Source: Bacteriovoracaceae bacterium (GTDB lineage Bacteria > Bdellovibrionota > Bacteriovoracia > Bacteriovoracales > Bacteriovoracaceae). From it: 25,504 nucleotides of DNA. Positions 1-25,504 of the stretch are shown in pieces (position 1 is the first letter of the stretch; every line of letters starts with the position of its first letter). The notes beneath the pieces are model-generated. The model was not told where the DNA came from. It saw only the letters and a program-made list of their open reading frames with translations, and did not search any database. Location: positions 1 to 25,504 of the forward strand of contig JBFGZE010000044.1 of assembly GCA_041586955.1 (NCBI GenBank), given 5' to 3'. Made by a program: the position numbers and the translations under genes.

Positions 1-1629
1 AAAAGCTGGCTTGAAATTCAAGGTATGCATCTATGGGATAAAGTATATGAGCCTTTTAAAGACGACGAGAGTCAGAGTGGCCGTATTAATTTTAGGTCAA
101 CAAACTTACTTGAATACCACGTCGGGACTCAGTCTAGGATTAATCATCATGTTTCCTTGGCACGGTTTAAGGATTTAGATGTTATAAGGGATTACGATTT
201 TTTCGTTAGTGATAAGGTTAATGGAACAGAAATAGAGCAGTATGGCCTATTTGAGTTTCGAGACCCTCATTTTTATACAGGAATTGAGGCGAAGTACGGT
301 CAAAATACTCTTTATGATAGGCCTAATGAGTTTGATGACCGCTATGTTCAAATTTTACCTAAGGTCTCTTTCGGGATAACTCCTTTTTCTTTATGGTCCC
401 CACGATTGCCCGGGCTTTCTCAATTAAATTTAGAGGTTGAAGGTGATTACACTGTATTTAAACAAAATCATGTACAGGAAGACCTTTATATTCGTAACGC
501 TAATCGGCTTAACTTTCGCCCTAACTTAAATTTAAATTATGGAAAGGTGGGTCCTTTCAGGGCGAACACCCGCATGACTTTGGATTATCAGCAGTATGAT
601 TTCCCTCAAGAACAAGAGCAAAAAACATTTTCTAAGATTGGCTATTTAACTGAATCCGAGCTGTCTTTATCTTTATTTAAAGTTTATGGAGTGGCCTATC
701 GCGAAAAGGTATCCTACTCAGAAATCAAAAGAGACAAAGAAAAAGTACAGGATGTTCAAAAGAAAAAAGGTAAAGACGATGGCCTTATTGCTTATTTGCC
801 ACCAATTGAAAACAGTATTGTAAAGGACGAGGTTCTTCTCACCCAGTCGAGTATTAAGCATAATCAACGAGTCGGTTTAAGACATTATCAATTGTTCGAT
901 CAAACAGTGCGTGGTAATGAAAAGTTCGCTGGCCAGATTTTAACAGAGGATGGCCTTTTTGATCATTGGGATGCTCCTAGAGAAAAGGAATTTGAGTTTA
1001 ATGTCGAATCGGCGACTTCATCCTTGCCTTTAAAGAATACGGTGGAGTTTTTTTGGAATCATTCGATGATTAAAAAAACCCCCAAGGCCAGCTATAGGCT
1101 CTATGATCACAAATTATTATGGGATCATTTTAATTATTCAAAGGTTGGATATTTCGATATTTCCCAAGGTTATGATTTTTCGAGTGGTTCAAGTGATGTT
1201 ATAGACCATTTAACGCGATTACATATCGCGACGGGTTTAACATTTCGTCAGATTTCGTTTTCGGTCAGTGAAATTTATTATTATCGAACAAATGGCCATA
1301 TTATTAATTTTCAATGGAGTGGCAATTTCAAACGGTTTAAAATCTCAAATACTTTCCGCTATGACTCTTTCAGCGAGCCAGTTAGCAAAGACCTTATTTT
1401 TGATGGCCTGTTACATCTTAATGATCTTTTATCATTTGGATTAATCCTAGACTTTGATATTGCGGAAAAAAAGACGGAGCGAACAATTTATCGGGCGTTA
1501 TATACCCCTGTTAATAATTGTTGGAAAGTTGATGTTAAGCATGAGAGAAACAGGGCAGAGAATCGCTGGTCAGTGAATTTTCTCGTTAATTTTAGTAATA
1601 ATAATTTTACTTCCTTATCTGAGCATTAA
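1..1629 (+). CDS. lptD: LPS-assembly outer-membrane beta-barrel LptD, 5'-truncated by the window edge
   Basis: The frame is open from base 1, so the ATG at 25 is internal. The protein has aromatic-rich alternating beta-strands and ends with NNCWKVDV...WSVNFLVNF, containing the LptD-type CW motif. Confidence 0.7.
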   Translation, partial: KSWLEIQGMHLWDKVYEPFKDDESQSGRINFRSTNLLEYHVGTQSRINHHVSLARFKDLDVIRDYDFFVSDKVNGTEIEQYGLFEFRDPHFYTGIEAKYGQNTLYDRPNEFDDRYVQILPKVSFGITPFSLWSPRLPGLSQLNLEVEGDYTVFKQNHVQEDLYIRNANRLNFRPNLNLNYGKVGPFRANTRMTLDYQQYDFPQEQEQKTFSKIGYLTESELSLSLFKVYGVAYREKVSYSEIKRDKEKVQDVQKKKGKDDGLIAYLPPIENSIVKDEVLLTQSSIKHNQRVGLRHYQLFDQTVRGNEKFAGQILTEDGLFDHWDAPREKEFEFNVESATSSLPLKNTVEFFWNHSMIKKTPKASYRLYDHKLLWDHFNYSKVGYFDISQGYDFSSGSSDVIDHLTRLHIATGLTFRQISFSVSEIYYYRTNGHIINFQWSGNFKRFKISNTFRYDSFSEPVSKDLIFDGLLHLNDLLSFGLILDFDIAEKKTERTIYRALYTPVNNCWKVDVKHERNRAENRWSVNFLVNFSNNNFTSLSEH

Positions 1630-2261
1630 TGGCAATTTTATTAATTGATTTTGATGATAGTTTTACCTTTAATTTGAAAGGGTTGCTCGAAAGTCTTGGG
1701 GCAGAAGTTGAGGTCCTTAATCATAGAGATATCTGTTCTATGAATCTTATCGATATCACCAATAATTACTTAGCGGTGATTATTGGCCCAGGCCCTGGGC
1801 ATCCGGATGAGTATAGGCATCTCTATTCTACAATCCAGCAATTAATTTTATGTAACGATATTTACCTTATGGGAATTTGTTTGGGACACCAGTTAATTTG
1901 GTCTTGCCAGGAGTTTTCAATTATAAAAAGAGCGAACCCATTACATGGGGTTCGAGAAGACCTTTTTATCCCCGCTTGGGACGATCTTGATCCTCGTTTT
2001 TGGGGCCAAAAGATTGCGGTTCAATTATATAATTCCCTTCATGTTGATGCTGTCGGTAACGTGGAAAATTTTGCCTTCGGGAAAAATGAGGTTTTTATGG
2101 GGAAGCTTTCTAATGGGATAACGATGCAATTTCACCCCGAGTCAGTTGGTACTTCTTTCCCCGAAGTCTTTTTCTATGGCCTTAAGAAATTTATGTATAA
2201 TAAGGTTAATGAAACCGGATATAAGAATAGAAGGTCTTTACGATTTACGAACAGTTCATAA
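1629..2261 (+). CDS. Type 1 glutamine amidotransferase (anthranilate/aminodeoxychorismate synthase component II, TrpG/PabA family)
   Basis: Motifs ILLIDFDDSFTFNL, IIGPGPGHP, GICLGHQ (catalytic Cys) and QFHPES (His-Glu). The start overlaps the lptD stop (TAATG). Confidence 0.9.
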   Translation: MAILLIDFDDSFTFNLKGLLESLGAEVEVLNHRDICSMNLIDITNNYLAVIIGPGPGHPDEYRHLYSTIQQLILCNDIYLMGICLGHQLIWSCQEFSIIKRANPLHGVREDLFIPAWDDLDPRFWGQKIAVQLYNSLHVDAVGNVENFAFGKNEVFMGKLSNGITMQFHPESVGTSFPEVFFYGLKKFMYNKVNETGYKNRRSLRFTNSS

Positions 2262-2871
2262 GTGCCAATCTCTAGGCATTAAACATTTTCATTTCGATTT
2301 TCGTCCCAGATCTTTTAATTTTTTACAGCAATACCGTTACCTTGAATTAGAAAAGGCATTCCAAACGGGAGAAAGTCGTTATTTTCATTTTGAAAATGAA
2401 AGTGAAACAATGGTACAAAAGTTTTTAGATGATTTACCAGATAGAAATAACACCTTCCTTCAATTTAGTGATGACAGAGGCGCAGAATACTACGATCAAT
2501 TTAAAACCCCCTTTTATTGGCATTATGATCCATTCGCTAAACAAAATATCCCGAAAAGTGGCCAGTTTATTAAAGGTATTATTCTTAATTTTAATGATAT
2601 TCAGGCCATTCATGGAGCAGACCAAATTTATAACTTTTCGAGTAATCTTCTTGGCCATACCTTGGGCTTATTTGAACAAAAAAATTTAGAAATTCATTTA
2701 ACCATTGCCTGGGATGCAAATATATTTCCCAGCTTATTAGACCTCTTTTCTTTCAAAACGATTAGCCTACCTATTAATAATCAGGTTGAAATATGCTATA
2801 GAAACGTTAATCTTCCAAAAGTTGAAGAAGGCATCAAATATTTTTCCAATCATTTTGGTAAAAGGATATAG
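2209..2871 (+). CDS. Hypothetical protein with degenerate phosphoribosylanthranilate isomerase (TrpF)-like N-terminus
   Basis: The likely start is ATG 2209. IRIEGLYD...LGIKHFHFDFRPRSFNFL parallels TrpF VKICGI...LGADALGFVFYPKSPRYV, but the catalytic Cys is replaced by Glu. Confidence 0.5.
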   Translation: MKPDIRIEGLYDLRTVHKCQSLGIKHFHFDFRPRSFNFLQQYRYLELEKAFQTGESRYFHFENESETMVQKFLDDLPDRNNTFLQFSDDRGAEYYDQFKTPFYWHYDPFAKQNIPKSGQFIKGIILNFNDIQAIHGADQIYNFSSNLLGHTLGLFEQKNLEIHLTIAWDANIFPSLLDLFSFKTISLPINNQVEICYRNVNLPKVEEGIKYFSNHFGKRI

Positions 2872-2874
2872 ATA

Positions 2875-3642
2875 ATGGTTAAGGTTTTACTCGTTAATGA
2901 TGATGGTGTTCATGCGCCTGGTATTAATGAATTATTTAAAAAGTTAAAAACGATTGCGGATGTTACTGTTGTCGCTCCTCTACAAGAACGGTCAACGACG
3001 GGGCACACTTTGAGTTTGGATCATCCTTTACGCGTACAAAAAGTATCAGACCGAATTTTTGGCTGCACAGGTTTTCCTGCAGATTGTAGTTTAATGGGTG
3101 TTAGTGAAATCTTAGGAAATGCCCGTCCTGATGTTGTGATTAGCGGTATCAATCGTGGGGCCAATTTAGGGCAAGATATTTATTACTCCGGAACAGTCGC
3201 AGCAGCAAGAGAAGCTATATTTCACAATGTGCCGGCCTTATCAATTAGCTTAACGACTATTGATTCTTCCATTAATTCACATTATGAAAGTGCTTCTGAA
3301 GTGGCCAAAATTTTTGTTGAAACTCGTGCCTTTGAAAACTTAGCTCCTATGGAGCTTATCAATATTAATGTTCCAAATCTCCCCTGGCCTGATATTAAAG
3401 GCTCTTCTTTTGGTGGATTAGGTTTTCGTAATTATAGGGAAAATGTTGGCGAGAGAACTGATTTTCGTAATAGGAAATATTTTTGGATCGGTGGAAATTA
3501 TCAGGGTCATGAAGGTAAAGTTGATACTGATTGTCAGATAATTGACGAAGAAAAAATTTCCCTAACTCTTATAAATCTTTTGCAGGGAGTAGCCGAAGAG
3601 AATGGCAAGTGGACTTCCTTTCTCAATGCTTTAAATCATTAA
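2875..3642 (+). CDS. surE: 5'/3'-nucleotidase SurE
   Basis: Motifs LLVNDDGVHAPG, VVAP, SGINRGANLG, YSGTVAAA and ININVP. Confidence 0.96.
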   Translation: MVKVLLVNDDGVHAPGINELFKKLKTIADVTVVAPLQERSTTGHTLSLDHPLRVQKVSDRIFGCTGFPADCSLMGVSEILGNARPDVVISGINRGANLGQDIYYSGTVAAAREAIFHNVPALSISLTTIDSSINSHYESASEVAKIFVETRAFENLAPMELININVPNLPWPDIKGSSFGGLGFRNYRENVGERTDFRNRKYFWIGGNYQGHEGKVDTDCQIIDEEKISLTLINLLQGVAEENGKWTSFLNALNH

Positions 3643-3653
3643 TTGATTAAAGA

Positions 3654-3673
3654 GGAGTCCTTTGGAGGACTCC
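3654..3673 (+). promoter_or_regulatory. Hairpin overlapping the Shine-Dalgarno of the M23 peptidase gene
   Basis: Perfect 8-bp stem GGAGTCCT-ttgg-AGGACTCC. The GGAGG at 3664-3668 lies 6 nt before the TTG start at 3675. Confidence 0.55.
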
Positions 3674-3674
3674 C

Positions 3675-4313
3675 TTGAATAAAATATGTTTATTCATATT
3701 TTTTATCTTTTTGATGGGTTGTGGACACTTTCCTAGTGGACGCTATATCCAAGTCCAGCGCTCGGTTTCTTCAAAAGAACTTGGAAAGGTTTTGAATATT
3801 CCTTCTTGGCAAATAGAAAAATCAAATAAAAAAAATGAATTTAAAGAAGGTGATTGGGTCTATTTACCACATTCTAGCGGCATCCTAGGGCAAGCGGCAA
3901 AATCCTTAAGTATTGATGAGGTTTTGAGTAATCGGAGCTTTTTATGGCCTGTTCCTTCAAGCACAAAAATTACTAGTCGCTTTGGTAAGCGCTGGGGGAA
4001 AAAGCATGAAGGAATCGATATTGCTGGCCGAAGTGGTAGCCATATTGTTTCAACTATGGATGGAGTCGTCGTTTATTCTGGCAATAAGATGGGTGGGTAC
4101 GGGAATATTACCATTATTTCCCACGCCGGTGGCTATTTTAGTATTTACGCTCATGCGAAAAAGAATTTTACCAGACGTGGAGAACGTGTGGTGCGTGGCC
4201 AGGTCATTGCTCAAGTGGGCTCCACTGGCCGGTCTACTGGCCCCCATCTGCATTTTGAAATCCGTCGCAATTCCAGGCCCATTAATCCCAAAAAACTATT
4301 GTCTCTTAAATAA
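3675..4313 (+). CDS. NlpD-like lipoprotein, M23 family metallopeptidase with a degenerate LysM-like region
   Basis: Lipoprotein signal ending LMGC. M23 motifs FLWPV, HEGID, GYGN, YAH and TGRSTGPHLHFE. The surE-nlpD synteny is conserved. Confidence 0.9.
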   Translation: MNKICLFIFFIFLMGCGHFPSGRYIQVQRSVSSKELGKVLNIPSWQIEKSNKKNEFKEGDWVYLPHSSGILGQAAKSLSIDEVLSNRSFLWPVPSSTKITSRFGKRWGKKHEGIDIAGRSGSHIVSTMDGVVVYSGNKMGGYGNITIISHAGGYFSIYAHAKKNFTRRGERVVRGQVIAQVGSTGRSTGPHLHFEIRRNSRPINPKKLLSLK

Positions 4314-4886
4314 TTCTAAAATTTTGAGATACATTTTAGCGGTATTGAGTGCGTCTTCTAAGGCGGTATGACAAACATCGCCCATTTTTAAAAATTTCAT
4401 CAGGCCAGTTCCTGAGCTACACTCTTCAGGAATATAATTCATATCAATTAATTGATAGGCCACTGATGTTAAGTCTAATTGTCTGTGTTGAAAGTGGTTT
4501 CTCATGAATTCATGACCTAGGTCTCGTGATAGAAACGGCAGATCGATGGCACTTAGAGATTTTCCAAATAATGTAATTTGATTGTTTTTACCGAAGTAGT
4601 TGATAATTTTTTCTGATGTTAAATAGGCCGCCAGACCTTCCCGAAAGCTTTCTAGAGTAATTCCCTCAGCGTGAGATTTTTCAATGAGTTTTTTATTATG
4701 ATCTATGACCCAAGGATTAAGGTTGGGCCTCAATTCTTCAAAGCTTGGGCATTTTATATAATGGTGAAAAGTGAGTTTATCTTCAATTTTGCTTTCCTTT
4801 GAACAAAAAGGTACAGCAGCAAATTCAATGATTAAGTCTTCGGGCATAAGGCCTGTGGCCTCAATATCAATTGATAAATATTTCAA
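4296..4886 (-). CDS. DEDDh 3'-5' exonuclease (DnaQ/oligoribonuclease-like)
   Basis: ExoI SIDIEATG, ExoII IDLPFL and ExoIII HTALEDA motifs. The TTG start overlaps the upstream TGA. Confidence 0.85.
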   Translation of the reverse strand: MKYLSIDIEATGLMPEDLIIEFAAVPFCSKESKIEDKLTFHHYIKCPSFEELRPNLNPWVIDHNKKLIEKSHAEGITLESFREGLAAYLTSEKIINYFGKNNQITLFGKSLSAIDLPFLSRDLGHEFMRNHFQHRQLDLTSVAYQLIDMNYIPEECSSGTGLMKFLKMGDVCHTALEDALNTAKMYLKILELFKRQ

Positions 4887-5776
4887 GGGATAATCCTTTT
4901 TTCGAGCTTTATTTTTGTATTAATGGGGCAATGATCACTGACGTGGGTATAACTTGATCCTAACTGCATTTCATTAGAGGGAAAGCAAAAATTTTGTTGG
5001 CAATGAGCAAAAGTCTTTGATTGATAAGATAACGGGGAAAAATTATGAAAAAGAATATGATCTATTTTTGAGGGATAAAAAAGGCGATCATTGATACCTC
5101 CCCACCAATAACTACTACATTTAATAGTTTGGGTTGCATTGACTAGATTTATAAATTGATCATTGAGCTTAGAGAAGAACATTTCTTCAGTCATATTAAA
5201 GTCACCAAGAATAATATGAGGAAGATTATTATTTTTGGTGAGCCAGAGACTTAAATACTTTACTTGTTTTTCCCGTTTAACTTGGGCCTTGTCATCGCTA
5301 CCGGCCTTGAGATGTAGATTTATAATTTGGATAAGAGTTGAATTATAATTTTCTTTTAAAGTTAAGACGAGAGCAGGCCTAAGTCCATAGTGACAATTTT
5401 TTTGTAAGGACATTTCGCTAATTTCTTCTTTCTTTATGAATGAAAATAAGCGTTTGTCGTAAATGATTCCCAGGTATTGTTGACCAAGGCCACCGCAAGA
5501 TGAAGTTATTAATTCGTAAAAGGGAAATTTCTCAGTTAATTGCTTACGGAAGGTCTCTGGGGTTTTAAGTTCTTGGATAGCTAATAGATGAGATTGTTTT
5601 TTTTTAATGAAGGAGAATATTTTTTCTTTCTTGAGAGAGGTCGAAGGACCCCTTTTTGACCAAAAGTTTCTTAAGTTAAAGCTTGTGATATTAAATTCCT
5701 CTGATTTTGTTTCGCCAAATATATGGGTTGAAAAGCAGAGAGAGACAAATGAAATCAGTAAAAATAAGTTTTGCAT
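4883..5776 (-). CDS. Secreted endonuclease/exonuclease/phosphatase (EEP) family protein
   Basis: N-terminal hydrophobic signal. Motifs SFNL, AIQE, HLKAG, GDFN, IDHI and SDHCPI. Confidence 0.88.
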   Translation of the reverse strand: MQNLFLLISFVSLCFSTHIFGETKSEEFNITSFNLRNFWSKRGPSTSLKKEKIFSFIKKKQSHLLAIQELKTPETFRKQLTEKFPFYELITSSCGGLGQQYLGIIYDKRLFSFIKKEEISEMSLQKNCHYGLRPALVLTLKENYNSTLIQIINLHLKAGSDDKAQVKREKQVKYLSLWLTKNNNLPHIILGDFNMTEEMFFSKLNDQFINLVNATQTIKCSSYWWGGINDRLFYPSKIDHILFHNFSPLSYQSKTFAHCQQNFCFPSNEMQLGSSYTHVSDHCPINTKIKLEKRIIP

Positions 5777-5783
5777 TGTTGAT

Positions 5784-5813
5784 ATGATACCGAGGAGAGG
5801 AGAGGGTTGGCAA
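5784..5813 (-). promoter_or_regulatory. Putative sigma70 promoter of the EEP nuclease gene, probably giving a leaderless mRNA
   Basis: TTGCCA (5813-5808), 18-bp spacer, TATCAT (5789-5784). The ATG follows 7 nt later with no SD. Confidence 0.5.
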
Positions 5814-5818
5814 TGGCC

Positions 5819-6076
5819 CTAGAGGTAATCGATGGTAATAATAATATCCTGGGTAGGTGAACTTTGATTACTTAATTCGAATGGAGATATTTGGCAACTC
5901 ATAATATCCTGATTAACAACGCATTTTTGGCAATGACCTCTCCCAATGCAGCTACTGGCAATAGGAATATTGTGGCGCTGGAGAATGCCCATCAGGTTTT
6001 CGTGCTCATTTTCTTTAGGGATTGTTAGCTCCAAGATAACCTGAGAGGAGGCCAGCCCCTTGATGACTAATCGCAT
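5819..6076 (-). CDS. Small 2Fe-2S ferredoxin-like protein
   Basis: IPIASSCIGRGHCQKC...MSCQ gives C-x5-C-x2-C plus a distal Cys. Confidence 0.82.
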   Translation of the reverse strand: MRLVIKGLASSQVILELTIPKENEHENLMGILQRHNIPIASSCIGRGHCQKCVVNQDIMSCQISPFELSNQSSPTQDIIITIDYL

Positions 6077-7314
6077 AAAAGATGTGTTGGTTGTCTCTCA
6101 TCGATAACTAAGCTGGACTCCTTGTTTTTCCAAATTAGTCCCCATACTTCACCAATTTTTCTGGAATGATATGGGTTTAGTTTGGTGGAAAGAATACGAT
6201 CAACTTCTTGACTGGGGAGAGATTGTGACTCAAATATATAGCGGCTAGGATTAGTCGTTTTAATATGACGTGCCTGTTTCAATAACTTTATTAAGCTCAC
6301 TTTATCGTGGCCAATGACAGCTTCGTCCATCGTTAGCTGGTGAAGGATTTGGCCACTATCAGGACCACGTAATGAAAAAAGGGCCATTTGTGATGTTTCA
6401 TTTTTTTGATGGCAAAAGGACAAGGGAGTGAGAGCGTTTTTAGATATCAATGGGCCTTTTGGAGAGTTGACTTTGATAAAATCTGGGCCATTACTTGTAA
6501 CACCGACAAATATTTTGTTCTTAAAGATAAGAGAGAAAATATTAAAATTGGAATCCCATTCTTTTGAGTTTACAACAACTTGGTGATCGTAGAGGCCAAA
6601 ATCAAGGTTGCACTTAAGACCTTTTTTAGAAGTGGGGAAAAGGGGTGGGGCAAACTGCTTTGTGGATACGCCCGTTTGAAGATTATTTTTCATAAAGGGT
6701 AATAATTGAAATCGTTTGAAAGTTTCTCCAACGTTGAGTGGTTGTCCTGCCCGAAAAAATAGACCTTCGAGGGCCTTCTTTTTTTGAGTAAAGAATGGTG
6801 ATGACTGATTTTCTTGAAGAAAGTGCGATAGGTATTGATCAACCTTGATCCTGTCAGGTAAACGCCCCTCTATATGGCGCGTGAGTGAAAGCAGAGGGTT
6901 TACGCCACCTGCAAGGTGTTGGAGTCCGATTAAAAATGGCCATTTGATTGATTGGTTTTTTTCCATCAAATTATTAAAGTCATTGGCCTGAAATTTATCC
7001 TTATCTACAATGAGATAATAGAAGCGAGAACCTGGGGTGGTTGTCTCGGGCCTAAAATAAAGCTGGGTTAACGCCAATATTGCAGCGGCCTTTTTAAAGG
7101 AAATATTAGGATGACGTTTTAAATAATCCAATAAAAACGTATTCGCTTGTAGGGACTTGGAGCCTATACTAAGTGCTGTATTTGCTTCGCAGGAAACTTT
7201 AGCATTGGCGGGAACAATCTCAACGCTCTTTTGTTCTGAGTTAATAAGGTGAACAATGCTACTGCAGCTGACTGAAAGGGCAAATATAAAAGGAAGAACA
7301 AATTGAACTTTCAT
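6067..7314 (-). CDS. Hypothetical lipoprotein
   Basis: 415-aa ORF with signal MKVQFVLPFIFALSVSC. It overlaps both neighbours, and no domain was recognised. Confidence 0.7.
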   Translation of the reverse strand: MKVQFVLPFIFALSVSCSSIVHLINSEQKSVEIVPANAKVSCEANTALSIGSKSLQANTFLLDYLKRHPNISFKKAAAILALTQLYFRPETTTPGSRFYYLIVDKDKFQANDFNNLMEKNQSIKWPFLIGLQHLAGGVNPLLSLTRHIEGRLPDRIKVDQYLSHFLQENQSSPFFTQKKKALEGLFFRAGQPLNVGETFKRFQLLPFMKNNLQTGVSTKQFAPPLFPTSKKGLKCNLDFGLYDHQVVVNSKEWDSNFNIFSLIFKNKIFVGVTSNGPDFIKVNSPKGPLISKNALTPLSFCHQKNETSQMALFSLRGPDSGQILHQLTMDEAVIGHDKVSLIKLLKQARHIKTTNPSRYIFESQSLPSQEVDRILSTKLNPYHSRKIGEVWGLIWKNKESSLVIDERQPTHLLCD

Positions 7315-7670
7315 AGATCGTTTGAGATCTCTAATTGGGGACCTCGCTCTTCATAGTGGAGGGCCTGTTCAGTGTGGCCAAAGCTTTCAGGAAAATTATC
7401 AAGGTTTAATTCTTGAGCTTTTAGATTTAATGCCTTTAAAGTGAATAAAACCCACATACCCGACCCCGATTCTCCTGTATGTGATTGAGTTTGAACATTA
7501 AGGATCTCAAAACCTTGATTAACAAAATGATAGAAGATTTTATCAAATTCTTTTTCTCTATAGCCGGTTTTTCTACGAGGTGGCGCCGGAATATAATAGG
7601 TAAATGTCTGAATTTTAAAAGAATCTCTTCCCAGTATAAAATTATAGGCCCTTTTAAAATGTTTAAACAT
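7311..7670 (-). CDS. Hypothetical protein
   Basis: 119-aa ORF with an AAGGA SD. Its stop overlaps the next start (ATGA). Confidence 0.7.
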   Translation of the reverse strand: MFKHFKRAYNFILGRDSFKIQTFTYYIPAPPRRKTGYREKEFDKIFYHFVNQGFEILNVQTQSHTGESGSGMWVLFTLKALNLKAQELNLDNFPESFGHTEQALHYEERGPQLEISNDL

Positions 7671-7703
7671 ATTCTATTTCCTTGAGGATTTATTGGGGAC
7701 TTT

Positions 7704-7732
7704 ATTTTCTCCCGACCCTAAAGAAACGTCAA
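7704..7732 (-). promoter_or_regulatory. Putative sigma70 promoter for the leftward gene block
   Basis: TTGACG (7732-7727), 17-bp spacer, GAAAAT (7709-7704). Confidence 0.45.
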
Positions 7733-7758
7733 ATGATCAGCGATAAAATTTTCTTGGG

Positions 7759-7780
7759 AAAGATTTGCCCAAAAATCTTT
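7759..7780. promoter_or_regulatory. Palindromic putative transcription-factor site
   Basis: Perfect 8-bp inverted repeat AAAGATTT-gcccaa-AAATCTTT between divergent promoters. Confidence 0.45.
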
Positions 7781-7806
7781 TTTCTTTTTTGCATAAAAAT
7801 ATAGGT

Positions 7807-7812
7807 TATAAT
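7807..7812 (+). promoter_or_regulatory. -10 box of the candidate sRNA
   Basis: Perfect TATAAT with no plus-strand gene downstream and no canonical -35 at 16-18 bp. Confidence 0.55.
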
Positions 7813-7816
7813 AAGA

Positions 7817-7895
7817 TTGTGGATGACAGGAAGTTATTCATAAGTAGGCAGGAAGCCAAAAGAGAGGGGCCTTTGCAGGGGGCCCCTTTTTTTTT
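7817..7895 (+). ncRNA. Candidate CsrA/RsmA-binding small RNA (Csr/Rsm-like)
   Basis: Hairpin 1 is TTGTGGATGAC-AGGAA-GTTATTCATAA (11 bp with G-U pairs). Hairpin 2 is GGC-AGGAA-GCC. An intrinsic terminator follows, and TATAAT precedes the unit. Confidence 0.65.
7858..7895 (+). terminator. Rho-independent terminator, possibly also serving the convergent scoB operon
   Basis: AGGGGCCTTT-GCA-GGGGGCCCCT followed by a T run to 7895. The G-U pairs favour the plus strand; the minus strand gives a weaker stem with a CTCTCTTTT tail. Confidence 0.8.
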
Positions 7896-7953
7896 GTTCG
7901 AGAGTCCAATTTAAATTTCATTAAACTCAAAGCAAATTTTCAATCGTTATCAT

Positions 7954-8565
7954 CTATAAGGGCAACTTTAAGTCTTGCTCTACAACCCCTGGTGCCAGTT
8001 TAATAACATCAAAGGTTTTACCATTGGGAGTAAAAAGGCCTTTGTCTGTGACAACTTTATGAACAACACTCAAACCTGTGAGAGGTAGTTCGCATAATTT
8101 TTTAAGTTTGCTTTCTCCTGCTTTATTAAAATGAGTCATCATGATAATCACTTCTTTGGCCCCGTTGACCAAATCCATTGCACCACCCATACCAGTTACT
8201 TTTTTTCCAGGAATCATCCAATTGGCGAGGTTACCTTTAGTATCCACTTCCATTCCGCCCAGGACACAGAAGTCTAAATGCCCGCCACGAATCATGCCAA
8301 AGCTGAGGGCGCTATCAAAGAAGCTAGCACCTTTGGCAATGGATATTGTTTCCTTTCCGGCATTGATAAGTGTAGGGGAGACTTCATCTTTTGCAGGTCT
8401 TCCCTCGACCCCTAGTACACCATTTTCAGAGTGTATAATAATATCTAATGTTTTGGGGATTCTTTCTGCGATAATCGTTGGTAGACCAATCCCTAAATTA
8501 ACAGAGCAGCTATTGGAAAAAAGGGAGATGACTTCATCGGCCATTTGGTTTTTATTCCAACTCAT
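7954..8565 (-). CDS. scoB: 3-oxoacid CoA-transferase subunit B
   Basis: Motifs VNLGIGLPT, SENG (catalytic Glu), IRGGHLD, GNLANW and GMGGAMDL. Confidence 0.93.
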   Translation of the reverse strand: MSWNKNQMADEVISLFSNSCSVNLGIGLPTIIAERIPKTLDIIIHSENGVLGVEGRPAKDEVSPTLINAGKETISIAKGASFFDSALSFGMIRGGHLDFCVLGGMEVDTKGNLANWMIPGKKVTGMGGAMDLVNGAKEVIIMMTHFNKAGESKLKKLCELPLTGLSVVHKVVTDKGLFTPNGKTFDVIKLAPGVVEQDLKLPL

Positions 8566-9260
8566 TATTGATCCTTCGTTACGAGGTATTCGATTTCGTT
8601 TTTATAGTTTTGACCTTGAAAGATTCTTTGGACAAAAATGCCCGGCAGGTGGACATCTTCGGCCGGTATTTCCCCAAGTTCGACCAATTCTTCGACCTCA
8701 ACGATGGTGACTTTTGCGGCCATGGCCATGAGAGGAGAGAAGTTACGAGCGGTTTCTTTAAACCATAGATTGCCAAAGGTGTCGCTTTTTTGGGCCTTAA
8801 TAATCGCAAAGTCTGCATGAAGCGCCTCCTCCAAAATGCAAGGGCGATCAAAGGTTTTGACCTCCTTGCCCTCGGCGATCAAGGTTCCAACTCCTGTTGG
8901 GGTATAGAAAGCGCGGATACCAAGTCCCGCGGCACGGATACGCTCTGAAAAGGTTCCCTGGGGGATCAATTCTACTTCCACTTCACCGCGAAGCATTTGT
9001 TCTTCTAGATCAGGGTTTCCCCCGACATAACTACAATAGGCCTTTGATATTTGATGATTTTTAAGTAACTTAACTAGGCCACGACCGGAGTTTCCTATAT
9101 TATTAGAAATAATGGCAAGCTCTGTGAGATCTTTCCGCTGCGCTAGAGCATCGATACAATTTTCAGCAATGCCGCAAAGTCCGAAACCTCCACTCATCAA
9201 GGTTTGACCACTTTTAATATCAAATATGGCCGACTGAGCGTCTTTAAAAATTTTTGTCAT
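8565..9260 (-). CDS. scoA: 3-oxoacid CoA-transferase subunit A
   Basis: Motifs GGFGLCG, ISNN, SYVG, PQGTFSERIRAAG, FYTPTGVGT and VHLPGIFV. Confidence 0.93.
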   Translation of the reverse strand: MTKIFKDAQSAIFDIKSGQTLMSGGFGLCGIAENCIDALAQRKDLTELAIISNNIGNSGRGLVKLLKNHQISKAYCSYVGGNPDLEEQMLRGEVEVELIPQGTFSERIRAAGLGIRAFYTPTGVGTLIAEGKEVKTFDRPCILEEALHADFAIIKAQKSDTFGNLWFKETARNFSPLMAMAAKVTIVEVEELVELGEIPAEDVHLPGIFVQRIFQGQNYKNEIEYLVTKDQ

Positions 9261-10444
9261 GATTTCCTTCCTTGAATGATGTCGCTTATGATTTTCATAC
9301 CACGCTGAAGATCATTGAAAGGCATATTTAAGGCCGGTGCGACGATGAGGTTTTTGGGAGCAGTAATCATATAGAGCCCGTGCTTTAAGAATGTGCTCCA
9401 TTCGACATCAATAGTTAAGGCAATATTGGCAATCATGCCAATGTTTCTAATACTGCTAACCTGGGGCAATTGTTCTAAAAGTTTTAGATGGCCGGTAAAT
9501 TGACTGATCAATTGATTAAGATGAGGTAAAAATTCTTGCTGGTTGATTAAATTTTGTGTCCCAATTCCTGCGGCCAAAGTCAAGGGGTGCCCATAATTTG
9601 TAAGTCCGGCCGGAAGTATATGTTTATCAAAAAAATCTGCAATAGAAGGAGTCGTCCAAACGGCGCCGAGAGGGGCCATCCCGCCACTTAGCGCCTTGGC
9701 CAAGCAAATAAAATCGGGTTTTAAAAATGGGTAATGATGAAAACCAAAGGCCTTGCCGGTACGATAAAGTCCACAGACGACCTCGTCGAGAATGAGAAAT
9801 ATATTAAACTCATCACAGAGATCCTGGATCCCTTTATACCACATCTGAGATGGAATGATGACACCATTTCCGCCGGTAATTGTTTCCAAACAAATCGCAG
9901 CGATATTTTCTGGCCCATGATCGAGAATTATTTGGCGGGTTTGACTGAGAGTCGGATCATTTTCTGGCTCCGGAATGCGAACCGTCCACTCATCAACTGT
10001 GCTAATCGCCTGATTGCGCCAATCCCCACTAATACTAATCGCGCCAAGGGTAGCACCATGATAGGAGTTTTTTCGCGCTAAAACTTTATTTTTTCCTTTA
10101 ATGAAGCGTGCCATCTTAAGCGCATTTTCAATGGATTCTGCACCTGAAAGTGTGAAGAAAATTTTCCCAGGCCTTTCAATTTTATCTATTAGAGAGTTGG
10201 CGAGACTCTCTTTTTCGGTAAAAATGGCCTTCGGTGATGCCGCCAAAAAGCGGTCAGTTTGTTCTTTGATGCGGTCAATAATGATTTGTGGGGAGAGTCC
10301 AAAGGATAGGTGATAACTGGTGGAGACCATATCCAAAATTGCCTGGTCATCTTCTGTTATATAATGAAATGCATCGACCCCTTTAATTTTAAAGCAATTT
10401 GCCATACTTTGATTTTGCCAAGTTAAGTAAAAGGGGGAGCTCAT
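9257..10444 (-). CDS. Class III PLP-dependent omega-aminotransferase (beta-alanine/taurine transaminase-like)
   Basis: Motifs FFTLSGAESIENALK, SYHGATLGAISISGD, ILDEVVCG, LAKALSGG (PLP Lys) and GLTNYGHP. Confidence 0.9.
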   Translation of the reverse strand: MSSPFYLTWQNQSMANCFKIKGVDAFHYITEDDQAILDMVSTSYHLSFGLSPQIIIDRIKEQTDRFLAASPKAIFTEKESLANSLIDKIERPGKIFFTLSGAESIENALKMARFIKGKNKVLARKNSYHGATLGAISISGDWRNQAISTVDEWTVRIPEPENDPTLSQTRQIILDHGPENIAAICLETITGGNGVIIPSQMWYKGIQDLCDEFNIFLILDEVVCGLYRTGKAFGFHHYPFLKPDFICLAKALSGGMAPLGAVWTTPSIADFFDKHILPAGLTNYGHPLTLAAGIGTQNLINQQEFLPHLNQLISQFTGHLKLLEQLPQVSSIRNIGMIANIALTIDVEWSTFLKHGLYMITAPKNLIVAPALNMPFNDLQRGMKIISDIIQGRKS

Positions 10445-11557
10445 TTATTCCTTCCTACGAAAAGTTTTTTTTCCAGCGTTGTCACTAATGGTAAAATGAT
10501 ATTCTTTATAATTGTCGTCATAAGTTGGGCAGCCTCGCCAAAAAGAGGAGATCCCATCGCTTAAGTTTGCAATGCCACCCCCACAAGTTGTTGAAGGGTC
10601 TTGGGCACCAGATTCATAATGTGAACAAAGGCTCATTGGATAGTTATCGTGGTTTTGGAATAAGTTCTTAAGGTCAGAAAGGGTTCGCACTTGATTTGCT
10701 TTTTCTGTTAATAATTCAAATCTTTTATGAGTTGTTGAGCTGATGGAGTCTTTCATTTCCATAGTTTGAATCACGTCACCTAGGCAATGATTGGTGTGAA
10801 AAGCGTAAGGTTTGTCAGCACTAGTTTGGCCAACACATTCAGAATGGTTTGGAGTGACTTCCCAGTGCTCTCCAATAGATGGGTCAGAGACGATATAATT
10901 ATGGCCGCTCGTTACTGGAGAGTTTTTGAGCATATCGTCCATTTCTCTGACAGATTGTTTTTCGAGTAGTGCACGAACAAAGACTGGCCAAATGATCCCC
11001 GCTTTGGCGTTCTGAGTATTAATATTATTAACGCCGACTAGGCAATTGTTGGTGTTGATCCCCATTAAGGCCGGACAACCTACCAATGATAAACAAAGAA
11101 GTTCGGAGCTTTTATTTGTCTCTGGGACACGAATAAGACAAAGAAAATCTTTTGCTGATTGGTGCATATCCCATGTTTGACCTGACAATTCACCTTCCGG
11201 CGTGCGAATATGCATGGTGGAGCACCCTTCCTCGGGCAACTCAATATCTCTAAAGTCTGTGTAGTTATTGAGAATGACTATCTCTTCTAAAGAAAGATTC
11301 GCACCTTGGCGGATACCTTCTAATTCGTCACACCAATGAGGCGCAAAATCTTTAGTCACGTCCCATTGGGCCTGGGCCAAGGGCGCCAGGTGATTTTTTA
11401 AAAGAGGGTTTTTGTTTAACATAAGCTCTTGTCGAATATTCGCTAACTCTCTTATGCTCTCGCGAAAGGCCTCGCCGTGGGCCAGACCCCACTCAAGAAA
11501 TGTGTCACCATATTTGTATTCTATAAAAGGGAAACCTTGGTCCATGTTTTTATCCAT
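10445..11557 (-). CDS. Peptidase C45 autoproteolytic Ntn acyltransferase/hydrolase (isopenicillin-N acyltransferase/Tan family)
   Basis: N-terminal WGLAHGE, autocleavage site G111-C112 (EEG/CST), GQTWD and HTNH. Confidence 0.88.
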   Translation of the reverse strand: MDKNMDQGFPFIEYKYGDTFLEWGLAHGEAFRESIRELANIRQELMLNKNPLLKNHLAPLAQAQWDVTKDFAPHWCDELEGIRQGANLSLEEIVILNNYTDFRDIELPEEGCSTMHIRTPEGELSGQTWDMHQSAKDFLCLIRVPETNKSSELLCLSLVGCPALMGINTNNCLVGVNNINTQNAKAGIIWPVFVRALLEKQSVREMDDMLKNSPVTSGHNYIVSDPSIGEHWEVTPNHSECVGQTSADKPYAFHTNHCLGDVIQTMEMKDSISSTTHKRFELLTEKANQVRTLSDLKNLFQNHDNYPMSLCSHYESGAQDPSTTCGGGIANLSDGISSFWRGCPTYDDNYKEYHFTISDNAGKKTFRRKE

Positions 11558-14500
11558 TTGTTATCATTTTGGAAAATTGTTGCATTTGAGCTAATGAAGG
11601 GCATACAAAGTAGGTTTGCCCCTCTTTTTTAAAGTACGGTTGATAATGAAGTGGGCAATTTCCTGTAAATTGTCCTTTCCCCCGGTGGAGGAAAATATCG
11701 CTTATACCGAACTCTGTGAGTTTAAGGCGTAAGTCTTTTTCAAATGTATCAATGATACGATTCATTTTCTCGTGATTTTGGTGCCAGCGGTCACAGTATT
11801 GATGATAGAGTGCCATGGCCAACTCATCTCCATCCCAAGTAGAGATCATCATGAGTGGTTTTTCAAGAAAGAGATGATCTTCGATAAAGACCAATGCCCC
11901 TTGACCTCCTAGCCAGAAAAAGCCTCCGTCTGGTGTAATTTCCGGATCGCTTGCAGCGAGGAAAGTGTCTTGGTGATAATGGTAAGCTTTAGAAGCCGTT
12001 TCATTATAGAGTAGAGGTGTCTCATATTTTGTGGCCAACCCTCTTAAACCTTTTAAGAATTCTTTGGGGACAGGTTTAAGAATGTTTTGAGGTAAGGGCT
12101 CAATCCAGATTGCTAAATATTGTTCCTTTTTGAGTTGATCTTCTACACTTTTTAGAACTTGTTGAAAGTTTTCAGTGGTAGGGGTTTCCATTTGGTCGAC
12201 GTCAAAGTAACCAGGTTCCTTATCACAGGTATTTCCTAGCGAGCGACTTAAGAAAGAACCATTACCAAAATGATGACCTTTAAACGTTAAATGCTTGGCC
12301 GATTTTTTCTGCTTAAACCAAATTGTTTTCGCCAATTTATCAACACATTCTGATTGTCCACTGGCGGTAAAACCATGGCGGAGTGACTCTGGTAATAAAT
12401 TGAAAATAGACTCAACGTGAGTTAGGAATTTTTCAGACACAAAATTAGATAAGCAAACTTTATTGTTAATTATTGGCATTAACTCTTTTATTTGTTCTGC
12501 CGTCATTTGTTCCATTCGATGATGAGAATGATGGCCATTCGATAGGTTAATTGATTCTTCTTGCCATTGGGTCTTAATTTCATAAAAGAGAACATCGCGA
12601 TGTTCCTCAAAGTCTGGGTAGTCCTCGGGCATATAGAATAATTCGGTAGCACCTAAAGATTGGTTGATGGCGAGCATACTACCAGCAAGGCGATCTCTGT
12701 TGCGTCCTGTTATTTTTTGAATACCTTTGGAAATGGCAATGGCGATGAGGGCAGATTTAATTTTGCCGCCCATTGAGCGACCTTGGAAATCTGGCCGAAC
12801 AGTCGCATCGAGCATGTAGAGCGCCTTGGGGTTATTAAAATCTGGATCTCGTCTGATACCTCTTTCCAGAGGAGTTAAGGACATTGGTCCGGCAAAGGTC
12901 ATTGCCTTGATAATTCCTTTTTGGCAAAAAGCGAGGGCAATTCCATTTTGGTTCTTGGCCACAGCTTCAAATTTTTCAATGTTGGTTTGTCTGGTCACTT
13001 CATAGACTTGCTCTTGGATTTCTTGAATTTGGCCTTTGAATTGAGAAAAGTTTTGCCCATCTATGACGACTAATTCAATTTCTTCATCTGTGACGAGAAG
13101 ACCGTTAATATGGGCGATGACTTGATCCATTTGAGGCAAATTACCTTGTAATGACTTAAGTTTTAGCTCTGTTAGGTATTCATGCCATTGGTAAAGTGAT
13201 TGAGCACTTTTATTTTTAGTGGCCGCCATTTGTGGTCGCGTACCTTCTACTTGATTAAAGATTTCATTACACAAGGTATCGAGTTGCTCGAATAGGAACT
13301 GGAGGTCTTCTGTTTTGTACGCCGTATTGAGCCTAAAGCGCAGAGTATGTGATCCTGCAGGATAATAAAGAAGTCCAAACTCAAAACGTTTAGCAATAAA
13401 TGTTGGGATAAAATCCTTATTTTTAAAATCAAAGGCAAAGGCCATTCCTTGAAGGCGTGGGCATTCGATATGATCACTATATTTGGTAATTAATTGGTCG
13501 AGCTGTTGTCTGGTTTCATTTTCCAATTGATGGATCTGTTTTTGCATTTGATCGAGGGCCAGCCCATGAGAGAGCCCCCTGATAAGAGAGGCCACCTGAA
13601 ATTCCATTTCTCCTAGGGGAATCGCCGTAGAGCGATGGGGAGATAAAACCATACCGACTTGCGCCTTTTTGGCACAGGTGACGTAATCGGGAAGAAGTGG
13701 TTTGCCAAATTGGTCTTGAAGATTAAAGGCCTTATGCCAAAAAAACTCACGGCCTAAATGAAAACCAGTTTGGACTTCATCATAAATAAGGGGGATATTA
13801 TGGGTGCGTGCCATAATTAAAAGGGCGGTGTGAAAGCGATTGGTACTATAGCGATCTCCACCTTCACATTGCATTGGCTCGATAATTATTGAAAAGACCT
13901 CTTTACTGTCTATGATTGATTTAACCTTTAATAGTGAGTCGATTTCTTTTTCGATTTGAGGGTCTTGTAATAATTTTTTATTAAAGGCCGACTTGGTAAT
14001 AGCGGGGTTTTCCCAATTTTGATGCCAGTCTTGCGGAATTGTGTGAGTGATTTCATCGCCTTTGTACTCGGGGTAGGGCGCGAAGATCGCCTCATGACCT
14101 TCCCAGGCAAAAGGTTCTCTCTTACTTGGGTTCCATGTGGCCTGAAGAGACATCAGCATTCTGCCGTGGAAGGAACCTTCAAAAGCAAGAATTTTTTTCG
14201 CTTCAGGGTAAACTCTTGAGCTATAGCATAGGCCGAGAGCTGTTTCATTGGCCTCCGCACCTGAGTTTGTATAGCGCGAGTAGACTCTCTCCCAATTAAG
14301 TTTTCTTTTGAGAAAAGATTGGCACCCCTTATGGACCTTTAAAATGTTTTTTGAATTAGGGTTATTGGTATAGGATTCCTGAAAATGGGCCGGGGCCATT
14401 AATGGCATGGCGTTAAAGCCTAATCCTAATGTGGCGATCTGACTAGCAGCATCCATCATATAATGGGTCATGCCATTTGGAGCTTGAATGGCCATATAAG

Positions 14501-14633
14501 GGCCAATGGAATTTTTCAAATCAGTGAGATAGGCCTTCTTTTCAGCAGGTATCATATCATTGGCGTAATGTTTGGCCAATATTTCCTTGGCGTAGTTTTC
14601 GCTTTCTTGATTGATGAGTGGTAAATTTTCCAT
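11550..14633 (-). CDS. Three-domain fusion: Lat/GABA-AT-like class III aminotransferase + GNAT acetyltransferase + catalytically degenerate second aminotransferase domain
   Basis: Residues 1-460 carry SGAEANE, SFHGR, EPMQCEGGD, DEVQTG, AKKAQVG and TLRFR. Residues ~515-690 carry GNAT motif A TVRPDFQGRSMG. Residues ~695-1027 carry SGQSECVDK, IWIEP, NETAS and ISTWDG. Confidence 0.85.
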   Translation of the reverse strand: MENLPLINQESENYAKEILAKHYANDMIPAEKKAYLTDLKNSIGPYMAIQAPNGMTHYMMDAASQIATLGLGFNAMPLMAPAHFQESYTNNPNSKNILKVHKGCQSFLKRKLNWERVYSRYTNSGAEANETALGLCYSSRVYPEAKKILAFEGSFHGRMLMSLQATWNPSKREPFAWEGHEAIFAPYPEYKGDEITHTIPQDWHQNWENPAITKSAFNKKLLQDPQIEKEIDSLLKVKSIIDSKEVFSIIIEPMQCEGGDRYSTNRFHTALLIMARTHNIPLIYDEVQTGFHLGREFFWHKAFNLQDQFGKPLLPDYVTCAKKAQVGMVLSPHRSTAIPLGEMEFQVASLIRGLSHGLALDQMQKQIHQLENETRQQLDQLITKYSDHIECPRLQGMAFAFDFKNKDFIPTFIAKRFEFGLLYYPAGSHTLRFRLNTAYKTEDLQFLFEQLDTLCNEIFNQVEGTRPQMAATKNKSAQSLYQWHEYLTELKLKSLQGNLPQMDQVIAHINGLLVTDEEIELVVIDGQNFSQFKGQIQEIQEQVYEVTRQTNIEKFEAVAKNQNGIALAFCQKGIIKAMTFAGPMSLTPLERGIRRDPDFNNPKALYMLDATVRPDFQGRSMGGKIKSALIAIAISKGIQKITGRNRDRLAGSMLAINQSLGATELFYMPEDYPDFEEHRDVLFYEIKTQWQEESINLSNGHHSHHRMEQMTAEQIKELMPIINNKVCLSNFVSEKFLTHVESIFNLLPESLRHGFTASGQSECVDKLAKTIWFKQKKSAKHLTFKGHHFGNGSFLSRSLGNTCDKEPGYFDVDQMETPTTENFQQVLKSVEDQLKKEQYLAIWIEPLPQNILKPVPKEFLKGLRGLATKYETPLLYNETASKAYHYHQDTFLAASDPEITPDGGFFWLGGQGALVFIEDHLFLEKPLMMISTWDGDELAMALYHQYCDRWHQNHEKMNRIIDTFEKDLRLKLTEFGISDIFLHRGKGQFTGNCPLHYQPYFKKEGQTYFVCPSLAQMQQFSKMITNG

Positions 14634-14641
14634 AAGGGCCT

Positions 14642-15640
14642 CTATGATGGAGAAAGGGTTAGGTTTATTTTTTCTTCTAGAAATTGTTGATAAGAATGAC
14701 CATGGTTCTCTAATAAAGTTGGAAACATGGAGATTGGGGTATGACCAGGAAAGGTATTGATCTCATTAATATAGAATTGCCCATCTGTGGTCAGAAAAAA
14801 ATCGATTCTTGCTAGGTCTTTGAGCTTAAGTCCTTTAAAGGCCTTGATGGAATTGATCTGAAGTGCCTCAATAATTTCAGGAGTTAAATTCGGTGCTGGA
14901 CAAAGCGTCTTAGTATGACTTTGCTTACTGTATTTTTCTTCATAGGTGTAAAAACCTTTAGGGCAAATAACTTCACCTGGTTGGGTCGCGATGACTTTAT
15001 TTTCAAATTCATAGGTCGCGATTTCCAATTCTCGACCTATAATGGTTTTTTCTAATAGGACGTAGGGTGATAAGGCCAATGCTTTTCTCAGCGCCGGTAC
15101 TAGTTCATCGGCATCCGTCACATGGTAACAACCAATAGAAGAGCCCTGGCTTGATGCTTTAACAAAAATATCACCATACTCCTTAAAGAAAGTGCTTGCC
15201 TTGTCGATTTCATCAGAGTCTAAATTATTGATAAAACAAAATGGCGAATTGGGAATATCCAATTGGGTCAACCATAACTTTGTAGAGATTTTATTAAAAC
15301 AAAGAGTACTTGCTTCCGGACCACTACCAAGATAGGGAAGACTCATTAACTCAAAGACACTCTGGATATGACCTGTCTCCCCTGGTGGGCCATGAAAGCA
15401 CGGTATGGCAAAGTCGAGGTGGTACTGACCTTCATTGGTTGTAAGCGTTTTATCTTTTCTAAGCTCGACCTCAAGACCTCTAGCATCAACACGAGTTCCG
15501 TCTGGTTTTATTTCTACCCAATGGCACCGGGTATTAGGGATTGCATCCAATTTTTCTTGGAGGAAGCGGGCAGAAATTAATGAAATGTCGTGCTCGCTAC
15601 CACCGCCTCCACACATGAGGAGGATATTTTTGTCTGTCAT
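14642..15640 (-). CDS. ddl: D-alanine--D-alanine ligase
   Basis: Motifs GGGGSEHDISL, HGPPGETG, KASSQGSSIG, FYTYEEKY, RIDFF and NEINTFPG. ATG 15640 has an AAGGA SD. Confidence 0.95.
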   Translation of the reverse strand: MTDKNILLMCGGGGSEHDISLISARFLQEKLDAIPNTRCHWVEIKPDGTRVDARGLEVELRKDKTLTTNEGQYHLDFAIPCFHGPPGETGHIQSVFELMSLPYLGSGPEASTLCFNKISTKLWLTQLDIPNSPFCFINNLDSDEIDKASTFFKEYGDIFVKASSQGSSIGCYHVTDADELVPALRKALALSPYVLLEKTIIGRELEIATYEFENKVIATQPGEVICPKGFYTYEEKYSKQSHTKTLCPAPNLTPEIIEALQINSIKAFKGLKLKDLARIDFFLTTDGQFYINEINTFPGHTPISMFPTLLENHGHSYQQFLEEKINLTLSPS

Positions 15641-15661
15641 GAGCAATCCTTTGTCCTTTAG

Positions 15662-17410
15662 TTAGCGAAGGGCATCCGGCATTTTTTGGGCGCTGAGCTC
15701 ATCAAACTTAGCGTTAAGTTCCTCAATCGATAAAGACTCCGAACTTCTCTCTCCATAGGCCCGAATACTAACTGTTTTTTCTTCCATTTCACGATCCCCT
15801 ATAACTAGCATAAAGGGAACTTTTGCTTTTTGAATTTGACGAGTCTTATAGCCCATCGTTTCGTTGCGATCATCGACTCGAATACGGAAGCCTTTTGACA
15901 TCCACTTTTGGCAAAGGTCATTGGCGTATTCTAAGTGCTGTTCATTATTAACAGGGACAATGACTGCTTGTTCTGGAGCTAACCAAAATGGAAAGGCACC
16001 TGCAATATGTTCTAAGTAAACGCCAAAAAAGCGTTCTAATGACCCTAATAAGGCGCGATGGATTACAACGGGACGCTCGTCATTTCCTTCAGCATTCGTA
16101 TATTTAAGGTCAAAACGTTCAGGCAGCTGAAAGTCTAATTGTATTGTTCCCAATTGGTAGTAACGCCCTAAAGCATCAGAAATTTCTACATCTATTTTTG
16201 GCCCATAGAAAGCACCATCACCTTCTTTAATCGCATAGTCATGACCACTTTTTTCCAGTGCCGACCTTAAAGCGTTTTCGGCCTTGTCCCATGTTGCATC
16301 GTCACCGGCCTTTTTTTCTGGGCGAGTGGATAGATTGACCTTTATATTTGGGAATTTAAAATGGTTATAGCAAACGAAAAACATTTCCATTAGGTTAACG
16401 ATTTCTTTTTCTATTCCATCGATGTCGATAAATATATGGGCGTCATCTTGGCAAAAGGTGCGCACGCGAGTGAGTCCTCCCAGGGCCCCAGCTTTTTCGT
16501 AGCGGTGAAGGCGACCAAAATCGGCATAACGAAGAGGGAGGTCTCTATAGCTGTATTTATAATGTTTAAACATCAGCATATGGCAGGGGCAGTTCATTGG
16601 TTTTACTGCATATTCACGCTCATCGATATTAGAAAAGTACATATTCTCTTTGTAGTGAGCGTAATGACCGCTTGTATGCCATAGGTCTGAATCAAGAATT
16701 TGGGGAGTAATGACTTCATCGTATCCAAAACGGTGATAAATTCTTCTCATGAAGTCGACCAATTCATTATAAACTGTTGCACCCTTAGGCATAAAAAACG
16801 GAGAGCCAGGTGCAACTGTTTCGAAATGAAATAACTCCAATTCTTTACCTAGTTTACGATGGTCTCTTTTCTTTGCCTCTTGAAGGAATGTTAGATAATC
16901 CTTTAATTCGTTGCGGTCAGCAAAGGAAGCAGCGTAAATCCTTTGAAGCATTTGGTTATTGGAATCCCCACGCCAATAGGCACCTGCAGTGTGGAGCAAT
17001 TTAAAACTCATAGGTAATTGAGAGGTGTTTTCAACATGAGGTCCACGGCATAGATCAATAAAATCACCCTGTTTATAGCACGTGATTTCATCACCTTCGG
17101 GAATCGCTTCAATCAATTCTACCTTGAGGGTTTGGCCTTTATCTTGAAAAAAACGAATGGCCTCATCCCGTTGCATGACAATTCTCTCAACCGGGATTTT
17201 CTCTTTGATAATTGCTTTCATTAACTTTTCGATTTTTTTAAGGTCTTCATCTGTTAGGCGATGATCCATATCAATATCATAGTAAAAGCCATTATCAATG
17301 ACAGGGCCAACTCCAAATTGAACATGACTATCTGGCCATAATCGTTCAATTGCTTGGGCCATGAGGTGCGCACTTGTGTGTCTAATGGTATCAATATCGA
17401 ATTTTGGCAT
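15662..17410 (-). CDS. thrS: Threonine--tRNA ligase, short form without N-terminal TGS domain
   Basis: Motifs RHTSAHL, DLCRGPH, RDHRKLG, KPMNCP, GAFYGPKID and IHRALLGSLERF. ATG 17410 follows a GGAG SD. Confidence 0.97.
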   Translation of the reverse strand: MPKFDIDTIRHTSAHLMAQAIERLWPDSHVQFGVGPVIDNGFYYDIDMDHRLTDEDLKKIEKLMKAIIKEKIPVERIVMQRDEAIRFFQDKGQTLKVELIEAIPEGDEITCYKQGDFIDLCRGPHVENTSQLPMSFKLLHTAGAYWRGDSNNQMLQRIYAASFADRNELKDYLTFLQEAKKRDHRKLGKELELFHFETVAPGSPFFMPKGATVYNELVDFMRRIYHRFGYDEVITPQILDSDLWHTSGHYAHYKENMYFSNIDEREYAVKPMNCPCHMLMFKHYKYSYRDLPLRYADFGRLHRYEKAGALGGLTRVRTFCQDDAHIFIDIDGIEKEIVNLMEMFFVCYNHFKFPNIKVNLSTRPEKKAGDDATWDKAENALRSALEKSGHDYAIKEGDGAFYGPKIDVEISDALGRYYQLGTIQLDFQLPERFDLKYTNAEGNDERPVVIHRALLGSLERFFGVYLEHIAGAFPFWLAPEQAVIVPVNNEQHLEYANDLCQKWMSKGFRIRVDDRNETMGYKTRQIQKAKVPFMLVIGDREMEEKTVSIRAYGERSSESLSIEELNAKFDELSAQKMPDALR

Positions 17411-17524
17411 ACTTAGGGCTCCATCAAAGAAAAAAATCACCTATTTTGGCAAAGTAACATATCAATGGAGTCCTTATAAATCAATGAGTTAAAATGACCT
17501 TTTTACATAGAAATCAGAAGGTTT

Positions 17525-17554
17525 TTGACGTTTAGCTTAGCCCCATGATATGAC
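17525..17554 (+). promoter_or_regulatory. Putative sigma70 promoter of the TPR regulator
   Basis: TTGACG (17525-17530), 18-bp spacer, TG-a-TATGAC (extended -10-like). Confidence 0.35.
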
Positions 17555-17601
17555 AATATTGCCTACCGGCATAAGGAAGAGGGGAACACTAGGGAGTGGA
17601 T

Positions 17602-18879
17602 ATGACCCAGATTCAAGGGCATGAAGAATTAAGAAACTCGGTTCATTTAGGAAGCGCTTTAGGTGTTATTCCAGAGGGAGATCATCTTCTCGGTGAATCA
17701 CTTGAAATCAGTTCGTATGAATTAGGGAAATCTCATTATCAATTGGGCAAAATTTATTACGATAAATCTGACCTAGGAAAAGCTGAAACTCATTTTATTA
17801 AGGCCCTCAGTTTCACAGAGGAACCTCGCGATTATTATTCAAAATTTAAAATTTTAGGTTTTCTTATTCGTATCGCCTCTGAGCAATTGGATGACCATAA
17901 GGCGGGCCTGTATATTCAGGATGCTGATAATATTGTTGAAAAAATGAGTACGGCCTTAGGCACTCTTAACGCTGAATATTTTTATAATGTTGGCATCGTG
18001 AATAATTATAAAGGGGATTTTGATCAAGCTAGAATCCAGTTCGAATTAGCGCATAAAAAGTCACGTGAAGAAAATGAGCCTGAGCTATTGTCCAAATGTC
18101 TTCTTTCTTTGGCCGTCAATTGCTTTAATAGAAGAGAATTTGAAAAGTCCTTAGCGTATTTAGAGCAACTAGGGGAGCTTTTAACTATTATTAAAAAGAA
18201 TTATTTATCGGGCGCCCGCTTTTTATTTGCCGCAAAAGTATATAATGAAATGGATGACTCTAAAAAAGCTCTCGACTTTTATCGCTTGGCCAACCAAACC
18301 CTTCAGGGGAAAAAATGCTGGAATTTATACGGTTATATTTTACTTGGTAAAGGTGTTGTTTTTAAGAGAAATGGTCAGTACGACCAGGCCTTAACTTTTT
18401 TTGAGTTAGCAAAAGAGTCGACTGATGCCCGTGTTTTTAAACGCTTATCTCAGTTAATTGATTCTGAGATTCAAGATGTGAATGATAGTAGTGTTGATAT
18501 ATATTTAGACCGTGTTAATCGTAAGATTAAAGAGCGTACTCTTGGAACAATAGATTTTAAGCACCGCTTTATTCTCTTGGAAATTTTATTTTTATTGGCC
18601 AAAAATGCTGGCTCTTATTTTGATAAAGAGCAACTGGCGAAATGTATTTGGAAAGATGAATACAACCCTCTAATTCATGACAAATTGATTTATACTTCTG
18701 TTAGTCGCCTTCGGAAATTAATTGAACCTAAAAATGATTCAGGGGTCAAAAGGAAGTATATTGTCCGTGGAAAAGACGGCTATACATTTAACCCCATGGT
18801 TAAAATTCGCTTTCAGCAAGAGACAAAACCCCAGACTCAGGGTGCTATTGGTAATATCGAGCTTGGTTCACCTGTTTAA
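17602..18879 (+). CDS. TPR-repeat protein with C-terminal OmpR/PhoB-type winged-helix DNA-binding domain
   Basis: TPR-like helices (YQLGKIYY...AETHFIKAL; YNVGIVNNYKGDFDQA; LGKGVVFKRNGQYDQAL). The C-terminus reads KEQLAKCIW...IYTSVSRLRKLIE...YIVRGKDGYTF. ATG 17602 follows GGAG. Confidence 0.85.
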   Translation: MTQIQGHEELRNSVHLGSALGVIPEGDHLLGESLEISSYELGKSHYQLGKIYYDKSDLGKAETHFIKALSFTEEPRDYYSKFKILGFLIRIASEQLDDHKAGLYIQDADNIVEKMSTALGTLNAEYFYNVGIVNNYKGDFDQARIQFELAHKKSREENEPELLSKCLLSLAVNCFNRREFEKSLAYLEQLGELLTIIKKNYLSGARFLFAAKVYNEMDDSKKALDFYRLANQTLQGKKCWNLYGYILLGKGVVFKRNGQYDQALTFFELAKESTDARVFKRLSQLIDSEIQDVNDSSVDIYLDRVNRKIKERTLGTIDFKHRFILLEILFLLAKNAGSYFDKEQLAKCIWKDEYNPLIHDKLIYTSVSRLRKLIEPKNDSGVKRKYIVRGKDGYTFNPMVKIRFQQETKPQTQGAIGNIELGSPV

Positions 18880-18916
18880 TTCTCCCTTCCGCTAAAGTCG
18901 TGATACTGCTTGCCAC

Positions 18917-18946
18917 TTGAATAGTAGGCTTGATTACCCCTATAAT
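18917..18946 (+). promoter_or_regulatory. Putative sigma70 promoter
   Basis: TTGAAT (18917-18922), 18-bp spacer, TATAAT (18941-18946). Confidence 0.6.
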
Positions 18947-18971
18947 GATGGTAGGCCACAGTGGGGATTTT

Positions 18972-19517
18972 GTGATTACCAAAATTTTGATAATACTTTT
19001 ACCTCTTTACTTCAGTCAATTGCTCGCCAATGATTGGAAAAATAAGGACTTCGATAAGGGGGATTTGGCCCTTTTTCGAATTCCTGGGAAAGTCGTCTTT
19101 TATAGTGAGTTTAAAAATTGGCATTACGCGGTGAGCGCTTATCAATGCCAATGGCCAAACGGCCATTTATTGCCTTTCATTGGCCACCAAATAGACAATC
19201 AGAAGGTAGGTTTAAAGGCCAATTATCAGAAACTGGCCGATATTAAACCCCTAATTTACCAAATGGTTTTATTTGAAAAATTGAATCAATTTGCACGGAA
19301 ACAGGGCCATGGCATTTATCAGACAGAGGTTAAGCTTCAAAAAAAATGTGATGCCTTGGTTACAGGGCCTATGATACGTGCCTATATCATCGAATTGGTT
19401 AATCTTGAGCTATTTTTACAAACTAAGTCGCAATCTAATAAATCAAACCAGCTCGAATTGATGAAAAACCTTCTTGGTAGTATTTCCAAAAAGATTACCC
19501 ATGAATTCTTATTTTAA
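18972..19517 (+). CDS. Hypothetical exported protein
   Basis: The likely GTG start at 18972 lies after GGGGA and downstream of the promoter. Signal-like N-terminus ITKILIILLPLYFSQLLA. Confidence 0.65.
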   Translation: MITKILIILLPLYFSQLLANDWKNKDFDKGDLALFRIPGKVVFYSEFKNWHYAVSAYQCQWPNGHLLPFIGHQIDNQKVGLKANYQKLADIKPLIYQMVLFEKLNQFARKQGHGIYQTEVKLQKKCDALVTGPMIRAYIIELVNLELFLQTKSQSNKSNQLELMKNLLGSISKKITHEFLF

Positions 19518-20013
19518 TTATCAATTGCTTTATTGGGGCCAATTGGCCAATAATTGTCAATTGAGCGCCTGGCAGAGGCAGATCATTGAATTGGATCAGG
19601 AGATGAATACTCCATGGACTGAATCCACCTGGAGTGGCTTAGATAAATCACCCCGTCATTATCAATTGTTTCTAATGGTTCACAAGGAAGATTTTCGATT
19701 GGGTGGCCTGGCCCTATTTGAAGTTGATCAATTTGAGGGACTCGCCCATTTATTGAAGATTGTTATTGCAAAGCGACTTAGGGGTCAGGGGTTAGGTAGG
19801 TCTTTTTTTGCGGATACATGCTTGTTTTTGGCCTCAAAAGCTTTCAACAAGGGTTATTTAGAGGTTGATTGCGAAAACCATGCGGCGATAAGTCTTTACA
19901 AAAATATGGGTTGGCGCGTTCATCGCATCGCAAGAAAGTTTTACCAAAATGGTCATGATGCCTATATAATGCTGCACAGTAATATAAAGGTTTTTGATAA
20001 GGGGCTTGATTAA
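19501..20013 (+). CDS. rimI: RimI-like GNAT N-acetyltransferase
   Basis: Motifs HLLKIVIAKRLRGQGLG, YLEVDCENHAAISLYKNMGW and RKFYQNGHDAYIM. Confidence 0.8.
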   Translation: MNSYFNYQLLYWGQLANNCQLSAWQRQIIELDQEMNTPWTESTWSGLDKSPRHYQLFLMVHKEDFRLGGLALFEVDQFEGLAHLLKIVIAKRLRGQGLGRSFFADTCLFLASKAFNKGYLEVDCENHAAISLYKNMGWRVHRIARKFYQNGHDAYIMLHSNIKVFDKGLD

Positions 20014-20065
20014 TCTTTTTTTATCTGCTAATCCTAAATTGCTCTATAAATTATTGTTTTTGGGT

Positions 20066-20100
20066 AGGGTGGTCTTATTTTTAGCGCCACCCTTTTTTTT
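20066..20100 (+). terminator. rimP-leader terminator/attenuator-like hairpin
   Basis: AGGGTGG...CCACCCT followed by a T run, 17 nt before the rimP start. Confidence 0.65.
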
Positions 20101-20117
20101 ACAAAAAAGAGGTTTTT

Positions 20118-20627
20118 TTGATAAATTGGAACGGCGAGAGGAAAGGAATAGAGCAAAAGTTTTATTCACTTTGCCAAACGGTTGTTGAGTCCGATTGTAA
20201 TTTAAAGTTATATGACTTGGAGTATATTCCAGGTAATCAATTGTTGCGCCTTTTTATCATGGACCCAGAAACAAATTCTGCAGTAATCGAAGATTGTATG
20301 AAGGTAGACCGTGCTCTCACGCCATTTATTGAAGAAGAGGAGTGGATGCCATCGGAACTCGTGTTAGAGGTCTCTTCTCCTGGGGTTTATCGTCACTTGC
20401 GTGAGAAAAGCCACTTTGAGGCAGCGATTGGTAAAAATATAGGGCTGCAATTGCGACAGAAGTTAGATCAATTGAAGTATGCTGATTTGCCGAAGCGAGT
20501 TTTATCCCAACGAAACATCACCGGAGAGTTATTGGCGTGTAACGGTGAAACTTTAACAATTAAATACCAAGAAAAAGAGATAGAAATAGAATTTAATAAT
20601 TTAAAAAAGGCCCATCTTGAAGATTAG
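20118..20627 (+). CDS. rimP: Ribosome maturation factor RimP
   Basis: Motifs LRLFI, IEDCMKV and LEVSSPG. It lies directly upstream of nusA. TTG start with GAGG SD. Confidence 0.93.
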   Translation: MINWNGERKGIEQKFYSLCQTVVESDCNLKLYDLEYIPGNQLLRLFIMDPETNSAVIEDCMKVDRALTPFIEEEEWMPSELVLEVSSPGVYRHLREKSHFEAAIGKNIGLQLRQKLDQLKYADLPKRVLSQRNITGELLACNGETLTIKYQEKEIEIEFNNLKKAHLED

Positions 20628-20653
20628 ATGGTTTGAAAAGAAGGAAATAGAGT

Positions 20654-22063
20654 ATGAATTTTTCAGAGCTTAGTCGAGTGATTGAAACTCTAGGAAAAGA
20701 TAGAGGTATTGAAAAGAAGATTGTGATTCAAGCCATTGAGCAAGCCTTCTTAGTCACCGCCCGTAAAAAATACGGTATCCAAGGTGAGTATGAAACCCGC
20801 TATAACGATTCTGAAGATGAAATTGAAATCTATCAATATAAAAATGTTGTCGATGATGTTCGCGACCCAATTGTTGAGATTAATCTTAAAGAAGCAAAAG
20901 ATCTTGATGAAGATGTTGAGGTTGGTGATCAATTAGGTATTCGTATTGAGAATCCTCACTTTACACGTGTTGATGTTCAAACAGCACGACAAATTATTTT
21001 TCAACGAGTCCGTGACGCTGAAAGAGAAATTCTGTTCTCTGAATTTAAGCATAGAGAGGGAGAACTTATTACAGGGATCGCTCGCCGTTATGAAAGAGGA
21101 AATATTGTTGTTGACTTAGGAAAAGCCGATGCCGTTCTACCAAGACGTGAAATTATTCCTGGTGAAAACTTTAAAACAGGTGATCGTATTCAGGCCTATT
21201 TGAGCGAAGTTGTGATGACTAATAGAGGGCCTGAAATTCGCCTTTCGCGCACATCTCCTTTATTTCTTGTTAAACTTTTTGAAATTGAAGTTCCTGAAAT
21301 TCAAGATGGAACTATTATTATAAAGTCTGCGGCCAGGGAGCCAGGTCACCGTGCTAAAATTGCCGTGATCAGCAGTGATAGTGATATTGACCCCGTTGGC
21401 GCTTGTGTCGGTATGAAGGGAAGTCGTGTCCAAAATGTTGTTACTGAATTGCAAGGTGAAAAAATCGATATCGTAAAGTGGGATGCCGATCTTGGAACTT
21501 TTGCTCGCGCTGCTCTTGCTCCTTCTGATATATCCAATATTATGATGGACCATGAAGAATCAAGCATGGATGTTGTTGTTGAAGAAGATCAATTATCTTT
21601 GGCCATCGGCCGACGTGGGCAAAATGTTCGTTTAGCTGCCATGTTAACAGGATACAAAATCAACATTATCTCTAAAACGAAATTACAAGAAAAAATAAAG
21701 AAATCTGTTGAGAACCTGATTCAGATTCCTACAGTTAATGAGTCCTCGGCCCAGGTTATGGTGATGAATGGTATCACGGCGATTGGTGACTTAAGTGTGG
21801 TTGATCCGCATGACCTTTCTCGTTTATTGGAAAATACACCAGAAGAAGCTCAGGCAATTATCGACGAAACACTGAAGTTCATTGAATCCGGTGAAGCGAT
21901 TTTACAACCAGAAGAAGATGACGAGCTTGTTTCAGCATCTGCTGTTCCAGCTTACCGTGGCATGTTGAAAACTGAAGTTGATGAAGAAAGCGAGCAGAAA
22001 GATAAGTTTAGTGACGCAGAAAGACGATTACGTGAAGAATTAGCGGCATTTAAGCTTAAATAG
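20654..22063 (+). CDS. nusA: Transcription termination/antitermination factor NusA
   Basis: S1 and KH motifs AREPGHRAKIAV, DPVGACVGMKGSRV, GEKIDI and LSLAIGRRGQNVRLA. Confidence 0.98.
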   Translation: MNFSELSRVIETLGKDRGIEKKIVIQAIEQAFLVTARKKYGIQGEYETRYNDSEDEIEIYQYKNVVDDVRDPIVEINLKEAKDLDEDVEVGDQLGIRIENPHFTRVDVQTARQIIFQRVRDAEREILFSEFKHREGELITGIARRYERGNIVVDLGKADAVLPRREIIPGENFKTGDRIQAYLSEVVMTNRGPEIRLSRTSPLFLVKLFEIEVPEIQDGTIIIKSAAREPGHRAKIAVISSDSDIDPVGACVGMKGSRVQNVVTELQGEKIDIVKWDADLGTFARAALAPSDISNIMMDHEESSMDVVVEEDQLSLAIGRRGQNVRLAAMLTGYKINIISKTKLQEKIKKSVENLIQIPTVNESSAQVMVMNGITAIGDLSVVDPHDLSRLLENTPEEAQAIIDETLKFIESGEAILQPEEDDELVSASAVPAYRGMLKTEVDEESEQKDKFSDAERRLREELAAFKLK

Positions 22064-22079
22064 GATATGGAGATATAGA

Positions 22080-24914
22080 ATGTCCAAAAAGATATTTGAA
22101 TTGGCCAAAGAAATTGGCATCGGACCTTTAGACCTCGTAGAGAAACTAAAGGGTGAAGGTTTTGCTGTAAGAAACCATATGACTTCTCTAAGTGATGAAG
22201 ATTTAGAAAGGGCCATGGCGATTTTTTCAGCAACACCAGCTGTTGCCGATACAAAAACAACTAAGAAGAAAGTTGTTAAAAAGAAAGTGGCCAAAAAGAA
22301 GACGACTACTAAGAAGGTCGAAAAAGAGGCGGCTCCAGCGACTTCAGAAGAAGATGGGCCCTCTAAAAAGGTTACTCTTCGAAAGAAAAAATCGGTCATT
22401 CGTAAAAAGGCCAGTTCTGTTGATGAAAGTGACCTTCCTGCAGCTGCAGGTGAAGATGAGACGACCACAGCGCCGGTAGAAAGTAGCTCTTCCACATTAA
22501 GTGAGGCCTTGGGTGTCAGTGAGACAGCGGAGACCGAAACGGCAAAGGCATCTACGGGAAGTCTTGATAGCGATAGACCCACAGGTCTTCGTGTGGTGGC
22601 CACTCCTGAGCCTGAAGAGAAGGCTCCTGAAGAAGCTCCGGTAGAAAAGTCGACCACTGAGAAAAGCGAAACACCTGATCAGGAAATTTACCGAGAGAAA
22701 GTTCATCGCTTTACGCCAGTTTTTATTCCTGAAAGTAAACCAGCTGCCAAGACAACAGAAAGCAAAGCGCCTGTTGATCGAAATACCCCTGCTCCTTCTG
22801 CTGCTAGTACAGACTCTGCACCACAGGGCTCTAAAAAGAGACTTGGTGGCCTTGCTTCAATGATGTCTGGAAAGAAATCTAATATTAATAAATCGCAGGC
22901 ATTGACTCAAGATAGAGCGGATAGTGAATTAAAATCTTATGCTGCTCTTAGTGGTACAGGCCGTCCGATCTATACCACGATTAAAAGAAAAAGAATGTAT
23001 AGCGGTCCAACTCAAAGTACTGAGATTACAGAACTAAAAGATTCAAAACGAGTGGCACGTATTCATAATGTGGTGACAGCAGTTGACTTGGCCAAAAAAC
23101 TTAAGGTTAAACTTAAAGAATTAGTTGATAAATGCCTCGATATTAACCTCTTAATTAAGGGTGACGATTATATTGGTATGGCGTTAGCAAGTGAAATTGC
23201 TGCGCTCTATGGTTATCGTGTAGAAAATATTGCCTTTGACGAAGAAGCCGTTATTGGAAGTCAAGATGTCACTGAAGATAAAAAGTCAGCATTTCCAGTT
23301 CGTGATCCTATCATTACTATTATGGGTCATGTTGATCATGGTAAGACGACTTTATTAGACCATATTCGTAAGGCCAAGGTTGCTGCGGGAGAAGCTGGTG
23401 GAATTACTCAGCATATCGGCGCCTACTCAGTTTCTGTTGGTGAAAAGAACTTAACTTTTCTTGATACGCCTGGTCATGCCGCCTTTGCTTCGATGAGACA
23501 AAGGGGTGCTGATGTTACTGATATTGTTGTTTTAGTTGTTGCTGCTGATGATGGTGTCATGCCTCAAACGCGGGAATCCGTAAAATTTTGTCAAAACTCT
23601 AACAAGCCCATAATTATCGCTGTTAATAAATGCGATAAAGAAGGTGTTAATACAGATCGTATTAAAAATGAATTATCTGAGTTTGGTATCACTCCTGAAG
23701 AATGGGGTGGGGAAACCATGTTCTGTCATATTTCAGCATTAACTGGAGATGGTGTTGATAACCTTCTTGAGTCTATTGCTTTAACGGCCGAAATGATGGA
23801 GATGAGAGCAAATCCTAAAGGCAAGGCCGAGGGGGTTGTGATCGAATCAAAGATTGAAGGCGGGCGTGGTCCTGTTGCTACAATTTTAGTTCAATCAGGT
23901 ACTCTTAAAAAGGGTGATAGTGTCGTTGTTGGTGAAACTTACGGGCGAGCTCGTAGCTTAACAGATCATTTGGGAAGGCAATTGCCTTCAGCTGGGCCTT
24001 CTATTCCGGTTCAAATTTTGGGTCTCGATCAAGCTCCATCTCCAGGTGATTCTCTCAATGTTGTTAAAAACGAAAGAGAAGCTAAAAAGATTGTTCAAAA
24101 TCGTATTAACGAAAGAAAAATGTTGGAAGCGACTCCTACCAAGAAAACCATTTCTTTGGAGGACTTCTTTGCTCAGGCCACTGGTGAAAATGCAGAGAAA
24201 AAATCGCTTAACCTCATTATTCGTTCGGATGTTCAAGGTTCTTTTGAAGCGATCAAACAGGCCCTCGTCGCTCTTTCTTCGAATGAAGTAGAAGTTAAAG
24301 TGATTGGTGGCGGTGTTGGTGCAATTAACGATAATGACGTTCAATTGGCCGAGTCTTCAGAAGGAATCCTCATTGGATTTAATATGCGTCCTTTAACCAC
24401 TGCGCGCCGCTTGGCCGAGGAAAAAGGAATTGAAGTTCGAACCTACTCTGTTATCTATGACCTGATCAATGAAGTTAAGTTGGCGATTGAAGGAATGCTC
24501 GAGCCAGAATTTATTGAAAAATATATCGGCCGAGCTGAAGTTAAAGATACTTTCGTTGTTCCTAAAGTTGGTGTTATTGCTGGTTCCGTTGTTATTGATG
24601 GGAACATTCAAGTTGGCTGTCAAGTCCGCTTACTTCGCAATGGTAAAATTGTATTTGATGGTAAAATGTCATCTCTTAAGCGCTTTAAAGACGATGTTAA
24701 AGAAGTTAAAAATGGTTACGAGTGTGGTGTTGGCCTTGAAGGACATAACGACGTTAAGGTAGGTGACCTTTTTGAAGCCTATTTAATGGAAGAGAAGAAA
24801 AGAACTTATGATGATGTTGTCAAGGCCGAAGAGATTGCTGCAAAAGAGAAAGCAAGAGAAGAAGCAGCAGCTGCGGCGGCCGAAGATTCTTCCTCTGAGC
24901 AACCTTCTCTTTAA
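22080..24914 (+). CDS. infB: Translation initiation factor IF-2
   Basis: Motifs MGHVDHGKTTLLD, GGITQHIGAY, DTPGH, NKCD and SLKRFKDDVKEV. Confidence 0.98.
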   Translation: MSKKIFELAKEIGIGPLDLVEKLKGEGFAVRNHMTSLSDEDLERAMAIFSATPAVADTKTTKKKVVKKKVAKKKTTTKKVEKEAAPATSEEDGPSKKVTLRKKKSVIRKKASSVDESDLPAAAGEDETTTAPVESSSSTLSEALGVSETAETETAKASTGSLDSDRPTGLRVVATPEPEEKAPEEAPVEKSTTEKSETPDQEIYREKVHRFTPVFIPESKPAAKTTESKAPVDRNTPAPSAASTDSAPQGSKKRLGGLASMMSGKKSNINKSQALTQDRADSELKSYAALSGTGRPIYTTIKRKRMYSGPTQSTEITELKDSKRVARIHNVVTAVDLAKKLKVKLKELVDKCLDINLLIKGDDYIGMALASEIAALYGYRVENIAFDEEAVIGSQDVTEDKKSAFPVRDPIITIMGHVDHGKTTLLDHIRKAKVAAGEAGGITQHIGAYSVSVGEKNLTFLDTPGHAAFASMRQRGADVTDIVVLVVAADDGVMPQTRESVKFCQNSNKPIIIAVNKCDKEGVNTDRIKNELSEFGITPEEWGGETMFCHISALTGDGVDNLLESIALTAEMMEMRANPKGKAEGVVIESKIEGGRGPVATILVQSGTLKKGDSVVVGETYGRARSLTDHLGRQLPSAGPSIPVQILGLDQAPSPGDSLNVVKNEREAKKIVQNRINERKMLEATPTKKTISLEDFFAQATGENAEKKSLNLIIRSDVQGSFEAIKQALVALSSNEVEVKVIGGGVGAINDNDVQLAESSEGILIGFNMRPLTTARRLAEEKGIEVRTYSVIYDLINEVKLAIEGMLEPEFIEKYIGRAEVKDTFVVPKVGVIAGSVVIDGNIQVGCQVRLLRNGKIVFDGKMSSLKRFKDDVKEVKNGYECGVGLEGHNDVKVGDLFEAYLMEEKKRTYDDVVKAEEIAAKEKAREEAAAAAAEDSSSEQPSL

Positions 24915-24929
24915 GTAAAGGTTTAATAG

Positions 24930-25301
24930 ATGGCCGGTAAGATACCATTTAAAAAAGAAAAATTTGCGCATCGAATTTTAAATGAGATTAATCAAATTTT
25001 AAGATCCGGTGCCAATGATAAACGTGTGCAATTCGTTTCGATTACCAAAGTAGAATTATCTCCCGATAATCAAATGGCCAAGGTTTATTGGGATACCTTT
25101 GACCCTTCGATCCGTGGTGATGTCAAAAAAGCGTTAGCAGGGATGGCCGGTAGGATTCGTACTGAGCTTGGCAAGGTTCTTCAAATTCGCCATGTGCCGG
25201 AATTAGAATTTCTTTATGATGGCCAATTTGAATCAGAACAGGCGATTGAAGCGCTTTTGGCCAGTGAGGCGAAAGAGGGACGGGGCTCAGGGGATGAATA
25301 A
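24930..25301 (+). CDS. rbfA: 30S ribosome-binding factor RbfA
   Basis: Motifs VSITKVELSPD...AKVY and IRHVPELEFLYD. It lies downstream of infB. Confidence 0.95.
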   Translation: MAGKIPFKKEKFAHRILNEINQILRSGANDKRVQFVSITKVELSPDNQMAKVYWDTFDPSIRGDVKKALAGMAGRIRTELGKVLQIRHVPELEFLYDGQFESEQAIEALLASEAKEGRGSGDE

Positions 25302-25398
25302 ACCCAAAATTTTCTGTTTTTGGAAAGCGCCGGGCCCAACCTCGATGGATATAATCCGCCAATTTAAACGTCAATTACCCCATAAAAAAATTAAAATG
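25294..25398 (+). pseudogene. truB: 5' fragment of tRNA pseudouridine(55) synthase TruB, interrupted or truncated here
   Basis: MNKPKIFCFWKAPGPTSMDIIRQFKRQLPHKKIK matches the TruB N-terminus (KPxGxTSxD) at the canonical position after rbfA. The expected GHxGTLDP motif does not follow in any frame, and there is an in-frame stop at 25447-25449. Confidence 0.8.
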
Positions 25399-25504
25399 TG
25401 CGCGAACAGCGGGCATCAGGAGTATAAACTTCCGTTAACTTTAGGCTAACGGAACTTAAACTGAAGCTTTCTGCCTTCTGCCAGCGGCATCTAATGCTCA
25501 GCTT
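25398..25504. mobile_element. Unidentified structured sequence joined to truB (group II intron 5' end, attC-like repeat, or assembly junction)
   Basis: It begins GTGCG exactly where TruB similarity stops. It contains the inverted repeat TTCCGTTA (25430-25437)/TAACGGAA (25447-25454). Confidence 0.4.

Follow-up and report, generated by a model that had tools for sequence, protein, structure and literature searches.

A conserved small RNA gene with two GGA-loop hairpins in Bacteriovoracaceae and its possible role as a CsrA decoy

Described CsrA-binding RNAs and the Bacteriovoracaceae RNA

The Csr/Rsm RNAs, represented by RsmZ, RsmY and RsmX of Pseudomonas and by CsrB and CsrC of Enterobacteria, are transcribed from stand-alone sRNA genes that have their own promoter and an upstream regulatory box; short hairpins expose GGA at their tips, and an intrinsic terminator closes the gene. 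Known members of this group carry many GGA sites. The TwoAYGGAY RNA motif comprises two neighbouring hairpins with GGA-containing hexamer loops and is suspected of binding a CsrA-like protein. CsrA itself is described in reviews as widespread, and its RNA antagonists as essentially known from Gammaproteobacteria only (PMC7366521; PMC7652899). Flagellated bacteria other than the Gammaproteobacteria usually antagonise CsrA with FliW, according to PMC7366521, a point that counts against an RNA decoy in the lineage studied here, and RNA and FliW antagonism are called mutually exclusive in the reviews (PMC7366521; PMC7652899). Among FliW-using bacteria, the hag leader of B. subtilis contains two GGA stem-loops (PMC13443453) and the flaA leader of C. 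jejuni titrates CsrA (PMC4894983). The CsrA consensus obtained by SELEX is RUACARGGAUGU, with the GGA in a hairpin loop and AC paired with GU, and one CsrA dimer bridges two sites 10-63 nt apart, more than 18 nt being optimal (PMC7652899). The same source reports that the majority of SELEX ligands had no more than four contiguous pairs and that binding may be impaired by very stable structure (PMC7652899).

Bdellovibrionota encode CsrA, and the CsrA of B. bacteriovorus represses a reporter with a GGA hairpin (PMC13443453). A transposon screen cited in that paper implicated csrA in predation, and a supplement to it mentions neither Bacteriovorax, Halobacteriovorax, Bacteriovoracaceae, Bacteriovoracia nor Peredibacter. 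The transcriptome of B. bacteriovorus includes eight attack-phase sRNAs of 98-655 nt that have no homologues outside the species, in an account that makes no mention of CsrA (PMC3627812).

The window analysed here, a 25,504-nt stretch of DNA, almost certainly carries a conserved sRNA gene of ~77 nt that is found in Bacteriovoracaceae, a predatory family. The RNA consists of two hairpins with GGA loops (hairpins 1 and 2) and an intrinsic terminator (Table 1). It resembles the RNAs of Pseudomonas and Enterobacteria in being a stand-alone sRNA gene with a predicted promoter and an upstream regulatory box, in the GGA at its hairpin tips and in the intrinsic terminator at its end. It differs from them in its phylum, in the lack of any homology at the Rfam gathering score, in the lack of paralogues among the sequences searched, in an upstream box that is not the GacA/UvrY box and in its two or three GGA sites, compared with many. 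Two neighbouring hairpins with GGA loops are also found in TwoAYGGAY; the present RNA differs in its taxonomy, in its long hairpin 1 and in an additional A in its loops (A-Y-A-GGA-W). As in the hag and flaA leaders, two GGA hairpins are spaced for one CsrA dimer, and those leaders demonstrate that a two-site RNA can hold CsrA. Unlike the leaders, which are 5' regions of flagellin mRNAs with one site over the Shine-Dalgarno sequence, the Bacteriovoracaceae RNA has no ORF after it and has its own terminator. Its ~77 nt compare with 100-400 nt for known Csr/Rsm RNAs (PMC7366521).

The whole window gave no match to any Rfam family at the gathering score. At E <= 10, no Csr/Rsm family (CsrB, CsrC, PrrB_RsmZ, RsmY, RsmX) was matched by the window copy or by the copy at locus L008. 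For the copy at L009 the hit with the best E value was PrrB_RsmZ (RF00166; 18 bits, E 0.023, gathering score 44), the model aligning its AGGAU stem-loop to hairpin 1 and its terminator to the terminator; this is a resemblance and not family membership. The other permissive hits for the three copies tested (window, L008 and L009) were sub-threshold noise, and none of the three gave a TwoAYGGAY hit by cmscan at E <= 10. A search of openly available full texts on CsrA and sRNAs in Bdellovibrio, Bacteriovorax, Halobacteriovorax and Bacteriovoracaceae found no description of the RNA. The RNA family is thus previously undescribed, as judged from Rfam and these texts, which bears on the question of novelty that a preliminary description of this DNA had left to be checked.

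The plus-strand unit in the window

The unit occupies positions 7807-7895 of the plus strand. Direct reading of the sequence found in place every element named in the preliminary description, namely TATAAT, an 11-bp hairpin with an AGGAA loop, a second hairpin GGC-AGGAA-GCC and a strong terminator, as well as the two flanking minus-strand genes and the CAGGAAG shared by both hairpin loops (7827 and 7849). The apical GGA of hairpin 2 follows that of hairpin 1 by 22 nt in this copy. By inspection, no good -35 element was seen upstream of TATAAT. A simple terminator scan of the window returned nothing and overlooked the terminator of the unit. This terminator is probably bidirectional and would also end the convergent CoA-transferase operon, of which the subunit B gene is the final member in a long minus-strand cluster. 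The window has a G+C content of ~39% and includes the housekeeping genes thrS, ddl, nusA, infB, rbfA and surE and the CoA-transferase pair.

Table 1. Positions of the elements of the RNA unit and of its neighbouring genes in the window.
Feature	Position	Strand	Description
P0001, 119-aa protein, divergent neighbour	7311-7670	-	Member of a Bacteriovoracia-specific family of hypothetical proteins
Upstream box TTGGGAAAGATTTGCC	7754-7769	+	Degenerate version in the window of the family box TGGAAAAnTTTACC; candidate transcription-factor site
-10 hexamer TATAAT	7807-7812	+	Read directly; without a convincing -35
Hairpin 1	7817-7843	+	Arms 7817-7827 and 7833-7843; 11 bp including three G-U
Hairpin 1 apical loop AGGAA	7828-7832	+	Closed by C-G; family motif A-Y-AGGAW-G-U
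Hairpin 2	7847-7857	+	GGC (7847-7849), AGGAA (7850-7854), GCC (7855-7857)
A-rich linker AAAAGAGA	7858-7865	+	Can pair with the U tail; the opposite strand gains a U-rich tract
Intrinsic terminator	7866-7895	+	GGGGCC (7866-7871), 9-nt loop UUUGCAGGG, GGCCCC (7881-7886), T9 (7887-7895)
CoA-transferase subunit B, convergent neighbour	7954-8565	-	Pfam CoA_trans, 1.1e-38

On the plus strand RNAfold returned the three-hairpin fold, with an energy of -36.4 kcal/mol (z -4.9) that none of 200 shuffles matched. On the minus strand the energy was -17.8 kcal/mol (z -1.3), which 23 of 200 shuffles matched. The plus-strand specificity that had been read from the G-U pairs of hairpin 1 and the terminator was borne out by this difference, and also by the wobble pairs across the family described below. 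Other statistics of the window were less distinctive. CAGGAAG occurred four times compared with 3.5 expected, and two AGGAW pentaloop hairpins within 40 nt also arose in 14 of 500 block shuffles. The case from the window sequence by itself is moderate; the RNA unit is taken to be more than chance because it is conserved, with covariation, in 11 other genomes.

Relatives, conserved structure and genomic setting

As P0002, a 415-aa neighbour, had no homologue in the word-indexed protein collection, CoA-transferase subunit B was taken as the query instead, and 80 related loci were fetched. The closest relatives, at 64-76% amino-acid identity, were mainly metagenome-assembled genomes (MAGs) of Bacteriovoracaceae, Bacteriovorax, Halobacteriovorax, Bdellovibrionota and Oligoflexales, with Planctomycetota MAGs (Pirellulaceae and similar) interspersed among them. 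With Bacteriovoracaceae and Halobacteriovorax MAGs nearest, the lineage lies outside the Gammaproteobacteria, as had been proposed. None of the 80 loci was identical to the window, and the gene order around the RNA region was kept in the Bdellovibrionota-type loci.

A blastn search with the 94-nt unit matched ten loci, in which the unit lay on the opposite strand, right after the CoA-transferase gene or 1-4 kb past it; two further loci had only its last 23-24 nt. A covariance model was built from 11 sequences and run over both strands of the window and the 80 loci (1.44 Mb). Ten loci scored 83-104 bits with it; a divergent copy, L008, scored 45 bits, or 66.6 bits with a rebuilt model, and the highest-scoring non-members, at <= 27 bits, were the reverse strand of the family's own terminators. 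The element was therefore present in 11 of the 80 loci, all of them Bacteriovoracaceae-type MAGs, which gives 12 family members with the window. Among the 20 loci placed in Bdellovibrionota by record titles or synteny, 11 carried the RNA, compared with none of the 60 others. The preliminary description had suggested that a covariance model be built from orthologous regions and that paralogues be sought: orthologous copies were found at the 11 loci, and two covariance models found syntenic copies only and no paralogue in the 1.44 Mb of window and loci, which cover ~20 kb per genome. A generic scan of 1.42 Mb on both strands for two AGGAN pentaloop hairpins within 45 nt gave 16 pairs. Eleven of these, at ten family copies, were the RNA, and a T tract followed one of the five others.

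The pairing statistics were taken from a model-fitted alignment of the 12 copies, and such an alignment favours the structure: 93.4% of 227 pair cells were paired, compared with 45-55% when the 3' partners were slid by 1-3 columns. Compensatory, two-sided changes were present at 10 of 19 pairs (six of the ten pairs of hairpin 1 and four of the six pairs of the terminator), and the covariation score was reached by none of 500 shuffles. In hairpin 1, 87% of the cells were paired, and in the terminator stem 100%. The stem of hairpin 2 was also 100% paired and is nearly invariant, so covariation neither supports nor contradicts pairing there. G-U or U-G combinations, which are mismatches if read on the other strand, filled 29 of the 227 cells and thereby fix the transcribed strand as plus. 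RNAalifold gave identical helices on a plain MAFFT alignment. Eleven copies, each folded alone, formed the three hairpins with the GGA unpaired and apical in hairpins 1 and 2.

AGGA is invariant in both loops in all 12 copies, while the stem of hairpin 1 covaries. In 11 of the 12 the motif at the tip of hairpin 1 is A-Y-AGGAW-G-U, namely AGGAUGU in eight and AGGAAGU in three that include the window; L008 has AGGAUGC. Hairpin 2 is GGCAGGAWGCC in the same proportion of copies, the exception being L008 with GGGUAGGAUGCCU. The terminator loop CUUUGCAGG is likewise invariant in 11 of 12, L008 having AGCAGG within a different, longer stem. The two GGA motifs are 21-25 nt apart across the copies. The linkers between hairpins vary among copies, leaving no conserved single-stranded seed, and the position of the linker AAAAGAGA is A-rich in all 12 aligned copies. 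Sequence conservation in the outer stem of hairpin 1 takes the form of a palindrome, TGTARG...CTTAC, which lies within the transcript with a spacing of 13-16 nt. A small peptide was considered and rejected: three copies (the window, L003 and L012) lack the AUG of AGGAUG, and no ORF is therefore conserved.

In the 10 copies that include upstream sequence, a -10 element (TATAAT, TATACT, TAAAAT or TAACCT) precedes hairpin 1 by a constant 5-7 nt. From this spacing, transcription of the window copy would start near 7819. About 35-36 nt upstream of the -10, an imperfect palindrome, TGGAAAAnTTTACC, was present in 9-10 of the 10 upstream regions aligned. Exact GGAAAANTTTACC occurred five times in the 1.44 Mb of loci, each time at the position of the box, and the box of the window has three mismatches. 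Loci L003 and L008 keep the RNA and the box without P0001, which assigns the box to the promoter of the RNA. The box differs from the activating palindrome of the GacA/UvrY type. A sigma-54 promoter at this position was rejected on inspection against the sigma-54 consensus: the GG/GC spacing is wrong for one, TTTACC is the reading in most copies, and a conserved -10 follows ~36 nt downstream of the box. With its own -10, a terminator, covarying stems and no conserved ORF, the unit is predicted from its sequence to be a stand-alone sRNA gene; the self-contained plus-strand RNA proposed in the preliminary description is thus supported, at ~77 nt where ~78 nt had been estimated.

A homologue of P0001 adjoins the RNA in 7 of the 11 loci by tblastn, or in 8 of the 12 copies with the window. 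None was detected by tblastn in L003, L008, L011 and L024, the last two of which are cut at a contig end. In L032, L009, L012 and L004, an insertion of 1-3 kb of unrelated genes separates the RNA from the CoA-transferase gene, and the P0001 homologue is still beside the RNA in these four loci. The RNA is, on account of the insertions, not simply the terminator of the CoA-transferase operon.

Candidate partners and functions

Several features of the RNA point to CsrA as its partner. The preliminary description, which proposed a two-site CsrA sponge, had held beforehand that the proposal would fall if the GGA loops were not conserved; two apical AGGA loops are found in every copy. The A-Y...G-U closure around AGGAU is like that of the SELEX consensus, but in a pentaloop, one nucleotide shorter than the hexaloop, and the window's own loop reads AGGAAG rather than AGGAUG. 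The spacing of 21-25 nt falls within the range of dual-site binding by CsrA, so that context and spacing agree with CsrA sites despite the 5-nt loop and the stem of 9-11 bp. This stem also counts against CsrA, as hairpin 1 with its 9-11 pairs is unusually stable. The RNA does not offer many sites; it has two GGA sites and one GCAGG(G/A) in the terminator loop. As a decoy for one dimer per RNA, it would need very high expression. The two sites of the proposed sponge were confirmed as apical GGA loops, and the count of two may be incomplete, given the invariant GCAGG of the terminator loop.

The expected csrA homologue was found at one level and not at another. It is reported for the phylum (PMC13443453). 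Across the window and the 80 loci, tblastn with the E. coli CsrA sequence found nothing significant; the best hit (E 0.35, in L006) lay inside an unrelated 362-aa ORF. What stands of the sponge interpretation is a conserved sRNA with CsrA-like loops; the role of CsrA itself we infer. We consider the chances that the RNA is a CsrA decoy to be evenly balanced. The fuller claim, of a first Csr/Rsm-type antagonist RNA from beyond the Gammaproteobacteria, a ~77-nt clamp for one CsrA dimer with two invariant loops and a regulator acting through a lineage-specific upstream box, is tentative and falls somewhat short of an even chance.

The same loops could serve other functions. The RNA may be a base-pairing sRNA whose AGGAW loops, or whose A-rich linker and U tail as an Hfq module, contact CU-rich mRNA or the 3' end of 16S rRNA. 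Its order of 5' hairpin, A-rich stretch and terminator with U tail has the shape of a trans-acting sRNA, and the loops are its sole conserved unpaired bases. However, this conserved unpaired stretch is 5 nt long and purine-rich, a Shine-Dalgarno look-alike and not an anti-Shine-Dalgarno, the single-stranded linkers, the usual location of seeds, differ freely among copies, and one motif shown twice, 21-25 nt apart, suits a dimeric protein better than a seed; we regard base pairing as unlikely. That the RNA acts as decoy or scaffold for some RNA-binding protein besides CsrA, for example P0001 or a protein recognising CAGGR in all three loops, is quite unlikely. YAGG or CAGG(A/G) is common to the three loops, and the terminator loop is invariant though it mostly carries GGG and not GGA. 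P0001 is also a persistent neighbour: 8 of 12 copies have it at their side, including those with insertions on the opposite flank, and its family (88 members, all hypothetical) is restricted to Bacteriovoracia, the same lineage as the RNA. P0001 matches no Pfam family (best E 0.12), and its AlphaFold model (mean pLDDT 75.7) is a generic beta-alpha-beta-beta domain. Against a role for P0001, it is absent beside the RNA in L003 and L008, and its model has no significant structural match in the PDB, none being better than E 0.046 and TM being <= 0.40; the A-Y-AGGAU-G-U loop context, furthermore, is specifically CsrA-like.

Two readings would dispense with a trans-acting RNA. According to one, there is no RNA gene and the region holds the terminator of the convergent CoA-transferase operon together with DNA operators for the divergent P0001 promoter. 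The terminator can indeed work on the minus strand, where a U-rich tract follows it, and the sequence conservation of the outer stem of hairpin 1 (TGTARG...CTTAC) is operator-like. This reading is nevertheless very improbable: the wobble pairs in 29 of 227 cells allow pairing on the plus strand only, the minus-strand fold does not stand out from shuffles, the -10 is at a fixed distance from hairpin 1, the entire unit is 1-3 kb from the CoA-transferase gene in the four loci with insertions (L032, L009, L012 and L004), and L003 and L008 retain it without P0001. The RNA might also be a cis-acting leader or attenuator of a downstream co-directional gene, as a same-strand ORF begins within ~30 nt of the terminator in L032 and L012 and ~200 nt after it in L009. 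In 7 of 12 copies (the window, L017, L022, L016, L024, L003 and L008), however, the gene downstream is the convergent CoA-transferase B, the downstream genes of the remaining loci differ among themselves, and no alternative antiterminator fold was predicted, and we give a cis-acting leader almost no credence.

For CsrA as the partner, we infer the following for transcription, activator and regulatory outcome. A sigma-70-type -10 without a good -35 probably drives transcription, likely with the aid of an activator at the conserved box TGGAAAAnTTTACC, at about -55. The transcript would run from the foot of hairpin 1 to the GC-rich terminator, and the two hairpin tips, A-Y-AGGAW-G-U in hairpin 1 and C-AGGAW-G in hairpin 2, would fill both RNA-binding faces of one CsrA dimer. 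The invariant GCAGG of the terminator loop, a possible weak third CsrA site, may supply a further weak contact. The loops would compete with GGA sites in mRNAs that overlap Shine-Dalgarno sequences; as the RNA builds up, it would titrate CsrA and relieve the repression of CsrA targets.

If this mechanism is true, the RNA would bring the Csr type into a new phylum in a minimal form that holds one dimer, and if the host genomes also carry fliW, RNA and protein antagonists would coexist, against the view that they are mutually exclusive. The family offers a concrete object for testing, with one RNA, two loops, one upstream box and a covariance model applicable to other genomes. Even with a partner other than CsrA, it is a new structured RNA family of unusually strong conservation. 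The mean column identity was 78% in the RNA and 50% in the upstream region, and the adjacent proteins were about 70-75% identical.

Conserved sequence in hairpin 1 and the terminator of the sRNA

The outer stem of hairpin 1 was kept in sequence as UGUARG...CUUAC[A], in the same columns of all copies of the sRNA in the alignment, unlike the inner stem, which covaries across the same copies. The two halves of the outer stem resemble GacA/UvrY box half-sites of Gammaproteobacteria. However, the half-site-like pieces of the sRNA are located 13-16 nt apart and inside the transcript. The resemblance may represent either a coincidence or a second recognition element.

The sRNA terminator is bordered on its 5' side by an A-rich tract, so that the reverse strand also reads as a hairpin followed by a U-rich tract. 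No other structure resembling a terminator separates P0001, the 119-aa divergent neighbour of the sRNA, from the stop of CoA-transferase B (7954). The terminator is probably bidirectional.

Features of the window and of the related loci L002 and L021
Feature	Location	Strand	Remark
Hairpin 1 outer stem	window 7819-7843	+	
sRNA terminator	window 7866-7895	+	
P0001	window 7311-7670	-	orphan
Orphan operon gene	window 6067-7314	-	
Orphan operon gene	window 5819-6076	-	
CoA-transferase/thrS cluster	window 7954-17440	-	
TPR and winged-helix protein	window 17596-18879	+	domain match; divergent from thrS
sRNA 3' remnant	L002:14186-14209		
sRNA 3' remnant region	L021:10618-14681	minus strand of locus	
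Tyrosine recombinase gene	L021 10718-12025		directly adjoins sRNA remnant

Remnants of the sRNA 3' end

At two related loci, L002 and L021, only the final 23-24 nt of the sRNA remain, comprising the 3' half of the terminator and the T tract. No full copy was found in the 10 kb of L021 sequence examined. The L021 remnant directly adjoins the tyrosine recombinase gene, which is accompanied by an SSB gene and a pair of orphan ORFs; no integrase was seen near the L002 remnant. The arrangement at L021 looks like an integrative element with the sRNA 3' end as its attachment site. The 3' ends of tRNA and tmRNA genes serve integrative elements as attachment sites, and the candidate attachment at L021 would be similar to this use.

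Neighbouring genes

P0001 belongs to an operon made up of three orphans, each lineage-specific. Its 88 relatives, from Bacteriovoracaceae, Oligoflexia or Bdellovibrionales, are all hypothetical and share the invariant core FTY.P.P....GYRE..FD. No homologue of the 415-aa neighbour P0002 was identified in a word-index protein search; tblastn gave matches of 22-27% at the syntenic position in related loci. Neither protein has a Pfam family.

The minus-strand cluster is kept and syntenic in Bacteriovoracia-type loci. It begins with thrS, ddl, a 1027-aa protein and an AAT-like acyltransferase, and ends with a second class-III aminotransferase followed by CoA-transferase A and B. The 1027-aa protein is comprised of an N-terminal class-III aminotransferase domain and ~570 uncharacterised residues. 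The TPR protein, whose gene is conserved in position across related loci, lacks a receiver domain. In addition to its TPR repeats, it has a winged-helix DNA-binding domain of the OmpR/PhoB type at the C-terminus (Trans_reg_C, 2e-09).

Follow-up and report, generated by a model that had tools for sequence, protein, structure and literature searches.

The question raised by this locus is which compound is handled by five tightly packed genes in the window, the whole stretch of 25,504 nucleotides that was analyzed. The ORF list placed five minus-strand ORFs at exactly the limits given in the preliminary description, 7954..14633. They encode a three-domain fusion protein (11550..14633, 1027 aa), a C45 autoproteolytic Ntn amidase/acyltransferase (10445..11557, 370 aa), a second class III aminotransferase of the omega-transaminase type, here AT2 (9257..10444, 395 aa), and the A (scoA/pcaI family; 8565..9260, 231 aa) and B (scoB/pcaJ family; 7954..8565, 203 aa) subunits of a 3-oxoacid CoA-transferase. 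The junctions from the fusion through scoB are an 8-nt overlap, an exact abutment, a 4-nt overlap and a 1-nt overlap, in agreement with the overlapping or abutting ends reported before. Upstream on the same strand are ddl, for D-alanine–D-alanine ligase (14642..15646; NF002527, 336.2 bits against a cut-off of 310), and thrS, for threonine–tRNA ligase (15662..17440; TIGR00418, 707 bits), which heads the run. Since both are on the same strand and the gaps are tiny (8 and 15 nt), the transcription unit may count seven genes here. Consensus scans of the window gave 21 promoter-like sites versus 23.7 expected and 11 terminator-like sites versus 10.6 expected, none above chance.

Gene 1 had been described as a two-domain fusion, but it has three domains, the third being a degenerate paralogue of the first; the full-length model had a pLDDT of 91.6 and a pTM of 0.92. 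Of its homologues, 538 reached E≤0.001, and the top 120 of these are 994–1041 aa long and 45–49% identical. The first domain (residues 1–465; 13239..14633, minus strand) is an intact class III PLP aminotransferase, matched by PF00202 over residues 58–451 with 126.9 bits. Its motifs are DEVQTG (285–290) and CAKKAQ (320–325, with Lys322), and D285, Q288 and K322 do not vary across 51 sequences; judged by these retained PLP residues, the domain looks functional. In VIA-align comparisons the M. tuberculosis lysine aminotransferase (Lat) scored Z 35.0, in a mere tie with acetylornithine (34.9), succinylornithine (34.0) and GABA (33.7) aminotransferases, all at ~20% identity, and the earlier label "Lat-type" is not supported beyond that tie. 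Lat and the acetylornithine and succinylornithine enzymes act on terminal amines, not on a 3-amino group, an observation that runs against the order of steps proposed below. Residues 466–705 (12519..13238, minus strand) comprise linker helices and the GNAT acyltransferase domain, whose QGRSMGG loop spans 617–623. This part of the fusion had no Pfam or NCBIfam match, including to the NCBIfam acetyltransferase models, and sequence alone gave weak hits (E 0.0094 and 0.041). The modeled domain (pLDDT 85.4) had at least 500 PDB matches in Foldseek at E≤0.001, the best being RimI (5isv; E 2e-9, TMt 0.82), and the GNAT identity that had been claimed is thus confirmed by the predicted fold. The third domain (residues 701–1027; 11553..12533, minus strand) was aligned with the first by hhalign at a probability of 96.7% (E 3.8e-10) and matched acetylornithine aminotransferase 2ord by phmmer (E 0.0012). 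It has Asn877 in place of Asp, Ala880 in place of Gln and Leu908 in place of the Schiff-base Lys, together with a conserved STWDGDE motif (931–937). This dead aminotransferase-like domain probably takes the place that a second subunit has in ordinary aminotransferase dimers.

Pfam and NCBIfam matches bore out the family calls made previously for the remaining four genes. The product of gene 2 matched NF040521 (C45_proenzyme; 149.1 bits, cut-off 85) and PF03417 (55.6 bits), and its alignment with acyl-CoA:isopenicillin N acyltransferase (2x1d; E 9.8e-22) placed GC on GC; with this C45 processing site, Gly111-Cys112, present, the enzyme looks functional. The C45 family has an acyl-CoA-using member, an observation in favour of the proposed order. 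AT2 matched PF00202 with 193.5 bits and has Lys250; its best NCBIfam models (PRK06062, BioA and AptA) each scored below cut-off, and its top PDB match was taurine:2-oxoglutarate aminotransferase (6jix, 185.6 bits). That this nearest solved relative works on taurine, a short omega-amino acid, also favours the proposed order. The CoA-transferase subunits exceeded the cut-offs of TIGR02429 (scoA; 240.8 against 128.5 bits) and TIGR02428 (scoB; 253.6 against 243.55 bits).

The linkage of the five genes is far beyond chance, given that the block was found in 10 of 11 same-family genomes, with the order ddl–fusion–C45–AT2–scoA–scoB maintained, and at the majority of the 80 loci surveyed in other species. 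The latter comprise 69 Bacteriovoracia-type and 11 non-Bacteriovoracia loci, the second set including Pirellulales-type, Planctomycetia and Fibrobacteria loci. Counting only loci with enough flank, C45, AT2, scoA and scoB were present at 59/61, 54/56, 53/55 and 49/50 Bacteriovoracia-type loci and at 9/9, 7/8, 8/8 and 5/6 of the others. The block, whose co-conservation the preliminary description had proposed to check by neighbourhood analysis, is conserved. The two upstream genes behaved differently: ddl preceded the fusion at 62/65 Bacteriovoracia-type loci and thrS at 53/63, versus 0/9 and 0/6 in other lineages. This operon-adjacent ddl is a lineage-specific neighbour and, being the top Ddl match of the genome, probably a housekeeping gene. 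A distant form of the fusion occurs with C45 at 16 of 17 loci, alongside a non-orthologous CoA-transferase pair at seven and an omega-aminotransferase plus thiolase at six; the aminotransferase of these distant clusters, AT467, is unrelated to AT2, yet both belong to the omega-transaminase group.

The substrate is suggested by a gene beyond these five. At 6 of 7 non-Bacteriovoracia loci, scoA and scoB are separated by a KamA-family gene, whose products are 66–69% identical to a long KamA of the window genome. In Bacteriovoracia this linkage was seen at 0/53 loci, the gene of the window genome being unlinked to the operon (contig C18:21109-22425). The best NCBIfam model for the long KamA is lysine 2,3-aminomutase (287.7 bits, under the cut-off of 525.4), and it also scores on the models for the 2,3-aminomutases of glutamate (219 bits) and arginine (193 bits). 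In the alignment with C. subterminale LAM (2a5h; E 1.1e-69), chain positions 293 and 330, which we take to bind the epsilon-ammonium group, stay Asp, and the long KamA looks like a lysine-acting enzyme. Its orthologues (66–78% identity) were identified in 13 of 25 family genomes, 11 of which carry the operon. The other two, G008 and G014, have the long KamA with BKACE and lack the fusion and C45; in G014, where it is the sole KamA-family gene, KamD, KamE and a HemL-like aminotransferase are additionally present. BKACE was detected in 6 of 41 relatives, and all six lack the fusion. As KamD, KamE, Kdd and BKACE were not found in the window genome by tblastn at E≤1e-5, that genome is, by this search, without another known beta-lysine sink. 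Counting against the pattern are G021, with the operon and a different, canonical KamA, and G012, with the fusion and C45 at separate places and no long KamA; the pattern is also inflated by kinship, as the operon holders may form one clade.

The search for missing partners, which had been recommended, recovered a thiolase after the operon at 4 of the 6 non-Bacteriovoracia loci whose flanks were long enough and, at one locus (L123), an aldehyde dehydrogenase gene that lies upstream of the fusion at a distance of 14 nt, but no BKACE accompanied the operon. The linked thiolases are not PcaF-type (263 bits, cut-off 605), and none of the four paralogues of the window genome, at 29–40% identity, is a clear orthologue of them. 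The L123 dehydrogenase is nearest AstD (459.9 bits versus 225 bits for the succinate-semialdehyde dehydrogenase model), an observation against the proposed order. Scans that covered the window, the 17 distant-type loci and the C45 locus of G012 (L159) revealed no linked dehydrogenase, nor was there one among the Pfam-scanned flanking ORFs of five non-Bacteriovoracia loci besides L123. In the window genome KamA, thiolase and dehydrogenase all lie away from the operon, and its AstD-like dehydrogenase occurs in 37 of 41 relatives, with the operon and without it alike.

We consider it probable that the operon serves beta-lysine catabolism with N-acyl protection. This singles out one of the substrates listed in the preliminary description, based on KamA inside the Planctomycetota-type and Fibrobacteria clusters and its co-occurrence in the window's family; polyamines and beta-alanyl amides, also listed there, are without support, as they explain neither an aminomutase nor a thiolase. 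The predicted logic of acylation, transamination, deacylation, transamination and CoA transfer fits the genes found. Taken as a whole, this reading seems to us evenly balanced, and the particular order that follows, with acylation at N6, is tentative and slightly doubtful. A KamA-family radical-SAM 2,3-aminomutase would convert L-lysine to beta-lysine, the GNAT domain would acylate its N6, and the fused intact aminotransferase would turn the 3-amino group into a ketone, giving 3-oxo-6-acetamidohexanoate. ScoAB would form the CoA thioester, which a thiolase encoded elsewhere in the genome would cleave to acetyl-CoA and 4-acetamidobutyryl-CoA. The C45 enzyme would then strip the acetyl group, and perhaps CoA too, to yield 4-aminobutyrate, which AT2 would convert to succinate semialdehyde and an aldehyde dehydrogenase encoded elsewhere to succinate. 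Read in this way, the conserved genes need no dedicated dehydrogenase to be complete for the stretch from beta-lysine to succinate semialdehyde. Gene order does not mirror this sequence of steps, an observation against it.

A different use of the same substrate, to which the general beta-lysine evidence applies in full, would protect N3 and resemble the AST pathway. The GNAT domain would acylate N3, the fused aminotransferase would turn the terminal N6 amine into an aldehyde, an AstD-like dehydrogenase would give 3-acylaminoadipate, and deacylation by C45 would yield 3-aminoadipate; the omega/beta-type AT2 would produce 3-oxoadipate, which ScoAB and thiolase would convert to acetyl-CoA and succinyl-CoA. 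These steps match the gene order fusion–C45–AT2–scoAB–thiolase, ScoAB are of the pcaI/pcaJ family, and AT2 and AT467 belong to the omega-transaminase group, which accepts beta-amino acids. The fold neighbours of the fused aminotransferase (Lat and the acetylornithine and succinylornithine enzymes) use lysine or N-acyl substrates at a terminal amine, and the sole operon-linked dehydrogenase is nearest succinylglutamate-semialdehyde dehydrogenase. However, a mid-pathway dehydrogenase is required and none is linked at the loci scanned besides L123, that of the window genome occurs regardless of the operon, and the linked thiolases are not of the PcaF type. Moreover, the cyclic aldimines of known lysine and ornithine routes usually go without protection, and a literature search found no 3-aminoadipate route as a precedent. 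We regard this route as rather unlikely.

It is more improbable still that the substrate is another diamino compound (ornithine, diaminopimelate from the prey wall, putrescine or cadaverine) or alpha-lysine via N-acetyl-lysine. Predators liberate diaminopimelate from prey, DapD/DapC/DapE and ArgA-E likewise transaminate under acyl protection, ddl lies only 8 nt from the fusion, and KamA is never linked in the Bacteriovoracia loci. Yet ddl and thrS lie next to the operon in Bacteriovoracia alone and this ddl is probably housekeeping, while the KamA gene between scoA and scoB in other phyla would become incidental and these substrates need no 3-oxoacid CoA transferase plus thiolase. Small-molecule biosynthesis had been offered as an alternative; whether the product were an N-acetyl-beta-lysine osmolyte or another compound, it is highly improbable given the CoA transferase and thiolase. 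An aminomutase and a GNAT do form the AblA/AblB pair of methanogens, and many carriers are marine by their record titles; but others are from freshwater and groundwater lineages by the same titles, the long KamA is under the AblA cut-off and no NCBIfam acetyltransferase model matches the GNAT region. In addition, the GNAT forms one protein with an intact aminotransferase and is always accompanied by amidase and CoA transferase, often by thiolase, which is a pattern of breakdown.

The N6-protected beta-lysine route is closest to one reportedly worked out in Pseudomonas sp. B4 by the Barker laboratory in about 1979–1981. There, one amine of beta-lysine is said to be acetylated, with two transaminases, a 4-acetamidobutyryl deacetylase and 4-aminobutyrate as an intermediate; each such activity could be supplied by the conserved operon genes. 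The 3-keto-6-acetamidohexanoate of B4 is said to be split by an acetyl-CoA-dependent cleavage enzyme with release of acetoacetate. Here linked CoA transferase and thiolase would replace that enzyme, BKACE is absent from the genomes with the operon, and an aminomutase, either linked or co-occurring, would feed the route from lysine; since a cleavage enzyme is absent, the acetoacetate release suggested by the earlier comparison with Pseudomonas is not implied. Our literature search found no assigned genes for the B4 enzymes, no paper tying the B4 intermediates to that pathway by name and no published gene assignment for the proposed route. If the proposal is true, the operon of a predatory bacterium would supply the genes for a route that had been known solely through enzyme assays of ~1980.

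Lysine fermentation (KamA, KamDE, Kdd, Kce/BKACE, and Kal or Kat; Perret et al. 2011, PMC3149608) likewise has lysine 2,3-aminomutase and beta-lysine at its start and CoA-transferase and thiolase chemistry at its end, but uses no acyl protection. KamDE, Kdd and Kce were unfound in the window genome, whereas sister genomes hold the fermentation cluster in the operon's stead. The AST pathway (AstA-E) shares the sequence of acylation, class III transamination, oxidation and deacylation, as well as the aminotransferase fold near succinylornithine aminotransferase and the AstD-like L123 dehydrogenase. It differs in that the acyltransferase here is a GNAT, not AstA, and the deacylase a C45 enzyme, not AstE, and the operon system adds an aminomutase, a CoA transferase and a thiolase. 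Finally, the C45 enzyme shares its family and Gly-Cys self-processing site with the founding member 2x1d, but the match is modest (80.6 bits) and the setting of the operon enzyme is catabolic and bacterial.

We consider it likely that the five minus-strand genes at 7954-14633 encode, in general terms, a route of beta-lysine catabolism with acyl protection. The ORF list of the window returned exactly the limits that the preliminary description had given for this operon of overlapping and abutting genes: the fusion gene (11550-14633, 1027 aa) overlaps by 8 nt with the C45 gene (10445-11557, 370 aa), which abuts the gene for a second class III aminotransferase, AT2 (9257-10444, 395 aa); the AT2 gene in turn overlaps by 4 nt with scoA (8565-9260, 231 aa), and scoA by 1 nt with the operon's last gene, scoB (7954-8565, 203 aa). 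Upstream of the fusion gene come ddl, 8 nt away, and then thrS, 15 nt from ddl, both in the operon's orientation. Judged from sequence, a transcription unit may run from thrS through scoB; promoter and terminator consensus searches over 7200-17900 gave results at chance level. A tie of the operon to ddl or cell-wall metabolism was rejected: the window's ddl is the best Ddl of the genome, and its adjacency is confined to one lineage. Two Ddl paralogues elsewhere in the genome are both weaker than the window's ddl. They lie on contig C39 (L045:5090-7129, minus strand; 679 aa, with two tandem Ddl-like halves) and on contig C18 (L044:6460-7470; 336 aa, 138 bits on the Ddl subfamily model).

The fusion had been described as a Lat-type aminotransferase joined to a GNAT domain; the aminotransferase and the GNAT domain were upheld, the Lat-type label was not, as its Z score of 35.0 ties with those of other enzymes, and a third domain is present. 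The N-terminal domain matched PF00202 with 126.9 bits (gathering score 30.5) over residues 58-451, and D285, Q288 and K322 were invariant in an alignment of 51 sequences. We take K322 to be the Schiff-base Lys and assign D285 and Q288 to the DExQxG motif, an Asp of the D285 type presumably binding the PLP pyridine nitrogen. An AlphaFold model of the full-length fusion (51 sequences) had a pLDDT of 91.6 and a pTM of 0.92, and its residues 13-460 superposed on class III aminotransferases with Z scores of 33-35 and an rmsd of 2.5-3.1 over 360-415 residues. The scores for this model against the M. tuberculosis lysine aminotransferase (35.0), acetylornithine aminotransferase (34.9), succinylornithine aminotransferase (34.0) and GABA aminotransferase (33.7) are ties.

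For residues 452-1027 no Pfam match was found at E<=10, and searches of solved structures by sequence gave weak matches to RimI at about residues 608-705 (E 0.0094) and, with phmmer, to acetylornithine aminotransferase 2ord at about residues 756-879 (E 0.0012). Modelled alone, the middle region reached a pLDDT of 85.4, had RimI 5isv as its best Foldseek match (E 2e-9, TMt 0.82) among at least 500 matches at E<=0.001, and has a GNAT fold. This region of the window protein had no PF00583 and no NCBIfam match; a precomputed PF00583 match was present in 4 of 119 listed fusion homologues. Its QGRSMGG loop at 617-623, in which G622 is invariant, fits the Q/R-x-x-G-x-G/A CoA-binding motif. Profile-profile comparison (hhalign) of the last 327 residues with the first 465 gave a 96.7% probability (E 3.8e-10) and paired the catalytic D285, Q288 and K322 with Asn877, Ala880 and Leu908, respectively. 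The C-terminal domain is thus a paralogue of the N-terminal one without its PLP-binding catalytic residues, and it is treated here as a pseudo-enzyme; other motifs particular to it are invariant, STWDGDE at 931-937 among them. We infer that this dead domain substitutes for one of the two subunits that normally make up an aminotransferase dimer, and the pTM of the full-length model speaks for a fixed arrangement of the two aminotransferase-like domains. A live aminotransferase and a dead paralogue in one chain, with an acyltransferase inserted between them, would be an unusual design and a clear case for the study of substrate hand-over and of pseudo-enzyme partners.

The enzymes other than the fusion look intact in sequence, and Pfam and NCBIfam models agreed with the earlier family calls for both class III aminotransferases, C45, scoA and scoB. 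C45 scored 149.1 bits on NF040521 (cut-off 85) and 55.6 on PF03417 (23.2), and it aligned with acyl-CoA:isopenicillin N acyltransferase 2x1d (E 9.8e-22) such that Gly111-Cys112 fell on the GC processing site; both the Gly-Cys self-cleavage site and the nucleophile Cys are thus present. AT2 keeps Lys250; its best solved relative is taurine:2-oxoglutarate aminotransferase (185.6 bits), and its NCBIfam neighbours are omega-transaminase types, all under cut-off. Both CoA-transferase subunit models were passed, TIGR02429 by scoA (240.8 versus 128.5) and TIGR02428 by scoB (253.6 versus 243.55).

A search at E<=0.001 gave 538 homologues of the fusion; its top 120 were 994-1041 aa long and 45-49% identical to the fusion, with Halobacteriovorax, Bacteriovorax and relatives as the named members. 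Among 41 related genomes, the window's genome (G000) and 12 of the 24 from its family have full-length orthologues, and 3 of the 16 from other families have a distant form of about 1090 aa. Of 301 genomes sampled across the phylum, 62 have the fusion; the window's family accounts for 41 of these (67 genomes sampled) and a second family for 15 (20 sampled). The fusion also occurs in some Planctomycetota and Fibrobacteria. The neighbourhood analysis that had been proposed as a check revealed co-conservation: the order ddl-fusion-C45-AT2-scoA-scoB was kept in 10 of 11 same-family loci, and an aminomutase and a thiolase are linked to the genes in other lineages.

A one-genome-per-species scan returned 373 fusion relatives; the best 80 of these 373 loci were fetched and sorted by record title and arrangement into 69 Bacteriovoracia-type and 11 other loci, with records titled Sulfitobacter and Epsilonproteobacteria counted as Bacteriovoracia-type by their arrangement. 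Those two records (L069, Sulfitobacter sp., and L124, Epsilonproteobacteria) have the full Bacteriovoracia-type arrangement with thrS 70-78% identical, and are probably mis-binned or mislabelled. Counting only loci with enough flank among these best 80, the Bacteriovoracia-type and other loci, respectively, had C45 in 59/61 and 9/9, AT2 in 54/56 and 7/8, scoA in 53/55 and 8/8, and scoB in 49/50 and 5/6. The corresponding counts were 62/65 and 0/9 for ddl, 53/63 and 0/6 for thrS, 0/53 and 6/7 for a long KamA-family aminomutase, and 0/49 and 4/6 for a thiolase. The 11 other loci, which include Pirellulales-type, Planctomycetia and Fibrobacteria members, have the order fusion-C45-AT2-scoA-KamA-scoB-thiolase, and their KamA is 66-69% identical to the long KamA of the window's genome. 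For the operon-linked thiolase, no clear orthologue was found in that genome, in which four paralogues have 29-40% identity. At 17 loci with the distant fusion form, where part of the gene labels came from BLAST against sequences already classified, C45 was paired with the fusion in 16, a non-orthologous CoA-transferase pair lay beside it in 7, and an omega-aminotransferase and a thiolase in 6; searches alongside for a dehydrogenase, KamA, KamD and BKACE (keto-acid cleavage enzyme) found none. The arrangement across lineages thus gives a recurring set of fusion, C45, second aminotransferase, CoA transferase and thiolase, to which an aminomutase is linked in some phyla.

Several single loci had further features. 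One genome (G111, contig C2) holds a second distant-type fusion copy (L148) without an adjacent C45. In G027, an arginase/agmatinase-family gene (L033:5157-6215), below all model cut-offs, lies about 1.9 kb upstream of a distant-type fusion on the opposite strand; the substrate there may perhaps be a guanidino compound. Planctomycetota-type clusters have a lysyl-phosphatidylglycerol synthase (MprF-like) gene downstream (L131:19809-22385) or a saccharopine-dehydrogenase-like gene upstream (L136:25-1005); these lysine-related neighbours may be coincidence.

The long KamA of the window's genome (C18:21109-22425, 439 aa) passed the KamA-family model TIGR00238 (254.1 versus 199.2). Its best match was lysine 2,3-aminomutase TIGR03820 (287.7, under the cut-off of 525.4), and it scored 219 bits on the glutamate and 193 bits on the arginine 2,3-aminomutase models. 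It aligned with the C. subterminale lysine 2,3-aminomutase 2a5h (E 1.1e-69), with Asp at chain positions 293 and 330; in 2a5h, Asp293 and Asp330 are the residues that we take to bind the epsilon-ammonium group of lysine. Orthologues 66-78% identical were found in 13 of 25 family genomes, 11 of which also have the operon. In the remaining two, G008 (66% complete) and G014 (87% complete), the long KamA and BKACE occur without fusion or C45, and in G014 the BKACE gene is within a KamD-KamE-(HemL-like aminotransferase)-BKACE cluster. KamD, KamE and BKACE also occur in G018, together with Kdd, and in G024, together with the HemL-like aminotransferase. KamDE/BKACE with a HemL-like aminotransferase is the variant lysine fermentation route described by Perret et al. 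2011 (PMC3149608). Six of the 41 relatives have BKACE, and all six lack the fusion. Given that KamDE requires beta-lysine and that the long KamA is the sole KamA-family gene of G014, it is probably the long KamA that makes beta-lysine there.

In the window's genome (88% complete), tblastn at E<=1e-5 found no match for KamD, KamE, Kdd or BKACE/Kce, and PF05853 (BKACE) was not found there or in the 12 other operon-carrying family genomes searched. This leaves the operon as the sole candidate consumer of beta-lysine in that genome apart from EF-P modification. There were two exceptions to the pattern: G021 has the operon with a canonical KamA (355 bits, TIGR00238) in place of the long one, and G012 has ddl-fusion at one site and C45 alone at another, without the long KamA. 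The family genomes are kin, which makes the phyletic pattern look more independent than it is; linkage across phyla carries more weight. Sister genomes that hold either the operon or the KamDE/BKACE cluster offer a natural example of two alternative solutions to one metabolic problem.

Since beta-lysine has two amines, one would be acylated so that the product, after removal of the other amine, cannot cyclise. We lean tentatively towards an order modelled on the beta-lysine pathway of Pseudomonas sp. B4, in which the GNAT domain would acylate N6, transamination at C3 would yield 3-oxo-6-acetamidohexanoate, ScoAB would transfer CoA, thiolysis would give acetyl-CoA and 4-acetamidobutyryl-CoA, C45 would deacetylate, AT2 would transaminate 4-aminobutyrate, and an unlinked dehydrogenase would oxidise succinate semialdehyde. 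By position, C45 and AT2 are candidates for the 4-acetamidobutyryl-CoA deacetylase and the 4-aminobutyrate transaminase. Supporting this order are the biochemical precedent of B4, the short omega-amino acid used by AT2's nearest solved relative, and the conserved genes, which make a complete set without a dedicated dehydrogenase; wherever a dehydrogenase was looked for beside the fusion, there was none, with the exception of the non-Bacteriovoracia locus L123, where an aldehyde dehydrogenase gene stops 14 nt short of the fusion. That one linked dehydrogenase is AstD-like (459.9 bits, versus 225 on the succinate-semialdehyde dehydrogenase model) and favours a different order, resembling the arginine succinyltransferase (AST) pathway, that we regard as unlikely: N3-acylation, N6 transamination to the aldehyde and oxidation to 3-acylaminoadipate, followed by deacylation by C45, formation of 3-oxoadipate by AT2, CoA transfer, and thiolysis to acetyl-CoA and succinyl-CoA. 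Also consistent with it are the nearness of the fusion aminotransferase to terminal-amine enzymes (ties, at about 20% identity), the omega-transaminase type of both AT2 and the second aminotransferase of the distant clusters, the membership of ScoAB in the PcaIJ family, and the match of gene order to pathway order. The result would be a hitherto undescribed route, doubtful in our estimation, that leads from lysine through beta-lysine, N3-acyl-beta-lysine, 3-acylamino-6-oxohexanoate, 3-acylaminoadipate, 3-aminoadipate and 3-oxoadipate to acetyl-CoA and succinyl-CoA by means of one polypeptide that unites an aminotransferase 'heterodimer', one of its sites dead, with an acyltransferase; if true, lysine breakdown would feed into the final two steps of the beta-ketoadipate pathway.

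A search of the window's genome for an operon-specific aldehyde dehydrogenase gave several dehydrogenases, none clearly tied to the operon. The AstD-like dehydrogenase (C8:5669-7249) was found in 37 of 41 relatives, irrespective of the operon, and in many genomes (e.g. G003, G009, G013, G019 and G021) a class III aminotransferase with a weak match to the fusion is encoded 2-4 kb away, which suggests that these predators share another pathway, either AST-like or for ornithine. A generic dehydrogenase on contig C11 has orthologues 44-51% identical that, within the family, occur in 8 operon carriers only, and relatives of 41-43% identity in other families without the operon. Further dehydrogenases are a methylmalonate-semialdehyde dehydrogenase, PaaZ, and one inside a 1391-aa open frame on contig C2.

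The operon route would work like the B4 pathway but without its defining acetyl-CoA-dependent cleavage enzyme, which is of BKACE type and releases acetoacetate. Domains that could perform B4's N6-acetylation and 3-transamination are present and fused here; to our knowledge, work on the B4 route has been on enzymes only, without genes. Lysine fermentation (KamDE/Kdd/Kce) has the first step alone in common with the operon route, and the AST pathway the logic alone. The type of pathway is known; the genes, the solution to cleavage and the three-domain enzyme would be new. In the literature within reach, outside which most subscription journals lay, we found no gene assignment for the B4 intermediates, EC 2.6.1.65 or EC 3.5.1.51, and nothing on this gene cluster or a 3-aminoadipate route. 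What the enzymes act on, which acyl donor they use, at which amine, and what the dead domain does are inferred. If the reading holds, several B4-type activities gain candidate genes that can be directly expressed and assayed, and the operon would show the use of lysine, an abundant product of digested prey protein, by many predatory Bacteriovoracia.

Flanking the operon and its upstream neighbours, a gene at 17596-18879 (plus strand) diverges from thrS; its product, of 427 aa, has TPR repeats and ends in a DNA-binding domain of OmpR/PhoB type. The gene's position is kept in nearly all Bacteriovoracia-type loci. On the 3' side of scoB (4296-7670, minus strand) are three ORFs of 119, 415 and 85 aa without a Pfam match and, beyond them, genes for an EEP-family nuclease/phosphatase-like protein and an RNase T-like exonuclease. 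Among the 11 same-family loci, 6 have the 119-aa, 415-aa and exonuclease genes at this place; the EEP gene is conserved there in 3 loci and the 85-aa ORF in 1. Further ORFs occupy 1-4295 and 18930-25504, including one of 944 aa at 22080-24914.

Follow-up and report, generated by a model that had tools for sequence, protein, structure and literature searches.

Complementary retention and loss of active-site elements in a single-chain aminotransferase-GNAT-pseudoaminotransferase protein of a Bacteriovoracaceae bacterium

The window (the whole stretch of Bacteriovoracaceae DNA analysed here, 25,504 nucleotides) carries a gene that raises the question of what a degenerate aminotransferase copy does in the same chain as a copy that keeps its catalytic residues. 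LAT and YgjG, both class III aminotransferases of solved structure, are described as homodimers (PMC9780415, PMC4244111). In the account of LAT, Asn328, Ser329 and Thr330 are the only residues named as coming from the other subunit, with Ser329 and Thr330 binding PLP (PMC9780415), and in that of YgjG PLP is bound by Thr332* of the partner subunit (PMC4244111). The ORF list and translation gave one intact ORF of 1027 aa, and its features and neighbours are listed in Table 1. The initial annotation had described split aminotransferase copies with a GNAT between them, an observation that was confirmed on the ORF, motifs, folds and conservation. The motifs lie at the residues it had given, namely FHGR (155-158), DEVQ (285-288), K322/K323 within AKKAQ (321-325) and GEMEF (341-345) in the N-terminal copy, and NNKVCLSN (723-730), NETAS (877-881), WLGGQG (907-912) and ISTWDG (930-935) in the C-terminal copy.

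Table 1. Features of the fused gene and its downstream neighbours in the window
Feature	Position	Strand	Basis
Whole gene, AT-GNAT-pseudoAT protein, 1027 aa	11550..14633	-	stop codon 11550-11552
N-terminal catalytic class III (LAT-like) aminotransferase domain, aa 1-470	13224..14633	-	Pfam, profile vs PDB, VIA-align
S124-G125-A126-E127, cis PLP-phosphate loop (LAT Gly128/Ala129)	14253..14264	-	LAT alignment; G125 123/123
F155-H156-G157-R158 (LAT Phe167, His168, Arg170; ring stacking, substrate carboxylate)	14160..14171	-	LAT alignment
E257 (LAT Glu243 'switch' residue)	13863..13865	-	LAT alignment; kept 122/123
D285, pyridine-N aspartate (LAT Asp271)	13779..13781	-	LAT alignment; kept 123/123
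K322, predicted Schiff-base lysine (LAT Lys300)	13668..13670	-	HMM alignment to 2cin/2jjf; kept 122/123
R432 (LAT Arg422; 2-oxoglutarate carboxylate)	13338..13340	-	LAT alignment; kept 123/123
N-domain loop aa 332-346 (PHRSTAIPLGEMEFQ), at place of canonical trans Ser-Thr loop	13596..13640	-	column counts, hhalign register
Two-helix linker, aa 471-518	13080..13223	-	AF2 helices at 478-495 and 502-513
Divergent GNAT acetyltransferase domain, aa ~519-700	12534..13079	-	PF00583 in homologues, model strand/helix order
GNAT motif A region Q617-G618-R619-S620-M621-G622, between strand b4 and helix a3	12768..12785	-	family consensus Q-G-x-G-L-G
C-terminal degenerate (pseudo) class III aminotransferase domain, aa 701-1027	11553..12533	-	AF2, Foldseek, VIA-align, profile vs PDB
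N724-K725-V-C727-L728-S729-N730-F731, near-invariant, aligned with LAT 'NKPSNSDV'	12441..12464	-	7/8 columns invariant in 53 sequences
S758-G759-Q760-S761-E762-C-V-D765-K766, retained counterpart of SG(S/T)E phosphate-loop motif	12336..12362	-	alignment to SGGSESND of 6fyq
N877, at place of pyridine-N aspartate	12003..12005	-	hhalign pair of D285; N97, H13, others among 123
L908, at place of Schiff-base lysine	11910..11912	-	hhalign pair of K322; never Lys in 123
P926-L-M-M-I-S931-T932-W933-D934-G935-D936, counterpart of LAT trans loop N328-S329-T330-W-G-G	11826..11858	-	conservation, alignment
C45-family autoproteolytic acyltransferase/hydrolase (isopenicillin-N acyltransferase-like), downstream, 8-base overlap	10445..11557	-	NF040521 1.8e-43; PDB 2x1d 1e-21
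AT2, stand-alone complete class III aminotransferase, two genes downstream	9257..10444	-	Pfam 6.5e-57; 6jix 1.2e-53
3-oxoacid CoA-transferase subunits A (8565-9260) and B (7954-8565)	7954..9260	-	TIGR02429 1e-71, TIGR02428 1.1e-75

The N-domain matched Pfam Aminotran_3 over aa 58-451 (E 1.1e-36), and its best match both in sequence (family profile against the PDB, 1e-23) and in structure (VIA-align to 2cin: Z 33.2, 400 residues aligned, rmsd 2.6) was M. tuberculosis LAT (Rv3290c). With the NCBIfam LAT equivalog this protein scored 78 bits, where the cut-off is 520.8, and it is therefore no LAT orthologue. HMM alignment to LAT, with the PLP-site residue roles described for that enzyme (PMC9780415), recovered a complete set of cis catalytic residues: G125/A126, F155/H156, R158, E252, E257, D285, V287, Q288, K322 and R432, including the counterparts of the Glu243/Arg422 switch pair. 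This set is kept in 120-123 of the 123 homologous sequences, and F155, H156, G157 and R158 are all invariant in that alignment (F155 and H156 counted 123/123). The loop at aa 332-346 is variable and gap-rich, and its pLDDT of 81 is the lowest of any N-domain block in the AF2 model. That GEMEF takes the place of STWGG was borne out in part: hhalign and the AF2 helix start give aa 337-346, GEMEF included, but the HMMER register differs, STWGG of LAT being either an insertion or aligned with ASLIRG (348-353). The register of the N-domain equivalent is ambiguous, and column counts over up to 123 sequences revealed no conserved Thr at either candidate position.

No Pfam match was obtained for the C-domain of the window's own sequence. 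Its profile, searched against the PDB, returned 151 matches at E<=1 (top 9.8e-11), the best 60 of these 151 being almost all of class III fold, and hhalign of the N- and C-domain profiles gave E 5.9e-8 with a probability of 94.7%. The isolated domain was modelled by AF2 at pLDDT 92.2 and pTM 0.91, and the model matched known structures at a Foldseek E of about 6e-15 and aligned to class III aminotransferases at Z 27.7-28.6 in VIA-align, covering about 320 of its 327 residues, with the highest structural-alignment identity to 2cin (19%, Z 28.2). Homology of the C-domain to class III aminotransferases is thus far beyond chance, and the predicted PLP fold-type I (class III) fold agrees with a point on which the initial annotation had laid itself open to refutation. 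The domain corresponds to LAT residues 64-440, about 63 residues at the N-terminus of the canonical fold being absent. As to an origin of the two copies by internal duplication, which the initial annotation had proposed, the C-domain profile matches the N-domain (E 6.6e-9) no better than it matches AT2, the stand-alone aminotransferase encoded nearby (E 1.4e-10).

The hhalign pairings (D285-N877, K322-L908 and Q325-Q911) place the cis residues in the C-copy, where they have been lost as proposed: none of the 123 sequences has Asp at position 877 or Lys at position 908. The proposed trans element ISTWDG is retained. It lies in PLMMISTWDGD, which is longer than any other invariant run of the protein (10 of 11 columns invariant in 53 sequences), within which S931, W933 and D936 are kept in 123/123 and T932 in 122/123, and T932 aligns with the Thr of GGTYAGSP in 6wop when the C-domain profile is compared with the PDB. 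The STW-G and NK..S motifs are common to LAT and the C-domain, and segments of the NKPSNSD type may have a trans role in omega-transaminases. E762 and K766 of the dead site are kept in 123/123, and the residues S758-G759-x-S761-E762 and K766 may suit a ligand-binding role no less than a purely structural one. A decaying duplicate, kept for folding or solubility and with motifs that are constraints of the fold, would agree with the missing N-terminal residues and with the lower conservation of the C-domain (42% mean identity to the reference in alignment A1, vs 51% for the N-domain). We nevertheless regard such a vestigial or structural remnant as most improbable, since the C-domain has 38 columns that do not vary in 53 sequences, its motifs are still present at an overall identity as low as 28%, and the homologue matches include no regular class of truncated forms without the C-domain. 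The loop also differs among other class III enzymes (GGTYAGSP, STWGG), and PLMMISTWDGD is therefore not fixed by the fold alone.

Across homologues, the complementary retention and loss between the copies proved to be real and deeply conserved (122 of 123), with D285 of the N-domain present in 123/123 and K322, like T932 of the C-domain, in 122/123. In the sole exception, P0189, K322 of the N-site is lost together with T932, K725, P926, L927 and Q911; on sequence grounds it may be viewed as a natural experiment in which Lys of the N-site and Thr of the C-loop have gone together. The same complementary pattern was found in ten more distant relatives, four of which carry an N-terminal aldehyde dehydrogenase. 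The full-length AF2 model (pLDDT 95.7; five models at 94.9-95.7) is predicted to be one rigid assembly, and its pTM of 0.95 indicates confident relative placement of all three domains, with the proviso that AF2 of a single chain would put the N- and C-domains together even if the real pairing were inter-chain. The pLDDT of the Thr loop (blocks 921-930/931-940) rose from 87/78 in the domain alone to 93/92 in the full chain. Mean-field DCA on 245 sequences (Meff 145) detected no inter-domain coupling above expectation.

We consider it probable that the C-domain substitutes for the second subunit of a class III dimer and completes the single PLP site of the N-domain. The N-domain would be competent for catalysis, as a class III omega-aminotransferase of subgroup II (LAT/GABA-AT-like) working with 2-oxoglutarate/glutamate, and the C-domain, a truncated class III fold whose own Schiff-base Lys and pyridine-N Asp are gone, would stand in the second subunit's place. 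The invariant Ser931-Thr932-Trp933 loop would cross the interface and complete the N-domain PLP site, and segment N724-F731 would probably cross it as well. Each N:C pair would then have one active site and each chain one PLP, unlike LAT, a homodimer of 449-aa chains in which two sites are equivalent. The pairing would most simply be intramolecular, and two chains swapped head to tail would serve equally well. The interpretation offered by the initial annotation stands as to the complementary retention and loss, the class III fold of the C-domain and the GNAT between the copies; the dimer-like N:C packing, the T932-phosphate contact and the chemistry are what we infer, the canonical-dimer geometry being suggested by the pTM and residue logic.

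The N-domain, a full-length aminotransferase including its N-terminal segment, could in principle homodimerise as LAT and YgjG themselves do, and it matches LAT over 400 residues, N-terminal part included. An N:N homodimer might then work without the trans Thr (a residue that is not known to be essential in every class III enzyme), with the C-domain as a non-catalytic ligand-binding or regulatory module whose dead pocket might bind PLP/PMP, the acyl-CoA phosphate or substrate, or which might scaffold the GNAT. The retention of S758-G759-x-S761-E762, K766 and E845, pocket-lining positions in canonical enzymes, favours such a role. We judge this arrangement unlikely, however, as it leaves unexplained why the most conserved stretch is the loop that serves the partner's cofactor in canonical dimers, and why that loop has decayed only in P0189, the homologue without the N-site Lys; the monomer pTM argues in addition for a C-domain that is rigidly docked, not loosely tethered.

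Precedents for the pairing of active and dead copies are known, in SerTA (Ser4/Ser5) and in LCB1/LCB2 including its viral single-chain form. A single-chain LCB1+LCB2 serine palmitoyltransferase of a coccolithovirus was reportedly described by Han et al. in 2006. SerTA of Serratia sp. [quoted passage not shown] The likeness lies in an active fold-type I chain with a shortened dead homologue; SerTA differs in that it consists of two polypeptides from tandem genes, is of sugar-aminotransferase type and has no acyltransferase in its description, whereas the present protein has class III halves in one chain with a GNAT between them, and its interface is predicted, not solved. Serine palmitoyltransferase (LCB1/LCB2) is presented as a fold-type I PLP enzyme with a single active site, in which the second subunit lacks the PLP lysine and is thought to supply other catalytic residues, and in coccolithoviruses LCB1 and LCB2 are fused into one gene in most EhV genomes (PMC3794620, PMC5371807). 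The viral form is likewise a natural single-chain pseudo-heterodimer, but it is described as a membrane-associated member of the alpha-oxoamine synthase family, not of the aminotransferases, and no domain lies between its halves. The protein studied here would be a natural one-chain pair of an active and a dead aminotransferase, an arrangement so far rarely described.

The presence of a GNAT between the copies was supported with one reservation, as the window's own sequence alone is a weak match to PF00583 (E 0.048, below the cut-off). Of 48 homologues, 27 gave a PF00583 match (best E 2.5e-7), the atlas neighbours of the domain are GNAT clusters (0.91), and the full-chain AF2 model has the order b1-a1-a2-b2-b3-b4-a3-b5-a4-b6-b7. 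Motif A reads Q/R/H-x-x-G-x-G in the ten distant relatives, and the window protein has S620 where relatives have Gly. The linker preceding this domain is the least conserved segment of the protein (29% identity to the reference, alignment A1). The GNAT would take its acyl group from an acyl-CoA and N-acylate either the amine substrate or the amine product.

The module was found in 43 of the 201 genomes of the phylum sample (about a fifth), in frames of 970-1446 aa or of 736 aa on one fragmented assembly, and also in Myxococcota. A total of 287 long matches (about 1020-1030 aa) stand against 29 short ones of irregular length, so that the module is always fused. Its most constant partner is the C45 gene, which adjoins it in all 35 close loci and in 11 of the 12 distant ones. 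AT2, which most resembles taurine:2-oxoglutarate aminotransferase, is co-located in 35/35 close loci, and an AT2-like gene is near in 5/12 distant ones, which would suit a C-domain that pairs in trans with another aminotransferase such as AT2 and not with its own N-domain. Such pairing is scarcely credible, however: AT2 has its own Lys and Thr loop in the 6jix alignment and looks self-sufficient as a homodimer, and 7 of the 12 distant loci lack it, whereas the N-domain is fused in every case.

Acyl-protected amine pathways include the catabolic arginine succinyltransferase route (AstA-E) and acetylated arginine biosynthesis (ArgA/ArgD/ArgJ). A comparable toolkit of N-acyltransferase, class III omega-aminotransferase, aldehyde dehydrogenase and deacylase/acyl-transferase is seen here, with the aldehyde dehydrogenase fused in some relatives and the C45 gene as neighbour; no component is orthologous by NCBIfam cut-offs, and the likeness is one of pathway logic only. 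Tentatively, and with low confidence, we propose that N-acylation of a basic amino acid or diamine by the GNAT would keep the amino-aldehyde, as the product of the aminotransferase, from cyclising; the aldehyde would then be oxidised by the aldehyde dehydrogenase additionally fused at the N-terminus of some relatives, and the acyl group would last be removed or passed on by the adjacent C45 acyltransferase/hydrolase. The CoA-transferase genes accompany the module in 35/35 close loci, and CoA_trans lies near it in 3/12 distant loci (L067, L070 and L072).

The 1027-aa protein encoded in the window is presently annotated as a class III aminotransferase, which overlooks two thirds of it. It was divided into an N-domain (aa 1-470), a linker (aa 471-518), a GNAT domain (aa ~519-700) and a C-domain (aa 701-1027), hereafter the AT-GNAT-pseudoAT module, and each of the motifs quoted in the initial annotation was found at its stated residue of the translated ORF. 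The gene lies in a tight array of seven genes, all on one strand, running from ThrRS through Ddl, the module gene, a C45-family (autoproteolytic acyltransferase/hydrolase) gene and a stand-alone aminotransferase (AT2) to the two subunits of a CoA-transferase. The positions of these and other features are listed in the table.

Features of the window considered in this analysis
Feature	Position	Strand	Remarks
ORF, 534 aa	25-1629	+	
ORF, 241 aa	2146-2871	+	
ORF, 415 aa	6067-7314	-	downstream of CoA-transferase genes; overlaps 119-aa ORF
ORF, 119 aa	7311-7670	-	downstream of CoA-transferase genes; overlaps 415-aa ORF
3-oxoacid CoA-transferase subunit B	7954-8565	-	downstream of subunit A
3-oxoacid CoA-transferase subunit A	8565-9260	-	downstream of AT2
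AT2, stand-alone class III aminotransferase	9257-10444	-	downstream of C45
C45-family acyltransferase/hydrolase	10445-11557	-	downstream of module gene; 8-base overlap with it
AT-GNAT-pseudoAT module gene	11550-14633	-	uninterrupted ORF, 1027 codons
Segment SGQSECVDK of the module	12336-12362	-	aa 758-766
Ddl	14642-15646	-	between ThrRS and module gene
ThrRS	15662-17440	-	upstream end of same-strand array
TPR-Trans_reg_C protein, 427 aa	17596-18879	+	
ORF, 195 aa	18930-19517	+	
Stand-alone GNAT	19474-20013		among housekeeping genes near the Pfam-less ORFs

The N-domain was recognized by Pfam as Aminotran_3 (PF00202) over aa 58-451 (E 1.1e-36; score 126.9 bits, cut-off 30.5), and a profile built from 48 homologues gave the lysine epsilon-aminotransferase of M. 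tuberculosis (LAT, 2cin/2jjf) as its closest solved relative (E 1e-23); aa 13-459 of the full-length AF2 model were aligned with 2cin over 400 residues with a Z of 33.2 and an rmsd of 2.6 Å. The PLP pocket of LAT is described as comprising Gly128, Ala129, Phe167, His168, Glu238, Asp271, Val273, Gln274 and Lys300 of one subunit together with Ser329 and Thr330 contributed by the other, and Arg170, Arg422, the Glu243 switch and Asn328, the last again contributed by the other subunit, are further named (PMC9780415). By alignment, the cis set of LAT corresponds to G125, A126, F155, H156, E252, D285, V287, Q288, K322, R158, R432 and E257 of the N-domain, and the positions counted were retained in 120-123 of 123 homologues at 28-49% identity. 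Among these, K322, D285, G125/A126 and F155, the equivalents of LAT K300, D271, G128/A129 and F167, were retained in 122-123 sequences, K322 being the predicted Schiff-base Lys and D285 the predicted pyridine-N Asp. The counterparts of the Glu243/Arg422 switch pair and of Arg170 were also present, as E257 (122/123), R432 (123/123) and R158 (invariant in the 123 sequences). Judged from its sequence, the N-domain is a class III aminotransferase of fold-type I with a predicted PLP-binding site carrying the full cis set. For the L-lysine 6-transaminase equivalog TIGR03251 (NCBIfam), whose cut-off is 520.8 bits, the protein scored 78.2 bits, and since this score is far under the cut-off, the N-domain is considered LAT-like and not a LAT orthologue.

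Within the window's own sequence, aa 701-1027 gave no match to Aminotran_3 (PF00202) in Pfam at E<=10, and two weak unrelated matches, Nudix_hydro (0.051) and DUF3880 (0.082), were obtained at the same threshold. A BLASTP comparison of the two aminotransferase-like domains was marginal (E 0.036). Alignment of the two domain profiles by hhalign gave a probability of 94.7% and an E of 5.9e-8 over 147 columns, pairing D285 with N877, K322 with L908 and Q325 with Q911; thus the Schiff-base Lys and the pyridine-N Asp are both absent from the C-domain. When a C-domain profile of 41 sequences was searched against the PDB, 151 sequences were matched at E<=1 (best 9.8e-11), of which the best 60 were nearly all class III fold enzymes, and C-domain-only fragments of distant relatives matched Pfam above threshold (P0269, 2.9e-13; P0232, 4.9e-11). 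Modelled alone by AF2, the C-domain reached a pLDDT of 92.2 and a pTM of 0.91, and the model matched class III enzymes both in Foldseek (E ~6e-15, probability 1.00, TMq 0.70-0.75) and in VIA-align (Z 27.7-28.6, ~320 of 327 residues), spanning LAT residues 64-440; LAT had the top identity among the rows, 19%. These structural matches bear out, by prediction, the PLP fold-type I structure that had been proposed for this region, and the family-level evidence from profiles and models is decisive for a predicted class III aminotransferase fold. In an internal duplication test, the C-domain profile was no nearer to the N-domain (6.6e-9) than to AT2 (1.4e-10).

The middle domain of the protein itself fell below the PF00583 cut-off (E 0.048, 14.4 bits against 20.7), and PF00583 was matched by 27 of 48 homologues (best 2.5e-7). 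Matches of the GNAT profile in the PDB were sub-significant (best 0.083), with 12 of the 13 being GNATs or related acetyltransferases, mostly at the motif A region. The acyl-CoA pyrophosphate loop of GNATs is Q/R-x-x-G-x-G/A, located between b4 and a3; motif A reads Q617-G-R-S620-M-G622 in the window, Q-G-x-G-L-G in the family consensus and R/Q/H-x-x-G-x-G in distant relatives. GNATs have the topology b1-a1-a2-b2-b3-b4-a3-b5-a4-b6-b7, and the same order of elements was found at aa 519-687 of the full-length AF2 model. GNAT clusters were the language-model neighbours of this domain (0.91). On these sequence and model grounds the middle domain is accepted as a divergent GNAT and putative acetyltransferase; a GNAT lying between two aminotransferase copies, as initially described, is therefore upheld by the homologues and by the element order, but not by the protein's own Pfam score. 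The preceding segment (aa 471-518) is a two-helix linker of low conservation.

The retention and loss of active site residues are complementary between the two aminotransferase-like domains. Among the 123 aligned homologues, D285 was found in 123 and K322 in 122, and in the C-domain position 877 was never Asp (N in 97, H in 13, others in the remainder) and position 908 was never Lys. The loop of the C-domain retains S931, W933 and D936 in 123/123 and T932 in 122/123, and when the 53 closer homologues are aligned, no invariant stretch elsewhere in the protein is as long as P926-D936 (PLMMISTWDGD). By alignment, T932 pairs with the Thr of GGTYAGSP in a GABA aminotransferase, and this is the canonical Thr that is described as reaching the PLP phosphate of the partner in LAT (Thr330, PMC9780415) and in YgjG (Thr332*, PMC4244111). 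A conserved Thr was absent from both candidate places in the N-domain, the variable and gap-rich loop aa 337-346 and position 350, which carries Thr in 5/123. The former register was obtained from hhalign and the start of the next helix in the full-length AF2 model (N-domain, aa 347; C-domain, aa 937), and the latter from HMMER against LAT; GEMEF as the replacement of STWGG fits the former within a few residues. The complementary pattern noticed in this protein holds in 122 of the 123 homologues, and an identical residue pattern was recovered in ten more remote relatives of 1074-1759 aa.

P0189, a homologue of 1024 aa, is the sole sequence of the 123 without K322 and carries Glu at this position. 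Its N-site has lost E257 and Q288 too, its C-domain has lost T932, K725, P926, L927 and Q911, positions in and outside the Thr loop that are otherwise invariant, and its GNAT motifs are intact. Although this natural experiment is one case, the sequence points the same way as the N/C complementarity, and P0189 may have shed the transaminase function and retained the acyltransferase.

Full-length AF2 modelling with the 123-sequence alignment gave a pLDDT of 95.7 and a pTM of 0.95 (pLDDT 94.9-95.7 in the five models), and a chain of 470 + 230 + 327 residues attains such a pTM only when its three domains are positioned confidently against one another. In blocks 921-930 and 931-940, which hold the Thr loop, pLDDT rose from 87 and 78 in the C-domain alone to 93 and 92 in the full chain. 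A one-chain AF2 model fits intra-chain pairing and a two-chain head-to-tail swap alike. In mean-field DCA on 330 columns of 245 full-length sequences (Meff 145), 49 of the 100 strongest pairs were inter-domain, matching chance (expected fraction 0.50), and the signal was judged to be noise. Pairing of N with C is favoured over pairing of N with N because the partner-serving loop is invariant in the Lys-less domain and degenerate in the Lys-bearing domain. The C-domain would stand in for the partner subunit in the canonical class III dimer geometry, with T932 contacting the PLP phosphate of the N-domain; the full-chain pTM and the gain in loop pLDDT lend this packing indirect support, and we consider such N:C pairing with one active site to be reasonably probable. 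Overall, the observation made in the initial annotation is confirmed and its interpretation is partly supported.

The dead C-domain also retains a phosphate-loop-like segment, SGQSECVDK, in which E762 and K766 are invariant (123/123 sequences). A simple model in which the C-domain is a trans donor only leaves unexplained the persistence of this segment in a pocket that has neither Lys nor Asp. A more elaborate reading sees an obligate intramolecular pseudo-dimer whose dead pocket, still carrying the phosphate-binding loop (S758-G759-x-S761-E762, K766) and E845, would be reused and may hold an acyl-CoA/CoA phosphate, a second non-covalent B6 vitamer or an N-acylated intermediate; the GNAT, dead and live sites would then form a continuous chamber and an acyl-protected amino-aldehyde would be passed between the two chemistries. 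If true, this would be a three-domain channelling machine on aminotransferase-dimer architecture, and we regard it as rather unlikely.

In the textbook view, a fold-type I PLP enzyme is a symmetric homodimer whose two active sites are shared between the subunits. Asymmetric live/dead pairs in aminotransferases were structurally described only in 2024, for SerTA, a fold-type I heterodimer of an active and an inactive aminotransferase with one site, whose Lys-less chain contacts the PLP phosphate and which is, per its authors, the first heterooligomeric aminotransferase studied (PMC11726168). Human SPT is thought to be a one-site enzyme, with LCB1 lacking the PLP lysine (PMC3794620), and most coccolithovirus genomes are described as carrying both SPT subunits fused as one gene (PMC5371807). 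A partner homologue without the PLP Lys is common to the C-domain and to the SerTA and SPT pseudo-heterodimers, and the presence of both halves within one polypeptide is common to the module and EhV SPT. The coccolithovirus SPT fusion is reportedly covered by Han et al. 2006. In view of SerTA, SPT and coccolithovirus SPT, the one-site principle has precedents, even in its single-chain form. Neither a class III example, nor an enzyme between the halves, nor a description of the present family was found in the literature searched or among solved chains. The literature searched gave no mention of tandem aminotransferase domains or of a pseudo- or inactive aminotransferase domain, nothing on a Halobacteriovorax aminotransferase with an acetyltransferase, and nothing relevant on a class III aminotransferase-GNAT fusion. 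When the whole model was compared with 48,161 chains by VIA-align, a two-domain match over both aminotransferase-like domains was absent among the best 50, the longest match covering 413 residues. The family would represent a class III form of the one-site arrangement that occurs naturally and widely, in one chain and with another enzyme between the halves; with its cis and trans residues already separated by evolution, it would offer a clean system to ask which half of the PLP dimer interface matters, as well as a template to engineer single-chain transaminases.

A total of 287 homologues of ~1020-1030 aa were identified, and those with source names are labelled Bacteriovorax, Halobacteriovorax or related Bdellovibrionota lineages; P0009 is an orthologue in a cultured strain, Halobacteriovorax marinus SJ. 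The C-domain-only search yielded 220 cluster representatives, most of them the C-terminal part of ~1000-1760-aa proteins and the rest shorter and fragment-like; one group of 1099 aa carries the label Myxococcota. In the phylum sample, 43 of 201 genomes had a module match (own family 23/35, a second family 14/20, five families 1/1, remainder none), in frames of 970-1446 aa, with 736 aa in one fragmented assembly. The N and C halves share one ORF in this protein and in every full-length relative. Candidate split forms, comprising 29 short matches of irregular length (144-553 aa) mostly on short contigs, were read as fragments. One genome (G090, loci L066 and L067) carries two module copies, one near C45, AT2-like and CoA-transferase genes and the other without C45 and adjoining ftsW/murG-type cell-wall genes. 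Four giant proteins of 1625-1759 aa (P0227, P0245, P0249 and P0266) contain the module with the same residue pattern; Pfam was run on P0227 and P0245, and in both the module follows an aldehyde dehydrogenase domain at the N-terminus. This fusion is a Rosetta-stone hint that the product of the aminotransferase may be an aldehyde.

Gene context was compared between 35 full-flank Bacteriovoracales loci (close) and 12 distant loci, which belong to other families in the phylum and show 29-37% identity. The order Ddl-module-C45-AT2-CoA-transferase A-CoA-transferase B was retained in 35/35 close loci. In the distant loci, C45 lies directly downstream on the same strand in 11/12, and AT2-like, CoA-transferase and thiolase genes are nearby in 5/12, 3/12 and 1/12, respectively. 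C45 is regarded as the constant partner because it is kept across both close and distant loci. Ddl and ThrRS are syntenic in the close loci (35/35 and 31/35, respectively) and near the module in 0/12 distant loci, and were thus rejected as functional partners. The C45 protein resembles isopenicillin-N acyltransferase (2x1d, 1e-21), and AT2, nearest to taurine:2-oxoglutarate aminotransferase, is complete, possessing both a Lys and a Thr loop of its own. No Rfam family matched the window, so no riboswitch points to a substrate. The combination of GNAT, omega-aminotransferase, aldehyde dehydrogenase (in some fusions), acyl-amide transferase/hydrolase and CoA-transferase suggests, with low confidence, an acyl-protected amine pathway; the arginine succinyltransferase route has a similar logic. 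The module, C45 and CoA-transferase may provide an entry into an uncharacterised acyl-CoA-linked amine pathway of predatory Bacteriovoracales and Myxococcota.

Several other genes of the window were recorded. The 427-aa protein contains TPR repeats and a C-terminal OmpR/PhoB-type winged-helix domain (Trans_reg_C) without a receiver domain; its gene is divergent from the thrS-ddl-module array, occupies the same place in 35/35 close loci and is missing from the surroundings of the module in all 12 distant loci. The overlapping ORFs of 415 and 119 aa had no Pfam or NCBIfam match; 24 and 23 of the 35 close loci, respectively, have weakly conserved counterparts (21-61% identity). The ORFs of 534, 241 and 195 aa, which matched no Pfam family at E<=1e-4, sit among GATase, SurE, M23 peptidase and rimP-nusA-infB-rbfA housekeeping genes. 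The Ddl of the window is the best Ddl match of the genome, which also encodes a frame of 681 aa bearing a tandem pair of Ddl-like C-terminal domains (C39:17131-18720) and a further Ddl-like gene of 344 aa (C18:33828-34445).
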